Of a stretch of 64,000 nt of DNA, positions 1-64,000 are shown piece by piece. Positions within the stretch are counted from its first letter, which is position 1; each line of letters begins with the position of its first letter. The DNA is taken from the NCBI GenBank assembly GCA_964614695.1, contig CAZTMB010000001.1, positions 1,858 through 65,857 of the forward strand. The letters run 5' to 3'. The stretch is from an uncultured Isosphaeraceae bacterium. Lineage in GTDB: Bacteria; Planctomycetota; Phycisphaerae; Phycisphaerales; SM1A02. Below the pieces are notes generated by a model. That model was not told the origin of the DNA, did no database searches, and saw nothing but the letters and a program-made list of their open reading frames with translations. The position numbers and the translations under genes were made by a program.

Positions 1-2
1 TG

Positions 3-698
3 CTCCTGCGGTGGGGGCTGCCGCGAAACTGCCGCGAGTCGATCCGCGTGGTGCACTGGAATGCGGCGAGTCCCTCCGAACGCGACGCGCCGACCGCCTC
101 GCGGGCGCTCGCGGCACTCGATGCGGAGATCCTCGTCGTCTCGAACGACTGGTGGCTGTTCGGCCGCCCGTTCACCCGGCAGTGGAAGGACGAAGAGCGC
201 GTGGTCCATCGGGCCGGCCCGTTCGCCCTCGTGACCGAGCTTCCGATGCGGGAGGCGCGGCTGGTGCTCGCTTCGCAAGGACGATGGGCGGGACTCTTTC
301 GTGTCGAGGCAGCGTGGGCGCCGCGGGGCGAGCTCTCGATCCTCGCGGTCGACCTGCCCTCGTCGACGGAACTCTCGCGTCGCGAACTGGCGACGCGATT
401 GCGATCCGATCTCGAGAGTCTCGATCTCCCGCCGATCGACCTCGTCGTCGGCGACTTCAACATGGACGCGTCGAGCGCTTCGCTCGCCCGGGCGTTCCCC
501 GATCATCGCTCGGCGTTCGATGTGGTCGGGCAGGGCTACGCGGCGAGCTATCCGCGGCGGTTTCCGCTCTGGCATCCCGATCAGATCCTCATCGGCGACT
601 CGATCTCCCCGTGCGGCTATCGCCTGATCGATCTTGGCATCGGTACCCATCGAGCGCAGGAACTGCGACTGCCGGTGCCAACTGCGGAGACGCCCTGA
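3..698 (+). CDS. endonuclease/exonuclease/phosphatase (EEP) family protein, 5' end probably outside window
   Basis: Frame 3 is open from the first bases of the window (track ORF 48..698). It has an N-terminal strand 'IRVVHWNA' and a 'LVVGDFNMD' motif typical of the EEP fold, with high third-position GC. Confidence 0.6.
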   Translation, partial: LLRWGLPRNCRESIRVVHWNAASPSERDAPTASRALAALDAEILVVSNDWWLFGRPFTRQWKDEERVVHRAGPFALVTELPMREARLVLASQGRWAGLFRVEAAWAPRGELSILAVDLPSSTELSRRELATRLRSDLESLDLPPIDLVVGDFNMDASSASLARAFPDHRSAFDVVGQGYAASYPRRFPLWHPDQILIGDSISPCGYRLIDLGIGTHRAQELRLPVPTAETP

Positions 699-716
699 AC
701 CTCTTCGGACCTCCCG

Positions 717-1499
717 TCAGCGAGCGTCACGCGAGATGTGGTCCCACAGCCACGTGTAGAGCGTGTCCTGAGTGAGCGGGTCGGACACCATCTGCAGCGG
801 AAGACTCGAGGCGATGCTGCGATCGGCATCCACGAGCCAGTCGACCGAGCTGTCCGAGTGCAGCCGATTGGTGCCGTCGCCGTGATTGAAGTCACGGCGC
901 GTCCGCATGCCGTCGACGACGAGCACCCGACGAGGCCCCGTGCTGCCGAAGTGCCGACCGAGCCGCCGGTCGAAGTCGCCCCGGTAGTGATAGTTCGTGT
1001 AGACGTCCTGCGTGAAGGCCGGCTTGGTGAAGGCGATCGAGTAACGCTCGATCGCATGATCGCCAAGATGGCTCGGGCAGTAGCAGGCCCGCGGAACGTC
1101 CACGTAGGGGTTCCAGGGGTTCGAGAGCAGCCCGAGCCCATCCCACTTCGTCATCCCGAGTTCATCGGGACCCGCGCTGGCCGCCATCATCTCCTGCGGC
1201 TCCCAGTTCGTCGCCGTCAGATGCACCGACGAGGGCAGCCGTTCGTTGAAGTCCCCGGCGTAGGCCTGCATCGCCGTTCCGAACTGCCGCAGGTTGGACG
1301 CGCAGCCGATGCGATGGGTCGTGGCGCGGGCCGCGCGAAGTCCGGGCATCAACGTCGCCGTGAGAATCACCGCGATCGAGAGCACCGCCAGAAGTTCGAT
1401 CAGGTTGAAGCCGCGTCGACCTTGGAAAGCACGCTCCCCATGGGGTCGCAGGAGCGACCCGACTCGAGATCGCGGGTAGCGAGGCGAATCGAGGTTCAC
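717..1499 (-). CDS. DUF1559 / prepilin-type N-terminal cleavage-methylation domain protein
   Basis: Prepilin-like N-terminus 'RRGFNLIELLAVLSIAVILTA', then a DUF1559-like body ending 'NHGDGTNRLHSDSSVDWL'. This family is massively expanded in Planctomycetota. Confidence 0.8.
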   Translation of the reverse strand: MNLDSPRYPRSRVGSLLRPHGERAFQGRRGFNLIELLAVLSIAVILTATLMPGLRAARATTHRIGCASNLRQFGTAMQAYAGDFNERLPSSVHLTATNWEPQEMMAASAGPDELGMTKWDGLGLLSNPWNPYVDVPRACYCPSHLGDHAIERYSIAFTKPAFTQDVYTNYHYRGDFDRRLGRHFGSTGPRRVLVVDGMRTRRDFNHGDGTNRLHSDSSVDWLVDADRSIASSLPLQMVSDPLTQDTLYTWLWDHISRDAR

Positions 1500-1638
1500 G
1501 AGGGCTTCCGTCGGGACCGCCGCGGCAGTTCGTCAAAGGAGTCTAAACCCAAAAGCCTCCAAGGGGAGACCAAACCGGCAACCCGGGATCGATCGGTATA
1601 TTCCGACGTCCCGCCTCAGGTGCCGGTTCGCCGGAGAC

Positions 1639-2253
1639 TTGGCGGCGAGCGACGGTCCGTCGGGATCCGCGATGCCATCAACGCCCAACGCTCCCACCCC
1701 CGAAGAGGACTGGCGCCTGATGCAGCGGGTGGCGGAGGGGGACGAGGCGGCGGTCTCCGAGCTCTACGACCGTTTCAACGTGCTCGTCTTCCAGGCCGCG
1801 AGGCAGGTCTTGAACTCGCGGGCCGAGGCCGAGGACGCGGTTCAGGAGATCTTCGTACGGCTCTGGCGGACCGCCGACCGCTACGACCCGTCCCGAGCCA
1901 AGCTGGTGACATGGGTCATGCTCATCGCCCGTCGACACGTGATCGATCGGCTTCGTAGGCGGGGGGTTCGTCCCGATCACGGGGCCGGCGAGGGGCCGGC
2001 GCTGGATCAGTCGCCCGCCGCCGAGCGTGAGCAAACCGGGCCGGAGGAGAGCGAGCGCGAGAAGATCCGCGCGAGGATCGCGGAGCTGCCCACGTTGCAG
2101 CGGACCGTGATCGAGCGGGCCTATCTGCAAGGCTTCACGCTTCGGGAGATCTCCGAACAGCTTCAGGCGCCGCTCGGGACCGTCAAGTCGGCCCTCAGTC
2201 GCGGTCTCGGTCGCCTTCGGGATCGCCTCGAGGATCCGGGGATCAATCCATGA
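1639..2253 (+). CDS. RNA polymerase sigma-70 factor, ECF subfamily
   Basis: Region 2 'EDAVQEIFVRLWRTADRYD...LVTWVMLIARRHVIDRLRR' and region 4 HTH 'FTLREISEQLQAPLGTVKSALSRGLGRLR'. TTG start at 1639; an alternative ATG lies at 1672. Confidence 0.9.
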   Translation: MAASDGPSGSAMPSTPNAPTPEEDWRLMQRVAEGDEAAVSELYDRFNVLVFQAARQVLNSRAEAEDAVQEIFVRLWRTADRYDPSRAKLVTWVMLIARRHVIDRLRRRGVRPDHGAGEGPALDQSPAAEREQTGPEESEREKIRARIAELPTLQRTVIERAYLQGFTLREISEQLQAPLGTVKSALSRGLGRLRDRLEDPGINP

Positions 2254-2648
2254 GACTGCAGTGCGACCGTCCCCACGATTCACCAACCCCGGTTTCCGGA
2301 CCCGCGATCGCGTTCCGCAGGCGGGGGGAGTCGGGAACTCGCTTCATCGCCCGGCCATTTCGTTCGCCCCGTTGGAACCCCGATGCCCCGTCCTTCGGAT
2401 GGGCGGCCGTCCAGTCGGACTTTCCGAAGCGTTCGGGCGAAGGCGCGGCGAAGTCGCCTTTGAGTGGGAACGCTTCGCGGGCGACGGACGAATGGTGCGG
2501 CTCTCCGAGGCTCGCGGAGACCCGAAGGGGTTCGTGGGGATTGTCGGGGGATCGACTCGAGCCGATCGGGGTCGCGGTGGCCTCGGTGAAGTCTGATCCG
2601 GCGGGTGCTGGCTGGTGTGGGCACGAAAGGGTGGTCGCAGTCCGATGA
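2250..2648 (+). CDS. hypothetical 132-aa ORF bridging the sigma and anti-sigma genes (coding status uncertain)
   Basis: The ATG overlaps the sigma stop (ATGA at 2250-2253) and its TGA overlaps the anti-sigma ATG (ATGA at 2645-2648). Third-position GC looks lower than in neighbouring genes, and the antisense frame shares the same third positions, so coding is not proven. Confidence 0.3.
   Translation: MRLQCDRPHDSPTPVSGPAIAFRRRGESGTRFIARPFRSPRWNPDAPSFGWAAVQSDFPKRSGEGAAKSPLSGNASRATDEWCGSPRLAETRRGSWGLSGDRLEPIGVAVASVKSDPAGAGWCGHERVVAVR
2425..2477 (+). other. 10-bp perfect inverted repeat (CGAAGCGTTC / GAACGCTTCG) enclosing a GGCGA...TCGCC sub-stem, inside the sigma/anti-sigma spacer
   Basis: Read directly: 2425-2434 is the reverse complement of 2468-2477. 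Possible RNA structure if the spacer is non-coding. Confidence 0.35.
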
Positions 2649-3562
2649 GCAGCGACAGGTCGAACGAAGATGCCGGCGAGACGCCGATGGACCGCGAGGC
2701 GCTGTTGGATCTCGCGTCGCTCGAGGTGCTTGGGTTGCTCGACCGCGACACGGCGTCCGCCTTCCATCGGGCCCTGGAGCAGGCGCCCGAGCGATGGCGC
2801 GAGGAAGTGATCGAACGTCAGGCGGAGTGGGCGACCGATCCGAGGTTCCTTGCCTCGTCGACGCCTTCGGCCGAACTTCGGGCCCGTACGCTCGCGGCGG
2901 TCTCGCGCGAGATCCTCGCTGCCTCGTCGATTCCCGTCGCGGTCGGCGGCGGTTCCGCGGAGGCGTGGGGCGATTCGGCTTCGCGGCCCTCGCAGAGCGA
3001 GGAGTCGGTGTCGGGTCCGCTGCGGCAGATCGTCGAACAGTTGCGGATCCGTCAGGAGGCGGAACGCCGTTCACGCTCGGCGCCCTGGCTCTGGCGGGCG
3101 GCGAGCCTGATCCTCGGGGCAGGGCTGCTCATCAGCGCCTGGTTCCAGATCCGCATGAGCGATCGTGTGACCGAGATCGCCGAACTCTCCATGCAGCGTC
3201 AGACCGACGAGCAGATCCGCGCCTTGATCGGCGAGGGCTTCGAGCGATTCCTCGTGCCTCGCTGCTCGGTGACCGGGCTCGCGGCCGCGGCGGAAGGCGG
3301 TCGAGGCTCGGCGACGATCTACGTCCATCCCGATGGCGACGGCTTCCTGCTCGTCCTCGGACTTCCGTCGGCCGCCGGCCCCTACGAACTGCGGGCGATC
3401 TGCTGCGATGAAGGGGCCGACTCCGAGTCGATCCTCTCCTTCGAGCCGCTCGAGGCGGCGTCGGGATTCAGGCTTTCTGCCGAGCGGCTCGCGGGCCTCG
3501 CGGGCGGCGCCCGCTGGGAGATCGTCGACGGCAGCGGCCAGGTCGTGCTGCGATCGGCCTGA
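2645..3562 (+). CDS. putative anti-sigma factor (RskA-like, single-pass membrane)
   Basis: Lies downstream of the ECF sigma. Has an N-terminal 'EALLDLASLEVLGLLDRDTASAFHRAL' anti-sigma-like helix pair and a central TM 'WLWRAASLILGAGLLISAWF'. The track ORF begins at 2615 (GTG); ATG candidates are at 2645 and 2687. Confidence 0.65.
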   Translation: MSSDRSNEDAGETPMDREALLDLASLEVLGLLDRDTASAFHRALEQAPERWREEVIERQAEWATDPRFLASSTPSAELRARTLAAVSREILAASSIPVAVGGGSAEAWGDSASRPSQSEESVSGPLRQIVEQLRIRQEAERRSRSAPWLWRAASLILGAGLLISAWFQIRMSDRVTEIAELSMQRQTDEQIRALIGEGFERFLVPRCSVTGLAAAAEGGRGSATIYVHPDGDGFLLVLGLPSAAGPYELRAICCDEGADSESILSFEPLEAASGFRLSAERLAGLAGGARWEIVDGSGQVVLRSA

Positions 3563-3749
3563 CGGGACGACGAGACCGACCGCCGGCGGCTCGCTGTCGT
3601 TCGACTTGCGGAGACCGCGTCGACGCGTCTGCGTTGGCCCGCGTCGATGGGTTCGCGACGCCCAGACAGCGATCGATGCCGATCCCATGCCGGATTGCGC
3701 CGACGGTGTTGCGCGGCATGCGCTTGCCGCTCGCGCGGACGTCGATCGA

Positions 3750-5738
3750 TCAGGTCGGCTCGGCGTCGGCGCGGCGCGACCACTCGAACTCGATCGGCTC
3801 GAGTTCCGCGGTCGCCGCGTCGCGCTCGCGGGAGAGTCGCCGACTTGCGTCGCCATCGGCGAGCGTCTTCGGATCCATGAGCTTGTCGTCGATCTCGCGG
3901 ATCCGCCGCTCGAGCCGCTCGATCCGCTTCTCGAGCTCGCTCGTCGCGACCTTCGCGAACGGATCGCTCGAGGAGGCCCTGGAGGAGGAAGCCTTGGTGG
4001 AGGCGGCCTTGTCGCTCGGCTTTCCGGGCTTGGCGGCCGATGATCGGAGCCCGCGGATGTCCGAGTCCCTCGCCGCCTGCGCGGCCGCGGCACGCTGCTT
4101 CTCGAGCCACTGCGAGTAGCGGCCGGAGAACTCGATCGCGCCGCCGTTCCCGTCGAGCACGAGCAGTCGGTCGCAGGTCGCCTCGAGCAGCGCGCGATCG
4201 TGGCTGATCAGGATGAGCGAACCTGCGCTCTGCTTGCCGAACTCGATGATGGCGTGTTCGAGACGTTCGGCGGAGGGGATGTCGAGGTGGTTGCTCGGCT
4301 CGTCGAGGACGATCAGGTTGTGCGCCGCCGAGACGAGGCCCGCGAGGACCGCGCGGCCTCGCTCGCCGCCGGAGAGGTCCGCGAGCGGCTTCTCCTGATC
4401 CGAGCCGGAGAAGAGGAACGCGCCGGCGAGGTTGCGGGCCTGCTGCTCGCTCGCCTTCGCTGAACCGTCGAGCGAGAGGATCACCGACTGCAGGTATCGG
4501 TAGACCGGCAGGCTCAGGTCGAGGTGCTCCTGCGTCTGGCGGAACCAGCCGACGCTCAGCCTCGGGCTCGTCTTCACCTCGCCCGCATCCGCCTCGAGCT
4601 CGCCGAGCAGCGCCTTCACGAGGGTGGTCTTGCCCGCGCCGTTGGGGCCGATGATCCCAAGCCGCTCGCCGGGCTTGACGAGCAGCGCCAGCGCCTCGAA
4701 GAGCCGCTTGTCGCCGTAGCGCTTCGACAGGCCTTCGGCGGAAAGGAGGAAGTCTCCGACCCGCGGCGCCTTGGGAAGCAGCAGGTTCATCACGTCCTGC
4801 TCGACGGGGCGCTCGCCGAGCTCGTCGCGCTTGAATCGCTCGAGCCGGGACTCGCGACCGCGGGCCTGCTTGGCCCGCTGGCCGGCCTTGTAGCGGGCGA
4901 TGAACTGCTCCTCGCTGCGGATCCGATCGAGCTGCTTCTCGTAGTTGCGGGTCTGGGTGAGCAGGCGCTCGGCTCGAAGCGCGATGAAGTCCTGGTAGTT
5001 GCCCGGATACTCGCGAAGCCGCCCCTGGTCGATCTCGATGATCCGCGACACGACGCGGTCGAGCAGCCAGCGGTCGTGGCTCACGACGATCACCGCGCCG
5101 GGAAACTCCTCGGCGAGGAAGGTCTCGAGCCACTGCCTTCCCTCGATGTCGAGGTGGTTCGTCGGCTCGTCGAGGAGCAGCAGATCCGGCTGTTCGAGCA
5201 GCAGCCGCGCGAGACCGAGCCGCGCCTTCTGACCGCCCGAGAGCGTGCTGACCTTCTGCGAGAACTGCGCGTCGGTGAAGCCCAGGCCGTGCAGCGTCGC
5301 ATCGACCTTGTGGTCGACCGCGTATCCGCCGAGCGTCTCGATGCGCGATTCGATCTCCGCCTGGCGCTTGAGCAGGCGATCGAGTCCGTCGGGATCCTCG
5401 CCCTCGGGGCCGGCCATCGCCGCGAACACCGCGTCGAGCTCCTGATGCGCCGCGTGGAGATCGGCGAAGGCGCCCTCGGCGGCTCCGCGAAGCGTCTCGT
5501 CCGGATCGAGGCGCGGATCCTGCGACAGGTATCCCACCCTGCAGCCGCGCGACATGCCGATCGTGCCGGAGTCGGCCTTCATGAGGCCGGCGATGCACTT
5601 CATCAGCGTGCTCTTGCCGCACCCGTTGCGGCCGACGAGACCGATCTTCTCTCCGGACTCCATCGAGAAGGTGATCTCCTCGAGGATGTTGACCGAGCCG
5701 TGACCGAAGCGAAGCGCGTTGACGGAGAGCAGAGGCAT
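3750..5738 (-). CDS. ABC-F family ATPase (two ABC domains, C-terminal coiled coil, Uup-like)
   Basis: Walker A 'GRNGCGKST' and 'GPNGAGKTT', signatures 'LSGGQKARL' and 'LSGGERGR', and a coiled-coil tail 'ELEKRIERLERRIREIDDKL'. Start set at the internal ATG (MPLLSVNALRF). The upstream 344 codons of track ORF 3750..6770 are Arg/Ser/Pro-rich junk. Confidence 0.9.
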   Translation of the reverse strand: MPLLSVNALRFGHGSVNILEEITFSMESGEKIGLVGRNGCGKSTLMKCIAGLMKADSGTIGMSRGCRVGYLSQDPRLDPDETLRGAAEGAFADLHAAHQELDAVFAAMAGPEGEDPDGLDRLLKRQAEIESRIETLGGYAVDHKVDATLHGLGFTDAQFSQKVSTLSGGQKARLGLARLLLEQPDLLLLDEPTNHLDIEGRQWLETFLAEEFPGAVIVVSHDRWLLDRVVSRIIEIDQGRLREYPGNYQDFIALRAERLLTQTRNYEKQLDRIRSEEQFIARYKAGQRAKQARGRESRLERFKRDELGERPVEQDVMNLLLPKAPRVGDFLLSAEGLSKRYGDKRLFEALALLVKPGERLGIIGPNGAGKTTLVKALLGELEADAGEVKTSPRLSVGWFRQTQEHLDLSLPVYRYLQSVILSLDGSAKASEQQARNLAGAFLFSGSDQEKPLADLSGGERGRAVLAGLVSAAHNLIVLDEPSNHLDIPSAERLEHAIIEFGKQSAGSLILISHDRALLEATCDRLLVLDGNGGAIEFSGRYSQWLEKQRAAAAQAARDSDIRGLRSSAAKPGKPSDKAASTKASSSRASSSDPFAKVATSELEKRIERLERRIREIDDKLMDPKTLADGDASRRLSRERDAATAELEPIEFEWSRRADAEPT

Positions 5739-5821
5739 GGGCGGGGGAGAACTCGTCGGGAGGCGATTCGCCGGGGGCGAGGCGAATCGGGAAGTGTACG
5801 AGCGACCGGTACACTCGCGGC

Positions 5822-6271
5822 GTGCACGACGGATCTGCTTCGGGACCACCGACGATCGCCGCCCGCATCCGCCGCGCGGCGCTGCGGGTCGTGCCGGTCC
5901 TGCTCGTCGCGGGCGGGATCGCCTGGTGGTCGCACGCCCGGTCGATCCGCTGCGAATCGCACTTCGCCGCCTGGATCGCCGCGTTCGATCGTTCGATTCG
6001 CGAGGGCGAGCCGCGTCTGCCCTCCCCCGCGAACCTCGCCGATCCGCTGCTGACGGCGCCGATCGAGTCGGCGCTTGCCGCCGGCGTGGCGGCGGACCAC
6101 GCGGAGTCCGCGGCGACGATCGAGCCGGGCGAGTCGACCGGGTTCGCGCGGGCCCGCTGGCGGGATCGCGACGGCGTGTCGCGGTGGATCGAGCTTCGCT
6201 GCGACGGAGCCTCGATCGAGGTGAGCGGCGTCGGCTTCGAGCCGACCGGAGAGGAGTCCGACGAGTCATGA
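5822..6271 (+). CDS. hypothetical membrane-anchored protein
   Basis: Very high third-position GC, one TM 'VVPVLLVAGGIAWW', and a stop that overlaps the next gene's ATG (ATGA at 6268-6271). Confidence 0.55.
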   Translation: MHDGSASGPPTIAARIRRAALRVVPVLLVAGGIAWWSHARSIRCESHFAAWIAAFDRSIREGEPRLPSPANLADPLLTAPIESALAAGVAADHAESAATIEPGESTGFARARWRDRDGVSRWIELRCDGASIEVSGVGFEPTGEESDES

Positions 6272-7200
6272 TCGATCGCGAGCAACCCGCGCCGTCCGGT
6301 GCGGCGGAACCTGCGGCTGGACAGGCGACCGCCTGGCTGAACGGGCGATTCACCACGCTCGACGAGGCGAGGATCTCCGCCTTCGACGCCGGGTTCCAGC
6401 ATGGCGTCGGCCTCTTCGAGACGATCGCCGCCAGCGGCGGGAAGCCCCGCATGCTCGAAGCGCATCTCGATCGGCTCGCGACCTCGGCGAGGGAACTCCA
6501 TCTCAGCTCGCAACTGCGTGTCGATCCGCTTGCCGACGCGGTCGAAGCGACGCTCGAGAAGTCCGGGCTCGCCGACGCCCGCATTCGGGTGACGATCTCG
6601 GGGGGCGATCTCAACCTGCTCTCCCGCAGCGGCGGCAAGGGCGGCGATCCGACGATCCTGATCGCGGTGCAGCCGGCGACGCCGTATCCGACGGCGCTCT
6701 TCGAACGCGGCGCTCGTGTGAGGATCGCCGACGGACGCCTCAACCCGCTCGACGCCTTCGCCGCGCACAAGACGCTGAACTACTGGTCGCGCCTCGCGGC
6801 GCTGCAGGAGGCGCTTTCGCATCGCTGCGACGAGGCGCTGTGGCTCTCGGTCACGAACCACCTGTGCGGCGGCTCGGTCAGCAGCCTCATCCTCGTCCGC
6901 GACGGGCGAGTGGTCGCGCCGATCGCCCGTGGGGAGGAGCCCGCCGGCGGCCTCCGCTCGCCCATCCTGCCCGGGGTCACCCGCGCGGCGGTGCTGCAAT
7001 GGGCCGAGGAGGAGGGCCTCGAGGTCGAACGCCGCATGCTCTCGATCGAGGATCTCCTCAAGGCCGAGGAGGCCTGCCTCACGAACTCGGGCTGGGGCGT
7101 CCTGCCGCTCGTGGCGGTCGAGGCGGCGGAGATCGGCGACGGTCGACCCGGCCCGCGAACCACGGTCTGGCGTGATCGCTGGCTTCGCGGCGACGCGTGA
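6268..7200 (+). CDS. class IV (fold type IV) aminotransferase / aminodeoxychorismate lyase-like protein
   Basis: 'WLNGRFTTLDEARISAFDAGFQHGVGLFETI', 'IRVTISGG' and 'AHKTLNYW' are typical of the IlvE/PabC fold-type-IV family. Internal ATG of track ORF 5719..7200. Confidence 0.75.
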   Translation: MIDREQPAPSGAAEPAAGQATAWLNGRFTTLDEARISAFDAGFQHGVGLFETIAASGGKPRMLEAHLDRLATSARELHLSSQLRVDPLADAVEATLEKSGLADARIRVTISGGDLNLLSRSGGKGGDPTILIAVQPATPYPTALFERGARVRIADGRLNPLDAFAAHKTLNYWSRLAALQEALSHRCDEALWLSVTNHLCGGSVSSLILVRDGRVVAPIARGEEPAGGLRSPILPGVTRAAVLQWAEEEGLEVERRMLSIEDLLKAEEACLTNSGWGVLPLVAVEAAEIGDGRPGPRTTVWRDRWLRGDA

Positions 7201-7210
7201 ACGTTCCTTC

Positions 7211-7552
7211 TCAGGAGCGGCGGATCACCCGCACATTGACGCGATCGGGGTGCTCGAACTCGGTGTCGCGGTTCGCGACGGTTCCAAGTCCGAGCGTGCG
7301 TCGCACCCATCGTGCCGCCGCGACGATCAGGCCGACGGCGATCGCGACGACGCCGAAGGCCATGGCGAGCGAGAGCGCCACGAGCAGGACGAGGCCGACG
7401 AGCAGGAGGACCGGGATCGCGATCAGCAGCCGCGCGGCCGAGGACGCAAAGCCCTCGCGTCGCGCGGTCGCCGTCCGAAACCGCGCCGACCACGCCTCGC
7501 CGTGGTTCCGGACGATCGTCAAGCGGCGGATGAAGGCGGAGTCGGCGTGCAT
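7211..7552 (-). CDS. small membrane protein, hypothetical
   Basis: Two adjacent hydrophobic helices 'LLIAIPVLLLVGLVLLVALSLAMAFGVVAIAVGLIVAAA'. Start placed at the internal ATG of track ORF 7211..7699. Confidence 0.45.
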   Translation of the reverse strand: MHADSAFIRRLTIVRNHGEAWSARFRTATARREGFASSAARLLIAIPVLLLVGLVLLVALSLAMAFGVVAIAVGLIVAAARWVRRTLGLGTVANRDTEFEHPDRVNVRVIRRS

Positions 7553-7827
7553 GGGATGGGGAGTCGACGTCTCGGGCTCTCGATCGACAACGAGGGTAGG
7601 TCGGCGGCGACGTGAAGTCGCGGGTGGAGCGGGACGCGATGGCGATCGCTGAACGCAGGATCGACACGCGGTCGAGACCCGATCTGCGTTCGCGTCCACG
7701 CGGAGGCCGGCGGAGCGGGGCCTCCGAGCCGACGTCCGGCATCGCGGTCCCGTCGTGACGCCGAGGCCCCGCCGGTTTCCGCGCGCCGCGGCGTCGGAGG
7801 CACACGGCCGCGCCCCCGCGTCGTAGC

Positions 7828-10800
7828 ATGTCTTCGAAGCGGCGGGGTTCGCCGAACTCGGACGGCAAGGAGGTTGCTCGACGGATGGCTCGACGATCGC
7901 GCGCGGAGCAGGAGACCTCGAACGGGCCCTCGATGGCCGTGGACGCAGCGGCGGCGGAGGGATTCGTCCATCTCCACCTGCACACCGAGTACTCGCTGCT
8001 CGACGGCGGCAACCGGATCGCCCGGCTCGTCGATCGCGTGAAGGAACTCGGGATGACCGCCGTCGCCGTGACCGACCACGGCAACCTCTACGGGGCGGCG
8101 GAGTTCTATCTGAAGGCGCGGGAGGCGGGGATCAAGCCGATCCTCGGCATCGAGGCGTACGTCGCGCCCGATCGCGACGGCAAGCCTGGCGATCGCCGCG
8201 ACCGCACGCACACCGGCGTCGCCGACGGCGGCTTCCACCTCGTGCTGCTTGCGCAGAACGCGACCGGCTGGTCGAACCTCCTCAAGCTGTCCTCGGACGC
8301 CTACCTCAACGGCTTCTACTACAAGCCGCGCATGGACAAGTCGACCCTCGCCGAGTGGGGCGAGGGCCTGATCGCGATCAACGGCCACCTCGGCTCGTCG
8401 ATCGCCCATCACCTGACCCGCTTCGCCGACTCCGGCGACGACGCCCACTGGCAGGCCGCGATCACTGAAGCCCGCTGGCACGCGGAAAACTTCGGTCCCG
8501 ACGAGCAAGGCGAGCCACGCTTCTACGTCGAGCTGCAACGCCACGTGCCCGAGCAGGAGCGGATCAACCCGCTGCTGCGAAAGCTTGCCGCGGAGCTCTC
8601 GCTGCCGCTCGTCGTCGACAACGACGTGCACTTCCTGCGCCTCGAGGACCACGACGTCCACGACACCCTCTGCTGCATCTCGCTCGGCAAGACCAAGGAC
8701 TCCGCGGATCGTCTGCGATATCCGGAAGAGCTCCATCTCAAGAGCCCCGCGGAGATGGCGGCACTCTTTCCCGAGGATCTCGAGGCGGTCCGCAACACGG
8801 TGCGCATCGCCGACCGCTGCAACCTCGAACTCGACTTCTCCGCGAACCACGCCCCGATGGTGCGGGTGCTCCGTCACGGCGCGATGCCGAAGTTCGATGC
8901 GGCGGACGTCGAGGGCTGGTTCGCGAAGGCGTGCGCCACCGTCGAGGTGCAGCCGTTCCAGGCCGATTCGGCGAAGAGCGCCAAGGCGGCGGAGAAGGAG
9001 CTCGACGCGCTCCGCGCCGAGAGCGACCGCGCTCTGCGGGACCTCTGCGAGGCGGGACTGAAGTGGCGCTACGGGTCGGAGGGCGGCGGCGACGCGATTC
9101 GGGCGCGGCTCGAGCGGGAACTCGGGATCCTCTCCGCGAAGCTGATCACGCCGTACTTCCTGATCGTCTGGGACTTCGTCAACTGGGCCCGGCAGCAGGG
9201 GATTCCCGCGGTCGCGAGAGGCTCGGGCGTCGGCACGATGGTCGGCTACGTGCTCGGGCTTTCGAACGCCTGTCCGGAGCGGTACGGACTGCTCTTCGAG
9301 CGGTTCACCGACCCGGACCGCAGCGAGTACCCCGACATCGACATCGACATCTGCCAGAACGGCCGCGCCGCGGTCATCGATCACGTGCGCCGCAAGTACG
9401 GGCACGTCGCGCAGATCGTCACCTTCGGAAGGCTCAAGGCGAAGGCCGCGATCAAGGACGTGGCGCGGGTCATGGGGCTCGCGCCCGCGGACGGCCAGCG
9501 GCTTGCGAACCTCGTGCCGCCCGAGCTCCACATCACCGTCGAGGAGGCGCTCGAGAAGTCGCCCGATCTGCGCGAGGCGGCCGAGGACCCGGTCGTCCGG
9601 CGCATCGTCGACACCGCGCAGGCCCTCGAGGACCACGCCCGTCACGCGGGCATCCACGCCGCGGGCGTGGTGATCGCGACGCAGCCGCTCGACAACATCG
9701 TGCCGCTGTGCCGCGCGTCGGGCGGAGACTCCGAGGCGGTGGTCACGCAGTGGGACGGACCGACCTGCGAGAAGGTCGGCCTGCTCAAGATGGACTTCCT
9801 CGGGCTGCGCACGCTCTCGACGATCGAGATGGCGAAGCGCCTCGTGCGAGAAGGGCTTCCCGACGAGGCGATCTGGCGGGCGGTCGGCAAGCAGCCGCCG
9901 GCGGCGAAGGGCAAGGGCGTTCGCGAGCCGCATCCGCTCGAGCTCGACCGCATCGACTTCACCGATCAGAAGGTGCTCGAACTGTTCCGGCGCGGCGACA
10001 CCGCCGGCATCTTCCAGTTCGAATCCGGCGGAATGCGCCGGCTGCTGCTCGAGATGCAGCCCGACCGCATCGAGGATCTCATCGCCGCCAACGCGCTGTA
10101 CCGCCCGGGGCCCATGGATCTGATCCCGGACTACAACGCCCGCAAGCACGGCAAGCAGTCGGTGCCGAAGGTCCATCCGATCGTCGACGAGCTCGTCGCG
10201 GAGACCTACGGCATCATGGTCTACCAGGAGCAGGTGATGCAGGTGCTGCATCGCCTCGGCGGGATCCCGCTGCGCGGCGCGTACTCGATCATCAAGGCGA
10301 TCAGCAAGAAGAAGGCGTCGGTCATCGATTCGGCCCGCGCCGACTTCACGCGAGGCGCCGCCGAGCGAGGCGTCGAGGAGAAGGCCTCGAACGAACTCTT
10401 CGACCTGATCCTCGCCTTCGCCGGATACGGCTTCAACAAGAGCCACTCCTCCGGCTACGCGATCGTCGCCTACCAGACCGCGTACCTGAAGACCTACTTC
10501 CCTGCGCAGTACCTCGCGGCGGTGCTCTCCTTCGAGAGCCAGGCGAAGAAGGTCGAGGAGTGGTCGGTCTACCTCGACGAGTGCCGCCGCGTGCCATGGC
10601 CCGACCACGATCCCGCGAAGCCGCACGTGGGCGTCGAGGTGAGGCCGCCCGAGGTGAATCTCTCCGAGTCGGACTTCGCGGTCGTCTTCGCCGCCGACGA
10701 GGCGCGGACGAACACCAGCGGGCACATCCGCTTCGGCCTGAGCGCAGTGAAGAACCTGCCGCAGGGCGCGATCCGAGAGATCCTCGCCGAGCGCGAGGCC

Positions 10801-11817
10801 CGCGGCGCGTTCACCTCGCTCTTCGACTTCTGCGAGCGGATCGATCCGGCGAAGGTGACGCCGAAGACCGTCGAACTGCTCGTCAAGGCGGGATGCTTCG
10901 ACGCGCTGCACTCGATCGCCGATCGGGCCGCGATGGTGGCGACGATCCCCGACTGCATGGCGGCATCGCGACGCGCCGCGGAGGCCCGCCGCAGCGGGCA
11001 GGACAGCCTCTTCGGCGGCGGGGGTGGCGAGGCGGCGATCGAACTGCCGGAGGTTCCGCTTCGCAAGGCGGATCCGTGGAGCCGGGCCGAGAGCCTCGCC
11101 TTCGAGAAGGAGGCGCTCGGCTTCCACGTCTCCGGGCATCCGCTCGACGAATGGCGATCGTGGCTCGTCGAGTTCTGCAACGCGCGGGCGTGCGACGTCG
11201 CGGAGATGCCCGAAGGTGCCGCGGTGCTCCTCGGCGGCACGGTGGCGCAATGTCGCGTGCTGCCGACCAAGCGCGGCGAGCGCATGGCCCGCGTGCGGCT
11301 CGAGGACCAGTCCGGCGTCGTCGACGTGATCGCGTTCCCGGAAGTCTTCAGCCGCCACGCGGAACTTCTTTCGGGCGACCGCATCGTGATCGTGGTCGGC
11401 TTCATCGATCGCTCGCGAGGCGAGGTGCAGGTGCTCGCCGATCGCGTGCTGCCGATCGAGGAGGCGCCGATCCATCTCGCGACGCGTCTCGACCTGCTGC
11501 TCGATGCGACCTCGGACGACGGCCCGAGCCCCGATGCGACGTTGCGCATGCTGCACGGCATGCTCAAGCAGGCGTCCTCGAGCGTCGCGGCGCTGCGGGG
11601 GCGACCGGTCGAGATCGGCCTGTCGATCGGCCTCGGTCGCGACGCGGTGGCGCTCGCGCCTCGCGGCATGCGGGTCGTCGCGGAGCCTGGTCTGCTTCTG
11701 AGGCTCGAGGAGATGCTCGGCGCCGGACACGTGCGGGTGCGTGGCGGCTTCCGCCCGCAGCGGACGCGGCCGCGGCGCGGCGCGCCGGTGCGAAGCGAGG
11801 AGCCGGCGTACGCGTGA
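7828..11817 (+). CDS. dnaE: DNA polymerase III alpha subunit
   Basis: PHP domain 'FVHLHLHTEYSLLDG', plus 'RGSGVGTMVGYVLGLS', 'FQFESGGMRRLL', 'ALYRPGPMD' and 'GYGFNKSHSSGYA'. The true start may be the ATG at 7933 (MAVDAAAAEGFVHLH). Confidence 0.95.
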   Translation: MSSKRRGSPNSDGKEVARRMARRSRAEQETSNGPSMAVDAAAAEGFVHLHLHTEYSLLDGGNRIARLVDRVKELGMTAVAVTDHGNLYGAAEFYLKAREAGIKPILGIEAYVAPDRDGKPGDRRDRTHTGVADGGFHLVLLAQNATGWSNLLKLSSDAYLNGFYYKPRMDKSTLAEWGEGLIAINGHLGSSIAHHLTRFADSGDDAHWQAAITEARWHAENFGPDEQGEPRFYVELQRHVPEQERINPLLRKLAAELSLPLVVDNDVHFLRLEDHDVHDTLCCISLGKTKDSADRLRYPEELHLKSPAEMAALFPEDLEAVRNTVRIADRCNLELDFSANHAPMVRVLRHGAMPKFDAADVEGWFAKACATVEVQPFQADSAKSAKAAEKELDALRAESDRALRDLCEAGLKWRYGSEGGGDAIRARLERELGILSAKLITPYFLIVWDFVNWARQQGIPAVARGSGVGTMVGYVLGLSNACPERYGLLFERFTDPDRSEYPDIDIDICQNGRAAVIDHVRRKYGHVAQIVTFGRLKAKAAIKDVARVMGLAPADGQRLANLVPPELHITVEEALEKSPDLREAAEDPVVRRIVDTAQALEDHARHAGIHAAGVVIATQPLDNIVPLCRASGGDSEAVVTQWDGPTCEKVGLLKMDFLGLRTLSTIEMAKRLVREGLPDEAIWRAVGKQPPAAKGKGVREPHPLELDRIDFTDQKVLELFRRGDTAGIFQFESGGMRRLLLEMQPDRIEDLIAANALYRPGPMDLIPDYNARKHGKQSVPKVHPIVDELVAETYGIMVYQEQVMQVLHRLGGIPLRGAYSIIKAISKKKASVIDSARADFTRGAAERGVEEKASNELFDLILAFAGYGFNKSHSSGYAIVAYQTAYLKTYFPAQYLAAVLSFESQAKKVEEWSVYLDECRRVPWPDHDPAKPHVGVEVRPPEVNLSESDFAVVFAADEARTNTSGHIRFGLSAVKNLPQGAIREILAEREARGAFTSLFDFCERIDPAKVTPKTVELLVKAGCFDALHSIADRAAMVATIPDCMAASRRAAEARRSGQDSLFGGGGGEAAIELPEVPLRKADPWSRAESLAFEKEALGFHVSGHPLDEWRSWLVEFCNARACDVAEMPEGAAVLLGGTVAQCRVLPTKRGERMARVRLEDQSGVVDVIAFPEVFSRHAELLSGDRIVIVVGFIDRSRGEVQVLADRVLPIEEAPIHLATRLDLLLDATSDDGPSPDATLRMLHGMLKQASSSVAALRGRPVEIGLSIGLGRDAVALAPRGMRVVAEPGLLLRLEEMLGAGHVRVRGGFRPQRTRPRRGAPVRSEEPAYA

Positions 11818-11964
11818 GGCTCGACGGGCCCATGTGGCGAGGAGGGGGTCCACTCGGCGCCGCGCCGGTCGCGCGACGAGCAGGAATGACCGACGGAGAA
11901 TGAGGTCGGATTCGGCTGCGGCGTTCGACCGCGGACGCCGTCGCCCCTACAGTGGGGGTCCTTG

Positions 11965-12969
11965 ATGTGGCGTTCGTTCGGCGACGGATCGCCGACCGTT
12001 CGGACCGCAGCTCGGTCCCGCGAACGCATCACCCCACTCTCCATGCAAGACACCTTGATCGCTCCCGCCGTCGCGTCGGCGGACGCCGCCGCCGCTTCCG
12101 AATCCGCCGATCCCAAGTGGACCTTCGTGCGAGGTGGCGTGCAATGGCCGACGGCCATCGGCATCCTCGTCCTTCACCTCGGTGCCCTGGCCGCCTTGAT
12201 CCCCGGGACCTTCTCGTGGGGCGCCGCGGCCACGCTGCCCCTCCTCTGGTGGATCACCGGCGGACTGGGCATCTGCCTCGGATACCACCGGCTGCTCACG
12301 CACCGCAGCTTCAAGACCTCGAAGTTCCTCGAGCATGTCTTCGCGACGCTCGGGGCGCTCTGCTGGCAGGGCGGGCCCCTGCACTGGGTCGGCACGCACC
12401 GACTGCATCACGCCGAATCGGACGGCGACCTCGATCCGCATTCGCCGCAGCACGGCTTCACGTGGTCCCACATCCTGTGGTGCTTCCATCGACGCCCGGA
12501 CGGCCGCGATCCGTTCGCGGTCACCAAGGATCTCGCCCGCGATCCCTACCTCGTCTGGCTCGATCGCTGGTTCCTGCTGCCGCAGGTCGCGTTGGCGGGC
12601 GTGCTCTATGGGATCGGCTTCTGGGCGACCGGCACCGCGATGGGAGCGCTCGGCTACGTGATCTGGGGCGTCTGCGTCCGCACCATCTTCTGCTACCACG
12701 CGACGTGGTTCGTCAACTCCGCGGCGCACACCTGGGGCTATCGCAACTTCCGCACGACCGATGGAAGCCGCAACACCTGGTGGGTGGCACTGCTCTCCTT
12801 CGGCGAAGGGTGGCACAACAATCACCACGCGCAGCAGCGGTCCGCCGCGCACGGCATGCGCTGGTGGGAACTTGATCCGACGTGGTGGACGATCCGCGTG
12901 CTCGAGCGCGTCGGATTGGTGCACTCGGTGGTGCGGCCGAAGCTCGATCGCCTCGATCCCCATCGCTGA
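11965..12969 (+). CDS. acyl-CoA/acyl-lipid delta-9-type fatty acid desaturase
   Basis: Three histidine boxes 'HRLLTH', 'HRLHH' and 'HNNHH' with the membrane-desaturase spacing. Start uncertain (TTG 11962, ATG 11965 or ATG 12043). Confidence 0.85.
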   Translation: MWRSFGDGSPTVRTAARSRERITPLSMQDTLIAPAVASADAAAASESADPKWTFVRGGVQWPTAIGILVLHLGALAALIPGTFSWGAAATLPLLWWITGGLGICLGYHRLLTHRSFKTSKFLEHVFATLGALCWQGGPLHWVGTHRLHHAESDGDLDPHSPQHGFTWSHILWCFHRRPDGRDPFAVTKDLARDPYLVWLDRWFLLPQVALAGVLYGIGFWATGTAMGALGYVIWGVCVRTIFCYHATWFVNSAAHTWGYRNFRTTDGSRNTWWVALLSFGEGWHNNHHAQQRSAAHGMRWWELDPTWWTIRVLERVGLVHSVVRPKLDRLDPHR

Positions 12970-12982
12970 CCCGACGGCGACG

Positions 12983-13591
12983 CTACGGACAGAGGCGTTG
13001 CACCGCGAAACCGCCGCCCTCGCGGGCGGTGTAGACCACTCGGTCGTGCAGGCGGTAGGGGTTGCCGAACCAGAACTCGATGCGATCGAGCGAGACGCGG
13101 TAGCCGCCCCAGTGCGGCGGTCGCGGCACGGGTCCGTCGCCGAAGCGATCGAGCATCGACTGCTGCATCGCCTCGAGCGCCGCACGATCGGCGACCGGCC
13201 GCGACTGGCTGCTCGCCCACGCGTTCACCTGGCTCTCGCGGGGCCGCTTGGCGAAGTAGGCGTCGGACTCCTCCTCGCTCGCATGCGAGACCCGTCCCTC
13301 GATGCGGATCTGCCGATCGAGCGGATCCCAGTGGAAGAGAAGCGCCGCCCGCGGATGCGCCTCGAGCCCGACGCCCTTGCGGCTCTCGCGGTTCGTGAAG
13401 AACACCGCGCCTCGCTCGTCGAAGCCCCGGAGCAGCACGATTCGGGCCGACGGGTGGCCGTCTGGATCGATCGTCGCGAGGGTCATGGCGTTGGGGTTGG
13501 GCAGGCCGGTCGATTCGGCGTCCTTGAACCACGCTCGGGCCGCGGCGATCGGATCGGTCGGGGGATGGTCGAAGTCGAAGTCGGGGTGCAT
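12983..13591 (-). CDS. pdxH: pyridoxamine 5'-phosphate oxidase
   Basis: 'RIVLLRGFDERGAVFFTNRESRKG', 'EEESDAYFAKRPRESQ' and 'RIEFWFGNPYRLHDRVVY'. Start set at the internal ATG (MHPDFDF), because the longer track ORF runs into a repeat element. Confidence 0.9.
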   Translation of the reverse strand: MHPDFDFDHPPTDPIAAARAWFKDAESTGLPNPNAMTLATIDPDGHPSARIVLLRGFDERGAVFFTNRESRKGVGLEAHPRAALLFHWDPLDRQIRIEGRVSHASEEESDAYFAKRPRESQVNAWASSQSRPVADRAALEAMQQSMLDRFGDGPVPRPPHWGGYRVSLDRIEFWFGNPYRLHDRVVYTAREGGGFAVQRLCP

Positions 13592-13682
13592 GCGGGGGCC
13601 TTCGTGGGAGGGCAAGAGTATGAGGGAAGCCCCCGGGGGCTGGTCGGGCTCGGGAGTCGGTGGATCGCGGGCGCCAAACGTT

Positions 13683-13799
13683 GCAGCGCTTCCCGGGTCC
13701 ATCACCACCATCGAGTCCATCACGTCCATGTCACGACCCGCCGAGCGAGGCGAGCGTCGGCCGCGTGATGTGGACCGCGGACGCCTCGCCCGCCGAGCG
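13683..13799. repeat. intergenic ~85-nt repeat element (A) followed by a degenerate GACCGCGG motif
   Basis: Same block order as 21065..21148. It is followed by TGGACCGCGGACGCCTCGCCCGCCGAGCG, which resembles the 18.1-kb palindrome family. Confidence 0.7.
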
Positions 13800-13912
13800 T
13801 CGTTCGAGTCGGGCCGCCTCGGATGAGATGCAGGCCGGCGTGTCGAGTCCCTGGCGGTCGGACGGCCGCACGGCTCGTCGGGAGGCGAACCGCGGTGGCC
13901 GCCAGCATCAAC

Positions 13913-14731
13913 TCACGATTCGCCGTCGATCCACTCGCCCATGTCGAACCGTTCGAGTTCGCGCGGATCGATCTCGTCGAGCGATCGCACGTCCTCGAGG
14001 GCTCGCTTCGGTCGCTTCGATTCAGGCGGACCGATCGGGCGGTCCGGAACACCCGGGCCGGCGGTCGTTCGCTCTTCGCTCGTGCCACCCGCCGATTCGC
14101 TCGGGGCTCGATCCGGCTCGCTCGCGGGGCGGGAGGAAGACTCGGCCAATGGTCGTGCCGCCGCGGGCTCGCGTTCCGCCCGGCCTGAAGACGGCCGAGG
14201 TCCGGCGGAATCGCGGGGCTCGCCCGTGCCCGGCTCCTCCGCCTCGGGCGGCAGGACCAGATCGGCGTCGGTGACTCCAAAGGCCGCGATCCACCGCTCG
14301 GTCGTGGGGTTCGGTGTGAAGTCCGAGGCCGGCGACGGCGAGGGCTTGCCGGGACGCGCCGCCAGCCCGTCCCGCCCGAGCTGAGCCAGAAATGCCTCGG
14401 AAGAGAGCGTCTTCGAACGGCGACGGGTCGCCTCCCGGCGGATCTCCCGGTCGGACGTGACCACGAGGATCGACCGAGGGGTCGAACTCCGCCGGACCAG
14501 ATCGATGATCACCTCGTCCGCGGTCCGGCCCGGCCCGGAATGGACGATCCGAACTCCTCCGCAACCGCCCCGGTCGCCGCGAGGCCCGTCCATCACGATC
14601 AGGACCTCGTCGAGGCGGTACCGGCTCTCTGCGACCAAGGCGGCCAGCTCCGCCGCCTCGAGGCCCGCGATCTCGGGAGGCAGGACCCCCTCGACATGGA
14701 GCACGTTGCAGCCGTCGATGAGGATCAGCAT
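13913..14731 (-). CDS. NYN/YacP-like ribonuclease-domain protein with a long disordered C-terminal tail
   Basis: 'MLILIDGCNVLH', 'VLIVMDG' and 'LVVTSDREIRREA' match the YacP/Rae1-type NYN layout. The C-terminal ~150 aa are Pro/Ser/Glu/Arg-rich. Confidence 0.7.
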   Translation of the reverse strand: MLILIDGCNVLHVEGVLPPEIAGLEAAELAALVAESRYRLDEVLIVMDGPRGDRGGCGGVRIVHSGPGRTADEVIIDLVRRSSTPRSILVVTSDREIRREATRRRSKTLSSEAFLAQLGRDGLAARPGKPSPSPASDFTPNPTTERWIAAFGVTDADLVLPPEAEEPGTGEPRDSAGPRPSSGRAEREPAAARPLAESSSRPASEPDRAPSESAGGTSEERTTAGPGVPDRPIGPPESKRPKRALEDVRSLDEIDPRELERFDMGEWIDGES

Positions 14732-14818
14732 GGGCGGGGGAGGATGGCTCGGAGGCGGTCGGGGAGGGGGCGATCGTCGGGTCGGCGTCGCGAGAAGCGG
14801 ATGGATTGGATCAGCATC

Positions 14819-14847
14819 TTGCCAAGACGCCCCGCTCTCGTTGTAAT
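14819..14847 (+). promoter_or_regulatory. sigma70-like promoter candidate upstream of rpsU
   Basis: TTGCCA (14819-14824), 17-nt spacer, TGTAAT (14842-14847), about 70 nt upstream of the rpsU ATG in a locally less GC-rich stretch. Confidence 0.35.
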
Positions 14848-14916
14848 GCCCGATTCCCCGGTTCCCGGCCGCGGGATGTTGAAGACGTCGATTTCGCGAA
14901 CCCTCAGGGCAGTTTC

Positions 14917-15123
14917 ATGGCGATTCGGATCAAGGCGCGTGGTGGCGAGACCGCGGAGCAGATGCTTCGCCGCTTCAAGAAGTTGTGCGAGAAGGAAGGT
15001 CTCACCAAGGACATCAAGAAGCGGCAGTACTACGAGAAGCCGTCGGAGCGTCGTCGCCGTGACCTTCGCCGACGCGTTGTCCGCGTCGCCCGCGAGGGGA
15101 TGCCGCCGATGGCCCCTCGCTGA
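14917..15123 (+). CDS. rpsU: 30S ribosomal protein S21
   Basis: 'MAIRIKARGGETAEQMLRRFKKLCEKEGLTKDIKKRQYYEKPSERRRR' is a classic S21 sequence. Internal ATG of track ORF 14806..15123. Confidence 0.95.
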   Translation: MAIRIKARGGETAEQMLRRFKKLCEKEGLTKDIKKRQYYEKPSERRRRDLRRRVVRVAREGMPPMAPR

Positions 15124-15294
15124 GAATCCGGTACTCCGTCGCTTCGAACGGACGGCGATCCCTTCTCCCGCGGGGAGTCGGTTGGAGCGTCCGCTGCGGG
15201 ATTCGAGGCGATTCGGTCGATCCTTCCCGCCTTCCTCCATCGGTTCTCGCCGTGATCCCGGACGGTCTGGGCACGGCATCCCTGCTTCACGAGC

Positions 15295-17661
15295 ATGAGC
15301 CCCATGCCCAACTTGACGACTCTCGCTCTCCAGGCCGCCGAGGCGGCGGCTCCCACGATCGTGATCCCGACCGCCTGGTACCTCGCCCCGATCGGCGGCG
15401 TGGTGGCGCTGGTGATGGCCTTCGTCTTCTACCGCTCGGTCGTCTCCCACAGCGAGGGTGACGACAACATGGTCCGCGTGGCTGCGGCGGTGCGGGCCGG
15501 CGCGTACGCCTACCTCCGTCAGCAGTGGAAGGTCGTCTCGATCGTCTTCGTGCTGCTGGTGATCGCCCTGATCGTGATGGGCTTCGCAGGGCTGCAGGAG
15601 AAGGTCGCGGCGATCGGCGTGCCGATCGCGGGCCTGCTCTCGGGGATCTGCGGCTTCTTCGGCATGAAGACCGCCACCAACGCCTCTGCCCGCACGGCGG
15701 CGGCGGCGAAGAACTCGCTCAACGACGGTCTCAAGGTCGCCTTCCGAGCCGGCGGCGTCATGGGTCTGTGCGTGACCGGCTTCGCCCTGCTCGACGTCTC
15801 GATCTGGTTCTACCTGCTGACGCAGGTCTTCGGCTTCACGAATCTCGTCGCGGTCACGACGGCCACCCTCAGCTTCGCGATGGGCGCGAGTCTCCAAGCG
15901 CTCTTCAGCCGGGTGGGCGGCGGCATCTACACCAAGGCCGCCGACGTCGGTGCCGACCTCGTCGGCAAGGTCGAGGCGGGCATCCCCGAGGACGACGCCC
16001 GCAACCCCGCCACCATCGCCGACAACGTGGGCGACAACGTCGGCGACGTGGCCGGCATGGGCGCGGACCTCTACGAGAGCTACTACGGCTCGATCCTCGC
16101 GGCGATGGCCCTCGCGGCCGCCGCGGCGTTCCGCCTTTCCGGGGTCGGCGGCGAGTTCGAGGGCTTCGGCGCCGAGCACGCCATCAACCTCGTGGCGCTG
16201 CCTGCGGCGTTGGCGGGCCTCGGCATCATCACTTCGATCATCGCGATCTTCCTCGTCCGCACCCGCGAGGGCGCGACGATGGGCGAACTGCTCAAGAGCC
16301 TGCACCTGGGCGTGTGGGCCTCGAGCGGCATGATCGTGATCGGCTCCTTCTTCCTCTTCCGGTACCTCCTCGGCGATGTGCCGGGCATCAGCTACCTGGG
16401 CATGTGGGCGGCGATCATCGCAGGCCTCGTCGCGGGCCTCGTGATCGCGTGGGGCACCGAGCGCTACACGTCCTACGAGCACGCCCCGACCCGACGCATC
16501 AGCGAGCAGGCCCAGACCGGCCCCGCGACCGTGATCATCTCGGGCATCGCCGAGGGCATGGTGAGCACGTGGATTCCGATGCTCACCACCGTCGTCGCGA
16601 TCCTCGTGGCGTTCATCTCCGCCGGCGGCAACGAGGTGTTCCTGCTCGGCGTCTTCGGCGTCGCGATCGCCGCGGTCGGCATGCTCTCGACGCTCGCGAT
16701 CACCCTCGCCACCGACGCCTACGGCCCGATCGCCGACAACGCCGGCGGCAACGCCGAGATGACCCACCAGCCCAAGTTCGTCCGCGAGCGGACCGACATG
16801 CTCGATTCGCTCGGCAACACCACCGCGGCGACCGGCAAGGGCTTCGCCATCGGTTCCGCGGCGCTCACGGCGCTCGCCCTTCTCGCGGCCTACGTGATCA
16901 CGGTGCAGGCCTACTACGCCGAGATCAAGCCCGAGATCACCGTCGGCGGCGAGACGGTCGAGACGGTGAAGGCCTCGCTCCCGCAGCTGCTCAACGAGTT
17001 CAACGTCACGCTCCTCAACCCGCAGGTCCTGTGCGGCCTGTTCGTGGGCGTCATGCTCGTCTTCGTCTTCTGTGCGATGACCATGAACGCCGTGGGCCGC
17101 GCCGCCTACGCGATGATGATGGAGTGCCGCCGCCAGTTCGGCATCATGAAGAGCGGCTTCAAGCGGAACGGCATGAGCGATGCCGACATCGCCGACCCGA
17201 ACAAGTGGCCCTTCGAGGTGACCGTCGACGGCAAGCAGTACCCCGACTACGCCAACTGCGTGGCGATCTCGACGACCGGCGCGCTCCGCGAGATGGTCGT
17301 CCCCTCGATCATGGCGGTGCTCGTGCCGATCGTGGTCGGTCTGCTGCTCGGTGTCGCGGGCGTGGTCGGCATGCTCGCGGGCGCCCTCGTCTCGGGCTTC
17401 GCGGTGGCGATCTTCATGGCCAACGCCGGCGGCGCGTGGGACAACGCCAAGAAGTGGATCGAGACCGGGCAGTTCGGCGGCAAGGGGTCCGACGCCCACA
17501 AGGCCGCGGTCGTCGGCGACACCGTGGGCGATCCCTTCAAGGACACCTCCGGCCCCTCGCTCAACATCCTGATCAAGCTCGTGAGCGTGGTGTCGGTCGT
17601 CTTCGCGGGTCTCGTCGTCAAGTACCACCCGTTCTTCGCCGCGTGGCTGAAGCTCTCGTGA
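15295..17661 (+). CDS. hppA: membrane-bound proton/sodium-translocating pyrophosphatase
   Basis: 'GGGIYTKAADVGADLVGKVE', 'DNVGDNVGDVAGMGADLYESY', 'DAYGPIADNAGG', 'GNTTAATGKGFAIGSAAL', 'NAGGAWDNAKKWIE' and 'GDTVGDPFKDTSGPSLNILIKL'. Confidence 0.97.
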   Translation: MSPMPNLTTLALQAAEAAAPTIVIPTAWYLAPIGGVVALVMAFVFYRSVVSHSEGDDNMVRVAAAVRAGAYAYLRQQWKVVSIVFVLLVIALIVMGFAGLQEKVAAIGVPIAGLLSGICGFFGMKTATNASARTAAAAKNSLNDGLKVAFRAGGVMGLCVTGFALLDVSIWFYLLTQVFGFTNLVAVTTATLSFAMGASLQALFSRVGGGIYTKAADVGADLVGKVEAGIPEDDARNPATIADNVGDNVGDVAGMGADLYESYYGSILAAMALAAAAAFRLSGVGGEFEGFGAEHAINLVALPAALAGLGIITSIIAIFLVRTREGATMGELLKSLHLGVWASSGMIVIGSFFLFRYLLGDVPGISYLGMWAAIIAGLVAGLVIAWGTERYTSYEHAPTRRISEQAQTGPATVIISGIAEGMVSTWIPMLTTVVAILVAFISAGGNEVFLLGVFGVAIAAVGMLSTLAITLATDAYGPIADNAGGNAEMTHQPKFVRERTDMLDSLGNTTAATGKGFAIGSAALTALALLAAYVITVQAYYAEIKPEITVGGETVETVKASLPQLLNEFNVTLLNPQVLCGLFVGVMLVFVFCAMTMNAVGRAAYAMMMECRRQFGIMKSGFKRNGMSDADIADPNKWPFEVTVDGKQYPDYANCVAISTTGALREMVVPSIMAVLVPIVVGLLLGVAGVVGMLAGALVSGFAVAIFMANAGGAWDNAKKWIETGQFGGKGSDAHKAAVVGDTVGDPFKDTSGPSLNILIKLVSVVSVVFAGLVVKYHPFFAAWLKLS

Positions 17662-17674
17662 TCGAAGGCCTCCG

Positions 17675-18067
17675 ATGAGCCGGTCGACCAGTTCGACCGA
17701 TCCCGAGAAGGTTCTCGCCTTCGCGATCGAGGCGGCGCGGCTGCTGCACGACCGCAAGCTCGAGGACGTGCTCGTCCTCGACGTGCGGGGCTTGAGCAAC
17801 GTCTGCGAGTACGTGGTGCTCGCTTCGGGCACGAGCGGTCGTCAGATGAAGTCGGTTGCGACCGAGGTCGAGAAGCTCGGCAAGGAGATGGGCTTCCCGC
17901 CCTTCCGCGAGAGCCGCGATCCCTCGATCAGCTGGGTGGTCGCGGACTTCGTGGACGTGGTGGTCCACCTGTTCGAGCCGCAGCAGCGGGGCTACTACGA
18001 CATCGAGACGCTCTGGCAGGGAGCGCCGCGGGTCGCGTGGCGGCGGACCGAGGGCGGCGCGTCGTAG
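17675..18067 (+). CDS. rsfS: ribosome silencing factor RsfS (iojap family)
   Basis: 'LEDVLVLDVRGLSNVCEYVVLASGTSGRQMKSVA' and 'WVVADFVDVVVHLFEPQQRGYYDIETLW'. Confidence 0.9.
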   Translation: MSRSTSSTDPEKVLAFAIEAARLLHDRKLEDVLVLDVRGLSNVCEYVVLASGTSGRQMKSVATEVEKLGKEMGFPPFRESRDPSISWVVADFVDVVVHLFEPQQRGYYDIETLWQGAPRVAWRRTEGGAS

Positions 18068-18110
18068 GACTTCAAGCCGGGGGACTGCGGGCGACCTGAA
18101 GCGGGCCGGG

Positions 18111-18143
18111 GGTGGACCGCGGGCGTCCCGTCCGCCCGCGGTC
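18111..18143. repeat. REP-like GC-rich palindrome: 11-bp perfect stem GACCGCGGGCG / CGCCCGCGGTC with a 7-nt loop
   Basis: Read directly: stem 18115-18125 pairs with 18133-18143. The 20-mer GGTGGACCGCGGGCGTCCCG recurs at 18285. No T-run follows, so it does not look like a classical intrinsic terminator. Confidence 0.7.
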
Positions 18144-18284
18144 GTGGCGCGAACGACGACTGCCGAGTCCGCCGGTGCGCCTCCGCCTCGTTTCGCTCGG
18201 CACCTCCCCGGCCTCGCGACGCTCGGCAGGAGAGAGCGCGAGAGTCCCGCGGTCCGCCGCTGGTCGAGCCGTTCGTCGGTGTCC

Positions 18285-18310
18285 GGTGGACCGCGGGCGT
18301 CCCGCCCGCC
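18285..18310. repeat. second copy of the GGTGGACCGCGGGCGTCCCG motif
   Basis: Exact 20-nt match to 18111-18130. Inverted half-sites CCCGCGGTCC also occur at 18246-18255 and 18351-18360. Confidence 0.7.
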
Positions 18311-18394
18311 CTGCGTCGCTCGAGTCGCTGAACGCCGAGCCGTCGACGGGCCCGCGGTCCGCATCGCTCGCCCGCTCCGCGTACCGTTCCCGCC

Positions 18395-20218
18395 ATGCTG
18401 ACGCTTCTCACGCTCGCCGTCGCGCTCGCGCAGTCGCCGCCGCCTCCTCCTCCATCGGTGCCGATGCCCTCGATGTTCATGGGCGAGATCGCCGCGGGGC
18501 CCGGTTCGCTCTTCGTCTCGTTTCGTGTCGAGGCGCCTGAGGGCGATGCGACGCCGAAGGTCGTCGTGACCATGCCGGCCGCCGGTGCGGTCGGGCAAGC
18601 CGCGCAAGACGTTTCGATCGAAGGCGATCGCCTGGCCTTCACCGTCGCGAGCCTCGGCGTCACCGGGCGCTTCGACGGCACGGTGCGCGACACCAAGTAC
18701 GCCGGCGAACTCGTGCTCTCGGCGCCGCAGCAGCCGGACATGAACGCGACGTTCTCGCTCGCGCAGACCGCCTTTGCGCCCGAGGTCGAGGGCTTCGTCG
18801 CCTATCGCGGGCGCCTGCAGGCCGGCGGAGGCGGCATCGACATGACGATCGTGCTCGCGAAGGAGTCGCCGTTCGGCCCGGTCGCGTCGATCGACATTCC
18901 CGCGCAGGGCGTCGATGGCTGGCCGCTCGTCGTCGACGGGGTCGAGGACGGCGCCTGGCGGCTGCGCCTTCCGGTCGGCATGGCGGGCCCGTCGTTCGAA
19001 CTCGCGGAGGTCGAGGAGGGAATCCGGCTCGAGGGCGTGCTCAAGCAGGCTGGCGCGGTGCTCCCGCTCGCGATGACGCGGCTCGGCTCCTACGACCGCG
19101 CGGGCCTGCGTCGCCCGCAGCATCCGCAGCCGCCGTATCCGTATGTCGTGCGCGATGTCGAGTTCCGACACCCGCACGGTCACCGCCTCTCCGGAACGCT
19201 CACGCTTCCCACGGACGCCAGCGCCGAGTCACCGGTGCCGGGCATCGTGCTCGTCTCGGGCAGCGGTCCGCAGGATCGCGACGAGACCGTCTTCGGCCAC
19301 AAGCCGTTCTTCGTGCTCGCCGATGCGCTCACCCGCGGCGGAGTCGCGGTGCTTCGCTACGACGATCGCGGCGTCGGCGGATCGGGGGGCGACTTCGCGA
19401 GCGCGACCACCTACGAGTTCGCGACCGACGCCGACGCGGCGACGGAGTATCTGAAGGCGCTTCCCGAGGTCGATGCCGCGAAGGTCGGACTGCTCGGCCA
19501 CAGCGAAGGCGGGCTCGTCGTGCCGATCGTCGCGAAGTGGCAGCGGGAGCAGGGGGATCCCGAAACGATGCTCGCCTTCGGGGTGCTGCTTGCGGGTCCG
19601 GGCGTGCCGGGCGACGCGATCCTGCGCGTGCAGATGCGGCGTCTGCTCGAAGCGTCGGGCGCCTCCGAGGAGGACCTCGCGCCGGTGCTCGAGAGCCAGG
19701 CTCGCCTGATCGATGCCGCGAAGGCGAACGACCTCGCCGAGATGCAGCAGGCCGCGCGGGATCTCGCGGCCGCGCAGACCTCGATCGCCGCGGAGGGTGC
19801 GATCGACGAGGAAGTGCTCCTCGCGAGCGCCGAGGCGATGGTCGCGCAGATGCAGTCGCCCTGGATGCAGACGTTCCTCTCGCTCGACCCGCGTCCGCTG
19901 CTCGTCGAGATGCGGATCCCCACGCTTGCGCTGATCGGCACGCTCGATCGCCAGGTCGATGCCGATCAGAACCTTCCCGTCATCGAGGCGGCGCTGCGAT
20001 TGGGCGGCGCGCCGTTCCGAGCGCGGCGACTCGATGGCTTGAACCATCTCTTCCAGCCTGCGACGACCGGAGCGATCGACGAGTACGGCTCGATCGAGAC
20101 CACCTTCGATCCCGCCGCGCTCGCGGAGATCGTCGCGTGGGTCCGGGCGACGACGGGGCTCGAGCAAGGCGGCGCCGCCGCGAGCCCGGCTTCGCCTGCC
20201 GCGGAGGCGGCGCCATGA
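18395..20218 (+). CDS. secreted alpha/beta-hydrolase fold protein with an N-terminal extra domain
   Basis: Signal-like N-terminus 'MLTLLTLAVALAQS', nucleophile elbow 'LLGHSEGG', and a C-terminal 'GLNHLF' His region. Confidence 0.75.
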   Translation: MLTLLTLAVALAQSPPPPPPSVPMPSMFMGEIAAGPGSLFVSFRVEAPEGDATPKVVVTMPAAGAVGQAAQDVSIEGDRLAFTVASLGVTGRFDGTVRDTKYAGELVLSAPQQPDMNATFSLAQTAFAPEVEGFVAYRGRLQAGGGGIDMTIVLAKESPFGPVASIDIPAQGVDGWPLVVDGVEDGAWRLRLPVGMAGPSFELAEVEEGIRLEGVLKQAGAVLPLAMTRLGSYDRAGLRRPQHPQPPYPYVVRDVEFRHPHGHRLSGTLTLPTDASAESPVPGIVLVSGSGPQDRDETVFGHKPFFVLADALTRGGVAVLRYDDRGVGGSGGDFASATTYEFATDADAATEYLKALPEVDAAKVGLLGHSEGGLVVPIVAKWQREQGDPETMLAFGVLLAGPGVPGDAILRVQMRRLLEASGASEEDLAPVLESQARLIDAAKANDLAEMQQAARDLAAAQTSIAAEGAIDEEVLLASAEAMVAQMQSPWMQTFLSLDPRPLLVEMRIPTLALIGTLDRQVDADQNLPVIEAALRLGGAPFRARRLDGLNHLFQPATTGAIDEYGSIETTFDPAALAEIVAWVRATTGLEQGGAAASPASPAAEAAP

Positions 20219-20871
20219 GCTTCGGCCTCATGCGAGGACGCGATCCCAACGTCGAGGGCGTCGGCCTCGATCGCGACGACCTTCCTCCCTTCGAGTCGGG
20301 CCGCTTCGATCCGCGGTCGTTCTTCGCGCATCCGGATCGGCCCTTCGAGATCGAGATCGGCTCCGGCAAGGGCACCTTCCTGCTCGCCGAGGCGTCGGCG
20401 AATCCCGGGGCCAACTACTTCGGCATCGAGCATGCTGGAGAGTTCTGGCGCTACGCCGCCGATCGCCTTCGTCGCCACGGCCTCGCGAACGTGAAGGTCC
20501 TGTGGGGCGACGCGGTCGAGTTCATCCAACACCGCCTTCCGGACGGGGTCGTTCGCACGATCCACCTCTACTTCTCCGACCCGTGGCCGAAGTCGCGCCA
20601 CCACAAGCGTCGCGTCCTGCAGGACCGCAGCCTTGCGGAGTTCCATCGGGTGCTCGTCGCCGACGGCGAACTTCGGCTCGTCACCGATCACGCGGAGCTG
20701 TGGGCGTGGTACGAGGAGCACGCGGCGCGCCACGCGGCGCAGTGGGAGCGGCAGGAGTTCTCGCGCCCGGCGCACGCGAGCGAAGGTGAACTGGTCGGAA
20801 CGAACTTCGAGCGGAAGTTCCGCGTCGAGGGCCGATCATTCCACGCGATGACCCTTCGGCGCCGCGGGTAG
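20215..20871 (+). CDS. trmB: tRNA (guanine-N7)-methyltransferase
   Basis: 'EIEIGSGKGTFLL', 'NYFGIE' and 'HLYFSDPWPKSRHHKRR'. The ATG overlaps the upstream stop (ATGA at 20215-20218). Confidence 0.9.
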   Translation: MSFGLMRGRDPNVEGVGLDRDDLPPFESGRFDPRSFFAHPDRPFEIEIGSGKGTFLLAEASANPGANYFGIEHAGEFWRYAADRLRRHGLANVKVLWGDAVEFIQHRLPDGVVRTIHLYFSDPWPKSRHHKRRVLQDRSLAEFHRVLVADGELRLVTDHAELWAWYEEHAARHAAQWERQEFSRPAHASEGELVGTNFERKFRVEGRSFHAMTLRRRG

Positions 20872-20924
20872 ATCCACCTGCGAAGCACCGCCGTGATTCA
20901 CCACGCCGAGGTTCGGAACCAGCT

Positions 20925-21009
20925 GCAGCGCTTCGCGGTTCGGATTCCATCCCGTCCATCACGACCACGTGGCCGCCGGTCAAGCGAAACGAGCGACCAG
21001 CGCGTGACG
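20925..21009. repeat. intergenic ~85-nt repeat element, diverged copy (B1)
   Basis: Starts GCAGCGCTTC, contains GTCCATCACG, ends GCGTGACG. Same block order as copies 21065..21148 and 13683..13770. Confidence 0.6.
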
Positions 21010-21064
21010 AGGACCGCGCCCGCAGCACGAGCGCGGGTTACCACGACCCATTTGCGCATCAGGC

Positions 21065-21148
21065 GCAGCGCTTCGCCCTCCGGGTCCATCACGTCCATCG
21101 AGTCCAAGTGACCGCCCGCCGAGCGAAGCGGGCACTCGCCGCGTGATG
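21065..21148. repeat. intergenic ~85-nt repeat element (B2)
   Basis: Shares blocks GCAGCGCTTC, CGGGTCCATCAC, CATCGAGTCCA, CCCGCCGAGCGA and GCCGCGTGATG with the copy at 13683..13770. CATCACG...CGTGATG flanks can pair. Confidence 0.7.
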
Positions 21149-21150
21149 CG

Positions 21151-21351
21151 TCACTCCGCCGCCGGCATCTCCTGGCCCTGCTCGCCCGGGGCGAGCGACT
21201 CGTCCACGCTCATCACGTAGGCGACGAGCGCCACGAGCATGAGGATCACCCCGACGATCACGATCAGCGGCTTTCGCGAACCCGACGCCGGCGCTCCGTT
21301 GCCATGGCTCTGGTGGTGGGGGTGATCGCGGTCGTGCTGATGCGTGCTCAT
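21151..21351 (-). CDS. small His-rich single-pass membrane protein
   Basis: 'MSTHQHDRDHPHHQSHGNG' (7 His in the first 16 residues) followed by TM 'LIVIVGVILMLVALVAYVM'. High third-position GC. Confidence 0.5.
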   Translation of the reverse strand: MSTHQHDRDHPHHQSHGNGAPASGSRKPLIVIVGVILMLVALVAYVMSVDESLAPGEQGQEMPAAE

Positions 21352-21506
21352 GGGGTTCCTCGCAGGGCCGAAGAGCGGATGCTAACAGCGGGCGTGCGGG
21401 GGCTTCGTTCGCCGCGCGAACTCGCCGGCGACGGTGCGGCCTCGCTCGCCGCGACGAGACGCCTCCCCGGCGTCTCCGGGTGCGGCAGCGCCCGACCTCC
21501 GATCGC

Positions 21507-21827
21507 TCACGCCTCGGGCGTCGCCGCCTCGGGCCGTCGCCAACCCGAGTCGGGATCCTTCTCGAGGGCTCTCGCGGCGAGCTTGATGCACCGCAGGCAG
21601 AGGAACGCTTCCGAATCGATCGGGCTCGCCCACGACGCGTCGCTCCGCTCCTCGAGGCACATCCGGCACTTGAACGCGCCCTGACCGTCGTCGACTCCGC
21701 CGTGCACCACCGCGGCGTAGGCGGTCGAGAGGCATCGCCCGCAGACGCAGGAGCCGTGGTGCCCCTCGATCATCGGGATCGTCTCGGTCCACTCGCGGTG
21801 GCAGTAGTCGCAGAGGACGTCGGTCAT
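21507..21827 (-). CDS. Cys-rich zinc-ribbon protein (two ClpX-type C4-like units)
   Basis: 'CDYCH...CVCGRC' and 'CRMCL...CLRCIKLAARAL'. Internal ATG of the otherwise antisense track ORF 21507..23363. Confidence 0.55.
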   Translation of the reverse strand: MTDVLCDYCHREWTETIPMIEGHHGSCVCGRCLSTAYAAVVHGGVDDGQGAFKCRMCLEERSDASWASPIDSEAFLCLRCIKLAARALEKDPDSGWRRPEAATPEA

Positions 21828-21956
21828 CTGCACGTCGAGCGGATCGGTGCCTGGCTTGTGCACGGGTGATCGGGTCCTTGGGAGGGGCGGCGGGTACGGA
21901 ATGGTCGGCGATCGCGCGAGCCGTATGCTACGAGCCGCCTCGACCGGAGCCCGAGC

Positions 21957-23522
21957 ATGAACCGAGGGCTCTCCCTCGCGAACAAGTGCCAGCTGATCTT
22001 CTCGGTGGCGGTGCTCGTGATCCTCGCCGCGGCGCTGAGCGTCCCGTGGGTCCGCACCCAGCGGCTCGTTCGCGAGAACCAGCTCGAGGTCTCGCGGCAA
22101 CTCGCCGAGACCTGGCTCGAGAACGGCTTCACGCTCGGCCGCTCCGAGGGACTTGCGATCCCGATGCGGGTGATCGAACTCGACACCCCGCCGGAGAATC
22201 TCGAGCAGGACGCCTTCCTGGCCGCAAGTCTCCGCAACTTCGAGCGCGAGCCCGAACTCGAGGACGCCTTCCAGGAGGCCGTCGTCGAGGGCCGCACCGT
22301 CTACCGCTACGTCCGGGCGATCCGGCAGAGCGATCGCTCCCGCCTGCAGGACGTCGATCTGCTCGAGTTCTCGCCACGGGTCGAGACTCCGTCGGTGGTC
22401 GACCCGCTGCGGGGACTTCTGGTCATCGACCGCACCAGCCCCGCCGCGGCGGGTCAGCTGCTCCGCAACCGGATCTGGATCGTGACGAGCGGCCTCGGCG
22501 CCGGCCTGCTCGCGATCCTCGTCTTCCACGTGATCCTCACGAAGCTCATCCTCTCGCCGGTCCGCCAACTGCGGGAGACGATCGACCGCGTGAAGCGCGG
22601 CGACCTCTCGGCCCGCTCGACGGTGCGGACCGGCGACGACTTCGAGGACCTCGCCACCGGCCTCGACGCGATGCTCGACCAGGTCGAGTCGAGCCGCGAG
22701 CGGCTCGAGGCGATGAACGAGTCTCTCGACCTCAAGGTGGGCGAACTGTCCGAGGCGAACGTCGGCCTCTACGAGTCGAACCGGCTCAAGAGCGAGTTCC
22801 TCGCGAACGTCAGCCACGAACTCAAGACGCCGCTCAACTCGATCATCGGCTTCGCGGAGCTGCTCGGAGAGCTCGCCCGCAGCGATCCGCAGGCCGATCC
22901 CAAGCGCTTCCGCTACCTCGGGAACATCCTCACGAGCGGCCGCCGCCTGCTCGAGATGATCAGCGAGCTGCTCGAGATGGCGAAGATCGAGGCGGGCCGC
23001 GTCGAGCTCTCGATCGAACCGACGAGCGTGGCCGATCTCGTCGAGGGCCTCGAGGGGATCATGCGTCCGCAGGCCGACGCGAAGGGCATCCGGATCGAGA
23101 GTCGCGTGTCGGCGGAGCTGCCGCCGGTCGAGACCGATCCCGGAAAGCTGCAGCAGATCCTCTTCAACTTCCTCTCCAACGCCGTGAAGTTCTCGCCCGA
23201 AGGCGCGGCGGTCCATCTCGCCGCGGAGCGCTTCACGCGGCCCGACCGCAGCGCGGGCGTGCGGATCTCGGTGCGCGACGAGGGACCGGGCATTCCCTAC
23301 GACATGCAGGACCGCATCTTCGAGAAGTTCCGGCAGGTCGACGCGAGCCACACCCGCACCCACGGCGGCACGGGGCTTGGCCTCGCGATCTGCCGGGAAC
23401 TCGCGGTGAGGCTCGGGGCGACGGTCTCGCTCGTCTCGGAGCCGGGCAAGGGCGCGACCTTCTCGGTCGAACTGCCGCTCGCGTTCGCCGGCGCGACGCC
23501 CGAACCGCTCATGCCGTCGTGA
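21957..23522 (+). CDS. sensor histidine kinase (2 TM, HAMP, HisKA, HATPase_c)
   Basis: HAMP 'LSPVRQLRETIDRVKRGDLSAR', H-box 'FLANVSHELKTPLNSIIGFAELL', N-box 'LFNFLSNAVKF' and G-box 'GGTGLGLAICRELA'. No response regulator nearby. Confidence 0.9.
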   Translation: MNRGLSLANKCQLIFSVAVLVILAAALSVPWVRTQRLVRENQLEVSRQLAETWLENGFTLGRSEGLAIPMRVIELDTPPENLEQDAFLAASLRNFEREPELEDAFQEAVVEGRTVYRYVRAIRQSDRSRLQDVDLLEFSPRVETPSVVDPLRGLLVIDRTSPAAAGQLLRNRIWIVTSGLGAGLLAILVFHVILTKLILSPVRQLRETIDRVKRGDLSARSTVRTGDDFEDLATGLDAMLDQVESSRERLEAMNESLDLKVGELSEANVGLYESNRLKSEFLANVSHELKTPLNSIIGFAELLGELARSDPQADPKRFRYLGNILTSGRRLLEMISELLEMAKIEAGRVELSIEPTSVADLVEGLEGIMRPQADAKGIRIESRVSAELPPVETDPGKLQQILFNFLSNAVKFSPEGAAVHLAAERFTRPDRSAGVRISVRDEGPGIPYDMQDRIFEKFRQVDASHTRTHGGTGLGLAICRELAVRLGATVSLVSEPGKGATFSVELPLAFAGATPEPLMPS

Positions 23523-23582
23523 CGCGGCCGCTCATCGCCGACGTCCGACGAAGGTCGCGTAGCGGCAAGCGCCGCCGTCCGT

Positions 23583-23873
23583 TCAGAGGCTTTCGGAGAT
23601 CAGGCGGTCCGCGTCGGGCACGCGGCGGCGGGCCCAACTCGCGTCGAGCCGTTCGGCGAGCGGCGCGAACTCGGGCCGGCTCGCGAGAAAGCGTGCGACC
23701 GCGAGCGCCACGCGCTCCGGAGGCGCCTCGCCGCCGGGAGCGAGCAGGTCGTAGTCGGGCCACGCGAGCCGCAATCGATGATCGCGGATCCCCTCGGGAC
23801 TCTCGCGTCGCACCAGGAAGATCCAGCAGCCAGGCTGCTCCTCCTGCGAGACGATCTCGAACGCGTCGGCCAT
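23583..23873 (-). CDS. hypothetical 96-aa protein
   Basis: Internal ATG (MADAFEIVSQEEQPGCWIFLV) of track ORF 23583..24311. Balanced amino-acid composition and high third-position GC. No recognisable family. Confidence 0.4.
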   Translation of the reverse strand: MADAFEIVSQEEQPGCWIFLVRRESPEGIRDHRLRLAWPDYDLLAPGGEAPPERVALAVARFLASRPEFAPLAERLDASWARRRVPDADRLISESL

Positions 23874-24078
23874 GGCGGGGTCGAGAGTAGCATGCGTCTC
23901 CTCGCCCTCGAGCCGACGCACGGCGGACGCCGATGGCGGCTGCAACCGCTCGCAGCGACGGGCGAACCCCCTCGCTCGCGTCACGATCCTCCGACGTGCC
24001 TCGCCTCGTCGCCGACCGAACCTCCCGCGCCTTTCCGGCATCTCGATCCGCGCTCCGCGCCCGCCGACCTCTCTGCCA

Positions 24079-25407
24079 ATGTCCTTCCTGATCGAGACGC
24101 TGCGTCTCGGCCTCAACAACCTCCGGCTCCACAAGCTCCGTTCGGTGCTGACGAGCCTCGGCATCATCCTCGGCGTCGCCGCGGTGATCGTGGTGGTCGC
24201 GATCGGAGAAGGGAACAAGCGATCCGCGCTGCGGGACATCGAGTCGCTTGGTGCGACCAACATCATCGTCCGATCGTCGAAGCCGCCGGCGACCGGCAGC
24301 GTGTCGACCATGCAGTCGTTCCTGGTGAACTACGGGCTCAAGTACCAGGACCAGCGGCGTCTCGAGCGGTGGATCGGCGACGCGAAGCAGGTGGTGCCGC
24401 TCAAGAGCGTGGGGTCGGAGATCCGCCGCGGGGCCTCCCGCACCGTGAGCCAGGCCTTTGGAACGGTGCCGGAGCTCGAGCGGGCGGCGAACCTGCGGGT
24501 CAAGTCTCGCGGCCGCTACCTGAGCCCGGAGGACCTCTCGAGTTCGGCCCCGGTCGCGGTGATCGGCTCCGCGATCGCCGAACAGTTCTTCCCGCTGGAG
24601 GACCCCCTCGGCCAGGACCTTCGCATCGACGACGCGATCTTCCGCGTGGTCGGCGTGCTCGATCCGATCGGCTTCGCGGGCGGCGCGGGCTCGGCGCTCG
24701 TCAACCGCGACCTCAACAAGGACATCCACATCCCCTTGTCGACCGCGCAGCAGCGCTTCGGGGACGTGGTCGTGCGGCGGGAGAGCGGTTCGTTCTCGGG
24801 CGAGGAGGTCGAGCTCTACGAGATCTACCTCTCGGCGCCCGACACCGACAGCGTGCTGTCGATGGCCGAGCGAGTCGAGCAGATCGTGGCGACCGGCCAC
24901 CCGGGCATGACCGACGTCCAGCTCATCGTGCCATGGGAACTGCTCGAGAACGCGAAGAAGGCGCTGCTCGTCTGGAACATCATGCTCGTGGCGATCGCGG
25001 CGATCAGCCTGCTCGTCGGCGGCATCGGCATCATGAACATCATGCTCGCTTCGATCACCGAACGCACTCGGGAGATCGGCATCCGACGAGCGCTCGGGGC
25101 GACGCGGCACCACATCGTGAGCCAGTTCCTCGTCGAGACCGGCACGCTGTCGACCGTGGGCGGCCTCATCGGCATCGGGGCAGGCATCGGCGTGGCGCTC
25201 GGGCTTCGCACGATCGTGCCGTGGCTCATGAAACTGCCGATCTTCCAAGGCATCGCCGACGGCAACTTCCGCCTCGAGCCGCAGATCACGGTGTGGTCGA
25301 TCGCGGTCAGCTTCGTGGTGGCGGCCGGAGTGGGCCTGATCTTCGGGATCTACCCCGCGGTGGTCGCCAGCCGCAAGGATCCGATCGAGGCGCTGCGTCA
25401 CGACTGA
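24079..25407 (+). CDS. FtsX/MacB-type ABC transporter permease (no ATPase partner nearby)
   Basis: 'LGLNNLRLHKLRSVLTSLGIILGVAAV' N-terminal TM, a periplasmic MacB_PCD-like region, and C-terminal 'ERTREIGIRRALGATRHHIVSQFLVE' FtsX motif. Confidence 0.85.
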   Translation: MSFLIETLRLGLNNLRLHKLRSVLTSLGIILGVAAVIVVVAIGEGNKRSALRDIESLGATNIIVRSSKPPATGSVSTMQSFLVNYGLKYQDQRRLERWIGDAKQVVPLKSVGSEIRRGASRTVSQAFGTVPELERAANLRVKSRGRYLSPEDLSSSAPVAVIGSAIAEQFFPLEDPLGQDLRIDDAIFRVVGVLDPIGFAGGAGSALVNRDLNKDIHIPLSTAQQRFGDVVVRRESGSFSGEEVELYEIYLSAPDTDSVLSMAERVEQIVATGHPGMTDVQLIVPWELLENAKKALLVWNIMLVAIAAISLLVGGIGIMNIMLASITERTREIGIRRALGATRHHIVSQFLVETGTLSTVGGLIGIGAGIGVALGLRTIVPWLMKLPIFQGIADGNFRLEPQITVWSIAVSFVVAAGVGLIFGIYPAVVASRKDPIEALRHD

Positions 25408-25452
25408 GCTGGGGTGGCGTTCGCCCGGTCGACCGCGGGCGTCTCGCACGCC

Positions 25453-25932
25453 TCAGGACCGGCGGACCCATCTCGATCGAAGCCAGAGCAGCCCCGCGGC
25501 CGGGATCCACGCAAGCATCCACGGAAGACGCTTGCGCCACGGCGGCGGCTCGCCCGCGATCGGCACGTTCGCCTCGAGCCTGCCCGCATCGCTCTCGACG
25601 ACGAGACGCCACTCGCCTTCGCTCGGCACCTCGAACTCGATGAACGCCGCCAACGGGTCGATCGCAGACGGTGCGGAGACGCCGCCGAGCACGACGCCGT
25701 CGCGCTCGAGCCGGATGCGCGGCGGACGCGCACGCCACGACTCCGCGATCGCCTCGATCGAGACGAGTCCCACCCGCGGCGGAACCGGCGCGACGAAGAC
25801 CGCGGCGGGCGAGCCGTCGTCGAGGCTGCCGCGGGCGACGAGCGCGCCGCCATCGGCGAAGGCCCCCGAGTCGGCGAGCGTCGCGGCGAGCAGTCCGGTC
25901 GCGAGCACTTGCGGGAGGCGTCGTCGCGTCAT
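25453..25932 (-). CDS. FixH/YtkA-like secreted, C-terminally anchored protein (putative)
   Basis: Signal-like 'RRRLPQVLATGLLAATLADSGAFA', beta-rich body 'FEVPSEGEWRLVVESDAG' and C-terminal TM 'LPWMLAWIPAAGLLWL'. The ATG overlaps the stop of the upstream FixG-like fusion (ATGA at 25929-25932). Confidence 0.5.
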   Translation of the reverse strand: MTRRRLPQVLATGLLAATLADSGAFADGGALVARGSLDDGSPAAVFVAPVPPRVGLVSIEAIAESWRARPPRIRLERDGVVLGGVSAPSAIDPLAAFIEFEVPSEGEWRLVVESDAGRLEANVPIAGEPPPWRKRLPWMLAWIPAAGLLWLRSRWVRRS

Positions 25933-28172
25933 GCCACCGCCCCCCGCATGTCCATCGGCACCTGCACGATCCAGAAGCCGAGCAGGCAGAGCGCCGCGGC
26001 GATCGCGATCCACGGCCACGACCAGCGGCCGAGGCTCTTGACGAGCGCCGCCGCCGTCACCAGAGCGCCGAGTTGCAACGCGAGCAGTTCCGCCGGCACA
26101 AGCCAGTCGGGCACCTCGGCGCAGCAGGCCTTCGCCCATTGCGGCTCGCCGAGATGAACACCGAGGTCGCCGGCGGCCCGCTGCAGGCTCGCCCATCCCG
26201 CCGCGAAGCCGGTGACGAGGTGGAAGCCGAAGTGAACCGCCCACATCGCGGCGCCGAGCGGCAACAGTCCGCGCATCCCGCGGCAGAACCGCTCCCGCGA
26301 TGCGGCCGACGCGGCCACGCCGAGCAGGGCCGGGACGGCGACGGCGGCGAGGATCGTGGCGACGAAGGCGACGAGCCGGTCGTTCGCGAGCCCGAGCGCC
26401 ATCGAGATCTCCCGCAGCCACGCGGTCACCGGCTCGGTCATGCCGACGGCATTCGCGAACGCGCCGAACACGAGCACGCCCGCGAGCATCGCCAGATCGA
26501 GGCGGTTCGAGATTCGACCGATGTTCGATCGGGGTCCGTCGTCGGCGAGATCCTCGATGGTGCGGCGATCGACGAGCGTCACGTTGTCGTGCGGGCACGC
26601 GTGCGCACAGTCCATGCAGAAGGTGCAGTCGAGGTTGCCGCGCTTGCGAGGCTGCGCCAGATGCAGTTCGCAGCCGGGAATCGACGGAGCCGGCGAAGGC
26701 GAGCCGGCGAAGGGCATCGCCAGCACCGGCAGCGCGAGGTGTCGATCGTGGTCGGCGGTGCGGCCGGTGCCGCGAATGCACTCCATCGTGGTGCAGGTTC
26801 CGCAGACCGCGGCGTTCCGCACGCCGACCGCGACCGGCGCGGTCTCCGCGAGCGATCCATGCAGTTGCCCGAGCGGGCAGACGTGCTTGCAGAACGCGGC
26901 GCCGGCGAAGAAGGCGTCGACGAGAAGCAGCGCCGCGACGTAGCCGACGAGGATCCACGCGGTCGCCCACGGGCTCGCCCAGAGGTCGAACGCCTCGTAG
27001 AAGGCAAGCCACAGCGCGACGAGCCCGACCGCAAGCCACTTCGAGCGAAGCGCCTTCGGGAACGGACGCGTCGGCTGCACGAAGCGCCGCAGCAGCCCGC
27101 GCGGCGCCATGAACGGGCAGCCCATGCACGCGAGATTCCCCGCGAGGATGATCCCGAGCACGATGAAGCCCCGCGCATGCGTCCACGGCAGCGTGCCCGC
27201 GAGGTTGGCGGGCGCCTCCTGCGGGCCGAACCAGCCGTCGAGGCAGACGAGGATCATGAGGGCGAACGCGGTCCACCGGATCGCGTCGCGCACGCGGCGC
27301 TGCCGCAGCGCCGGAAGCAGCAGCAGCGACGCGAGCGTCGGGCGCGGCATCGTGCGCCGTGGTGCGGCTGGAATCGAACAAGGCGCTTCGCGTCGCGGTC
27401 TCCTCAGGCTTCGTGCGACGAGCCATCCCGCGATCGGCAGCATCGCGGCCTGGCTCGCGAACCACATGAGCCCCGCGGCGATCTCCTGATCGCGCAGCGG
27501 AGAGACGCCCAGCATCGGGGCCGTCGTCTCGTAGGACGCGTAGATCGGTCGCCCCGCGAAGGCGAGGATGCCGCAGAAGACGGTGTTCTGGAGGTCGATC
27601 GCGAGCAGCAGCAGCACGCGAGGCATCGGGCTCCACGCGGAGCGGAACGGCCACGGTTCGAAGACGTTCCACCAGACGAGGATTCCCGTGCCGAGGAAGC
27701 AGAGGTGCTCGACCGCGTGCCAGAAGGGATCGGCGATCGCCAGTTCATAGAGCGCCGGGATGTGCCAGAACCACATCGACGCGGAGAAGAGGACGCCCGC
27801 CGTCAGCGGGTGCATGAGCGTGCGGTAGGCGCTCCGGCAGGGAGCGGCTGCGAGGAAGGGTCCGAGCGTCCGCTGCCAGCGGCGCGGAAGTCCGCGGAAG
27901 ATCGGCACGCCCGGCATGCCCGCGACGAGAAGCGGCGCCGCGACGAGCGAGAGCAGCACGTGCTGGGCCATGTGCGGCCAGAGCGCGTACTTCGCGAAGA
28001 GGTCGATGGGCGACGCGAGCGCCGCCCACAGCGTCGCGAGGCCGGCGAGGTAGCACGCCGCGCGTCCGCGGGAGAAGCGAGGGGGCAGGCCGATCCGTCC
28101 GCGCAAGTAGGTCGCCGCGAGCAGGACGATCGCGATCGTCGTCCACGGAGGCACCGTCCACGCGGAGAGCAT
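25929..28172 (-). CDS. fusion protein: caa3-type cytochrome oxidase assembly factor CtaG domain + FixG/CcoG/NapH-like membrane polyferredoxin
   Basis: The N-terminal ~270 aa are polytopic with 'WPHMAQHVLLSLVAAPLLVAG' and 'FWHAVEHLCFLGTG' (caa3_CtaG-like). The C-terminal part carries 'CMGCPF', 'CKHVCPLG', 'CGTCTTMEC' and 'CTFCMDCAHACP', then further TMs. It is one uninterrupted 747-codon frame. Confidence 0.75.
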   Translation of the reverse strand: MLSAWTVPPWTTIAIVLLAATYLRGRIGLPPRFSRGRAACYLAGLATLWAALASPIDLFAKYALWPHMAQHVLLSLVAAPLLVAGMPGVPIFRGLPRRWQRTLGPFLAAAPCRSAYRTLMHPLTAGVLFSASMWFWHIPALYELAIADPFWHAVEHLCFLGTGILVWWNVFEPWPFRSAWSPMPRVLLLLAIDLQNTVFCGILAFAGRPIYASYETTAPMLGVSPLRDQEIAAGLMWFASQAAMLPIAGWLVARSLRRPRREAPCSIPAAPRRTMPRPTLASLLLLPALRQRRVRDAIRWTAFALMILVCLDGWFGPQEAPANLAGTLPWTHARGFIVLGIILAGNLACMGCPFMAPRGLLRRFVQPTRPFPKALRSKWLAVGLVALWLAFYEAFDLWASPWATAWILVGYVAALLLVDAFFAGAAFCKHVCPLGQLHGSLAETAPVAVGVRNAAVCGTCTTMECIRGTGRTADHDRHLALPVLAMPFAGSPSPAPSIPGCELHLAQPRKRGNLDCTFCMDCAHACPHDNVTLVDRRTIEDLADDGPRSNIGRISNRLDLAMLAGVLVFGAFANAVGMTEPVTAWLREISMALGLANDRLVAFVATILAAVAVPALLGVAASAASRERFCRGMRGLLPLGAAMWAVHFGFHLVTGFAAGWASLQRAAGDLGVHLGEPQWAKACCAEVPDWLVPAELLALQLGALVTAAALVKSLGRWSWPWIAIAAALCLLGFWIVQVPMDMRGAVA

Positions 28173-28409
28173 GCGGGAAGGGTAGCGGTCGCGGGCGTCG
28201 AAGCCCGCGGTCTCGCGAAGTTCACGAGGCTCGCGGTGTTCGCGCGGCCGCCGACCCGAGAGCGCAAGCGCCCCGATCGATCGCCTCGTGCCACGCCCGG
28301 AACGGCAGCTTCGATCGAAACGAGGCGACGCGGACTGGTTCGCATCGCGCCGCGACGCGCCCGCGATGTTGAGCGACCTTCAGGGAGCTCCTGCGACCTT
28401 CTGCGGGCT

Positions 28410-29924
28410 TCAGCGACGCTCGGCGGCCTGCGGCGGAATCGGCAGGAGCGCGCCGGGCGGGTTCGAGGTCTGCTCGTTCTCGGGATGCATGGTGAGCAGG
28501 AAGCGCGCGACCGCCTCGGTCTCGGCGCTCGTCAGGCTCTTGCCGAACGCCGGCATGTTGCCGCCGCCCTGCTGGATCTGCCGCACGAGCTGGTCGTAGG
28601 AGAGCCGCGTGGCGACGTCGTCGAGCGCCGGGCCGCGCAGGCCGCCCTGGCCGCCGAGTTCGTGGCAGTTGCGGCACTGGGCGTTCTGGATGACGACCGC
28701 ACCCTGCAGTTCGAGCGGGCCGCGATCCTTGACGTACTCGACCGGCGTGGGAATCGAACTCCACGCGTCCATGACGGGACTCCACGGGCTCTGCCGTCCT
28801 TCCCACGTGAGGATGCCGAGCGCCGTCGCGGCAAGCACCACACCGAGCACCATGAGCGGACGCCGGCTCGGGGCGCGTTCGCCGCCGTTGGAGAGGATCG
28901 GCAGCAGCACGAGGCCGAGGATGAGCGCGCCCGGCGCCACGAGCATCACGAGCGTCTCGCTCGCGGGCGGAATGAGCGAGACGAGCCCGAAGATCCAGAG
29001 GAACGGCAGGTCGGGCCGCGGGTTGGTGTCGATGTCGGTCGGGTCGGGAAGGCCGTTCGGTCCGATCGGCCCGAGCCAGAGCGCGACCGCGACGAGCACG
29101 AGGAGCATCGAGCCGCAGAAGACGAGATCGCGCTTCGCCGCGTCCGGCCAGAACGGCACGCCGTGCTTGTGGATGCGGGCCTCGTAGGTCTCGCGGTAGG
29201 TCGCAGGATCGACCGGCTCGCCGACCTTGGGCATCTCGCTGATGCCGTGACGCAGCACGAGCACCAGATGCAGTCCGACGAGGGCGATGGTGATCCCCGG
29301 CAGCACGAAGACGTGGAGGGCGAAGAAGCGGTTGAGCGTCTCGCCGCTGATGGTCGGCCCGCCGAGCAGCAGGTCGCGGGCGAGGTTGCCGAAGACGGGG
29401 ATGCGATCGGCGATCGCGGCACCGATGCCGATGCCCCAGTAGGCGTCCTGATCCCACCGCAGCACCTGGCCGGTGAAGGCGAGGGCGAGCGTCAGCAGGC
29501 AGAGGAAGACGCCGACGATCCAGGTGAGCTCGCGCGGGAACTTGTAGGTCGCGTGCAGGAAGACCTGCACCATGTGCAGGATCATCATCGCGACCATCGC
29601 GTTGCTCGACCATCCGTGGATCGCCCGCAGCATCCAGCCGAACGGGACGGCGGTGTCGATGTAGACCAGGTTCTCGTAGGCGTTCGAGGCGCTTGGCGCG
29701 TAGAGCGTGCCGAGGCAGATGCCCGTCACGATCTGCAGCGAGAAGAACATCAGCGTCGCGCTGCCGAAGACGTAGAACCACCGGGCGCTCGGCGGCACCT
29801 TGTGGGTCATGATCGGCGCGAGGAACGCGCCGATGCCGGTGCGGTCCTCGAGCCAGCGGATCGGCACGAGGATCGCGCCGAGCAGGGGACCGGGCTTGCG
29901 CTGCCCAGACGCGGCGTCGCTCAT
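28410..29924 (-). CDS. cytochrome b (b6 + subunit IV-like) fused to a C-terminal monoheme cytochrome c domain
   Basis: 'FYVFGSATLMFFSLQIVTGI', 'HGWSSNAMVAMMILHMVQVF' and 'FFALHVFVLPG' give the bis-His heme b ligand pattern. C-terminal 'CRNCH ... GGNMPAF'. Confidence 0.9.
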   Translation of the reverse strand: MSDAASGQRKPGPLLGAILVPIRWLEDRTGIGAFLAPIMTHKVPPSARWFYVFGSATLMFFSLQIVTGICLGTLYAPSASNAYENLVYIDTAVPFGWMLRAIHGWSSNAMVAMMILHMVQVFLHATYKFPRELTWIVGVFLCLLTLALAFTGQVLRWDQDAYWGIGIGAAIADRIPVFGNLARDLLLGGPTISGETLNRFFALHVFVLPGITIALVGLHLVLVLRHGISEMPKVGEPVDPATYRETYEARIHKHGVPFWPDAAKRDLVFCGSMLLVLVAVALWLGPIGPNGLPDPTDIDTNPRPDLPFLWIFGLVSLIPPASETLVMLVAPGALILGLVLLPILSNGGERAPSRRPLMVLGVVLAATALGILTWEGRQSPWSPVMDAWSSIPTPVEYVKDRGPLELQGAVVIQNAQCRNCHELGGQGGLRGPALDDVATRLSYDQLVRQIQQGGGNMPAFGKSLTSAETEAVARFLLTMHPENEQTSNPPGALLPIPPQAAERR

Positions 29925-30581
29925 TCAGGGCGCCTCCTGCAGGCCGGGCAGCCGCCCGGCGTCGATCCACAGATGCCCGTCCTCGATCTTCGCCGGATAC
30001 GGGAAGAGGCTCCGCGGCGGCGGCCCGCTCGCCCGCGATCCGTCCTCGTAGTAGACCCCGCCGTGGCAGGGACACATGAAGAGCCGCGACTGCGGGAACC
30101 AGCGCACCGGACAACCGAGGTGGGCGCAGTTCACCGCGAAGACCTGGAAGTTCGGCGCCTGCGGGTTGAAGGCGTTCGACGGCGGCGGATCGCCGCTTGA
30201 GGTGTCCATCGGCTGCGCCTTCGCGCGGTCGCCGACGTCGCCGGCCGGCACGTGGCGAACCCAGCAGCCGGTGTTCGCGGTGAGGCCGTCGGTCGGCGAC
30301 GTCCACGGATTGATGAAGGTCGCGAAGCGCGTCTCGCCCGGGGGATAGAGCGAGACCGGGCCGAGATCGACCCACTGCTCGGGATACTGGCGAAGGCCCG
30401 GGCCGAGCATCGCGGAGACGACCGGAACCGCGGCGGCCGCGCCGCCGGCGCCCATCAGGCCGAGTCCCACCTTGAACATGAACTGGCGGCGATCGCCGCC
30501 GCCGCAGCCGGCGCAGGGGCTTTCGCCTTCGGCGCCGCCGACCTGCGGCAGCGAGGTCTTGGGTTCGTTCGATTCGCTCAC
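29925..30581 (-). CDS. Rieske [2Fe-2S] subunit of a cytochrome bc-type complex
   Basis: Tat-like 'DRRQFMFKVGLGLMGAGGAAAA', plus cluster boxes 'CAHLGCPV' and 'CPCHGGVY'. GTG start overlaps the upstream stop (GTGA). Confidence 0.9.
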   Translation of the reverse strand: MSESNEPKTSLPQVGGAEGESPCAGCGGGDRRQFMFKVGLGLMGAGGAAAAVPVVSAMLGPGLRQYPEQWVDLGPVSLYPPGETRFATFINPWTSPTDGLTANTGCWVRHVPAGDVGDRAKAQPMDTSSGDPPPSNAFNPQAPNFQVFAVNCAHLGCPVRWFPQSRLFMCPCHGGVYYEDGSRASGPPPRSLFPYPAKIEDGHLWIDAGRLPGLQEAP

Positions 30582-31318
30582 GAGTCGCTTCCTCCTTCAC
30601 TCGACGAGGCCGCCGGAAGCGGCGGGTTCATCGCCGATTCCGACGCCCAGGTCGGGCGCTTCGAGGCGAGATACGCCACGACGTCCGCGATCTCCGCCGG
30701 GGCGAGATCCGACGCGGGCTTTCCGAGATCCGGGCGGCCGAAGACGACGGCGCTCCAGAGGCCCTGATCGGTGATGTTGGCGAGAAAGAGCGGGCTCGTC
30801 ACCGAGTCGCGCGAGCCTTCGGCGTGGCAGGAGACGCACGAGTTCGCGAAGACCGCCTCGCCCCGCGTCGCGTCGCCGAGCTTGACCGCGGAGCCGGCGG
30901 CCGCGGGTTCGCCGGGAGTCTCCCACTTCGCGCGAAGGCCCTTGACGATGAGATCGATCTCCTTGTCGCCGAAGTTCTCGTAGGCGATGTAGGGGCCGCC
31001 CTTCGCCCGCGACGAGAAGCCGGGCATCAGCCGGCCGAGCCCGACCGCCACCGCTTCGACGACCTGCGTGTCGGGCATGGTGCGCCACCAGAGCGGATCG
31101 TTCAGCGGGCGTGCGGCGCCGAGCGTGCCGTCGGCGCCGTGGCAGCCGGCACAGCTGTTGGACCAGAACGCCGCGACGCCTTCGGCGGTGTCGAGGCCCG
31201 GCGCCTCGGGCGCCGGCTTCTCGACCGAGCCGGGCGGCAGCGGTCCGCGGCCGCAGGCGGCGAGCGCCGACGCGAGGCCGATGGCGGCGAGGGGAAGCAG
31301 GAGGGAGGCTCGCGTCAC
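30578..31318 (-). CDS. diheme cytochrome c lipoprotein (QcrC-like)
   Basis: Lipobox 'LASALAAC' and two heme motifs 'CAGCH' and 'CVSCH'. GTG start at 31318 overlaps the upstream stop (GTGA). The track ORF extends further upstream as Arg-rich junk. Confidence 0.8.
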   Translation of the reverse strand: MTRASLLLPLAAIGLASALAACGRGPLPPGSVEKPAPEAPGLDTAEGVAAFWSNSCAGCHGADGTLGAARPLNDPLWWRTMPDTQVVEAVAVGLGRLMPGFSSRAKGGPYIAYENFGDKEIDLIVKGLRAKWETPGEPAAAGSAVKLGDATRGEAVFANSCVSCHAEGSRDSVTSPLFLANITDQGLWSAVVFGRPDLGKPASDLAPAEIADVVAYLASKRPTWASESAMNPPLPAASSSEGGSDS

Positions 31319-32124
31319 GACGCGCCTCCTTCGCTTCGCTCGACGCCGATCCGCTCGGTGAAGTCGAGGTCGCGCATGGTGGAGACCTTCTCGAAGCGGT
31401 TCACGAAGAAGCCGCAGACGCCGCCGAAGGCGACCTGGCTTCCCACGAACCACGGCCAGGAGATGAACTCCTCGAGCGCCGGATTGATGATGCCCATCGT
31501 GCCCCACGAGAGCGCCGAGAGAATGACCGGGGCGACCACGATGCCGAAGAGCATCGGGCGCCGCGGCATCATCGGAAGCGCCACCGTGAAGAGGAGGCCC
31601 GTCGAGATCGAGAGCACCAGGTGGATGAGCGAGGCGATCGCGAGCCAGCCGCCGTTGAAGCTCGCGAGCTGCGCCTCGTCGAGTTCGGCCATCGCCGGAT
31701 TCACGGCGCCGGCGAGCAGATTGATCGGAAGCCACAGGCTGCCGTGCTCGACGAGCCCCCACGCGGCGGCCACGGCCGCCATCGCCACGCCACCTGCGAG
31801 TCCGCCGAAGACGCCCGCGCGGTAGGGATGGATCTCGACCGGCAGCACGAGCCGGCGGCTCGGTGCCGTCCGCGGCGGAAGCGGCGGCGGCACGACGTCG
31901 GTCTGGCCGCCGGTCGGCTCGATCGGCTCGACCGACTCCTCGGGCATCACGTCGCGGAACCACCGGACGGCGCCGAAGACCAGCGCCGCCGCGCCCACGA
32001 CGCTCGCCGCGACGTTCGTCACCACGCCCGCAAAGAGCATCGCGACGCCGAAGGCCGCGATCAGCGGTCCCGCGGTCGGCTTGGGGATCGCCCGGGAGTA
32101 GGGCGTCTCTCGCGGCTCGCTCAT
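31315..32124 (-). CDS. uncharacterised polytopic membrane protein embedded between ctaE and the cytochrome c gene
   Basis: 269 aa with about six hydrophobic segments. ATGA overlap with the ctaE stop at 32121-32124 and GTGA overlap with the next gene at 31315-31318. No family recognised by eye. Confidence 0.65.
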   Translation of the reverse strand: MSEPRETPYSRAIPKPTAGPLIAAFGVAMLFAGVVTNVAASVVGAAALVFGAVRWFRDVMPEESVEPIEPTGGQTDVVPPPLPPRTAPSRRLVLPVEIHPYRAGVFGGLAGGVAMAAVAAAWGLVEHGSLWLPINLLAGAVNPAMAELDEAQLASFNGGWLAIASLIHLVLSISTGLLFTVALPMMPRRPMLFGIVVAPVILSALSWGTMGIINPALEEFISWPWFVGSQVAFGGVCGFFVNRFEKVSTMRDLDFTERIGVERSEGGAS

Positions 32125-32741
32125 GAGAGGATTCCCGTGCCGACGAGGTAGACCGACGTGAAGACGAAGATCCACACCACGTCGACGAAGTGCCAGTACC
32201 AGCTGACGAGCTCGACCTTCTCCGCGTCGGCGGCCTTCAGATGCCCGAGCTTCGAGAGCGTCCAGATCAGCCCGAGCGCGGTGAGGCCGAGGACCACGTG
32301 GAAGGCATGGAAGCCGACGAGGCTGTAGTAGGTGCTTCCGAAGAGGTTCGTCGAGATGAAGAGGTCGTGGTCGAGCATGAGGCCGCGCCACTCCATCGCC
32401 GTGCCGTAGATGAACGCGCCGCCGAGGAGCAGCGTCAGGCCGAGCCAGAACTCGAAGGCGGCCTTGGATCCGCGGGCGAGCGCCTTGACGGCCGCGACGA
32501 CCGTTGCGCTCGAGGAAAGCAGGCAGATCGACCAGACGACGACCGGGCCGACGTCGAGACAGTCCTTGCCGGTCGGTCCCTTCACGTCCTTCCCGACGTA
32601 GTAGAGGAACGCGACGATGAAGGTCCCGAAGAAGAAGCTCTCCATGGCGATGAGGCAGGCCATGCCCGTCTTGCCGCGGGTCGGCCGCCATTCGGCGTCG
32701 TCGGCGGGCGCCGCCTGAAGGGCATCACTCGTAGCGGCCAT
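32121..32741 (-). CDS. ctaE: cytochrome c oxidase subunit III
   Basis: 'GFHAFHVVLGLTALGLIWT' and 'WYWHFVDVVWIFVFTSVYLVG'. Confidence 0.9.
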   Translation of the reverse strand: MAATSDALQAAPADDAEWRPTRGKTGMACLIAMESFFFGTFIVAFLYYVGKDVKGPTGKDCLDVGPVVVWSICLLSSSATVVAAVKALARGSKAAFEFWLGLTLLLGGAFIYGTAMEWRGLMLDHDLFISTNLFGSTYYSLVGFHAFHVVLGLTALGLIWTLSKLGHLKAADAEKVELVSWYWHFVDVVWIFVFTSVYLVGTGILS

Positions 32742-34407
32742 CGGGATCCTCCGGGTGCTTGAGGTCCCACAGCGGGCGGCGGCTGCCGACGGTGGGGGGC
32801 GTGTCGAAGTTGTGCTCGGGCGGCGGGCTCGTGGTCGCCCACTCGAGCGTCCAGGCGTCCCACGGATCGTTGCCGGCGACGGCTCCCTTGCGGAGCGAGC
32901 GGACGAGGTTCCACACGATCAGCAGCACGCCGATGGCCTGCAGCGGAACGCCGCTCGAGGAGAGCAGGTTCCACAGCTCGAGGCCGCGATCGGGCTGGAA
33001 GGTGTAGATCCGCCGCGGCATGCCGAGCAGACCGCTGATGTGCATGGGGAAGAAGGTGAGGTTGAAGCCGGCGAAGAGCAGCCAGAACGACCACTTCGCG
33101 ATCGTCTCGTTCAGCATGCGGCCGAACGCCTTGGGATACCAGTAGTGGATCGCGCCGAAGATCGCGAACACCGTGCCGCCGAAGAGCACGTAGTGGAAGT
33201 GGCCGACGACGAAGTAGCTGTCGCTCACCTGCCAGTCGAAGGGCACCATCGCGAGCATGATGCCGGTGAGCCCGCCGATCACGAACATCGCGACGAAGCC
33301 GGTCGCGAAGAGCATGGGGCTCGCGAAGCGGATGCGGCCGCCCCACATGGTGCCGATCCAGTTGAAGATCTTGATGCCCGTCGGCACCGCGATCATGAAG
33401 GTCATCGCGCTGAAGAAGGCGTTGAGGGCCGGGCCCATGCCGACCGCGAACATGTGGTGGGCCCAGACGCTGAGCGAGATGAAGCCGATCGCCACGGTCG
33501 CGGCGACCATGAGCGGGTAGCCGAAGATCACCTTGCGGCTGAAGGTCGGGATGATCTCGCTCACGAAGCCGAAGGCGGGCAGGATGAGGATGTAGACCTC
33601 CGGGTGCCCGAAGAACCAGAAGAAGTGCTGCCAGAGGATCGCGCTGCCGCCCTCCTGCGGATCGAAGAAGTGCGCCCCGAGGTTGCGGTCGAAGAGGAGC
33701 ATCACCTGCGCGGCGGTGAGCGGCCCGAGGGCGGTGATCACCAGCACGCCGACGATCAGCATCATCCAGGCCATGAGCGGCATCCGCATGAGCGTCATGC
33801 CCTTGCAGCGCATCGACAGGATGGTGACGACGAGGTTGATCCCCGTGGCGATCGATCCGAAGCCGCTCACCATGATCCCGAGGATCCAGTAGTCGGTGCT
33901 GTTGCCGCGGCTGAAGGTGCGGTCGGTGAGCGGGGCGTAGGCGAACCAGCCCACGTCGGGCGCGACCGAGGTCCCGTAGAGCCCCTGCGCTCCGATGTAG
34001 CTGAAGTAGAGGAGGAGGCCGCCGAAGAGGAACAGCCAGAAGCCGAAGGCGTTCAGGCGCGGGAAGGCCATGTCCCGCGCGCCGATCATGAGGGGGATCA
34101 GGTAGTTGCCCATCCCGAGCAGGATCGGCATGCCCACCAGGAAGACCATGGTGGTGCCGTGCATGGTGAAGAGCTGGTTGAAGACCTCCGGACTCACGAG
34201 GTCGTTGCCGGGTCGCGCGAGCTGCGCCCGCATGATCGAGGCCTCGATGCCGCCGATCACGAAGAAGACGAGCCCCGAGAGCACGTACATGATTCCGAGG
34301 CGCTTGTGGTCGACCGTCGCCGCCCACGCGTGAAGCCGCGTCGCGAGGGGGACGGCGCGCGACGCGCCTTCCTCGACCCGCACGGGCGTGGTGCTCAGGG
34401 TGCTCAT
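32725..34407 (-). CDS. ctaD: cytochrome c oxidase subunit I (heme-copper oxidase, A-type)
   Basis: 'DHKRLGIMYV', 'WFFGHPEVYILILPAFG', 'VWAHHMF' and 'GHFHYVLFGG'. Confidence 0.97.
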   Translation of the reverse strand: MSTLSTTPVRVEEGASRAVPLATRLHAWAATVDHKRLGIMYVLSGLVFFVIGGIEASIMRAQLARPGNDLVSPEVFNQLFTMHGTTMVFLVGMPILLGMGNYLIPLMIGARDMAFPRLNAFGFWLFLFGGLLLYFSYIGAQGLYGTSVAPDVGWFAYAPLTDRTFSRGNSTDYWILGIMVSGFGSIATGINLVVTILSMRCKGMTLMRMPLMAWMMLIVGVLVITALGPLTAAQVMLLFDRNLGAHFFDPQEGGSAILWQHFFWFFGHPEVYILILPAFGFVSEIIPTFSRKVIFGYPLMVAATVAIGFISLSVWAHHMFAVGMGPALNAFFSAMTFMIAVPTGIKIFNWIGTMWGGRIRFASPMLFATGFVAMFVIGGLTGIMLAMVPFDWQVSDSYFVVGHFHYVLFGGTVFAIFGAIHYWYPKAFGRMLNETIAKWSFWLLFAGFNLTFFPMHISGLLGMPRRIYTFQPDRGLELWNLLSSSGVPLQAIGVLLIVWNLVRSLRKGAVAGNDPWDAWTLEWATTSPPPEHNFDTPPTVGSRRPLWDLKHPEDPDGRYE

Positions 34408-34456
34408 GCCGCGGGTTCCTGCATCGAAGGGCTCCTGTCGCGGGGACCGCGTCGCG

Positions 34457-35554
34457 TCATCGCAGCGAGGCGAGGTAGTCGACCACCGCGTCGAGCTGCG
34501 CGTCGTCGAGCTTGAGGGAAGGCATGTTGCAGCCGGGCTTGAGCGTCTGCGGATCGTCGATCCACTGTCGCAGCGTGTCGCGATCGAGCGGCGCGACGCC
34601 CGCGCCGATCGTCGCCCGGCTCATGAGGTGGGTGAGGTTCGGACCGAAGGCGCCGTCGGAGACGCCCGCGATGTCGTGGCACGACTGGCACGCGAAGGCG
34701 AGGAAGACCTCCTTGCCGCGCCGCGTCGACTCGTCGTCGACCGGAGGCTGCTGCTGGTTGGCGACCCAGGCGTCGAATCCGAGCGGTCCGTCCAGTTCGC
34801 GAGCCTCGACCCGCAGCAGCATGTTCGCGTGCTGGGTGCCGCAGTACTCGGCGCACTGGCCGAGGAAGACCCCGGGCCTCTCCGCCTCGAACCACAGGTT
34901 GTTGGGATGGCCGGGAATGCAATCTATTTTGCCCGCGAGCTGCGGGACCCACCAGGAGTGGTTGACGTCGGCGGAGTGCAGCTCGAGCCAGATCGGCCGG
35001 CCTGCGGGGACGACGAGTTCGTTCGCGGTGACGATGCCGAAGTCCGGATAGCGGTACTCCCACCACCACTGGTGCCCGATGACCACGACCTTGAGGGCGT
35101 TCTCCGGCGGCGAGCTTCGTTCGATCTCGCGGATGAGCCGCACCGACGTGAGCGTCAGCACGAACACGATGACGATCGGAATGACCGTCCACGCGAGTTC
35201 GACCGGATTGCTGCCGTAGACCTGACGAGGCTCCGCGTCGCCTTCGGAGGCAGCGGCGGACTTCGCGGCGCGGTACTTGAGGATCGCGTGGACGAGCGCG
35301 CCCTGCACCACCACGAAGATCGCCGCGCAGATCGCCAGCAGCAGCCAACTGAGCGTCTCGATGTCCGCCGCGGGCGGGCTCGCGGGATCGAACATCGTCG
35401 GGATCGTCGGCATCGGCAGGCCGGTGCTCGGATCGCAGATCTCCGAGATCGCGTCGGGCGCGAGCGCCGGCGGCGCCGAGCCGAGGGTTCGTGTGGCGAG
35501 CAGGAGCACCGGAGCCGCGATTGCAACCTGGAGAGAGCGGCCGAAGTGCCTCAT
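34457..35554 (-). CDS. ctaC: cytochrome c oxidase subunit II with fused cytochrome c domain (caa3-type)
   Basis: CuA site 'HSWWVPQLAGK...CAEYCGTQHANM' and C-terminal 'CQSCH'. Internal ATG (MRHFGRSLQ) of track ORF 34457..36949. Confidence 0.92.
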   Translation of the reverse strand: MRHFGRSLQVAIAAPVLLLATRTLGSAPPALAPDAISEICDPSTGLPMPTIPTMFDPASPPAADIETLSWLLLAICAAIFVVVQGALVHAILKYRAAKSAAASEGDAEPRQVYGSNPVELAWTVIPIVIVFVLTLTSVRLIREIERSSPPENALKVVVIGHQWWWEYRYPDFGIVTANELVVPAGRPIWLELHSADVNHSWWVPQLAGKIDCIPGHPNNLWFEAERPGVFLGQCAEYCGTQHANMLLRVEARELDGPLGFDAWVANQQQPPVDDESTRRGKEVFLAFACQSCHDIAGVSDGAFGPNLTHLMSRATIGAGVAPLDRDTLRQWIDDPQTLKPGCNMPSLKLDDAQLDAVVDYLASLR

Positions 35555-35755
35555 GCGTGTCGCCTCGCCGGGGCCAAGGAGGTCGAGATCGTCGGACGAC
35601 TCGGGTCGTCTGCGTCGCACCGCGTTCCGGTGCGGACGGAGAAGGTACCGGTCCGGGCAGCCACCGCAACCATGTGATGACGTGTTCGATTGCGACAGAG
35701 AGCCGCTCGCCTCTGCTACCTTCCGCCGCTTCGGTCGTTCCCGGCGGAGTTTCGC

Positions 35756-37324
35756 ATGCCCAGCGCGATTCCGACGCCGCCTCCCGGCGTCGACACGGTC
35801 CTCATCCTCGACTTCGGAAGCCAGTTCGCGCAGCTCATTGCGCGAAGGATCCGTGAAGCGGGCGCCTACAGCCTGCTCGTGGCGCCGGATCGGCCGATCG
35901 AGGAGTTCGCGAAGCTCTCGCCGAAGGGGATCGTGCTCTCGGGAGGCCCGTCCTCGGTCACCGAGCGCGAAGCACCGCGTTGCGATCCGCGCATCCTCGA
36001 CCTCGGCGTGCCGGTCCTGGGGATCTGCTACGGCATGCAGCTCGGGTGCCAGATCCTCGGGGGACGCGTCGAAGCCGCCGAAGCGCGGGAGTTCGGTCGC
36101 ACGGCGCTGCGGATCCGCGAGGCGTCCGGCCTGCTCGCGGGATTGCCCGACCGCACCAGCGTGTGGATGAGCCACGGCGATCAGGTCTCGGAACTCGGCG
36201 AGGACTTCGAGGTGCTTGCCTCCTCGGAGACCTGTCCCAACGCCGTCGTGCGGCATCGGACGAAGCCCTTCTACGGAGTGCAGTTCCATCCGGAGGTCAC
36301 GCACACGCCGCACGGCGCGGACCTCTTGCGGAACTTCCTCTTCTCGATCTGTCGCTGCGACGGCTCGTGGCGGATGAGCGACTACCTCGGCATCGCCTGC
36401 GAGCGGATCCGCACCCAGGTGGGCGACGGTCGCGTGATCTGCGGGCTCTCCGGCGGAGTCGACAGTTCGGTGGTGGCGGCGCTGCTGCAGAAGGCGATCG
36501 GCCCGCAGCTCACCTGCATCTTCGTCGACAACGGCCTGCTGCGGACGAGCGAGCGTGAACTGGTCGAGAGCACCTTTCGTGGCCACTTCGACGCGGATCT
36601 GCGCGTCGTCAACGCGTCCGAGGCGTTCCTGGCCGATCTTGCGGGCGTCGTCGATCCTCAGGAGAAGCGACGCCGCATCGGCCATCGCTTCATCGACGTC
36701 TTCCACGAGGCTGCGGCGCAGGTCGGCGGCGCGAAGTTCCTTGCCCAGGGCACGCTCTACCCCGACGTCATCGAGAGCGGCCACGGCCATGCCGGCACCG
36801 CGGCGGGAATCAAGCTGCACCACAACGTCGGAGGGCTCCCGGAGAAGCTCGGGTTCGAGTTGGTCGAGCCGCTGCGCGAGCTCTTCAAGGACGAGGTCCG
36901 AGCGTTGGGTGAAGTGCTCGGCCTGCCGAGCCAGGTGGTCTGGCGGCATCCCTTCCCGGGGCCCGGCCTCGCGGTGCGAGTGCTGGGCGAGGTGACGAGA
37001 GAGCGCCTGGAGGTGCTGCGTCAGTGCGACGAGATCATGCTCGAGGAGATCGTCGCCAACAGCCTCTACCGCAGCACCGATCAGGCCTTCGCGGTCCTGC
37101 TGCCGGTGCGGTCGGTGGGCGTGATGGGCGACGGCCGCACCTACGACTCGGTGGTGGCGATCCGCGCGGTCGAGACGCAGGACTTCATGACCGCCGACTG
37201 GGCTCGCATTCCCTACGACGTGCTCGCCTCGATCAGCAACCGCATCATCAACGAGGTGCGCGGCGTCAACCGGGTCGTCTACGACATCTCGAGCAAGCCG
37301 CCCGCGACGATCGAGTGGGAGTGA
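35756..37324 (+). CDS. guaA: GMP synthase (glutamine-hydrolysing)
   Basis: GATase '[18 protein letters not shown]' and 'GICYGMQL', PP-loop '[10 protein letters not shown]', and C-terminal 'KPPATIEWE'. Confidence 0.97.
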
Positions 37325-37399
37325 CCGGTTCGCGGAGCGAGATCGCCGCGCGACGCGGGACGATGAGATCGCGGCGTCGGCGACGATCGAAGCGTCGAC

Positions 37400-38584
37400 T
37401 CAATCCCGCCGGAAGGAGTTCCGCGAGATCATGAGCTCGAGCGTCGCGCAGACCAGTTCGACCTCGCGCTCGGAGAGACCTTCGTAGAAAGGGAGGCAGA
37501 TCGCGCGGTCCGCGGCGCGCTCCGCCACGGGATGACTGCCCGACGCATGCCCCACGCGATGACCGTGGCGAGGCAGCGTCGGGACCGCGAGAGGACCCTC
37601 GCTGGCGCCGATCTCGTGCCGGCGCATGCCGGCGAGGATCTCGTCGCGATCGAACCGGCTGAAGCGGTCGGAGAGGCGGATGCAGAATCGCGGCCAGCAG
37701 CCGCCGCCGTCTCCCCGAGGTGCCGGCAGGATCAGTTCGGTCTGGCTCGCGAGATGCCGCACGTAGAAGTCCGCGAGTCGGCGTCGCGCCTCGATCGCCG
37801 CATCGATGCGACGGAGCCGGTTGCTCGCGATCGCGGCGCGGAGGTCGTCGAGCGGGCTGTCGACACCGACGCGTTCGAGCGATGCCGCCGAGTCGGCGCT
37901 GCCGCCATCGCGATAGCGGCGGCACTGCGAGGCGAGGCGATCGTCGTGCGTCACGAGCACCGTCGCGCCCGAGGCCGGCACGGCGCGTTCGTCGGTCATC
38001 GCGAAGATCGCGATGCGGCCGAAGCGTCCGACCGGCTCGCCGCCGACGGTCGCGCCGATCGCATCGCTCGCGTCCTCGACGAGCGGGATCTCGTGCTTGG
38101 TGCAGAGTCGCGCGAGGGCCTCGAGTCCGCCCGCATCGCCGAGCAGGGTGAATGCGAGCACCGCGCGGGTCCGCTCCGTGACGAGCCGATCGGCGATCTC
38201 GGCGGTGAGGCCGAGGCTGCGCGGATCGACGTCGGCGAAGACCGGCGTCGCATGGGCCCGCACCACCGCGTCGGCCGCCTCGACCGCCCCGAGCGCGGGC
38301 ACGATCACCTCGTCGCCGGGGCCGATGCCGAGGGCCCGCAGGGCGATCTCGAGCCCGCCTCCGGGAGAGCCTGCGGCGACGCCGTAGGGCCGCCGCGCGA
38401 GCTCCGCGACCTGATGCTCGAGCGAACGCACGCTCGAGCCGGCAGCGCTCGGCCGCAGCGCGGCGCGAAGGCACTCGAGGTCGTGCTCGTCGACGAACGG
38501 GAGATGCAGCGGGATCGGGTGGGCCACGTGTGGTCCGAATCGCCAGCGATGGCGACGTTCAGGGTTCGGCGAAGACGCCCGCAA
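37400..38584 (-). CDS. DegT/DnrJ/EryC1/StrS-family aminotransferase-like protein (active-site Lys apparently replaced)
   Basis: 'IPLHLPFVDEHD', 'GDEVIVPA' and 'EDASDAIGATVGGEPVGRFGRIAIFAMTDERAV' align by eye to the DegT core. An alternative GTG start at 38527 would avoid overlap with the upstream gene. Confidence 0.7.
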   Translation of the reverse strand: MRASSPNPERRHRWRFGPHVAHPIPLHLPFVDEHDLECLRAALRPSAAGSSVRSLEHQVAELARRPYGVAAGSPGGGLEIALRALGIGPGDEVIVPALGAVEAADAVVRAHATPVFADVDPRSLGLTAEIADRLVTERTRAVLAFTLLGDAGGLEALARLCTKHEIPLVEDASDAIGATVGGEPVGRFGRIAIFAMTDERAVPASGATVLVTHDDRLASQCRRYRDGGSADSAASLERVGVDSPLDDLRAAIASNRLRRIDAAIEARRRLADFYVRHLASQTELILPAPRGDGGGCWPRFCIRLSDRFSRFDRDEILAGMRRHEIGASEGPLAVPTLPRHGHRVGHASGSHPVAERAADRAICLPFYEGLSEREVELVCATLELMISRNSFRRD

Positions 38585-40175
38585 GCGCCTGATCGAGACG
38601 TCCGCTGCGGCGAAGGAAGAGCCACGCCGCCTGCACCTGCAATGCCGGATCGAGTCGCCCGCCGCCGCCCGCGGCGACGCCGAGCTGGTCGAGCTCCTCG
38701 CGGCTGAGCGACTCGTCGGTCCGGGCGATCGCGAGCAGCGCGAGCGAGTCGCACCGGCGGCCGGACTTGCCGAGCACGACCCGACCGAGTCGCGCGGCGG
38801 CAGCGCGATCCTCGGCAGCGAGGACTCCCACGAGCATCGCTTCGAGAATCGCCTCGTCGCTGCGGGCCGCCTCCTCGACGAGCGGCGCGAGCCGATCTGG
38901 ATCCAGCGAAGCGAGCCGGGTCGTCGCCTCGATCGCCACCGGCAGCATGGACGGATCGAGCTGGCGCGAGACGAGATCCCGGAGGATCGACTCGTAGAAG
39001 GGCGCCGCGACCTCGATCGGCTGGTCGAGCAGGGCGGTCATCGCCCAGGCGACCGAGAGGCGATGGCCGCCTTCGAGCACCGCGCGAAGCGCTTCGCCCT
39101 GGCCCTCGCCGGCCTCGATCGCTCGGGCCGCCGTGGCGAGCGACTCGAGCACGGCGCCCTGACCGTCGAGCATCGCGAGGGTCTCCGACTGCAGCCGGAT
39201 CTCCGAAGCGAGCAGCAGCAGGGCCGCCCGGAGTCGACCGCTGCCGGAGGTTTCCCGGGCGAAGACGTCTTCCCAGAGATCGACGCCCGCGACTTCGTCG
39301 ATCGCGAGAAGCGCCGCGAGGCTCGCGAGGCTCGCCGAGCGGTCGCTCCGCTCATCGACCGCGAGTTCCGCCAGGATCGCCTTCGCCTCGGGGCTCTTGA
39401 GCCGCTCGGCCTCCTGCGCGAAGGTGAGGATCGCGCGGTTGCGAGCCTCCGGGCCGAGACGGTCGAGGCGCTCAAGGACCCGGTCGAGATGCCATGCCTC
39501 GTCGAGGCGATCGGCGAGCAGCAACGCCGCCACCACCGAGATGTCCGGGTTCTCGTGATCGACCAGTTGCCGAAGCTCCTCGATCGGCGCGTCGCCGCCG
39601 CGACGGACGCGGGTGGAGAGGATCGCGAGGCGATCCTCCGGCGCGAGTCCCTTCCACTGCAGCATGGCGGTGGTCTCGTCGACGCCGACCCGATCGAGCG
39701 CGATCGCGGCCCGGATGCCCGCGGCGCGCTCGCGGGGATCCTCGATCTGCTCGAGCAGGAAGGTCTCGACCGAACCGTCGGAGAGTTCCGCGAGGCCGAG
39801 GATCCCGTCGAGTTGCAGCGTCCAGTGCGAGGCCTGGACCAGGGATTGGAAGAGCGGACGGAGCGACGGGTCGCGGAGCTGGCGAAGCGAGGTGAGCAGC
39901 ACGTGATGCCCGCCGTCGGGACGGTAGTTCACCGCGTCGCGGATCTGGCGGGTCGCGCCCTCGATCGGATCGACCGGTCCGTACGGCGAGGGCGGCTTCG
40001 ACTGCCACGGCGTCGTCTCGGCGAAGCCGTCATGCGTCCCGGCGAGGATCGCCGCGGCGAAGAGCGCCGCGGAGATCGTCCCGCGGAAGGTCGGGGCAAC
40101 ACGTCGGCGGCGGGAGCGCCGCGACGGGCCGGTGCAGGCCGATGGCAGGGGCACGAGCATCTCCTTCGTCGTCAC
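38559..40175 (-). CDS. secreted Leu/Ala-rich helical-repeat (HEAT-like) protein, hypothetical
   Basis: Signal-like 'ISAALFAAAILAGTHDGFA', then repeated ~30-40-aa helical segments rich in L/A/R/E/D. No catalytic motif seen. Confidence 0.6.
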   Translation of the reverse strand: MTTKEMLVPLPSACTGPSRRSRRRRVAPTFRGTISAALFAAAILAGTHDGFAETTPWQSKPPSPYGPVDPIEGATRQIRDAVNYRPDGGHHVLLTSLRQLRDPSLRPLFQSLVQASHWTLQLDGILGLAELSDGSVETFLLEQIEDPRERAAGIRAAIALDRVGVDETTAMLQWKGLAPEDRLAILSTRVRRGGDAPIEELRQLVDHENPDISVVAALLLADRLDEAWHLDRVLERLDRLGPEARNRAILTFAQEAERLKSPEAKAILAELAVDERSDRSASLASLAALLAIDEVAGVDLWEDVFARETSGSGRLRAALLLLASEIRLQSETLAMLDGQGAVLESLATAARAIEAGEGQGEALRAVLEGGHRLSVAWAMTALLDQPIEVAAPFYESILRDLVSRQLDPSMLPVAIEATTRLASLDPDRLAPLVEEAARSDEAILEAMLVGVLAAEDRAAAARLGRVVLGKSGRRCDSLALLAIARTDESLSREELDQLGVAAGGGGRLDPALQVQAAWLFLRRSGRLDQALAGVFAEP

Positions 40176-40243
40176 GAGGCGAGTGTAGCGGCGGTCGCGG
40201 CGCCGCCGACGCGGTCGCGGCGACCGTCATCGACCCCGAAGCA

Positions 40244-41737
40244 TCACGGGTTCCGAAGCAGGGCGTGGCTCAAGCGGTCGACCGACTCGCGAAGCCGTTC
40301 CGCATCGCTTCCGGGAGCCTCCATCGCCTCGCGGGTCCTCGCCTCGGCCGCATGGATCGCCGAGTGATTGCGGCGTCCGAGGCCGCGGGCGATCTCCGGG
40401 AAGCTCAGCGTGGTCAGTCGGCGGGCGAGGTGCGCGACGATGCCTCGGGCTTCGCTGGCGCGGCGAAGCTTCGAGCCCCCGAGGATCTCCTCGCGGTCGA
40501 TCTCGAGATGCTCCGAGACCGCCTCGACGATCGAACCGAGTCGGATCGGCGTGCGCCGCGCGACGCGGCGGTCCTCCTCGAGCAGTTGCTCGACGAGCAG
40601 CATGCCGACCTCGCCGCGGAACTCGCCCGAACCTTCGCCGAGCGAGGCAAGCGCCGCGAGCTTCGCGATCGCGCCTTCGAGTTCGCGGGCCGAGCCCACG
40701 AAGCGGCCGACGAGGCACTCCTCCGCGGCTTCGCCGAGACGCAGTCCCCGCTGCATCGCCAGCCGACGCAGCAGCGTGCGGCGGGTTTCGCGATCGGGCG
40801 ACTCGACGCGGACGACCATGCCCGCGAGGAAACGGCTCACCAGCGAGCGATGGAACCGGCCGATCTGACGCGGGTGCTCGTCGGAGGCGAGCACGACCCG
40901 GGACCCGCCGAGGGCGATCGAGTCGAGGGTGTGCAGGAACTCGCTCTGCGTCGCGGTCTTGTTCGAGAGGAAGTGGACGTCGTCGATCGCAAGGAGCTCG
41001 AGACCACGGAAGCGTCGACGGAAGGACTCGAGCGATCCGCTGCGGACCGAGGCGATGAACTCGTTCGTGAACGCCTCGCCGGTCGTGTAGCGGATCTTCG
41101 CGGATCGAATCCGCTCGCGGCGTCGGCGGCAGATCGCCTGCAGCAGATGGGTCTTGCCGACCCCGCACTCCCCATGCAGGAAGAGCATCCGGTCGGCCGC
41201 ATCGTCGGCGTCGGCGATGCGGCGGGCCGCGTCGAAGGCGAGTCGATTGCCGTCTCCCACCACGAAGTCCTCGAGCCGCCGCCACGTGTCGGAGGGATGA
41301 GGACGGGGGCCCGGGCGAACGGACGACCCCGGCGCGAGGAGGGCCGGAACCGGATCGATCGCGAGCGATTCGGACGCGGAGGACGCTCGCGAAGTCGTCT
41401 CGCCTCGCGGGGTGGGGTCGGCCTCGCCACGGGATGGACCGCGTCCGCGACCGGGGGCGTCCTCCGTCGGGTGGGACGGTGCCGCGGGCGCTCGGACTTC
41501 GATCCGAGCCGCCTCGCCGAGCCCAAGGCTTTCTCGGGCCACGTCCCGCAACGCGTCGGCGAAGTTCCGGCCGATCCAGTCCGCGGCGTATCCCGACGTG
41601 GCCACCACTTCGAGGTCACCGTTGCGCACCGCGTAGCGGGTGCCTTGACCGAACCACATCTCGACCTTCCGGTTGCCAAGTCGTCGAGCGAGCCCGTGAG
41701 AGATTCGCGAGGGGTCGATCGAGGCGGTGTGGCTCAT
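40244..41737 (-). CDS. dnaA: chromosomal replication initiator protein DnaA
   Basis: Walker A 'GECGVGKTHLLQAI', 'LLAIDDVHFLSNKTATQSEFLHTL', 'RELEGAI', and C-terminal DNA-binding region 'ARGIVAHLARRLTTLSFPEIARGLGRRNHSAIHAAE'. Internal ATG of track ORF 40244..42811. Confidence 0.93.
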   Translation of the reverse strand: MSHTASIDPSRISHGLARRLGNRKVEMWFGQGTRYAVRNGDLEVVATSGYAADWIGRNFADALRDVARESLGLGEAARIEVRAPAAPSHPTEDAPGRGRGPSRGEADPTPRGETTSRASSASESLAIDPVPALLAPGSSVRPGPRPHPSDTWRRLEDFVVGDGNRLAFDAARRIADADDAADRMLFLHGECGVGKTHLLQAICRRRRERIRSAKIRYTTGEAFTNEFIASVRSGSLESFRRRFRGLELLAIDDVHFLSNKTATQSEFLHTLDSIALGGSRVVLASDEHPRQIGRFHRSLVSRFLAGMVVRVESPDRETRRTLLRRLAMQRGLRLGEAAEECLVGRFVGSARELEGAIAKLAALASLGEGSGEFRGEVGMLLVEQLLEEDRRVARRTPIRLGSIVEAVSEHLEIDREEILGGSKLRRASEARGIVAHLARRLTTLSFPEIARGLGRRNHSAIHAAEARTREAMEAPGSDAERLRESVDRLSHALLRNP

Positions 41738-42133
41738 GGGCGACCGTGAGGGGAGAGGCGGGCGGATCGGGTGAACCGGCGAGCCCTCGCGGAGGCGTGG
41801 TCTGCCGACCACGCGCCGCGAGTCGATGGCTCGCCGGGCATCTCGAGTCGTTCGCCGACGCGGGTGGATCCAACGGTCGCGGTCGAGACGCTTCGCCTCG
41901 CCGACACGCCCGATCGATCCGACACGCGGCGGAACCACCGAGCCGCCGCCCCCAACGACAGAAGCGTCGATGCGGAGGAGGAAGGCTCGGGGTGCCCGTC
42001 CCTGGGTCGGCGGGAAATCTACGCGGCGAGATTCCGTGCTCAAGCCGAGAATTCGTCGCGTCGAGGTCTCGCGATGCGCAAACCCCGGTGGCGCTCGGGC
42101 GGAAGCGAATTCTCCACGGGATCGGCGCCCGGC

Positions 42134-42153
42134 TGTCCGCACGTTGTGGACAA
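42134..42153. promoter_or_regulatory. inverted pair of DnaA-box-like sites upstream of dnaA
   Basis: TGTCCGCA (42134-42141) and TGTGGACA (42145-42152) form an imperfect palindrome. TGTGGACAA is one mismatch from the reverse complement of TTATCCACA. TTCTCCACG at 42110-42118 is two mismatches from it. Confidence 0.4.
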
Positions 42154-42203
42154 CCTCGCGCTCTTGCGGGGGTCGGCGATTCCTCGTAGCGCCGCGGCGC
42201 GAC

Positions 42204-43229
42204 TCACGCGAGCGATCGAACCAGTGCCACCCGCAGACCTCCGGGCACGAATCCATGACGCCGGTAGAGACGCAGCGCCGGCGTGTTGCGGTCGTCGACC
42301 GCCAACGCCACCCGCGGCGGTTCCGCCGGGCCAAGCCGCGAGAGCGCGTGACGGAGGAGCACGGCGCCAAGTCCGCGGCCTCGGGCTTCAGGCACCAGTC
42401 CGAAGTAGACGAGTTCGGTGCAGCCGGCCTCGGGATTGGGATTGAGCAGCGCCAGCCCCGCCGGCACCCCGCCGAGATCGAGGCTGAACCACAGGTCGGG
42501 ATCGAAGCAGCCGGATCCCCGATGGCCCTCGAGCACATCCTCGGTGCGACGGAGGCCCGCGAGCCCGGGGCAATCGAGCGTCCGTTCGTAGGTCCGGGCG
42601 AGCAACGAGGCCAGCGATGCCGGAGCCGCCTGCCCACAAGTCGCGATCGAAACGCGATCGGGGCTCGGAAGTTCATCGCGGACCAGACGCGTTCGTTCCG
42701 CCTCCATGAACCGCAGCCTCGCGAGGTGACGCAGGCCGGCGTCGCTCGCGGCGGCGATCTCGAGGCGACGCGAGGGATCGAACATCGCCTGGATGAGCGC
42801 CGCATCGCCACCCGCGACCGAATCGAGCACCCGCCGGATCGTGGTGGAGGCTCTCACGCGATCCTGCGGACCTTGCAGCGGAGACAGCACCAGTCCGAGC
42901 GTCCGTCCCGGGTTTCGCACCGCGACGGCCACGACGCTGAAGGCGCCCGACTCGCCGCGGCTCGCCTCGATGGCTTCAAGACGCAGCGAACCGCTCTCGA
43001 CTCGCTCGAGGACTCTTCTGGCCGTTCCGGAGTCGCCGCCCACGAGGCATCGAAACGCCTCCGGCCACTCCTCGGCCGCGACGGTTGCGCTGTGAATCGC
43101 GGGGTTCGAAACGGCCGGGTCGCCAAGTCGTCCCGCCTCGCCGCTCGGTTCGGCGGACGCGATCGCCGCCGCGGAGTCGTCTTGACGCTCCGGAGCAGGG
43201 GCATCGGCTGGCGGCGCGGGATCCGTCAT
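42204..43229 (-). CDS. GNAT-family N-acetyltransferase (two-domain)
   Basis: C-terminal acetyl-CoA site 'LVPEARGRGLGAVLLRHAL' and 'ALRLYRRHGF'. Confidence 0.75.
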   Translation of the reverse strand: MTDPAPPADAPAPERQDDSAAAIASAEPSGEAGRLGDPAVSNPAIHSATVAAEEWPEAFRCLVGGDSGTARRVLERVESGSLRLEAIEASRGESGAFSVVAVAVRNPGRTLGLVLSPLQGPQDRVRASTTIRRVLDSVAGGDAALIQAMFDPSRRLEIAAASDAGLRHLARLRFMEAERTRLVRDELPSPDRVSIATCGQAAPASLASLLARTYERTLDCPGLAGLRRTEDVLEGHRGSGCFDPDLWFSLDLGGVPAGLALLNPNPEAGCTELVYFGLVPEARGRGLGAVLLRHALSRLGPAEPPRVALAVDDRNTPALRLYRRHGFVPGGLRVALVRSLA

Positions 43230-43369
43230 GTCCGAAGCCTAAGCCTGCACGGGGGCAAGGCGGAAGCAACCGACAGGTCTCGGGTCTCGGATCGACGAGG
43301 ATCCTCCGGTACACTTCGCGACCTTCAGGCTCGGACGTTCCGGACGAGCCCGCCTTCGAGGACGTCCCC

Positions 43370-44068
43370 GTGAAGCACTCGTTCCCGACGCGATTGGACT
43401 CGTTCAAGCCCACCCTTGGAGCTCTCGCCCTTGCCCTGACGGTGGGCGGAGTCGGCCTCGGAACGCAGATCTCGATGGCCCAGAGCTCCAGCGACGCCGA
43501 AGTCGCACCGCCTCCGAGCCGTCGGGTTCCCGCCGGGGAGACCTGGCAGTTGGACTTCCGCCCCGGACCGCTTCGGGTGTACGTGGATCCCTTCTCGGGA
43601 GAGGCGTTCTGGTTCATGACCTACGAGGTCTCGAACCGTTCCGGGCGTGAGCGGATGTGGGCCCCGCGGATCGAACTCCAGTCCGATGCCGGGGAGATCC
43701 AGCCGTCCGGGCAGGGGGTGCCGAGGCTCGTCACCGAGGACCTGCAGCGAACGCTGAGCAGCGAGCGAAGCCGGCGACGCACCGACAAGGTGCTCGATCA
43801 GAACCAGGTGATCGGGCCGATCACGACCGGTCCGGAGCACTCGCGGGAGGGGCTCGTCGTGTGGCGGGTCGCCGATCCGACCATCACCGAACTGACGGTC
43901 TACGTCGGTGGCGTGACCAACCATCGCGAGACGGTCAGCCATCCCGAGACCGGCGAGCCGGTGGTGCTGCGGCGCAATCGGGCCCTCCGATTCACCACGC
44001 CCGGCGAGATCGTCCTCCTCGAGGGCACCCCGATCGAGCCGACTTCGCAGGAGTGGGTGCTTCGCTGA
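43370..44068 (+). CDS. secreted hypothetical protein
   Basis: GTG start (VKHSFPTRLDS), signal-like 'LGALALALTVGGVGLGTQISMAQS', beta-rich body and high third-position GC. Confidence 0.5.
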   Translation: MKHSFPTRLDSFKPTLGALALALTVGGVGLGTQISMAQSSSDAEVAPPPSRRVPAGETWQLDFRPGPLRVYVDPFSGEAFWFMTYEVSNRSGRERMWAPRIELQSDAGEIQPSGQGVPRLVTEDLQRTLSSERSRRRTDKVLDQNQVIGPITTGPEHSREGLVVWRVADPTITELTVYVGGVTNHRETVSHPETGEPVVLRRNRALRFTTPGEIVLLEGTPIEPTSQEWVLR

Positions 44069-44251
44069 TCACCAGGCGAGGTCGCGGTGTTCGACGTGAG
44101 GCCCTGGATCGGCGGCTCCCCGAAGGTGTCGATGAAGACCTTGTTCGGGGGCTGGAACCCGTCCGAATCCCCGCTATAGTGCGGGGCTCGCTCGCCGGCG
44201 TCGGCAGAGCGACTCGGCCCGTGGCCGGGTAGCCCCTGTGGAGATGTCGTC

Positions 44252-44527
44252 GTGGCGCACAAGAAGGGTCAGGGTTCCACCAAGAACGGTCGCGACTCGA
44301 ATCCGCAGTTCCGCGGAATCAAGTTGTACGGCGGTCAGTTCGCGAAGGCCGGCTCGATCATCGTGCGGCAGTGCGGGACTCCGTTCCAGCCGGGCTATCT
44401 GGTGATGAGGGCCAAGGACGACTGCCTGATGGCGCTCGCCGACGGCGAGGTCCGATTCCGCGGTCGCAAGGTCGACATCGTTCCGGCGGACCCGGCGACG
44501 CCGCGGCTGACCTGCATCGGGGGCTGA
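44252..44527 (+). CDS. rpmA: 50S ribosomal protein L27
   Basis: '[42 protein letters not shown]' is canonical L27. GTG start. Confidence 0.95.
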
Positions 44528-44603
44528 CCGGCACCGGCGGCGGATCGTCTTGAGCGACCCGCCAGATCGCGAGTTCGGCTCCGCCTCCTCTCAAACCTCC
44601 CCT

Positions 44604-44625
44604 CGGCCTCGCTTCGGCGAGGTCG
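44604..44625 (+). terminator. hairpin with UUCG tetraloop followed by a U/G-rich tract, possible attenuator or terminator after rpmA
   Basis: CGGCCTCGC-TTCG-GCGAGGTCG gives 9 bp including one G-U pair, followed by TTGTGTG. The T-tract is weak, and obg lies just downstream. Confidence 0.3.
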
Positions 44626-44671
44626 TTGTGTGAACGGTTCCCCTCGTTTCCCGCACGGACGGCATCTGGGC

Positions 44672-45694
44672 ATGTTCATCGATCGCGCGGAGATCATGGT
44701 GCGGTCGGGCAAGGGCGGCAACGGACGCTGCAGCTTCCGCCGAGAGAAGTTCGTGCCCAAGGGCGGTCCCGACGGCGGCGACGGCGGTCGAGGTGGCGAT
44801 GTGGTGCTCGTGGCCGACCCGCACCTCGACACGCTGCTGCCGTTTGCGCACCGGAGGCGTTTCCTGGCCGAAGACGGCGAACCGGGCGGCGCGGCCCGCT
44901 GCCATGGCGGCGACGGTGCCGCGTGTCGGATCGAGGTTCCGGTGGGATGCCTGGTCTTCGACGACCAGGATGAACTGATCGCCGACTTCACCGAAGCTGG
45001 GCAGGAGTTCGTGGTCGCCATGGGCGGTCAGGGCGGGCTCGGCAACGACCGCTTCAAGACCTCGACGCAGCAGGCGCCCACCAAGACCACGCCCGGCGGG
45101 CCGGCGATCGAACGGCACCTTCGCCTCGAACTGAAGCTCCTCGCCGATGCCGGGTTGGTCGGGCTTCCGAATGCCGGAAAGAGCACGTTCCTTCGAAGCA
45201 TCAGCCGCGCGACCCCCAAGGTCGCCGACTACCCCTTCACGACGCTTTCGCCGCAGCTAGGGATCGCCGAACTGTCCGGTGAGCGGCGTCTGCTGGTCGC
45301 CGACATCCCCGGACTCATCGAAGGGGCCGCGGAGGGCGCGGGACTTGGGCACGACTTCCTCCGGCATGTGGAACGGACTTCGCTGCTGATTCATCTGGTG
45401 GACGCGGCGCCGGGCGAGGGTCGCGATCCGGTGGAGGACTACCGCACGATTCGGCGCGAGCTCGAGGCGTTCGCTCCCGAGTTGGCGGCGAAGCGCGAGA
45501 TCGTCGCCCTGAACAAGATCGATCTGGTGCCACGCGAGGATCTCGAGGAACTTCGTCGGGAGTTCGCGTCGAGGATCGGGCTTCCAAGTGCCGGGGTACG
45601 ACTGGTGAGCGGCGCAACCGGCGCCGGATGCGCCGAACTGATCGAGGCGGCCTGGACCTGGGTCCATCGAGACGACGAGTCGCCGGGGCGTTGA
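44672..45694 (+). CDS. obg: GTPase Obg/CgtA
   Basis: 'MFIDRAEIMVRSGKGGNGRCSFRREKFVPKGGPDGGDGGRGGDV', G1 'GLPNAGKSTFL' and 'NKIDL'. Confidence 0.95.
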   Translation: MFIDRAEIMVRSGKGGNGRCSFRREKFVPKGGPDGGDGGRGGDVVLVADPHLDTLLPFAHRRRFLAEDGEPGGAARCHGGDGAACRIEVPVGCLVFDDQDELIADFTEAGQEFVVAMGGQGGLGNDRFKTSTQQAPTKTTPGGPAIERHLRLELKLLADAGLVGLPNAGKSTFLRSISRATPKVADYPFTTLSPQLGIAELSGERRLLVADIPGLIEGAAEGAGLGHDFLRHVERTSLLIHLVDAAPGEGRDPVEDYRTIRRELEAFAPELAAKREIVALNKIDLVPREDLEELRREFASRIGLPSAGVRLVSGATGAGCAELIEAAWTWVHRDDESPGR

Positions 45695-45844
45695 AGATCG
45701 ATCGGATCGTTGCCGGGGCACCCGCTCTCAGTAGACTCCCAATCTCCCTTCGCTCGCCCGTGGCGGCGTCGGGACACGGTCCGCAGGAGAGGTCCGCGTC
45801 ACGACGGCGACCCTCAGGAGATCCGCGACTTGCAGGCCCCGATC

Positions 45845-46648
45845 ATGCTCACGCTCGAGACGGGGTCGCTTGCCGCACGACTGGCCGGCGGCAAGAACCC
45901 GCTCGAACGCAGCGACCTGCCACGGTACGCGATCGAAGAACTCGGGCTCCGGGGACTGTCGATCGCCGCATCGATCCTGTCGGGATGCTCGCCTCGCGAA
46001 CTCGATCGGCTGCGCGACGCGGCGGACCGCGCCCACTGCCCGTGCCTGACGATGGTGGAGACCTCGCCGCTCGCGGTCGATTCGAATGACGGGGCGTTCA
46101 CCGAAGCGGCGAACGATCGCCTGCAGCGGCTGGCCGCCGCGGCGTCACGGCTCGGCTGCAGCGGACTCGCGGTCACCGTCGCGTCCGACGCGAAGGCCGA
46201 TCCCGACCGCGTCGCCTCGGCCCTTCGCCAAGGCGTGCAGACGATCGAGCGTTTCGAGCTCAACCTGCTGGTGACCCCGGCCGCACGCGGCCCTCTCGCC
46301 TCGTCCGAGGGCGTCATCGACCTGATCCGCCGGGTGGGCGGCTTCCGAATCGGATGCATGCCGACCTTCGGACACGCGGTCTCGACCGAGGATGGCGAGG
46401 CGACGCTGCGGCGGCTGGCGCCCTACGCCTCGGCGATGGTCGCGGATCTCGATCCGCTGACGTCCTCCAAGGGCGGAGCGTTCGATGAACGCCTCGCCGG
46501 CTGGGTTCGTGCGGTGCGGACGGTCGGCTTCGCCAGCACCCTCGCGCTCGCGAGCGGAGCGAAGGATGCAGCGGCGCGGATCGTTCGCGCCCGCGAGCAT
46601 CTCGAGCCGGTGATCGTGGCCAACGCCGCGGAGGAAGCCGAGGCGTGA
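45845..46648 (+). CDS. hypothetical protein, possibly a xylose-isomerase-like TIM-barrel (sugar phosphate isomerase/epimerase) fold
   Basis: High third-position GC and alternating beta/alpha-like segments. The stop overlaps the cmk GTG. The functional call is weak. Confidence 0.5.
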   Translation: MLTLETGSLAARLAGGKNPLERSDLPRYAIEELGLRGLSIAASILSGCSPRELDRLRDAADRAHCPCLTMVETSPLAVDSNDGAFTEAANDRLQRLAAAASRLGCSGLAVTVASDAKADPDRVASALRQGVQTIERFELNLLVTPAARGPLASSEGVIDLIRRVGGFRIGCMPTFGHAVSTEDGEATLRRLAPYASAMVADLDPLTSSKGGAFDERLAGWVRAVRTVGFASTLALASGAKDAAARIVRAREHLEPVIVANAAEEAEA

Positions 46649-47349
46649 GTCAGGCTTCGGTCGCGACGGTGGTGACGATCGACGGTCCTGCCGGCAGCGG
46701 CAAGTCGAGCGTCGCGCAACGCCTCGCGAGACGCCTGGGGTGGCAGGTGCTCGACACGGGGGCCATGTATCGCGCCGCGGCGCTGTTCGCCTTGGGACGT
46801 GGGATCGACCCCGCCGACGGCGATCGGGTCGCGGCCGCGCTCCGCGAAGCGTCGATCGGGTTCGACTGGTCGTGCGATCCTCCGCGGATCCTGCTCGACG
46901 GCGTCGCGGTCGACGAGGCGATCCGCACCGCGAGGACGACCGAGGCGGCGTCTCTCGTCGCGGGATCGCCCGCGGTTCGAGCGATGCTCGTCGAGGCGCA
47001 GCGGAGGATCGCCGCCGGCCATCCCAAGCTGATCAGCGAGGGGCGGGACCAGGGCTCGCTGGTCTTCCCCGATGCGGCCGTGCGATTCTTCCTCGACGCA
47101 CCGGTCGAGGAACGGGCGCATCGCCGCGCGTTGCAGATCGCCCAAGCCGGTGGCGTCGCCGACGAGGCGGCGATCGGCGAGGCGATCCGCGAACGCGACG
47201 AACTCGATCGGACTCGCAAGGTCGGCCCGCTCGTCAAGCCGGTCGGCGCGATCGTCGTCGACACCGCGACGCTCTCGCTCGAGCAGGTGGTCGACCGGCT
47301 CGAGACGGCGGTCCGGGAGCGGCTCGCCTTGGCGGGACAGGTCGCCTGA
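46645..47349 (+). CDS. cmk: cytidylate kinase
   Basis: 'VVTIDGPAGSGKSSVAQRLARRLGWQVLDTGAMYRA'. Confidence 0.92.
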   Translation: MSQASVATVVTIDGPAGSGKSSVAQRLARRLGWQVLDTGAMYRAAALFALGRGIDPADGDRVAAALREASIGFDWSCDPPRILLDGVAVDEAIRTARTTEAASLVAGSPAVRAMLVEAQRRIAAGHPKLISEGRDQGSLVFPDAAVRFFLDAPVEERAHRRALQIAQAGGVADEAAIGEAIRERDELDRTRKVGPLVKPVGAIVVDTATLSLEQVVDRLETAVRERLALAGQVA

Positions 47350-48035
47350 TGGGGATCACGCGTCGGTTCCAGTTCGCCCGCCGAGTCCCTGGACGATCGG
47401 TGCTGGCCATCGTCTGGTTCGACCTCGGGCGATTCCTCGTCGCGTCGTGGCTCACGATCTTCCATCGATTCCGGGTCCTCGACCGCCGCCGCATTCCCGA
47501 ACGCGGCGCGGTCCTCATCGTCTGCAACCACGTCTCCTTCCTCGATCCGATGGTGGTGGGCTCCGGCATGAAGGACCGGCAGTTCTCGCCGGTTGCGCGG
47601 GAGAGCCTGTTCCAGTTCAGGCCCTTCGGATGGCTCCTTCGAAGCTACGGCTGCATCCCGATCCGTCGCGAGGGAGGCGATGCCGCGGCGATGCGTGCGG
47701 CGTTGGCGGAGCTCGAAGCGGGCCGATGCGTGGTGGTCTTCCCCGAGGGCACGCGATCGCCCGACGGATCCATGCAGCCGTTTCGCCGCGGAGTCCTGCT
47801 GCTGCTCAAGAGGGCGAAGGCGGCGGTGCTCCCGATGGGCGTCGCGGGCACCTACGAGATCTGGCCGAAGGGACGCTCGCGTCCGCGGCTGTTCGGGCGG
47901 ATCGTGCTGGCGGTGGGCGAGCCGATCCCAAGCGAGGAGCTCCTCGCCATGCCTCCGGAGGAGACGCTCGCGACGCTCGAGCGCCGCGTCTCCGAGGAGG
48001 CGGCTCGGGCGGCCGCGGCGCGGGCGGGAAAGTAG
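47349..48035 (+). CDS. plsC: 1-acyl-sn-glycerol-3-phosphate acyltransferase
   Basis: HX4D 'NHVSFLDP', 'FPEGTRS' and 'PMGVAG'. The ATG shares one base with the cmk stop (TGATG). Confidence 0.88.
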   Translation: MGITRRFQFARRVPGRSVLAIVWFDLGRFLVASWLTIFHRFRVLDRRRIPERGAVLIVCNHVSFLDPMVVGSGMKDRQFSPVARESLFQFRPFGWLLRSYGCIPIRREGGDAAAMRAALAELEAGRCVVVFPEGTRSPDGSMQPFRRGVLLLLKRAKAAVLPMGVAGTYEIWPKGRSRPRLFGRIVLAVGEPIPSEELLAMPPEETLATLERRVSEEAARAAAARAGK

Positions 48036-48044
48036 TCTCCCCGC

Positions 48045-49316
48045 GTGGCTTCCTCGACGCCAAGTCCTCGAGCGATGCGTGACGAAGCGGTTCGCGTCGC
48101 AATGCGGCTGCGTCGCTTCGGTCACGAGGCGCTCTTCGCCGGAGGCTGCGTGCGCGACCGGCTGCTCGGCCTCGAGCCGCGAGAGTTCGACATTGCGACC
48201 TCGGCGACTCCCGAGGAGGTCAAGCGGGCCTTTCCTCGCGCGATCGGCGTCGGCGAGGCGTTCGGCGTGATGCTCCTGCGAAGCGGCGGCGCGACCTTCG
48301 AGATCGCCACGTTTCGCACCGACGGCGGCTACCTCGACGGCCGGCATCCGACGGAGATCCGGTTCGCCGGCGCCGAGGAGGACGCCAGACGCCGCGACTT
48401 CACGATCAACGGGATCTTCGAGCGTCCCGAGAGCGGCGAGGTGGTCGACTTCGTCGGCGGCTGCGGCGATCTCGAAGCCCGGCGGCTGCGGGCGATCGGC
48501 GATCCGGCGGCACGACTCGCCGAGGATCGCCTTCGCGCGTTGCGGGCGGTGCGGTTCGCGGCGAGGTTCGAACTGTCGATCGATCCGGCGACCGAAGCCG
48601 CGATCCTCGCCCTTGGGGGCGAATTGCGAGGCGTCAGCCGGGAGCGGCTCGGGCAGGAGCTGCGACGCATGTTCGCGGAGCGGCATCGGTCGAGAGCCGC
48701 CGAACTGCTGGAACGGTGGGGGCTCGATCGCGTGCTGCTCGGATCGGTCGGCGATTCGGGCGAGCGCCCACGGCTGGCGTCGCTGCCGGCGGAGGTCTCC
48801 CCGATGACGGCGCTCGCAGCCTGGCTGCTCGATCGCGGCGAGGTGGTGATCGAGCCGGTGCCGGTCGCGGAGCGACTGCAGGCGGGGCTTGGCTTGTCCA
48901 ATGCCGAGCGGGAGGAACTGGCTTCGGTGCTTCGCAGCGTCACGTCGCTGCGGCAGGCGTGGGCTGGGGCGGGCGTCGCGACCCGGCGGCGGATGGGCAT
49001 GGAGCCCGGATTCGAGGCGGCGATCGCGATCCGCCGAGCCGAGTCCTTGGACGAGGCGAATCAGGTCGAGGCGTTTCTGGCGGGGTTCGGACCGGCGCGA
49101 ACGCCTGAACGGCTCGTTCGAGGTCGAGACCTGATCGACGCGGGGTTGGCGCCGGGGCCGCGGTTCGGGGAGATGCTCGAGGCCGCGTTCGACGCCCAGT
49201 TGGAAGGACGGCTCGCCTCGCGGGAGGAGGCGATCGAGTTCGTCCGGCGGCTTCACCGTGCCGGCAAGTCTTCGGACAACATCGATCCGCCGTTGGACTC
49301 TCCCCAAGGGCGGTGA
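48045..49316 (+). CDS. cca: tRNA nucleotidyltransferase (CCA-adding) / poly(A) polymerase family protein
   Basis: 'FAGGCVRDRLLG', 'DIATSATPEEV' and 'RRDFTINGIF'. The start could be the ATG at 48075. Confidence 0.85.
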   Translation: MASSTPSPRAMRDEAVRVAMRLRRFGHEALFAGGCVRDRLLGLEPREFDIATSATPEEVKRAFPRAIGVGEAFGVMLLRSGGATFEIATFRTDGGYLDGRHPTEIRFAGAEEDARRRDFTINGIFERPESGEVVDFVGGCGDLEARRLRAIGDPAARLAEDRLRALRAVRFAARFELSIDPATEAAILALGGELRGVSRERLGQELRRMFAERHRSRAAELLERWGLDRVLLGSVGDSGERPRLASLPAEVSPMTALAAWLLDRGEVVIEPVPVAERLQAGLGLSNAEREELASVLRSVTSLRQAWAGAGVATRRRMGMEPGFEAAIAIRRAESLDEANQVEAFLAGFGPARTPERLVRGRDLIDAGLAPGPRFGEMLEAAFDAQLEGRLASREEAIEFVRRLHRAGKSSDNIDPPLDSPQGR

Positions 49317-49446
49317 CACAATGACGGGTCTGGGATCGCTCGCCGACGCGGGTGAAACCGGGAACCACTTTGTCGTGACACCCGTTCGATCGAGGTCGGC
49401 GGCGTGCCCCGCTCGGGGCCGCTTCGCCATCCGCCCTGGAGCCCGC

Positions 49447-50616
49447 ATGAGCGACACGATCTCCCGTTCACTCCTCGCGATTCCGCTGATCGCCGCCACG
49501 ACGGCTTCGTCGTCGTTCGCCGCCGCCGAACAGTCGTCCGGTGCCGCCGCGGCCCGCGTTCCAGTGATCTATCCCGTACCGATGCGTGGTCAGATGGGCA
49601 CGGACATCCATCCGTCGGCGTACGAGGCGATCGTCGAGGACGCGAAGAAGGTCCAGCCCGACCTGATCGTGTTCATGCTCGAGTCGGCGGACATCAACAA
49701 CGTCTTCTATCTCCGCGACGACGACCGCGCCGAGTCCGGGCTCGCGCTCCTCGGCGAGTACCGCGACCTCGTCTCGACGCTCCGCGACGAGCTGGCGGAG
49801 TTCCCGCAGGTGATGTGGGTCGAGGACTCGGTGGGCTTCGGATCGCTGATGGCGTTGTCCTGGCCCGAGATGTACATGAAGCCCAAGGCGCGCCTGTGGG
49901 GTCTGCAGAACGTCTCGCGCATGGCCGGCGGATGGCAGGACCCGGACGTCGCCGCCAAGATGATGGCCGCGTGGACCGGCATCGGAAACGGCTTCCTCCA
50001 GAAGGGCGGCTACCCGATCGAGATCGGTCTCGCGATGATGCGGCCGGAGTACAAGCTCTCCGCGACCTTCGAAGGTCGCAACGTCGCGTGGAAGCTCGAC
50101 ACCAACGGGCATTGGGTCGTCGACAGCTCCGAGGGCGACGTCACCAACCTTCGCGCCGAGCTCGCGGAGGACCTCGGCCTCTGCGACGGCCTCGCGGACT
50201 CGCTCGACGACGTCGCGTTCCTCAACGGTTGGCGGGAGTACGAGCTCGCCGAGAGCGGACAGCAGATCATCGAGAAGTACGTCGAGGACTGGCGACGCAC
50301 CTACGACCGCACCAAGGAGTGGATGCAGGACGCCGAGCAGGCCATGGGCTGGGCGGGCGGTCAGGACGCGGTCCGCTACCTCGGGCAGGCCAAGAACCTC
50401 TACGAGAAGGTGATCGGCGCGATGAAGCAGTACCCCGCGGTCGCGAACCGCTGGCAGCGGGATGGGGTCAGCCTGATGCAGCTCGAGGTGCTCGTCGAGC
50501 AGCTCAAGGAGCAGATCCGGGGCATCCGCAGCGGCGGCCGCGGCGGCAACGTCGGCGGTGGCGGCGGCGGGCGTGGCGGCGGGCTTGGTCCTGGCGGACC
50601 GGCAGGGCGGCCCTGA
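49447..50616 (+). CDS. secreted NfeD/ClpP-class-like protein, divergent paralog lacking the SPGG motif, Gly/Arg-rich tail
   Basis: Signal 'LLAIPLIAATTASSSFAAA'. 'VIYPVPMRGQMG...YEAIVEDAKKVQPDLIVFMLES' parallels the next gene but has 'SADINN' where that gene has 'DSPGGL'. C-terminal 'GGRGGNVGGGGGGRGGGLGPGG'. Confidence 0.65.
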   Translation: MSDTISRSLLAIPLIAATTASSSFAAAEQSSGAAAARVPVIYPVPMRGQMGTDIHPSAYEAIVEDAKKVQPDLIVFMLESADINNVFYLRDDDRAESGLALLGEYRDLVSTLRDELAEFPQVMWVEDSVGFGSLMALSWPEMYMKPKARLWGLQNVSRMAGGWQDPDVAAKMMAAWTGIGNGFLQKGGYPIEIGLAMMRPEYKLSATFEGRNVAWKLDTNGHWVVDSSEGDVTNLRAELAEDLGLCDGLADSLDDVAFLNGWREYELAESGQQIIEKYVEDWRRTYDRTKEWMQDAEQAMGWAGGQDAVRYLGQAKNLYEKVIGAMKQYPAVANRWQRDGVSLMQLEVLVEQLKEQIRGIRSGGRGGNVGGGGGGRGGGLGPGGPAGRP

Positions 50617-50718
50617 TCTGAGCCGTGAGCACTTGGAACCCGCCGCAGTTCGAGCGGTTAGTTGGAGCGTGAACGATCGCACCGTGACAGGCGTAGCGCC
50701 TGCAGGAGCCCTGAGACG

Positions 50719-52095
50719 ATGAAGAGCCTTCTCCCGATCCTGTTTGGCGCCACGCTCGCCGTTTCGTCCGCCGTATCCGCGACGATCCTGGCTTCGGCCC
50801 CGCTTGCCGGCGCGACGGCCTCGGCGGAGGAGCAGTTGGTCTTCCGCAGCGGCAACACCTGGCGGGGGCAGGTTGGCGATCAGGTCCAGATCGAGTTCAC
50901 CGAGAACGGCGTCGTGCAGACGCTCGAGGGAACGCTCGAGCGGATCGAGAAGCGATTCATCCAGGTTCGCGGCACCATCGCGGGCCGCGAGGCGACCAAG
51001 ACGATCATCCTCGGCGACATCCGATCGATGACCTCGACGGGAGCTGGCGCGGCGCCGGCGACCTCCACGCCCTCCGCTCCGGCAGCGCCCGCCCGCAAGC
51101 CCGCCGATCGGCCGTCGGCCTCGCCCGCGGTGATGCCGGTCGAAGGCGCGAACCAGAGCGCCGCCTCGAGCGATTGGCCCGGCGTCTTCCTGCTTCCCCT
51201 GAAGGGAACGCTCGGCATCGGCATGCGGCACGACGAGATCAAGAAGATCGCGGCGGAGGCGGACAAGTACGGTCCGGGCCAGATCATCGTGCTGCTCATC
51301 GACAGCCCCGGCGGCCTCGTCATCGAAGGCGACAAGGTCAGCGACGTCATCAACGACGTGAAGAAGCGGCACCGCGTCGTCGCGTGGATCCGCGAGGCGA
51401 TCTCGGGCGGCGCGTTCACGGCGCTGCACTGCGACGAGAACTACTACATGAGCTTCGGGGCCCTCGGCGCGATCACCATGTTCTCCGGGCAGACCGCCGC
51501 GAGCGGCGCTGAGCTGCAGGCCTGGCTCGAGCGCTGCGGCGAGGTCGCCGAGGCCGGTGGCCGAAATCGCTACGTCGTGCAGGCGATGATCCACGCGCCG
51601 TTGCTCGTGTCCTACGACCGCGACGAGGAGACGGGCGACATCACCTACTACAACACGCTCGAGGGCGAGTTCGACCTCTCCGACGAGGTCAACAACCTGA
51701 CCCTGAACGCGAGCAACGCCCTCCACTCCGGCTACAGCCAGGGCACCGCCGACACCGAGGAGGAGCTGGCGAAGCTGATGCAGCTTCCCGAGTGGAAGGA
51801 GGCCGCCAACGGCGTCGGCCGGAAGATCTCCTCCGACTGGCTCGCGAACGTCGAGAAGGCGAAGGACGAAGTGCCGAAGCTCGTGCAGCGGCTCAACTAC
51901 AAGGGCAGCGGCAGCGGCGACGCCGCGGTCATGCTCGGCACGCAGATCCAGATCATCCAGGAACTCCTTCGCTGGTACGACCGCTGCTATCCGGTGGTCG
52001 TCTACGAGGTTGGCCTGCCGCCCGACAAGGCGCCCCTCGAGCGCCAGCTCGAGGAGATGCGTCGCCAGCTCGCTCAGATGCGTCGCCGCAACTGA
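50719..52095 (+). CDS. secreted NfeD-like (ClpP-class serine protease fold) protein with N-terminal beta domain and C-terminal helical domain
   Basis: Signal 'LLPILFGATLAVSSAVSA'. 'VFLLPLKGTLGIGM...GPGQIIVLLIDSPGGLVIEGDKV...VVAWIREAISGGAFTALHCDENYYM' matches the NfeD/SppA ClpP-fold pattern. Confidence 0.75.
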   Translation: MKSLLPILFGATLAVSSAVSATILASAPLAGATASAEEQLVFRSGNTWRGQVGDQVQIEFTENGVVQTLEGTLERIEKRFIQVRGTIAGREATKTIILGDIRSMTSTGAGAAPATSTPSAPAAPARKPADRPSASPAVMPVEGANQSAASSDWPGVFLLPLKGTLGIGMRHDEIKKIAAEADKYGPGQIIVLLIDSPGGLVIEGDKVSDVINDVKKRHRVVAWIREAISGGAFTALHCDENYYMSFGALGAITMFSGQTAASGAELQAWLERCGEVAEAGGRNRYVVQAMIHAPLLVSYDRDEETGDITYYNTLEGEFDLSDEVNNLTLNASNALHSGYSQGTADTEEELAKLMQLPEWKEAANGVGRKISSDWLANVEKAKDEVPKLVQRLNYKGSGSGDAAVMLGTQIQIIQELLRWYDRCYPVVVYEVGLPPDKAPLERQLEEMRRQLAQMRRRN

Positions 52096-52099
52096 GCCG

Positions 52100-52720
52100 A
52101 TGCCAGACGAACCTGCAATCGCTCCCCCGCAGACCGCGCCGCCCTCCGGCGCGGTCGCTTCGTCTTCGAGCGGCTGGGCGACCGGGCTCGGGATCGTCCT
52201 GCTCGTCTATGCGGGGCTCGGCGTGCTCGTCAACGCCGTCGGCATCGCCATGCTCTTCATGAGCGAGGAGGCCCGTGCGGCGGCGGGCGGGATCAATCCG
52301 GCGAACCTTGCCTTCGGCGGCGTCGCGATCCTGCTCGGGTTGGTGCTGGCGGTCGGCGCGATCGGTCTGCTGCGTCGTCGCCGCTTCGGCGTTCGGGCCT
52401 CGCTGACGTGGGCGGCGGCGAGGCTCGTGCTGCTGCTCGTGGCGTCGATCTACGGCTGGCTCACCCTGCCCACGCAGGTCGACCGGCAGATGGAGCTGAT
52501 GGACGAACGGATGGCCGAGGCGAGAGGCTCGTCCGGAGGCGGATCGCGGTCGGTCTCGGTCAGGGTCGGCGGGGGCGGCGGCGGCCTCGATCGCGAGGCG
52601 ATGCTTCGCTGGTCGAAGATGGCCTACGTCGCCGGCGTGTTCGTGGTGGGCGCCATGCCGGTCGCCACCGCCTGGATCCTCACGAACCGGCGGCGCCGCG
52701 AAGAGATCGCGGGCTGGTAG
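52100..52720 (+). CDS. four-TM membrane protein, hypothetical
   Basis: Four hydrophobic segments, a Gly-rich loop 'GSSGGGSRSVSVRVGGGGGG', and an ATG 5 nt after the upstream stop. Confidence 0.55.
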   Translation: MPDEPAIAPPQTAPPSGAVASSSSGWATGLGIVLLVYAGLGVLVNAVGIAMLFMSEEARAAAGGINPANLAFGGVAILLGLVLAVGAIGLLRRRRFGVRASLTWAAARLVLLLVASIYGWLTLPTQVDRQMELMDERMAEARGSSGGGSRSVSVRVGGGGGGLDREAMLRWSKMAYVAGVFVVGAMPVATAWILTNRRRREEIAGW

Positions 52721-52766
52721 CGGCGATCGCCACCGCTCGCGAAGTCTTCCACGATTCGAAGGCGAT

Positions 52767-53807
52767 TCAGCTCACTTCGCGGCGCTGGAAGAGCAGCGTT
52801 GCGATCGCCAGCGAGGCCGCGATCATCAGCACGCCGTAGGGCAGCACCGCCGCGAAGTAGGAGAAGGGGATCTCCCGCTTCTGCGTCAACGCATCGGCGA
52901 GCCAGAAGACCTGGAAGTCCGGCACCACGGCGTAGGCGACGCGGCAGGCCGCGTAGAGCAGATGCGCTCCATCGAAGAGCGATCGCTCCGCCTCCGGAGC
53001 CGAGGCGAACGCCTCCTCGAGCCGCAGGATCGTCCGACCGAAGAGCCAGTCCGAGAGCAGGCCGATGAGGAAGAGGCCCATGGTGATGGCAAGCGTCGGC
53101 AGCTGGCCGAGCCGCGTGCTCGCGGCGATCGCCACCGCGACGAGCATGAGAAGCGCCATCGCCATGCCGCCGATCGCGAGCAGGATCTGCGGCTCGAACT
53201 CGGTGCCGATGGCCTGCGGCGCCCAGTCGTGGGCGAAGAGCAGCGTCAGCACGTAGGCGAGCAGCAGGAGCGGCAGCCCAAGCAGCACCGCCGTGCTCGT
53301 GAACGCCCACCCGTAGAGGAAGTTCGCCGCCGCCGCGACCGCCACCGCGAGCACGAGGGCGGAGATGCCGAAGGTGAGCGCCGGCAGGTGGTACGGCGTC
53401 CTGACGGTCTGCATGGTTCCGTGGACTTCGACGAGGAGGAACGCCAGTCCGAGGAACGCCACGGCGGCGAGCAGGGCCCCGGAGACGCCGACGTACTTGC
53501 CGAGGATGAACGTCGGTCGCGACACCGGCTTCGAGAGGACCGTCAGTGCGGTTCGATTCTCGATCTCACGGTTGAGCACGCTCGTGGCGAGGAACGCCGC
53601 GAGGACGACCCCGCAGATGAAGATCGTGCTGAGGCCGAGATCGATGAAGAGCCGCTGATCGTCCTCGAGGGTGTAGCCGGAGAAGGGATTCGAGAGGACG
53701 ACGAAGATGGTGCCGGCGGTCAGGACCACCAGCAGCACCGGCTGCCGAATGCTCTCGGCGAAGGTCGTGCGGGCGATCGCCCAGAGCTGTTCGAGGAATC
53801 CGATCAC
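52767..53807 (-). CDS. ABC-2 type transporter permease
   Basis: GTG start (VIGFLEQLWAIARTTFAESIRQ). 'NREIENRTALTVLSKPVSRPTFILGKYVG' is paralogous to 'FEIRDRQILQLMTKPLARSRYLLGKWSG' in 59904..61955. At least six TMs. Confidence 0.75.
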   Translation of the reverse strand: MIGFLEQLWAIARTTFAESIRQPVLLVVLTAGTIFVVLSNPFSGYTLEDDQRLFIDLGLSTIFICGVVLAAFLATSVLNREIENRTALTVLSKPVSRPTFILGKYVGVSGALLAAVAFLGLAFLLVEVHGTMQTVRTPYHLPALTFGISALVLAVAVAAAANFLYGWAFTSTAVLLGLPLLLLAYVLTLLFAHDWAPQAIGTEFEPQILLAIGGMAMALLMLVAVAIAASTRLGQLPTLAITMGLFLIGLLSDWLFGRTILRLEEAFASAPEAERSLFDGAHLLYAACRVAYAVVPDFQVFWLADALTQKREIPFSYFAAVLPYGVLMIAASLAIATLLFQRREVS

Positions 53808-54025
53808 GCAAGGTTCCGAGGGAGGCGCCGAGGCGGCGACGGGGGTGGACAGGGCGAGTAAAGTACCGCCCACTTCGAACCCGGGGGGCATCGGGTTCGT
53901 GTCAGCCCGATCGCTTGGTCATCTGGCCGACCCGCCTCGCTCGGTTCTCGCCGCTTCGGCCGGCAACTCCGAGGCGGAATCTCGGCATCGTTCTCCCGAC
54001 TCCCGCCGCTGCGGCACGGAACTCC

Positions 54026-56230
54026 ATGCGGATCGATCACGTCGCATATCAGCGGGCCACCCGCATCGCCGGCATCGGCCTCCTGCTGCAGCTGGGCATC
54101 GGCCTGACGCTGCTCATCTACGGAACCGTCGCGGGCGACAGCACATTCACGATCGGCTCGGCCTACGCCCTCGCCGGCACGATCGTCTGGGCCACGCTCG
54201 CCCTGGTCTTCAACCAGCACCGGCTCGAGCGGCTCGAGGCGATGGAGTTCGAGGAGATCGAGGCGGCGGCCGCGTCCGGCACCACGATCTTCGAAGGCGA
54301 GGCGCGGGAGGCACGGGTCGCGGCGCGGCGGCTCGAACTCATGCACCGATGGCTGGTGCCGGCGGCAAGCCTGCTGCTCGCGGGCATCCTCGCGACGCTC
54401 GGCTGGCAGATCCTCGCGTGGTTCTCGCTGCAGGACGACCCCAACGCCGACATCTCGAACTTCTCCGTCGGCCAGGCGCTCGGCTGGCAGCTCGCGGTGG
54501 CGACGGGCCTGTCGCTCGCGGCATTCATCTTCTCGCGGTTCGTGGCGGGCATGTCGAAGCAGCCCGCGTGGCAGAACCTCCGCGGCGGCGCCGGCACGAT
54601 GGTCGGCAACGCCCTCATCAGCCTTGCGATCGCGATCGGCCTGGTCTTCCAGCTGCTGCAGAAGCCCACGGTGATCGAGCACATCGCCTACGGCTTCGCG
54701 ATCTTCCAGATCGCCGCCGCGGGTGAGATCGTCCTGAACCTCGTCCTGAATCTCTACCGCCCGCGACGCGTGGGCGAGGTGCCGCGGGCTGCGTTCGACT
54801 CCCGCGTCCTGAGCCTGCTCGCGGCGCCGGACTCGATCGCGCGGAGCGTCGGCGAGGCGATCAACTACCAGTTCGGCTTCGACATCGCGAGCTCGTGGGG
54901 CTATCGCCTGCTGCTCCGCAGCGTGGCCTGGCTGCTCGGGTTCGGGGCGGTCGTGCTGCTGCTGCTCTCGACGGTCGTCGTCGTCGAGCCGGGTCAGCAG
55001 GCGGTCATCCTCAAGCAGGGGCGGCTGCAGGCGGACGTGAAGCGGGACGGCGTGCTCTTCAAGTTGCCCTGGCCGTTCGAGCAGGCGGAACTGCACGACG
55101 TCGCGACGATCCGGGAGATCTCGCTCGGCGGCGTGGTGCCTCGACCGCGCGAGGTCAACCTGTGGGGGCAGTCCGAGGCGATCGATCCGGAACGGCGTCC
55201 CTTCATCGTCGGCGCGAGCGCCGAGGCCGCCGAGATGCAGTCGGCGCTCGAGATCCTCGACGGCGGTTCGTTCGGCGGCGGGACGCCGTCGGCCTCCGGC
55301 GGCCTGCTCGGAGGCGGCGGCTCGATCCTGGCCGCGGGCACGCCCACGCCGGCGCCCGACGCCGGCTCGGGCTCGGTCACCAACCAGTTCGCCCTCGTCG
55401 ATGCCGACGTGCTGCTTCGCTACCGCATCAAGCCCGACGGCCTGCTCGACTGGCTCGGGTTCTGCAACGACACGCGCACGAGGCGTTCCGTGCTCGACAT
55501 GCGGGAGCGGGCGCTGCGCGACCTCGCGGTGCGCGAAGTGACGCAGGCGCTCTCGACCCAGCCGCTCGATGCGGTGCTCTCGCCGCAGGGCGATTCGCTC
55601 TCGACCGAACTTGGACGTCGCATCCAGCGGACCTTCGACGAGCACTCGACGGGCGTCGAGGTCGTCTCGATCATGATTCCTCGGCTTCGCCCGCCGGGCG
55701 AGGAGTCGGCCCGCTTCGAGGAGTTCTCGATCGCGGTGCAGAACTCGCGGAAGATCGTGGAGCAGGCCCAGCAGACCGTGAACTCGACGATGGCGACCCT
55801 CGTGGGGGACGCCGGCCGCGCCGCCACGATCGTCGCTGCGATCGACGCGTTGCGCGATCTCGGGCGACGCGAAGGCACCGAGAGCGAGGCGTACCTGAAG
55901 GCGCAGGTCGAGGTCGAGCAGATGCTGCTCGACTCCCGCGCGATGACCGCGAGCGTGATCAGCACCGCGAGGGCGCGTCGATGGCAGCTGCACATGGAGG
56001 CCCGCCGCAAGGCCGAGGAGGTCCTCGGCGAGGCGCCGGCCTACTCCGTGGATCCCGAGCTCTACCGCCAACGGGCGCTCATGCGGGCGCTCGCCGAGGC
56101 GCTGCCCCGCGTTCGCGTGAAGTACGTGCTCTCGCCCGACCCCGAGCGGGTGCGTCTCGATCTCTCCATGCAGCAGCCCGACTCCGGACTCAACCTCGCC
56201 GACACGATCGGAGAGTCGCTCAATCCGTGA
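54026..56230 (+). CDS. polytopic membrane domain fused to an SPFH/Band-7 domain
   Basis: About 330 N-terminal residues with roughly six to seven TMs, then 'VVVVEPGQQAVILKQGRL...GVLFKLPWPFEQAELHDV' (SPFH start) and a long helical C-terminus. The track ORF starts at 53915; I chose the ATG at 54026. Confidence 0.7.
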   Translation: MRIDHVAYQRATRIAGIGLLLQLGIGLTLLIYGTVAGDSTFTIGSAYALAGTIVWATLALVFNQHRLERLEAMEFEEIEAAAASGTTIFEGEAREARVAARRLELMHRWLVPAASLLLAGILATLGWQILAWFSLQDDPNADISNFSVGQALGWQLAVATGLSLAAFIFSRFVAGMSKQPAWQNLRGGAGTMVGNALISLAIAIGLVFQLLQKPTVIEHIAYGFAIFQIAAAGEIVLNLVLNLYRPRRVGEVPRAAFDSRVLSLLAAPDSIARSVGEAINYQFGFDIASSWGYRLLLRSVAWLLGFGAVVLLLLSTVVVVEPGQQAVILKQGRLQADVKRDGVLFKLPWPFEQAELHDVATIREISLGGVVPRPREVNLWGQSEAIDPERRPFIVGASAEAAEMQSALEILDGGSFGGGTPSASGGLLGGGGSILAAGTPTPAPDAGSGSVTNQFALVDADVLLRYRIKPDGLLDWLGFCNDTRTRRSVLDMRERALRDLAVREVTQALSTQPLDAVLSPQGDSLSTELGRRIQRTFDEHSTGVEVVSIMIPRLRPPGEESARFEEFSIAVQNSRKIVEQAQQTVNSTMATLVGDAGRAATIVAAIDALRDLGRREGTESEAYLKAQVEVEQMLLDSRAMTASVISTARARRWQLHMEARRKAEEVLGEAPAYSVDPELYRQRALMRALAEALPRVRVKYVLSPDPERVRLDLSMQQPDSGLNLADTIGESLNP

Positions 56231-56281
56231 CCTCGCCTCGCGCCTGAACGCTTCCGACGACTCCCTCTCCCCACCGACGCC

Positions 56282-57217
56282 ATGAATCGAACCTTCGCGA
56301 TCCTCCTCGGCCTGCTGATCCTTGCGGTGCTGGTGCTCTTCAACACCACCTACACCGTCAACTTCCACGAACTCGCCGTGAAGACCCGCTTCGGCCGTCC
56401 CGCCGGCATCGTCGGCGAGGGACTGCACTTCAAGCTGCCGTTCTTCATGGAACGGGTGTCGAAGCTCGACACGCGTCTGCAGCTCGTCGAGAGCCCGCTC
56501 GAGACCGTGCTCACCCGCGACGGCCAGCAGGTCGTGGTGCAGGCGTTCATGCTGTGGAAGATCGACCCCGCCGAGGACGCGGTGATGCGCTTCTTCACGA
56601 GCTACGGCGGCACCGACGCGGCGAGCCGCGAGCTCGAGACGCGGCTGCAGGGCGCGGTGCGTCTCGTCGGCGGCTACGAGTTCAAGGATCTCGTCGGCGC
56701 CGACAGCCGGCTGCCCGCGATCGAGACCGCGATCCTCGCGGACCTGCAGGCGAACGCGGTCGCGGGCATCGATCCGGTCTCGGTCGGAATCAGCCGCGTG
56801 GTGCTGCCGCCCAAGACGACCGTCGCGGTGCTCAGCCGCATGGCCGAGGTGCAGAACACCCTCGTCAAGCTCGAGGACGCCCGAGGCGCGAGCGAGGCGG
56901 AGGCCCTGCGAAGCCAGGCCGCGGCGCAGGCCGACGCGATCCGGAGCTTCGCCGAACAGTGGGCCGCCCGCATCGAGGCGGTCGGCAACGAGGAGGCGAC
57001 GCGGTACTACCAGGAGATGAAGTCCGAGGCCGGCCTCGCGGTCTTCCTCTCGTGGCTCGACACGCTGAAGGCGGGACTGCGCGGCAGCACGACGTTCGTC
57101 ACCGACACCTCGCAGGCGCCGTTCCACCTGCTCGATCTCGGAGCCGCCACCGATGCGGGCGGGATCCCGCAGCCGAGCGGCGATCCGTCCAGCACCTCCA
57201 CGGGGGGCACTCCGTGA
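56282..57217 (+). CDS. SPFH/Band-7 protein (HflC-like)
   Basis: N-terminal TM 'FAILLGLLILAVLVLF' and 'VNFHELAVKTRFGRPAGIVGEGLHFKLPFFMERVSKLDTRLQ'. Confidence 0.8.
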   Translation: MNRTFAILLGLLILAVLVLFNTTYTVNFHELAVKTRFGRPAGIVGEGLHFKLPFFMERVSKLDTRLQLVESPLETVLTRDGQQVVVQAFMLWKIDPAEDAVMRFFTSYGGTDAASRELETRLQGAVRLVGGYEFKDLVGADSRLPAIETAILADLQANAVAGIDPVSVGISRVVLPPKTTVAVLSRMAEVQNTLVKLEDARGASEAEALRSQAAAQADAIRSFAEQWAARIEAVGNEEATRYYQEMKSEAGLAVFLSWLDTLKAGLRGSTTFVTDTSQAPFHLLDLGAATDAGGIPQPSGDPSSTSTGGTP

Positions 57218-58662
57218 GCGAGGAGCTCGACGATGGACTGAACTCCGGCGGCATGCCGAGCGAGGAGTTGCCGGCGGGCGAAGCGCCGCGTCGTGCCGCG
57301 AGCGCCGCATTCGAAGTCGCGACGGAGCCCGGCTCCGCGGCGTCGTTGCGCGATGCGATGGATCCGGCGAACCAGAGCCTCGGCGAAGCGCTGCGGCTCT
57401 CGTACCGCGTGCTGCAGCTGGGCATCCTTGCGCTCGTCGCGACCTTCCTGCTGTCCGGCTTCCAGACGGTGCAGGACGGATCCGCCGGCGTGAAGACGCT
57501 CTTCGGCGCGATCGTCGGCGAGCCCGGCGACGAGCAGCTCGCGCCGGGGCTCCATCCCTTCTGGCCCTATCCGGTCGGACAGATCGTGACGGTCGAACTG
57601 AAGCGCCCGGTCGAAGTCGGCGAGGCGTTCTGGCCTCGCTATCGCCGCGGCGAGAAGACTCTCGAAGAGGCGACCGACGGCGCCGACCTCACCAAGCACC
57701 TGCAGCCCGGCGAGGACGGTTCGCTGCTCACCGCCGACGGCGACCTCGCGCACCTGCAGATCCAGGCCGAGTACGTCGTCGAGGATCCGGTCAGCCTGCT
57801 TCGCACGATGCGTCCGGAGATGCTGCCGCAGGTCGTGGCGCTCGCGCTCGAGCGTGGCGCCGTCGCGGCGGTCTCCCGGCTCTCCCTCGAGGAGCTCACC
57901 GAACTTCGCGAGCAGCCGGCGCTGGCGATTCGCGACGATGCGCAGGCGGTGCTCGACGAGCTCGACTGCGGAGTGCGCCTCGCGTCGGTCACGCTGCCGG
58001 TCCGCATCGCGCCGCTCGCGGTGCGTCGCAACTTCGCCCAGGTTCAGACCAAGCGCGAAGAGGCCAAGACCGCCGTCGAGCGGGCGCGGCAGCAGGCCGC
58101 GACGACGCTCACCGCCGCGGCGGGGCAGTTCGCCTCCGGCGAGCTGATCCGACTGATCATCGAGTACGAGAACGCGCTCACGCTCGGCGACCAGGCGGTG
58201 GCCGACGAGGTGCTCGGCCGCATCGGCGAACGGTTTGCGCAGCGCGACGTCGGCGGCGAGGCCGCGATGATCGTCGCACGGGCCGAGGCGGCGATCTCCG
58301 CGAAGCGTTCGTCGCTCGCCAAGGAGGCGCGCCGCCTGCAGGGCCTGCTGCCGGCCTACCGCGAGAATCCCGAGCAGCTCGTCCGCCAGCTGTGGCTCGA
58401 CGCGGTCCGCACCGTGCTCGAGGACGGCGAGGCGGAGGTCTTCTCCGTGCCTGGCAACCTCGCCCTGGTCGACATGGCGATCGAGAGTTCGCCCGACGTC
58501 ATGCAGCTGCGCCGCCGCGCCGAACTCGAGCGCAAGAAGCGCGAAGCCGACGCCGCCGCGCTCACGCTGCAGCCGTTCCGCCTCGACACGCGAAACATCA
58601 TGATCAACCAGGCGGGCCGACGCCTCGAGCGCGACGCGAGCCGCGGCTTCGGCAACGAGTGA
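57214..58662 (+). CDS. SPFH/Band-7 protein (HflK-like) with long coiled-coil C-terminus
   Basis: GTG overlaps the upstream stop (GTGA). TM 'LQLGILALVATFLLSGF' and 'VQDGSAGVKTLFGAIVGEPGDEQLAPGLHPFWPYPVGQIV'. Confidence 0.75.
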   Translation: MSEELDDGLNSGGMPSEELPAGEAPRRAASAAFEVATEPGSAASLRDAMDPANQSLGEALRLSYRVLQLGILALVATFLLSGFQTVQDGSAGVKTLFGAIVGEPGDEQLAPGLHPFWPYPVGQIVTVELKRPVEVGEAFWPRYRRGEKTLEEATDGADLTKHLQPGEDGSLLTADGDLAHLQIQAEYVVEDPVSLLRTMRPEMLPQVVALALERGAVAAVSRLSLEELTELREQPALAIRDDAQAVLDELDCGVRLASVTLPVRIAPLAVRRNFAQVQTKREEAKTAVERARQQAATTLTAAAGQFASGELIRLIIEYENALTLGDQAVADEVLGRIGERFAQRDVGGEAAMIVARAEAAISAKRSSLAKEARRLQGLLPAYRENPEQLVRQLWLDAVRTVLEDGEAEVFSVPGNLALVDMAIESSPDVMQLRRRAELERKKREADAAALTLQPFRLDTRNIMINQAGRRLERDASRGFGNE

Positions 58663-58708
58663 TGCGGACCGCCCGATTCCCCCGACTTCCCCGCGGAGCA
58701 CGCGCGAC

Positions 58709-59914
58709 ATGGTGACCACGAACGAGAGCCAGACCCCCGTCGTCGAGGCGGCCGGGCTCGTCAAGGTCTTCAGCGACTTCTGGATGCGGGCGAAGGCTCG
58801 CGCCGTCGACGGCATCGACTTCTCGATCCGGCGCCACGAGATCTTCGGCCTGCTCGGGCCCAACGGCTCGGGCAAGAGCACGACGATCAAGCTGATCCTC
58901 GGCCTGCTCCGCAAGACCCGCGGCCGGCTGACCGTCTTCGGTCGCGACCCCTCGGACGTCTCGATCAAGCGGCGGATCGGATACCTGCCCGAGGAGTCGT
59001 ACATGTACCGCTTCCTCAACGCCCACGAGACGCTCGACTACTACGGGCGGATCTTCGGGCTCCGGGGCGCGGTGCGGAAGCGGCGCATCGAGGAGCTGCT
59101 CGAGATGGTCGGCCTCGGCGGCGCCGGGCATCGCCCGGTCGGCGAGTACTCCAAGGGCATGACGCGCCGCCTCGGCATCGCGCAGGCGCTGATCAACGAC
59201 CCGGAGTTCCTCATCCTCGACGAGCCGACCTCGGGCCTCGATCCGATCGGCACGCGGCAGGTGAAGGACCTGCTCGTCGATCTCAAGAAGCGCGGCAAGA
59301 CGATCCTGCTCTCGTCGCATCTTCTCGCCGACGTCGAGGACGTCTGCGACCGCATGGTGATCCTGTACGGAGGCCGGATCCGCGCCGCGGGCACCGGCGA
59401 GGAGCTGCTCCGCGACAGTTCGCACACGCTCATCCGAACGGGTCGCCTGCACGACTCGACGCTCGCGGAGATCGAACGCGTGCTCGCCACGAAGGAGGGC
59501 TTCGGCATCGACGGCGTTGAACTGCCGCGACAGAAGCTCGAGGAGTTCTTCCTGCAGATCGTCGAACGGGCTCGCGCCGAGCAGGCGGCGACCTCGGGCG
59601 CGGCGGCCGGCGGCCCGACCGCGAAGTTCCTCATGGGCGACGAGCCCTCCGAGGGCGAAGAGCTCATCGAAGGACTCGTGCGCGGCGAGCCGGCCATGCC
59701 GGCGGCGCCGGTCAAGGCCGTCAAGGCGGAGTCCGCGGCGCCGGCCAAGGAGTCGGTGCTCGAGGAGCTGCTGCAGGCGGAGCGTCCCGCGCCGTCGGCG
59801 AAGCCGGCGGCCAAGGCGCCCGAAGCGCCCAAGGGCGTCGACTCGTCGGTGATCGACGGACTGCTCGGCGGCGAGTCCTCCGACGGCGCGAGGAAGGGCG
59901 GCGATGGGGCGTAG
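58709..59914 (+). CDS. ABC transporter ATP-binding protein (ABC-2/NatA-GldA-like) with ~150-aa Ala/Pro/Lys/Glu-rich tail
   Basis: Walker A 'GPNGSGKSTT', signature 'YSKGMTRRLGIAQAL', Walker B 'LILDEPTSGLD' and 'LSSHLL'. Confidence 0.9.
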   Translation: MVTTNESQTPVVEAAGLVKVFSDFWMRAKARAVDGIDFSIRRHEIFGLLGPNGSGKSTTIKLILGLLRKTRGRLTVFGRDPSDVSIKRRIGYLPEESYMYRFLNAHETLDYYGRIFGLRGAVRKRRIEELLEMVGLGGAGHRPVGEYSKGMTRRLGIAQALINDPEFLILDEPTSGLDPIGTRQVKDLLVDLKKRGKTILLSSHLLADVEDVCDRMVILYGGRIRAAGTGEELLRDSSHTLIRTGRLHDSTLAEIERVLATKEGFGIDGVELPRQKLEEFFLQIVERARAEQAATSGAAAGGPTAKFLMGDEPSEGEELIEGLVRGEPAMPAAPVKAVKAESAAPAKESVLEELLQAERPAPSAKPAAKAPEAPKGVDSSVIDGLLGGESSDGARKGGDGA

Positions 59915-61955
59915 GCTGCGCGAGATCCTGCGTCGGCTCGATCGATGGCAGCACGGCCGAGGCGCGAAGATCGCGTGCTCGATCGCGATGCTTGTCCTCG
60001 TCGTCGCCGCGTTCTGGCCACTGCACCGGGAAGCCTCGCGACTCGACCGCCTCGAGGCGTCGATCGTCGAGCTCCTGAAGGATGCGAACCTCGCCGAACG
60101 GGACGCGGCGGCGGTCGAGCTCTACGAACAGGGCACCGTGACCGTCGACGGCACGACCTACGGCGACGGACGGTTCCGCGGCGTGGATCAGCTCTTCGAC
60201 GAAGCCGGCGCGCTGCTCGCGGCCGCGTCGGTCGGCGAGATCGTCGCGGCCGACGAGATCCCGGACTGGGCGCCGACGTTCCTGGTCCAGTCGCCCTCGG
60301 CGACGATCTCGTGGGCGATGCTCGTGCTCGCGTGGCTGTTCGTCGCGGTCTGGGCGGGGACGACGGTGCAACTGGTCCTCGCGGTGCTGGCCACGATCGT
60401 GCTGGCCGGCCCGTTCCTCCTCTTCGGCCGGGTCGGCGCGACCTTCGCGATCGGCGGCATGGGCCTGCTCGGATTCAGCTTCGTGCTGCTCGTGCGGCTC
60501 GTGATCGCCGGCGTCTCCGGCCTCGGCCAGCCTGGTGCGGTGGCCGCGACGGTCATCCGCGAGGCGGTGCGGCAGAAGGCCTTCGCAGGCTTCATCGTGG
60601 TGCTGCTCGTGGTGCTTCCGCTCATTCCGCTCTGGATCGACCCCACCACGCCGCTTCGCTACCAGCTGCAGGTCTTCATCGGCCGAAGCCTCGGCATCAC
60701 CTACGCCGTGGCGGCCTGCATGACGCTCGTGCTCGCGTGCGCCACGGTCGCCTTCGAGATCCGCGACCGGCAGATCCTGCAGCTGATGACCAAGCCGCTC
60801 GCGCGGAGCCGCTATCTGCTCGGCAAGTGGTCGGGCATCGTGCTCCTCGACGCGGTGCTGCTAGCGGTGTGCGGGCTCTCGATCTTCCTGTTCATCCAGT
60901 ACCTCAAGACCCGTCCCGCCGCCGACGCCTTCGACGCGCAGGCGGTGCGCGACGAGGTGCTCGTCGCCCGCGTGGGCATCGAGCCGCAGTACGACCTGCT
61001 GCCCCGGGCTCGGCTGCTCGAGATGATCGACGAGGCGATCGAGAACGACCCGATGCTGCGGGACGAGATCGCCCAGGGCGAGCGCGACGAGTACGAGGTG
61101 CGTCGCGAACTCTTCGCCGAGTATCAGAAGGAGAACCTCGCCGGACAGCGCTCGATCGCTCCCGGGGACGAGAAGATCTACCGCTTCCCGGGGCTCGACG
61201 CGGCGCGTCGGCTCGGGGCGAACCTCACGCTTCGCTACAAGTTCTACGCCGGTGAATCGGATCCTCACGTCCAGTACCCCGTGATCTTCCGATTCCCGGA
61301 GAACGGCACGTGGACGGATCGCCGCTACGTGCCGGCGCAGTCGATGGTGCTCGTGATCCCCGCGGACCTGATCGGCGAGGAGGGCGTCCTCGAGGTGGGC
61401 ATCGCCAATGCGGCGTTCAATCCGCAAGCCGCGCCGGGGACCGCCTCGGTCTTTCCCGCCGAGCACACCATCTTCTTCGATCCCGAAGGGCTCGAACTCC
61501 TCTATCCGGTCTCGACCTTCGAAGCGAACTTCCTGCGCGGCATGCTCGTCACGCTCGTCAAGCTCTCCTTCCTCGCGATGCTTGGCGTGGCGATGGCGTC
61601 GTTCCTGAGCTTCCCGGTCGCGTGCCTCGTGGGCTTCGCGGTGTTCCTCGCCGCCGAGGCGGGCCCGTTCCTCGCCCAGAGCATCAGCAGCTACCGCATC
61701 TACGAGGACGACGGTTCGGTCGATTGGGTGAAGCAGGGGATCCGCTCGATCGCGGTCGGCACCGAGTGGGTGCTGCGGGCGTTCGGCCAGACCCGGCCGA
61801 ACCCGGCGCTCGTCGAAGGGCGCGAGGTCTCGTGGGGCGACGTCTTCCGGAGCCTCGCCGTGATCGGCTTGGGTTGGTCGGCCGCGGTGCTTCTCGTCGC
61901 GATGCTCGTCTTCCGCCGGAAGGAGCTCGCCGTCTACAGCGGGCAGACCTCATGA
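59904..61955 (+). CDS. large ABC-2-type permease with N-terminal extension and ~230-aa extracytoplasmic insert
   Basis: Overlaps the ATPase gene by 11 nt. Has the permease core motif 'LMTKPLARSRYLLGKWSG', multiple TMs at both ends, and a soluble insert between 'FIQYLKTRPAAD' and 'FLRGMLVTLVKLSFL'. Confidence 0.7.
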   Translation: MGRRLREILRRLDRWQHGRGAKIACSIAMLVLVVAAFWPLHREASRLDRLEASIVELLKDANLAERDAAAVELYEQGTVTVDGTTYGDGRFRGVDQLFDEAGALLAAASVGEIVAADEIPDWAPTFLVQSPSATISWAMLVLAWLFVAVWAGTTVQLVLAVLATIVLAGPFLLFGRVGATFAIGGMGLLGFSFVLLVRLVIAGVSGLGQPGAVAATVIREAVRQKAFAGFIVVLLVVLPLIPLWIDPTTPLRYQLQVFIGRSLGITYAVAACMTLVLACATVAFEIRDRQILQLMTKPLARSRYLLGKWSGIVLLDAVLLAVCGLSIFLFIQYLKTRPAADAFDAQAVRDEVLVARVGIEPQYDLLPRARLLEMIDEAIENDPMLRDEIAQGERDEYEVRRELFAEYQKENLAGQRSIAPGDEKIYRFPGLDAARRLGANLTLRYKFYAGESDPHVQYPVIFRFPENGTWTDRRYVPAQSMVLVIPADLIGEEGVLEVGIANAAFNPQAAPGTASVFPAEHTIFFDPEGLELLYPVSTFEANFLRGMLVTLVKLSFLAMLGVAMASFLSFPVACLVGFAVFLAAEAGPFLAQSISSYRIYEDDGSVDWVKQGIRSIAVGTEWVLRAFGQTRPNPALVEGREVSWGDVFRSLAVIGLGWSAAVLLVAMLVFRRKELAVYSGQTS

Positions 61956-63907
61956 TTCGGGACCGCGTCATCCAACTCGTCGCCGCGATCGTCGCGATCG
62001 TCGCCTTCGTCGGCGCCGGGTCGCTCCTTCCCGTCGCGGTCAAGCGCAGCGAGGAGGCGGGCCTCCGCTACACCGACGTCGCCGTCGATGGCGCTCCACC
62101 GATCGTCGCGATCGGCACCGCGATCGGGGCGCTGCGGGGCATCATCGTCGACTATCTCTGGATCCGGCTGACGATGATGAAGGAGCAGGGGCTCTTCTAC
62201 GAGATCATGGCCAACGCCGATCTCATCACGAAGCTCCAGCCTCGCTTCCCGCAGGTGTGGGCGTTTCATGGCCACAACATGGCCTACAACGTCTCGGTCA
62301 TGACCAACACGCCGGAGGAGCGGTGGAACTGGGTCCGTTCCGGCATCGACCTCGTGCGGAACGAAGGCCTTCGCTACAACCCGAACGACCTGGTGCTCCA
62401 CAAGGAGCTCGCGTTCTGGTTCGGGCACAAGATCGACGGGATCTCCGACGACGCGCACCTGCACTACAAGCGCGAGTTCGCCCGCGAGTGGCAGCTGCTG
62501 CTCGGCCAGCCGCCGATCGACCATGCCAGCCGCGAGGCGTGGATCCGGGCGATCGCCGAGGCGCCGAAGACCCTCGACGAGGCGGAGGCCCGCACCCCGG
62601 GAGTGAAGGCGCTGGTCGAGCGGCTCCAGGAGGCCGCCGGCGCGGGAGGGCTGACCGGTTTCGCCCTCGACAAGCGGCTGCTGCTCGCCTACGGCGAGTG
62701 GGAAGCGCTGCGGACCTCGCCGTACGCGCGGCTGCTCGACCTCGAGCCGCAGCTTCGCGCGAGCAGCCCGCTCTACCGCGGCATCGACGAGGTCTTCTCC
62801 GATCCGGACCCGGAGGTGCAGAAGGCGGTCCGCACCCTCGTCGAGTTCCTGCGGAGGAAGGTGCTCCTCGACGAGTACAACATGGATCCGGTGCGGATGC
62901 ACCGCTACACGCTCGACGTCGGGCCGCTCGACTGGCGGCATCCGCAGGCCCATTCGTTCTACTGGGCGAAGAAGGGCACCGAGGACGGCGAGGGGCGGGT
63001 CGACGATCCCGACGACATCTACAAGATCATCAACAACGACCGCGCGCAGATCCACGCGATGCAGGCGATGGCCCGCTCGGGCCTCATGAGCGTCGATCCG
63101 TTCAGCAACGACAACCCGGGACGTCTCTCCGACGCGCGGTGGATCAAGGTGATCGACCGCTACTTCCGCGAGCTCTACGACAAGCACTACGAGTCCCGAG
63201 GAGCCGGCGCGGACACCTTCACCGACTTCCACGAGAACTTCATGACCTCGGCGGTGCGCGAGCTCTACCGGGCGGGCGACCTCGAGGGCGCCCAGGAGAT
63301 CCTCGACGAGCTCGATCGCCTCTACGGACGCGGCGGCATCGTCCCGAACACCAAGTACGCACGGGATCTCAAGACCTTCGTCGACGAGACCACCGTCGGC
63401 GAGTACGAGTACCAGCCCGACATCGCCCGCTCGGACGTCTACGCCGCGCTGCAGCGAGGCTTCCGCGAAGGGCTGCTGCTCAACCGCCCGAAGGTGCTCG
63501 AGGAGGCCCGCATCTTCGCGCGGGATCTCATCGACTACTTCAAGAACAACCGCTACTACGACTTCGTGACCAAGTTCGGCGAGAGCCGCATCGGCGACCT
63601 GATCGGCGATCTCGAGGACAGCGAGCGGGTGGTCTTCCAGCAGGTGCTGATGGATCGCAGCCTGCCGCTCATCGACCGGCTCACGATCTACAACCGCGCG
63701 AACGAGAGTTTCCAGCGCCGTGCCTACGACGCGGTGAAGCCCCAGCTCGAGGGCGAGTTCACGGCGAGCCCGATGTCGCGGACCCTGACCTTCGGCCAGG
63801 TGCTTCCCGAGCCGCCGGGCATGCAGGCCTACCGCGCCGAGCAGGCCCGCGAGGCCGCGGCCCGGCAGGCGGAGCGGGAGGAGCGCCTCGACCTGAGCCC
63901 GAACTGA
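61952..63907 (+). CDS. 651-aa N-terminally anchored protein of unknown function
   Basis: ATGA overlap with the permease stop. TM 'VIQLVAAIVAIVAFVGAGSLL'. Balanced, Trp/Tyr-containing globular composition and high third-position GC. No family recognised by eye. Confidence 0.7.
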   Translation: MIRDRVIQLVAAIVAIVAFVGAGSLLPVAVKRSEEAGLRYTDVAVDGAPPIVAIGTAIGALRGIIVDYLWIRLTMMKEQGLFYEIMANADLITKLQPRFPQVWAFHGHNMAYNVSVMTNTPEERWNWVRSGIDLVRNEGLRYNPNDLVLHKELAFWFGHKIDGISDDAHLHYKREFAREWQLLLGQPPIDHASREAWIRAIAEAPKTLDEAEARTPGVKALVERLQEAAGAGGLTGFALDKRLLLAYGEWEALRTSPYARLLDLEPQLRASSPLYRGIDEVFSDPDPEVQKAVRTLVEFLRRKVLLDEYNMDPVRMHRYTLDVGPLDWRHPQAHSFYWAKKGTEDGEGRVDDPDDIYKIINNDRAQIHAMQAMARSGLMSVDPFSNDNPGRLSDARWIKVIDRYFRELYDKHYESRGAGADTFTDFHENFMTSAVRELYRAGDLEGAQEILDELDRLYGRGGIVPNTKYARDLKTFVDETTVGEYEYQPDIARSDVYAALQRGFREGLLLNRPKVLEEARIFARDLIDYFKNNRYYDFVTKFGESRIGDLIGDLEDSERVVFQQVLMDRSLPLIDRLTIYNRANESFQRRAYDAVKPQLEGEFTASPMSRTLTFGQVLPEPPGMQAYRAEQAREAAARQAEREERLDLSPN

Positions 63908-63927
63908 CGACGCGCCGGAGCCATGCG

Positions 63928-64000
63928 ATGAGCGAACGCCGCACGCCGCCCGCGATCCTCGCGATCGGACGCAACTACGCCGATCACGCGAAGGAGATGG
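63928..64000 (+). CDS. fumarylacetoacetate hydrolase (FAH) family protein, 3'-truncated by window edge
   Basis: 'MSERRTPPAILAIGRNYADHAKEM': the 'GRNYADHAKE' motif is the usual N-terminal signature of FAH-family hydratases/isomerases. Only 24 codons are visible. Confidence 0.5.
   Translation, partial: MSERRTPPAILAIGRNYADHAKEM

What the first reader, a model, noticed from the sequence alone, without database searches (positions are those of the whole stretch)
25453..28172. CtaG (caa3 assembly factor) fused in-frame to a FixG/CcoG-like polyferredoxin and coupled to a FixH-like gene
One uninterrupted 747-codon frame joins two parts. The first is a caa3_CtaG-type polytopic domain ('WPHMAQHVLL', 'FWHAVEHLCFLGTG'). 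The second is a membrane polyferredoxin with 'CMGCPF', 'CKHVCPLG', 'CGTCTTMEC' and 'CTFCMDCAHACP', plus extra C-terminal TMs. Bacillus-type CtaG is needed for caa3 oxidase assembly, and CcoG/FixG-family proteins have been shown to act as cupric reductases in cbb3 oxidase biogenesis. A fusion would therefore couple Cu(II) reduction directly to copper delivery for the adjacent caa3 oxidase. The next gene overlaps by ATGA and encodes a small signal-peptide, beta-rich, C-anchored protein. It occupies the position FixH holds after FixG in fixGHIS operons.
Basis: partly seen in the sequence, partly recalled or inferred. Interest (0 to 1): 0.65.

Follow-up and report, generated by a model that had tools for sequence, protein, structure and literature searches.

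The report
CtaG–polyferredoxin fusion with YtkA-like partner
The last two genes of a cytochrome bc–caa3 oxidase operon encode a real, widely conserved membrane protein that joins the copper-oxidase assembly factor CtaG to an iron-sulfur electron-transfer module and a small periplasmic partner, which suggests copper is reduced and delivered to the oxidase by one machine, although nobody has tested this.

Summary
Window 25929-28172 (- strand) is one 747-codon gene, and 25453-25932 (-) is a 159-codon gene overlapping it by ATGA.

The N-terminal part is a clear Caa3_CtaG domain (Pfam E 7.6e-54). The middle is a 4-TM, two-cluster polyferredoxin of the NapH/MauN/YccM/NosR/CcoG superfamily. It is nearer to NapH and YccM than to CcoG and fails every curated cut-off. 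The last 194 residues form an uncharacterised 5-TM module with an invariant HxxxH and a C-terminal PMxMRG.

The fusion is not an assembly artefact. Full-length homologues occur in at least 593 species genomes (Planctomycetota, Verrucomicrobiota, Acidobacteriota, Binatia), mostly directly after cytochrome b in the same COX1-COX3-x-cyt c-Rieske-cyt b arrangement.

The downstream protein is an Ig-like, C-anchored member of the YtkA/FixH superfamily. It lacks the His/Met copper ligands of CtaK.

New here: CtaG-less versions of the polyferredoxin-5TM gene exist. In the three such loci with DNA, a CtaK-like lipoprotein gene (MTHxGM motif) sits just upstream and a small gene just downstream. This supports a copper-handling redox role.

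A cupric-reductase relay for caa3 biogenesis is the best reading, but it is inferred. I found no paper that describes the fusion.

The parts
25929..28172 (-). Whole fusion gene: 747 codons plus stop. Modules in order: CtaG, polyferredoxin, 5-TM module.
   Evidence: GC3 0.90. Full-length homologues.
27402..28115 (-). Caa3_CtaG domain (residues 20-257), about 7 TM. H67, M68, Q70, H71, H137, H152, H156, D228, Q229 and M236 are each at least 97% conserved. All are predicted in the outer half of the membrane.
   Evidence: Pfam PF09678, E 7.6e-54. Conservation in 118 sequences. Topology from hydropathy and the AF2 helices.
27300..27401 (-). Variable Arg/Lys-rich cytoplasmic linker joining the CtaG and polyferredoxin modules (residues 258-291).
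   Evidence: 12 K/R in loop 250-296. pLDDT below 50 at 260-275. Length varies across the alignment.
26853..27299 (-). NapH/YccM-type 4-TM bundle (residues 292-440). CMGCP (27114-27128) and CKHVCP (26874-26891) sit at the cytoplasmic ends of its 2nd and 4th helices. The periplasm-facing residues D312, N323, P329, W330, R334, Y392, E393 and W398 are invariant.
   Evidence: hhalign to YccM (E 1.6e-10) and NapH (E 1.6e-9), with the CX3CP motifs aligned. NCBIfam NapH/MauN..
26514..26852 (-). Cytoplasmic ferredoxin domain (residues 441-553). Eight invariant Cys: C457xxC460xxxxC465 (26778-26804), C501 (26670-26672) and C516xxCxxCxxxCP527 (26592-26627). That is enough for two [4Fe-4S] clusters. A lineage-specific insert at 467-512 is modelled with low confidence.
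   Evidence: Weak Fer4_10/Fer4/Fer4_7/Fer4_18 hits in relatives. Aligned to the NapH and YccM cluster motifs. pLDDT.
25932..26513 (-). Uncharacterised C-terminal 5-TM module (residues 554-747). Invariant M578; H647xxxH651 within a TM helix (26220-26234); terminal P739-M-x-M-R-G744 on the outer face (25941-25958). No family model matches it.
   Evidence: (pLDDT above 90). No Pfam or NCBIfam hit in this region for 30 members. No similarity to the other modules. Also present in the CtaG-less homologues.
25453..25932 (-). Translationally coupled partner gene (159 aa). Signal peptide, an invariant D-G-G at the predicted mature N-terminus, an Ig-like beta-sandwich of the YtkA/FixH superfamily, and a C-terminal TM anchor.
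   Evidence: ATGA overlap. Present directly downstream in 68 of 82 loci. YtkA hit in 23/42 and FixH in 6/42 orthologues. The family profile hits bona fide YtkA lipoproteins at 1e-8 to 1e-10. AF2 pLDDT 88.
28410..35554 (-). Upstream genes of the same operon. COX2 with a cyt c domain (34457-35554), COX1 (32725-34407), COX3 (32121-32741), an unknown protein (about 31315-32130), dihaem cyt c (30578 to about 31320), Rieske (29925-30581), and a cytochrome b fused to cyt c (28410-29924).
   Evidence: Pfam hits. The same gene order occurs in L001 and L002 and in most of the 82 loci.

Best explanation
The locus encodes a two-protein copper-handling unit for maturation of the adjacent caa3 oxidase.

Protein 1 is a single 16-TM polypeptide with three modules:
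(i) A Caa3_CtaG domain. It resembles CopD, and its conserved His/Met/Asp residues face the outer half of the membrane.
(ii) A NapH/YccM/CcoG-superfamily polyferredoxin. Two Cys-X2/3-Cys-Pro motifs sit at the cytoplasmic membrane surface, and a cytoplasmic domain carries two [4Fe-4S] clusters.
(iii) A new 5-TM module with an intramembrane HxxxH and an outward-facing C-terminal Met-x-Met.

Protein 2 is an Ig-like YtkA/FixH-superfamily domain held at the outer membrane face by a C-terminal helix. It probably docks on protein 1, much as the Ig domain of CcoG or CcoH does, and is unlikely to be a copper chaperone itself.

Proposed mechanism (inferred, not shown): copper bound by the CtaG module is reduced from Cu(II) to Cu(I) by electrons passed through the Fe-S clusters and the CXnCP thiols. 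CcoG does this for cbb3 oxidase. The Cu(I) is then handed through the His/Met sites of the 5-TM module or CtaG to apo-COX1 and/or COX2.

What is shown: the architecture, the family assignments, the conservation pattern, the operon linkage, and the existence of CtaG-less cassettes in which the same module is paired with a CtaK-like copper lipoprotein.
For: - Single frame with coding bias.
- Caa3_CtaG at 183 bits.
- NapH/MauN, NosR and CcoG models hit 30, 19 and 11 of 30 homologues.
- hhalign to YccM and NapH aligns both CXnCP motifs and both cluster motifs.
- All 12 Cys and the His/Met residues are at least 97% conserved in 118 full-length proteins.
- Topology places the Fe-S domain and the CXnCP motifs on the cytoplasmic side, and the CtaG His cluster and PMxMRG on the outer side.
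- At least 593 species genomes carry the fusion. In most of the 82 fetched loci it directly follows cytochrome b of a COX1-COX3-cyt c-Rieske-cyt b operon.
- The partner gene is adjacent in 68 of 82 loci, often with a 4-bp overlap.
- 21 of the 150 best 50%-identity clusters are complete CtaG-less versions. In L083, L086 and L087 these are flanked by a lipoprotein with a Pfam YtkA hit and a G-x-MTHxGM motif.
- Literature: CcoG is an Fe-S cupric reductase, and YccM is its Ig-less homologue (PMC7558416). CtaK/YtkA and CtaG are caa3 assembly factors, CtaG's role is unresolved, and a localised cupric reductase has been postulated (PMC13344008, PMC9145763).
Against: - No biochemical data exist for any member.
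- The module scores far below the curated cut-offs of the CcoG, NapH and NosR models. It is closer to NapH, a quinol dehydrogenase subunit, than to CcoG.
- The first cluster motif is non-canonical (CxxCxxxxC plus a distant Cys), and that region is poorly modelled.
- The partner protein has no conserved metal ligands.
- In some Verrucomicrobiota (Terrimicrobiaceae, Chthoniobacter) the gene is not linked to the oxidase genes. In seven Terrimicrobiaceae loci the partner gene is also missing.
- The electron donor is unknown.
- I could not inspect model coordinates to check that the proposed sites lie close together.
Confidence: 0.5

Rival explanations
1. The Fe-S module moves electrons across or along the membrane, as NapH and NosR do. 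On this view it links the quinol pool or a cytoplasmic donor to a periplasmic target rather than reducing Cu(II). Possible targets are the CuA cysteines of COX2, a Sco/TlpA-like thiol, or an already inserted copper centre kept reduced.
For: The best family matches are NapH/MauN and NosR, not CcoG. Invariant polar and aromatic residues lie on the periplasmic face of the 4-TM bundle: D312, N323, W330, R334, Y392, E393 and W398. From my own knowledge, NosR maintains a periplasmic copper enzyme that has a CuA centre.
Against: No periplasmic redox cofactor domain is present (no flavin, haem or Cys pair). The periplasmic 'ACC' pair at 681-683 is not invariant. The pairing with CtaG and with CtaK-like copper proteins points to copper itself as the substrate.
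Confidence: 0.25
2. The protein is mainly a structural or assembly subunit of a bc-caa3 supercomplex, in the manner of CcoH. On this view the Fe-S domain acts as a redox or oxygen sensor that gates assembly and has no catalytic role.
For: It is the terminal gene of an operon that encodes both complexes. Its partner resembles FixH/CcoH, which stays bound to cbb3 oxidase (PMC8267372). The C. glutamicum CtiP fusion stabilises the bc1-aa3 supercomplex (PMC9145763).
Against: CtaG-less versions occur away from any oxidase genes. Twelve invariant Cys and conserved His/Met sites suggest chemistry rather than scaffolding.
Confidence: 0.12
3. The fusion is an assembly or annotation artefact: two genes were joined by a missed stop codon or a frameshift near 27.3 kb.
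For: The junction is a low-complexity Arg-rich linker with low model confidence.
Against: The same single-ORF architecture, with 100% query coverage, is found in more than 100 independent protein clusters and in at least 593 species genomes, including complete genomes of cultured strains such as Lacipirellula limnantheis and Anatilimnocola aggregata. The coding bias runs continuously through the ORF.
Confidence: 0.01

Closest known systems
Caa3_CtaG (B. subtilis CtaG; Pfam PF09678)
   Same: A 7-TM domain with the conserved His/Asp set. It is encoded at the end of the oxidase locus, and in Bacillus it is required for caa3 activity (PMC9145763).
   Different: Here it is only the first third of a 747-aa protein. 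It scores 79.5 bits against the 279-bit equivalog cut-off of TIGR02737.
CcoG/FixG/RdxA cupric reductase of cbb3 oxidase biogenesis (TIGR02745)
   Same: A membrane polyferredoxin with two [4Fe-4S] motifs on the cytoplasmic side, encoded next to a haem-copper oxidase and associated with an Ig-like periplasmic domain (PMC7558416).
   Different: The match to the CcoG model is very weak (E 0.38; 11 of 30 relatives at 0.1 or better). There is no FixG_C domain in the polypeptide and no ccoH/ccoI/ccoS neighbours. The oxidase is A-type caa3, not cbb3. It also has an extra 5-TM module and the CtaG fusion.
NapH / MauN / E. coli YccM (TIGR02163)
   Same: The closest sequence relatives. They share four TM helices, two Cys-X3-Cys-Pro motifs and two cluster motifs, all of which align. 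All 30 sampled homologues hit this model.
   Different: Scores are 32 bits against a 213-bit cut-off. The first motif is CX2CP. There are no nap or mau genes nearby. It adds five C-terminal TMs and the CtaG domain.
CtaK (YtkA) and the YtkA domain of YcnJ in B. subtilis; FixH/CcoH
   Same: The partner protein has the same Ig-like fold family and is encoded next to a CopD/CtaG-type membrane domain. This echoes the CopC-CopD-YtkA order of YcnJ (PMC13344008).
   Different: It lacks the conserved His/Met ligands of CtaK. It is anchored by a C-terminal helix, not by a lipid or an N-terminal helix. Its mature N-terminus is an invariant D-G-G.
CtiP of Corynebacterium glutamicum (CopD-CtaG fusion)
   Same: This is another natural fusion that ties Caa3_CtaG to a second copper-handling membrane module in an organism with a bc-aa3 supercomplex (PMC9145763).
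   Different: The fused partner there is CopD plus an unknown 6-TM domain, not an Fe-S protein.

Membership tests
Caa3_CtaG (PF09678) | Match to the family HMM above the gathering score | tested here: met
   183 bits against 27.7; residues 20-257 cover profile positions 7-236 of 237. 30 of 30 homologues match.
Caa3_CtaG (PF09678) | [quoted passage not shown] | tested here: met
   Seven helices. H67, H71, H137, H152, H156 and D228 are at least 97% conserved. The feature is as described in PMC9145763.
Caa3_CtaG (PF09678) | Equivalog-level identity with Bacillus CtaG (TIGR02737 trusted cut-off) | tested here: not met
   79.5 bits against 279.35.
Caa3_CtaG (PF09678) | Required for caa3 oxidase activity | not testable with these tools
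   Only operon linkage is shown.
CcoG/FixG/RdxA (TIGR02745) | Match to the equivalog model | tested here: not met
   E 0.38, 9.6 bits against 316.7. 11 of 30 relatives match at E 0.1 or better; best 4.5e-4.
CcoG/FixG/RdxA (TIGR02745) | Fer4_5 + Fer4_18 + C-terminal FixG_C Ig-like domain in one polypeptide | tested here: not met
   Fer4_5 scores 17.1 bits, below its cut-off of 22. Fer4_18 is found in only 4 of 30 relatives. FixG_C is absent. An Ig-like domain is supplied by a separate gene.
CcoG/FixG/RdxA (TIGR02745) | Two [4Fe-4S]-binding Cys motifs | tested here: inconclusive
   Eight invariant Cys are present. One motif is canonical (CxxCxxCxxxCP); the other is CxxCxxxxC plus C501. Cluster binding has not been measured.
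CcoG/FixG/RdxA (TIGR02745) | ccoGHIS context next to cbb3 oxidase genes | tested here: not met
   The neighbours are A-type COX1/2/3 and bc genes. No P-type ATPase or ccoS is present.
CcoG/FixG/RdxA (TIGR02745) | Cu(II)-specific reductase activity | not testable with these tools
   This needs the purified protein.
NapH/MauN/YccM polyferredoxins (TIGR02163) | Four TM helices, two CX3CP motifs and two cytoplasmic cluster motifs, alignable to NapH and YccM | tested here: met
   hhalign probability is 96-97% (E 1.6e-9 and 1.6e-10) over 166-183 columns, with all motifs in register. The first motif is CX2CP.
NapH/MauN/YccM polyferredoxins (TIGR02163) | Score above the curated family cut-off | tested here: not met
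   32 bits against 213.05; NapH equivalog 30.1 against 234.
FixH (PF05751), for the downstream protein | Match to the FixH model | tested here: not met
   The window copy has no hit. 6 of 42 orthologues match at E 1 or better; best 0.0025.
YtkA/CtaK (PF13115), for the downstream protein | Match to the YtkA model / homology to YtkA proteins | tested here: inconclusive
   The window copy has no hit. 23 of 42 orthologues match weakly (best 3.3e-5). The family profile finds Pfam-positive YtkA lipoproteins at 1e-8 to 1e-10. This supports superfamily membership only.
YtkA/CtaK (PF13115), for the downstream protein | Conserved His and Met copper ligands (PMC9145763); lipoprotein anchor | tested here: not met
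   No column in the periplasmic domain has 30% or more His, Met or Cys. The window copy has 0 His, 0 Cys and 1 Met. It has a signal-peptidase-I-type site and a C-terminal TM helix instead of a lipobox.

The most novel reading that the evidence does not exclude
The polyferredoxin-5TM protein and its Ig-like partner form a previously unrecognised, widespread class of membrane cupric reductase and Cu(I) relay. The unit plugs into different copper acceptors. In PVC bacteria and Acidobacteriota it is fused to CtaG. In other lineages it is co-encoded with a CtaK-like lipoprotein. If so, it would be the first mechanistic handle on what Caa3_CtaG does. It would also show that A-type (aa3/caa3) oxidases, like cbb3 oxidases, rely on a dedicated Fe-S copper reductase.
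Probability: 0.35. Interest if true: 0.75.

Novelty: new variant of a known kind. Interest (0 to 1): 0.6.

Why it matters
How copper reaches the CuA and CuB centres of A-type oxidases in bacteria that lack Cox11 is still unsettled. The role of Caa3_CtaG is described as tentative (PMC9145763). A 2026 B. subtilis study explicitly raises the need for a localised membrane cupric reductase, and notes that CcoG has no homologue in Firmicutes (PMC13344008).

A natural fusion that is conserved across four phyla physically ties CtaG to a CcoG-superfamily Fe-S module. The same module also sits next to a CtaK-like lipoprotein in CtaG-less cassettes. Together these give a "Rosetta-stone" argument that copper reduction and copper insertion are coupled for aa3-type oxidases too.

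The fusion also defines specific residues to mutate: 12 Cys, HxxxH and PMxM. Finally, it flags an abundant gene pair in environmental Planctomycetota, Verrucomicrobiota and Acidobacteriota that is currently annotated only as "cytochrome c oxidase assembly protein" or "hypothetical".

Tried and rejected
- PDB sequence search with the whole protein: no hit at E 1 or better.
- Foldseek of both AF2 models against the PDB: nothing for the fusion (best E 0.39) and only generic Ig domains for the partner. Structure therefore added no functional assignment. I could not read model coordinates, so I did not measure distances between sites.
- Internal duplication: hhalign between the CtaG, 4-TM and 5-TM modules found nothing.
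- Promoter and terminator scan of 25200-28500: no sites.
- tblastn of the polyferredoxin part against 72,556 plasmids, hoping to pick up rhizobial fixG for a direct comparison. It found only three distant 4Fe-4S proteins and no fixG. I therefore used E. coli NapH and YccM.
- Literature: six full-text searches and targeted reading of eight papers found no description of a CtaG-polyferredoxin fusion. The primary CcoG paper (PMC6800367) is not held, so what I say about CcoG's copper sites rests on the review PMC7558416.
- The idea that the partner is a CtaK-type chaperone was rejected for lack of ligands.
- The frameshift or artefact reading was rejected.
Full report

The window has about 70% G+C, so long spurious ORFs abound. 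One example is a 1509-codon ORF antisense to this very region. The 747-codon frame at 28172->25929 (- strand) nevertheless shows the coding signature of this genome, with GC3 0.90 and GC2 0.54. It translates without interruption. The next gene (25932->25453, 159 codons) overlaps it by ATGA.

The genes upstream on the same strand are:
- COX2 with a C-terminal cytochrome c domain and an intact CuA motif
- COX1 and COX3
- an unassigned protein
- a dihaem cytochrome c
- a Rieske protein
- a cytochrome b fused to cytochrome c

So the oxidase is caa3-type, and the operon also encodes a bc complex.

**2. Is the fusion genuine?**

A search of 5.8 billion proteins returned 346 relatives. The 120 best are almost all 700-850 residues long and cover 90-100% of the query at 38-93% identity. 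IMG already labels several of them "CtaG/ferredoxin" or "CtaG/polyferredoxin".

They fall in:
- Planctomycetota (Phycisphaerae, Pirellulales, Gemmatales, Isosphaerales)
- Verrucomicrobiota
- Acidobacteriota
- Binatia

The closest genome in that scan is a Phycisphaerae MAG at 72% identity, so the window probably comes from that class. Complete genomes of cultured strains carry the same single ORF. A frameshift or missed stop is therefore excluded.

**3. Anatomy of the fusion protein**

*Residues 20-257: CtaG.* This part is Caa3_CtaG (Pfam 183 bits). H67, M68, Q70, H71, H137, H152, H156, D228, Q229 and M236 are each at least 97% conserved in 118 full-length sequences. From hydropathy, the positive-inside rule and the AF2 helices, they all lie in the outer half of the membrane.

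*Linker.* A variable Arg-rich cytoplasmic linker follows. It has low confidence in the model.

*Residues 292-553: polyferredoxin.* This part has four TM helices. CMGCP and CKHVCP sit at the cytoplasmic ends of helices 2 and 4. A cytoplasmic domain follows with eight more invariant Cys: CxxCxxxxC, C501 and CxxCxxCxxxCP.
- Single-sequence scores are weak: Fer4_5 17 bits, NapH/MauN 32 bits, CcoG 9.6 bits. All are far below the curated cut-offs.
- Family-level evidence is consistent, however. All 30 sampled homologues hit NapH/MauN, 19 hit NosR and 11 hit CcoG.
- A profile of the family aligns to E. coli YccM (E 1.6e-10) and NapH (E 1.6e-9), with both CXnCP motifs and both cluster motifs in register.
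- YccM is regarded as the Ig-less homologue of the cupric reductase CcoG (PMC7558416).

The module is therefore a divergent member of the NapH/YccM/NosR/CcoG superfamily. It is not a CcoG orthologue.

*Residues 554-747: a new 5-TM module.* This part forms five more TM helices and is modelled with pLDDT above 90. It matches no Pfam or NCBIfam model and does not resemble the other two modules. M578, H647xxxH651 (inside a helix) and the C-terminal P-M-x-M-R-G (outer face) are invariant.

No solved structure resembles any part of the protein by sequence or by fold.

**4. The partner protein**

The 159-residue product has these features:
- a signal peptide ending A-x-A
- an invariant D-G-G at the predicted mature N-terminus
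- an Ig-like sandwich (AF2 pLDDT 88)
- a C-terminal TM helix

A profile of 42 orthologues finds the gene directly downstream, on the same strand, in 68 of the 82 loci. The start often overlaps the fusion's stop codon by 4 bp.

The window copy matches no family model. Of the 42 orthologues, 23 weakly match Pfam YtkA and 6 match FixH. The family profile detects bona fide YtkA lipoproteins at 1e-8 to 1e-10. It is therefore a YtkA/FixH-superfamily domain.

Unlike CtaK, which has conserved His and Met residues (PMC9145763), this family conserves no His, Met or Cys in its periplasmic domain. The window copy has none at all apart from one Met in the anchor helix. I therefore read it as a docking or assembly subunit. 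That is analogous to CcoH, or to the Ig domain that CcoG carries in cis. I do not read it as a copper chaperone. The invariant D-G-G N-terminus is unexplained.

**5. Context across genomes**

In most of the 82 loci, spanning all four phyla, the fusion gene directly follows cytochrome b of the same COX1-COX3-x-cyt c-Rieske-cyt b arrangement. The exceptions are mostly Terrimicrobiaceae and Chthoniobacter. There the gene sits among unrelated genes such as mla or tmk, and seven Terrimicrobiaceae loci also lack the partner gene.

**6. An unexpected sister form**

An exhaustive HMMER search with residues 290-747 found 1273 representative proteins with E at or below 1e-3, and 211 at or below 1e-30. 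I classified the best 150 as follows:
- 33 complete fusions
- 17 partial fusions
- 21 complete proteins of about 430-640 residues that lack CtaG but keep the polyferredoxin and the 5-TM module; 19 of the 21 have an HxxxH in their last 170 residues, and 12 keep PMxMRG
- 79 fragments or unclassified

All three such loci for which DNA was available (L083, L086, L087) have the same cassette:
- first, a lipoprotein with a Pfam YtkA hit, a lipobox and a G-x-M-T-H-x-G-M motif
- then the CtaG-less polyferredoxin-5TM gene
- then a small downstream gene

In L083 the downstream protein matches the partner-family profile at 4e-28. In L087 it is a 221-aa C-anchored protein that does not match the profile. 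In L086 the gene is cut off by the contig end. A fourth contig has the same size pattern with a 4-bp overlap.

So the conserved core is the polyferredoxin-5TM protein, usually with its Ig-like partner. It is joined either to CtaG (as a fusion inside the oxidase operon) or to a CtaK-like copper lipoprotein (as a neighbouring gene). Both of these partners are caa3 assembly factors in Bacillus (PMC13344008, PMC9145763).

**7. Mechanism**

*Shown:*
- the architecture and the family relationships
- the conservation pattern and the predicted topology
- the operon linkage
- the alternative pairing with a CtaK-like protein

*Inferred:*
- The Fe-S clusters, on the cytoplasmic side, and the two CXnCP motifs at the membrane surface deliver electrons to copper held by the CtaG module, which resembles CopD.
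- This converts Cu(II) to Cu(I), as CcoG does for cbb3 oxidase.
- The Cu(I) then leaves through the His/Met sites (HxxxH, PMxM, or the CtaG His cluster) to apo-COX1 and/or COX2, with the Ig-like partner capping or docking the complex.

I put this at about 0.5.

*Main rival (0.25):* a NapH/NosR-style electron conduit to a periplasmic thiol or copper centre. This is favoured by the better NapH and NosR scores and by the invariant periplasm-facing residues of the 4-TM bundle.

*Other rivals:* a purely structural or sensory role in a bc-caa3 supercomplex (0.12), and an assembly artefact (0.01 or less).

**8. Comparison with known systems, and novelty**

The locus works most like CcoG plus a copper acceptor, but it fails the CcoG membership tests (model score, FixG_C domain, ccoHIS context). 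It passes Pfam membership for Caa3_CtaG. It aligns convincingly to NapH and YccM but falls below their family cut-offs. The partner belongs to the YtkA/FixH superfamily and lacks the ligands that define CtaK.

Automated pipelines have noticed the domain combination, as the IMG names show. However, six full-text searches and targeted reading of reviews on oxidase assembly and copper homeostasis found no description of it. A 2026 paper on Bacillus copper trafficking lists other natural fusions (Sco-CtaM, CopD-CtaG) but not this one.

I rate it a new variant of known kinds: a new domain architecture, an uncharacterised 5-TM module and a ligand-less YtkA paralogue.

**9. Verdict**

The finding is real and the gene pair is widespread. 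Interest is 0.6. It would surprise few people that such a fusion exists. Its value is that it turns two open questions into specific, mutable hypotheses: what CtaG does, and whether aa3-type oxidases need a dedicated cupric reductase.

Noticed in passing
L083:2057-4672, L086:165-2301, L087:7183-9843: CtaG-less homologues of the polyferredoxin-5TM protein (519-526 aa) lie in a three-gene cassette. A YtkA lipoprotein with a lipobox and a G-x-MTHxGM motif is upstream, and a small gene is downstream. The downstream protein matches the partner-family profile in L083, does not match it in L087 (221 aa, C-anchored), and is cut off by the contig end in L086. A BlaI/Penicillinase_R-type regulator is adjacent in L083 and on a JGI contig. 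The host taxa were not determined.
   Followed up: partly
L014, L022, L028, L030, L032, L034, L044, L045, L050, L078 (downstream genes): Verrucomicrobial copies of the partner protein carry an insert of about 15-30 residues with one or two Cys, in the pattern 'W-x-PP-x-C' or 'PPCC'. Planctomycete copies, including the window's, lack it. This could be a lineage-specific metal or disulfide site.
   Followed up: no
window 31315-32130 (-): A conserved gene with no confident family hit lies between COX3 and the dihaem cytochrome c (only DUF3040 at E 0.004). Genes of 305-432 aa with no Pfam hit on record occupy the same position in L001 and L002. It may be an extra subunit or assembly factor of the bc-caa3 system.
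   Followed up: no
window 28173-28409: A 237-bp non-coding gap separates cytochrome b/c from the fusion gene in this genome. In L001 the gap is 7 bp, and in L002 it is 63 bp. No sigma-70-like promoter or intrinsic terminator was detected.
   Followed up: partly
L012, L015, L026, L036, L037, L055, L072 (Terrimicrobiaceae): In these loci the fusion gene is unlinked to the oxidase and bc genes and lacks the partner gene. In L012 and L037 the ORF is also extended at the N-terminus (816 codons). Chthoniobacter loci L025, L044 and L050 keep the partner but, within the sequence available, lack the oxidase genes. In L050 the fusion gene follows mlaEFD-like genes.
   Followed up: partly
L041:12323-13816: Here the partner protein continues into a C-terminal extension of about 300 residues (497 aa in total). 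The extra domain was not identified.
   Followed up: no
L073:12241-13092: In this Bryobacteraceae locus the gene after the fusion is a polytopic protein, not the Ig-like partner. By eye it looks like a UbiA-type haem O synthase (CtaB). This was not tested with a family search.
   Followed up: no
window 25671-30200 (+): A 1509-codon ORF runs antisense to the fusion gene and to cytochrome b. It is the kind of long spurious ORF expected in 70% G+C DNA, and it did not pass the GC3/GC2 coding-bias filter.
   Followed up: partly
window 40244-42811 (-), 7828-11817 (+), 15295-17661 (+): The window is ordinary chromosomal DNA. It encodes DnaA (with an N-terminal extension of about 360 residues), DNA polymerase III alpha, an H+-pyrophosphatase, GMP synthase and other housekeeping genes. 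No Sco, PCuAC, Cox11, CtaA or CtaB gene was found among the ORFs scanned.
   Followed up: partly

What the first reader, a model, noticed from the sequence alone, without database searches (positions are those of the whole stretch)
54026..63907. Six-gene coupled operon: three SPFH/Band-7 paralogs wired to an ABC-2 exporter and a 651-aa orphan protein
Six same-strand genes are packed with gaps of 51, -4, 46, -11 and -4 nt. In order they are a polytopic-SPFH fusion, an HflC-like SPFH, an HflK-like SPFH, an ABC ATPase with a long low-complexity tail, an oversized ABC-2 permease and an N-anchored 651-aa protein with no motif I recognise. SPFH proteins are known to build oligomeric membrane cages or microdomains, for example HflK/C around FtsH and stomatin with NfeD. 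I know of no described module where a three-paralog SPFH set is co-operonic with an ABC-2 exporter. The tight coupling suggests a stoichiometric complex, such as a caged or scaffolded exporter. This is my best candidate for an undescribed system in the window.
Basis: partly seen in the sequence, partly recalled or inferred. Interest (0 to 1): 0.72.

Follow-up and report, generated by a model that had tools for sequence, protein, structure and literature searches.

The report
SPFH trio wired to ABC-2 exporter
A seven-gene block conserved across Phycisphaerae-labelled bacteria joins three HflK/HflC-type membrane-scaffold proteins to an ABC-2 exporter and a membrane-anchored helical-repeat protein. 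No paper I could find describes this combination, and it may give an SPFH "cage" a client encoded in its own operon.

Summary
All six genes sit at the stated coordinates with the stated gaps, and each has GC3 of 0.90-0.94.

- G1, G2 and G3 pass Pfam Band_7. G2 is HflC-type and G3 is HflK-type.
- G1 is an HflK-like SPFH protomer fused to a confident 6-TM bundle that matches no family.
- G4 is an intact DrrA/GldA-type ABC ATPase with a disordered tail.
- G5 narrowly misses the Pfam cut-off.
- G6 has no family. Its model is a membrane-anchored, TPR-like all-helical solenoid.

The ordered seven-gene block is complete in 66 of 66 related loci with enough upstream sequence. That includes 8 distant loci (27-35% identity for G1-G3, G5 and G6) whose flanking genes mostly differ from locus to locus and from the window. 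All source names I consider reliable are Phycisphaerae or Planctomycetota.

Five literature searches found no description of an SPFH plus ABC-2 module.

The best reading is one envelope complex in which an HflK/C-like ring corrals the exporter. This is inferred, not shown. The main rival is an ordinary HflKC/FtsH regulator co-transcribed with an unrelated exporter. The substrate is unknown.

Verdict: new variant of known kinds; interest 0.65.

The parts
52767..53891 (-). ABC2up: 374-aa ABC-2 permease with about 8 TM segments. It is transcribed divergently from G1, with 134 bp between the two start codons. It is probably the second transmembrane subunit of the exporter.
   Evidence: Pfam ABC2_membrane_5 scores 32.1 bits (cut-off 25) and ABC2_membrane_2 scores 27.3 (cut-off 27.2). 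GC3 is 0.91. It is present on the opposite strand, directly upstream of G1, in 66 of 66 loci. It is paralogous to G5.
54026..56230 (+). G1: 734-aa fusion protein. In order it has a 6-TM helical bundle (residues about 10-245), an invariant loop predicted to be cytoplasmic (YRPRR..R.AFDSR..NYQFGF..SSW, residues 244-291), TM7, and an HflK-like SPFH domain with long C-terminal helices.
   Evidence: Band_7 scores 30.1 bits (cut-off 23.6). The AF2 model has pLDDT 85-97 over the TM bundle. The best Foldseek hits are HflK 7vhq_E (E=2e-9), then erlin, stomatin and prohibitin protomers, over about 400 columns. The fusion is full length in all orthologs, which are 676-818 aa.
56282..57217 (+). G2: 311-aa HflC-type SPFH protein with a single N-terminal TM.
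   Evidence: Band_7 scores 79.8 bits. An 11-ortholog profile matches E. coli HflC at E=1.6e-40 over nearly the full length, against 2e-10 for HflK. TIGR01932 scores 79.9, below its equivalog cut-off of 134.4.
57214..58662 (+). G3: 482-aa HflK-type SPFH protein with a roughly 60-aa N-terminal tail, one TM and an SPFH domain. Its GTG start overlaps the G2 stop by 4 nt.
   Evidence: Band_7 scores 54.5 bits. The ortholog profile matches HflK at E=2e-28, against 6e-9 for HflC. TIGR01933 scores 51.8, below its cut-off of 159.4.
58709..59914 (+). G4: 401-aa ABC ATPase of the DrrA/GldA/NodI type. It has a conserved C-terminal domain and a disordered tail rich in A, P, E and K that carries conserved short motifs (TSGA..GG..A.FL and D.SVID.LLG).
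   Evidence: ABC_tran scores 107.2 bits. The best NCBIfam matches are drrA 213.9 and GldA 185.8, both under their cut-offs. Walker A, the YSKGM signature, Walker B/E and the H-loop are invariant in 11 orthologs.
59904..61955 (+). G5: 683-aa ABC-2 permease paralog. It has a roughly 215-aa insert (residues 331-546) at the position of the TM3-TM4 loop of ABC2up, which I predict to be periplasmic. It also has an N-terminal extension whose soluble part is absent from the distant orthologs.
   Evidence: ABC2_membrane_2 scores 25.6 bits (cut-off 27.2). BLASTP against ABC2up gives E=4e-9. hhalign of the ortholog profiles gives 97.7% probability and E=1.3e-12 end to end. The orthologs in L089 and L087 have ABC2_membrane_2 hits on record. 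Alignment.
61952..63907 (+). G6: 651-aa protein with an N-terminal TM anchor and a roughly 580-aa all-alpha, TPR-like solenoid. The charge pattern suggests the solenoid is periplasmic.
   Evidence: It has no Pfam, NCBIfam or PDB sequence match. The AF2 model has pLDDT 83 and pTM 0.72 and is all helical. Foldseek returns only weak TPR-protein hits (E about 0.008, TM below 0.2). The N-terminus is positive, the loop after TM1 is acidic, and helix 2 is only moderately hydrophobic. The family has 2156 representatives.

Best explanation
This is a conserved seven-gene envelope module of Phycisphaerae (Planctomycetota). I propose that its products form one inner-membrane complex.

Shown:
- The genes are real and tightly packed.
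- They always occur together and in the same order.
- G2 is HflC-type and G3 is HflK-type.
- G1 is an HflK-like protomer with a complete SPFH-plus-helix architecture, fused to a 6-TM bundle.
- G4 has all catalytic motifs.
- G5 and the divergent permease are paralogous ABC-2 transmembrane subunits.
- G6 is a membrane-anchored helical solenoid.

Inferred:
- G1, G2 and G3 co-assemble into an HflK/C-like hetero-oligomeric ring or cage on the periplasmic face.
- The cage delimits a membrane patch that holds the exporter (two copies of G4 plus G5 plus ABC2up) and G6.
- On this reading the periplasmic insert of G5 and the G6 solenoid lie under or beside the cage.
- The invariant loop of G1, predicted cytoplasmic, and the conserved short motifs in the disordered tail of G4 are candidate contact points on the cytoplasmic side.
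- The exporter probably moves a hydrophobic or envelope-destined substrate. It has an ABC-2 fold and no gene with a substrate-binding-protein domain was seen in the module. The substrate is unknown.
For: Reality and coupling:
- Coordinates, gaps and GC3 are confirmed.
- Junctions stay short across 63-82 loci: median gaps are 16, -4, 15, -4 and 3 nt.
- Those values rest on approximate start calls, and each junction has outliers.
- G3-G4 overlaps or abuts in about a quarter of loci, and L003 shows a 4-nt G3/G4 overlap.

Co-occurrence:
- 66 of 66 loci carry the complete ordered module.
- In the 8 distant loci, G1-G3, G5 and G6 are only 27-35% identical to the window.
- Their flanking genes mostly differ from locus to locus and from the window.
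- Examples are a response regulator, a P-type ATPase, CTP synthase, aldose epimerase, VWA/ExbBD genes, an ammonium transporter and a secretin.
- The result is the same whether the search starts from G6 or from G1.
- Family sizes are similar: 767 and 657 hits for G6 against 868 for G1.

Cage competence:
- Family profiles match HflC at 1.6e-40 and HflK at 2e-28.
- The G1 model matches whole cage protomers: HflK, erlin, stomatin and prohibitin.

Topology:
- My hydropathy and charge reading places all large soluble domains in the periplasm.
- This covers the three SPFH domains, the G5 insert and the G6 solenoid.
- The ATPase, the G1 loop and the G4 tail fall on the cytoplasmic side.

Precedent (by title or abstract only, not read in full):
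- Stomatin cages enclose AQP1 and UT-B (PMC12407830).
- HflK/C encloses FtsH (PMC12048511).
Against: - No physical interaction was tested. The tools offer no multimer prediction and no expression data.
- Gene-order conservation shows joint selection, not one complex.
- G2 and G3 are true HflC/HflK relatives, so their client could simply be FtsH, as in E. coli.
- I could not check whether these genomes carry another hflKC pair.
- The permease genes sit on opposite strands, so not all seven genes are one transcript.
- The compartment of G6 is uncertain, because its second helix is borderline hydrophobic.
- The taxonomic range outside Phycisphaerae-labelled genomes was not established.
Confidence: 0.45

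Rival explanations
1. There are two separate functions in one conserved operon. G1, G2 and G3 are the lineage's HflK/HflC equivalents and modulate FtsH, as in E. coli. G4, G5, ABC2up and G6 form an independent ABC-2 exporter that is co-transcribed only for co-regulation, for example under envelope stress.
For: - The G2 family matches HflC at 1.6e-40 and the G3 family matches HflK at 2e-28, each better than any other SPFH subfamily.
- HflK/C with FtsH is the only experimentally established client relation for this subfamily (PMC12048511 and PMC12005517).
- If I read the unlabelled column of the 2009 survey table correctly, it lists no canonical HflK/C in 3 Planctomycetes genomes (PMC2636767). 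These genes could therefore be the divergent orthologs.
Against: - No ftsH gene lies in any of the roughly 90 loci examined.
- The SPFH and ABC parts never separate at about 30% identity, while most of the surrounding genes change.
- The G3/G4 junction is translationally coupled in some genomes.
- A third paralog with an invariant 6-TM domain has no counterpart in HflKC-FtsH.
- Scores are well below the HflK and HflC equivalog cut-offs.
Confidence: 0.3
2. This is a membrane-stress or antimicrobial-peptide protection module. The DrrA/lantibiotic-immunity-type ABC-2 pump expels membrane-active compounds, while the SPFH proteins stabilise or repair the membrane locally.
For: - The best NCBIfam hits for G4 include drrA (213.9 bits) and the lantibiotic-protection ABC ATPase (181.3 bits).
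- ABC2up and G5 hit ABC2_membrane_4 and ABC2_membrane_5. From memory, not checked here, those families include immunity-type permeases.
- SPFH proteins are linked to membrane stress and Psp recruitment in Bacillus (PMC8581546).
Against: - All those hits are below the family cut-offs and are generic for ABC-2 ATPases.
- PADLOC shows nothing beyond generic ATPase matches.
- No regulator, sensor kinase or biosynthetic gene is conserved next to the module.
- The module looks like vertically inherited core-genome content rather than an accessory island. It is present in all related loci and sits among ordinary chromosomal genes.
Confidence: 0.1
3. This is an envelope-biogenesis conveyor. The ABC-2 pump extracts a lipid, lipoprotein or glycan from the inner membrane. 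It hands the cargo to the periplasmic G6 solenoid for delivery toward the outer membrane, with the SPFH ring acting as the assembly platform.
For: - The G5 insert and the G6 solenoid are both predicted periplasmic.
- From general knowledge, periplasmic TPR scaffolds accompany polysaccharide and outer-membrane export machines such as AlgK, BcsC, PgaA and BamD.
- From general knowledge, ABC-2 pumps export glycans and lipids (Wzm/Wzt, TarGH, ABCA/ABCG).
- The module appears class-wide, like core envelope machinery.
Against: - No glycosyltransferase, lipid-synthesis gene or outer-membrane gene is conserved nearby.
- The structural similarity of G6 to TPR proteins is weak (E about 0.008, TM below 0.2).
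- This reading refines the best explanation rather than competing with it.
Confidence: 0.15

Closest known systems
E. coli HflK/HflC-FtsH complex (PDB 7VHP, 7WI3, 9CZ2)
   Same: - An adjacent HflC-type gene and HflK-type gene encode N-terminally anchored SPFH proteins with long C-terminal helices.
- Family profiles match HflC (1.6e-40) and HflK (2e-28) specifically.
- The predicted periplasmic orientation is the same.
   Different: - There is a third, HflK-like paralog fused to a 6-TM bundle.
- The gene order is (K-like fusion)-C-K.
- The operon partners are an ABC-2 exporter and a solenoid protein, not hfq/hflX.
- No ftsH gene is nearby.
- Scores lie below the TIGR01932 and TIGR01933 equivalog cut-offs.
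Stomatin cages enclosing membrane transport proteins (human stomatin with AQP1 and UT-B, PMC12407830), and stomatin-NfeD operons
   Same: - The concept is an SPFH ring that encapsulates specific channels or transporters.
- In the window's close relatives an NfeD1b-type protease gene lies just upstream.
   Different: - The SPFH subfamily differs: HflK/C-type here, not stomatin.
- The client would be operon-encoded and an ABC-2 pump.
- The NfeD linkage is lost in all 8 distant loci, so NfeD is not part of the core module.
Pseudomonas aeruginosa PaFlo5-PaFlo6-PaFlo7 three-SPFH operon (PMC13086221)
   Same: Three divergent SPFH paralogs are encoded in one predicted operon.
   Different: - That paper has no occurrence of 'ABC' or 'transporter' in its text.
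- Orthology to G1-G3 was not tested.
- The Pseudomonas operon has a patchy, HGT-like distribution, whereas this module was conserved in every related locus examined.
ABC-2 exporters of the DrrAB / GldAFG / NosFY type
   Same: - The ATPase is closest to drrA, GldA and NodI.
- The permeases hit ABC2_membrane_2, 4 and 5.
- No gene with a substrate-binding-protein domain was seen in the module.
   Different: - All scores are below the equivalog or subfamily cut-offs.
- NCBIfam finds nothing for either permease.
- There are two distinct permease paralogs on opposite strands, one with a roughly 215-aa periplasmic insert.
- The ATPase has a long disordered tail with conserved motifs.
- The pump is linked to SPFH genes.
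Flotillin-associated rhodopsin loci (PMC10308929)
   Same: By its title and abstract, this is another case in which an SPFH gene is linked in the genome to a specific polytopic membrane protein gene.
   Different: The SPFH type and the partner both differ, and there is no ATPase.

Membership tests
SPFH / Band_7 (Pfam PF01145) | Score at or above the Pfam gathering cut-off of 23.6 bits | tested here: met
   G1 scores 30.1, G2 79.8 and G3 54.5 bits. Orthologs carry a precomputed PF01145 hit.
HflC (NCBIfam TIGR01932 equivalog) | Score at or above 134.4 bits | tested here: not met
   G2 scores 79.9 bits. The 11-ortholog profile nevertheless matches E. coli HflC at E=1.6e-40 over residues 5-315 of 334, far better than any other SPFH protein. 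G2 belongs to the HflC clade but is not an equivalog.
HflK (NCBIfam TIGR01933 equivalog) | Score at or above 159.4 bits | tested here: not met
   G3 scores 51.8 and G1 46.5 bits. The G3 profile matches HflK at 2e-28. The best Foldseek hit of the G1 model is HflK 7vhq_E at 2e-9.
HflK/C-FtsH system | Physical association with, and modulation of, the FtsH protease | not testable with these tools
   No ftsH gene is present in the window region or in any locus fetched. Whole genomes could not be scanned.
SPFH cage-forming protomer | A membrane anchor, an SPFH domain and a long coiled-coil helix region | tested here: met
   The G1 model has TM7, a beta-rich SPFH domain (residues 317-555) and helices 560-692. 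It aligns over about 400 columns to HflK, HflC, erlin, stomatin and prohibitin protomers. The G2 profile aligns to nearly full-length HflC. Oligomerisation itself was not tested.
ABC transporter ATPase (PF00005) | Pfam cut-off met, with intact Walker A, signature, Walker B and H-loop motifs | tested here: met
   G4 scores 107.2 bits against a cut-off of 25. GPNGSGKST, YSKGM, LILDEP and SH are invariant in 11 orthologs.
GldA / DrrA / NodI equivalogs | NCBIfam cut-offs of 402.6, 312.45 and 424 bits | tested here: not met
   The scores are 185.8, 213.9 and 153.4 bits.
ABC-2 permease (PF12679, PF13346 and relatives) | Pfam gathering score | tested here: met
   ABC2up scores 32.1 on PF13346 (cut-off 25) and 27.3 on PF12679 (cut-off 27.2). 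G5 alone scores 25.6, below 27.2. The G5 family profile aligns end to end with the ABC2up family at 97.7% probability and E=1.3e-12.
TPR repeat proteins | TPR profile hits, or strong structural superposition on TPR solenoids | tested here: inconclusive
   G6 has no Pfam TPR hit even at E<=10. The best Foldseek hits are TPR proteins (Naa15, Tom71, Ctr9), but at E of 0.008-0.02 and TM below 0.2. The model is all alpha-helical.
Cation diffusion facilitator (YiiP/ZnT), considered for the G1 N-terminal domain | A Cation_efflux profile hit, or a strong fold match with the metal-site motifs | tested here: not met
   There is no Pfam hit at E<=10. Foldseek gives E of 0.014-0.1 and TMt of 0.40-0.47. 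By my own inspection of the sequence there is no CDF-type HxxxD/DxxxD pair. This is a lead only.
Known anti-phage defence systems (PADLOC) | A specific model hit to a component other than a generic ATPase | tested here: not met
   Only G4 gave hits, and they were generic ABC/AAA matches. G1-G3, G5 and G6 gave none.

The most novel reading that the evidence does not exclude
The module encodes a dedicated SPFH-transporter machine. A three-component HflK/C-like cage, one subunit of which contributes its own 6-TM domain, is built around a heterodimeric ABC-2 exporter and its periplasmic solenoid partner.

This would be the first SPFH assembly whose client is specified in its own operon. It would also be the first ABC transporter that works inside an SPFH-delimited membrane compartment.
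Probability: 0.35. Interest if true: 0.8.

Novelty: new variant of a known kind. Interest (0 to 1): 0.65.

Why it matters
For most bacterial SPFH proteins the client and the physiological role are unknown. HflK/C with FtsH is the main exception. A lineage in which HflK/C-type genes stay locked to one specific transporter at about 30% protein identity offers a natural, testable client pair. It could show what an SPFH cage does for a membrane machine: sequestration, lipid environment, assembly or gating. The G1 fusion adds a new architecture, an SPFH protomer that carries its own polytopic domain. The module also marks a large family of uncharacterised proteins (G6, more than 2000 50%-identity clusters) seen here mainly in aquatic Phycisphaerae-labelled MAGs. 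It may reflect a lineage-specific feature of the planctomycete envelope.

Tried and rejected
- **Defence system:** PADLOC gave only generic ATPase hits. Rejected.
- **RNA elements:** Rfam found nothing in the window.
- **Promoter and terminator scan of 52-64 kb:** no promoter-like site, and terminator-like hits at the chance level. I first read the strong hairpin at 52132-52156 as the terminator of the NfeD gene. It lies inside a coding region with GC3 of about 0.9, so I withdrew that reading.
- **G1 N-terminal domain as a permease-like TMD:** hhalign against the ABC2up family gave a probability of 0.5%. Rejected.
- **G1 N-terminal domain as a CDF transporter:** only a weak fold resemblance and no profile hit. 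Kept as a lead only.
- **G6 as an enzyme:** there is no PDB sequence match and only TPR-like fold hits.
- **Pfam at E<=10** on the G1 N-domain, the G5 insert, the G5 N-extension and the G4 tail found nothing.
- **NCBIfam** on the permeases found nothing.
- **NfeD as a core component:** rejected, because the linkage is absent from all 8 distant loci.
- **Inverted repeats in the ABC2up-G1 intergenic region:** only 8-nt chance-level arms.
- **The listing of cluster members** for taxonomy returned almost no names.
- **Record titles** such as Singulisphaera, Kuenenia and Bifidobacterium for loci 57-63% identical to the window's G6 were treated as MAG mislabels. They were not counted as evidence of presence outside Phycisphaerae.
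- **Literature:** five searches found no SPFH plus ABC-2 module.

Full report
**1. Observation**

The six ORFs exist exactly as described.

| Gene | Coordinates (+ strand) | Length |
|---|---|---|
| G1 | 54026-56230 | 734 aa |
| G2 | 56282-57217 | 311 aa |
| G3 | 57214-58662 | 482 aa, GTG start |
| G4 | 58709-59914 | 401 aa |
| G5 | 59904-61955 | 683 aa |
| G6 | 61952-63907 | 651 aa |

- The junctions are +51, -4, +46, -11 and -4 nt.
- The window is about 70% GC, so long spurious ORFs are common.
- These six nevertheless have the composition of real genes: GC3 0.90-0.94 and GC2 0.40-0.47.
- Ortholog alignment fixes the G1 start at 54026.
- The rest of the window is ordinary chromosome. It carries DnaE, an H+-pyrophosphatase, GuaA, cytochrome oxidase and cytochrome b genes.

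**2. Domain assignments**

SPFH proteins:
- G1, G2 and G3 all pass the Pfam Band_7 cut-off of 23.6 bits, with 30.1, 79.8 and 54.5 bits.
- Profiles built from 11 orthologs assign them to subfamilies.
  - G2 matches E. coli HflC at E=1.6e-40 over nearly the full length, against 2e-10 for HflK.
  - G3 matches HflK at 2e-28, against 6e-9 for HflC.
- All fall well below the NCBIfam equivalog cut-offs. They are divergent members of the HflK/C clade, not equivalogs.
- The three paralogs are ancient. Pairwise BLASTP between them gives E of 0.001 or worse.

ATPase (G4):
- ABC_tran scores 107 bits.
- The best NCBIfam matches are drrA, GldA and NodI, all under their cut-offs.
- The catalytic motifs are invariant across orthologs.
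- The tail is disordered and rich in A, P and E, and it carries two conserved short motifs.

Permeases (G5 and ABC2up):
- G5 scores 25.6 bits on ABC2_membrane_2, below the 27.2 cut-off.
I call it ABC2up. It passes two ABC-2 models.
- G5 is its paralog. BLASTP gives E=4e-9, and profile-profile comparison gives 97.7% probability and E=1.3e-12 end to end.
- G5 differs by a roughly 215-aa insert at the position of the TM3-TM4 loop of ABC2up, and by an N-terminal extension.

G6:
- It has no Pfam, NCBIfam or PDB sequence match.

**3. Structure predictions**

G6 (45-sequence alignment):
- The model has pLDDT 83 and pTM 0.72.
- It shows an N-terminal TM helix, a second amphipathic helix, and then an all-alpha solenoid.
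- Foldseek against the PDB returns only weak TPR-type hits such as Naa15, Tom71 and Ctr9, at E of about 0.008 and TM below 0.2.
- I read this as a TPR-like scaffold with no enzyme fold.

G1 (45-sequence alignment):
- The model has mean pLDDT 76.
- The first roughly 250 residues form a helical transmembrane bundle with pLDDT 85-97.
- The C-terminal 400 residues align to whole cage protomers. HflK 7vhq_E is best at 2e-9, followed by erlins, stomatin, prohibitin and flotillin.
- G1 therefore has the complete SPFH-plus-helix architecture.
- The N-terminal bundle matches no Pfam family and is unrelated to the ABC-2 permeases.
- Its only fold hits are weak matches to CDF transporters, at E of 0.014-0.1.
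- Between TM6 and TM7 lies the most conserved segment of the protein: YRPRR..R.AFDSR...NYQFGF..SSW. It is invariant across the orthologs sampled.

**4. Topology (inference from hydropathy and charge)**

- G2 and G3 look like N-in, single-pass proteins, as HflC and HflK are.
- G1 has seven TM segments with a positively charged loop before TM7. That places the conserved loop in the cytoplasm and the SPFH domain in the periplasm.
- The G5 insert falls in a loop that is periplasmic on my reading of ABC2up.
- G6 has a positive N-terminus, an acidic segment after TM1, and a second helix of only moderate hydrophobicity (1.0-1.2). This favours a periplasmic solenoid but does not prove it.
- So all the large soluble domains are predicted to share the periplasm. 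The ATPase, its tail and the G1 loop share the cytoplasm.

**5. Conservation**

- G6 homologs at 57-95% identity occur in hundreds of MAGs.
- One scan of the species-representative genome collection found 295 relatives. The best 80 were fetched.
- An exhaustive search gave 2156 50%-identity cluster representatives at E<=1e-3, and 675 at E<=1e-30.
- A profile of the distant representatives returned proteins whose source names are Phycisphaeraceae, Phycisphaerales, Phycisphaera, Poriferisphaera or unresolved Planctomycetota or Planctomycetes labels. One source also names "Planctomycetales bacterium ZRK34".

I mapped all module proteins onto every locus with tblastn.
- Among 66 loci with at least 9.3 kb upstream of G6, 66 carry ABC2up(-), G1, G2, G3, G4, G5 and G6(+) in that order.
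- Within the close clade the neighbouring genes are also conserved: NfeD upstream, and FAA hydrolase and RNase P downstream. Synteny in that clade alone is therefore weak evidence.

The decisive cases are eight distant loci, L085-L092.
- They include three complete genomes of 4.2, 5.7 and 7.4 Mb.
- G1-G3, G5 and G6 are only 27-35% identical to the window in these loci.
- The flanking genes mostly differ from locus to locus and from the window, yet the seven-gene block is intact.
- Two of the eight were reached from G1 rather than from G6, with the same result.

Junctions also stay tight. Median gaps across 63-82 loci are 16, -4, 15, -4 and 3 nt, from approximate start calls. The G3/G4 boundary between the SPFH and ABC halves overlaps in some genomes.

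**6. Interpretation**

What is shown is a deeply conserved, co-inherited set of seven membrane-protein genes.
- Three are HflK/C-type SPFH proteins, one of them a novel fusion.
- One is an active-looking ABC ATPase.
- Two are paralogous ABC-2 permeases.
- One is an anchored solenoid protein.

What is inferred is that they form one complex. The most economical model follows what is known for this protein family.
- HflK/C builds a periplasmic cage around FtsH (PMC12048511).
- Stomatin encloses AQP1 and UT-B (PMC12407830).
- Here the G1/G2/G3 ring would corral the heterodimeric ABC-2 exporter and G6.
- The G1 cytoplasmic loop and the G4 tail motifs are candidate contact sites.

I give this model 0.45.
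- The main rival, at 0.3, is that G1-G3 serve FtsH as in E. coli and the exporter is merely co-regulated.
- I could not scan whole genomes for ftsH or for a second hflKC pair, which would discriminate between the two.
- The substrate is unknown.
- No glycosyltransferase, lipid-synthesis, regulator or outer-membrane gene is conserved next to the module.

**7. Comparison with what is known, and novelty**

- The components belong to known families.
- A three-SPFH operon has a precedent in P. aeruginosa, PaFlo5-7 (PMC13086221).
- SPFH genes linked to a particular membrane protein are also known, for example flotillin-associated rhodopsin (PMC10308929).
- The 2009 survey of prokaryotic SPFH operons does not mention ABC transporters (PMC2636767).
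- Five full-text searches found no description of an SPFH set co-operonic with an ABC-2 exporter, nor of the G1 fusion or the G6 family.
- I therefore rate it a new variant of known kinds rather than categorically new.

**8. Limits**

- There is no multimer prediction, no expression data and no whole-genome access.
- The taxonomic range outside Phycisphaerae-labelled genomes was not determined.
- Several MAG record titles are clearly mislabelled.
- The compartment of G6 and the role of the G1 bundle remain open.

Noticed in passing
window 50662-52720 (+): An NfeD1b_N / ClpP-like serine protease gene lies at 50662-52095 (Pfam 64 bits). About 4 nt after it starts a small 4-TM protein gene (about 52100-52720, GC3 about 0.9). 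The protease gene lies just upstream of the module in many loci of the window's close clade. It is absent from all 8 distant loci, so it is not a core component, although NfeD proteins are classic SPFH partners.
   Followed up: partly
window 52132-52156 (+): A strong GC-rich hairpin (10 pairs plus a T-rich tail) looks like a terminator after the NfeD gene. It lies inside the coding region of the small membrane protein gene, so it is probably not a terminator.
   Followed up: yes
window 54026-54760 (G1 residues 1-245): The very confidently predicted 6-TM bundle of G1 (pLDDT 85-97) has weak Foldseek resemblance to the cation-diffusion-facilitator transporters ZnT and YiiP (E of 0.014-0.1, TMt of 0.40-0.47). 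It has no profile match. A P-type ATPase gene sits next to the module in L086, L091 and L092. This is a possible ion-related lead or a coincidence.
   Followed up: partly
window 59580-59914 (G4 tail) and 54755-54898 (G1 loop, residues 244-291): The disordered tail of G4 carries conserved short linear motifs (TSGA..GG..A.FL and D.SVID.LLG). G1 has an invariant loop, predicted cytoplasmic (YRPRR..AFDSR..NYQFGF..SSW). The two are candidate docking partners. This was not tested.
   Followed up: no
L003 8761-9921 versus L004 7798-9921: In two near-identical metagenome contigs the G5 ortholog is called as 386 aa in one and 707 aa in the other. This is probably an assembly or frameshift artefact in L003, not a real truncation.
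   Followed up: no
Genome-contig loci L008, L016, L023, L058, L083 and others: The record titles assign these MAGs to Isosphaeraceae, Singulisphaera, Bifidobacterium or Candidatus Kuenenia. Yet their G6 orthologs are 57-77% identical to the window's G6, whose other close relatives are Phycisphaerales-labelled. The taxonomic labels of these MAGs look wrong.
   Followed up: no
L001 17663-19689: A Cas4-Cas1 fusion gene and a cas2 gene lie about 6 kb downstream of the module in one Phycisphaerales contig. They are unrelated to the finding.
   Followed up: no
window 23872-25407 (+): A MacB-type (MacB_PCD plus FtsX) ABC permease gene lies next to a HAMP/HisKA histidine kinase gene (21957-23522). This is a separate, ordinary ABC system elsewhere in the window.
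   Followed up: no
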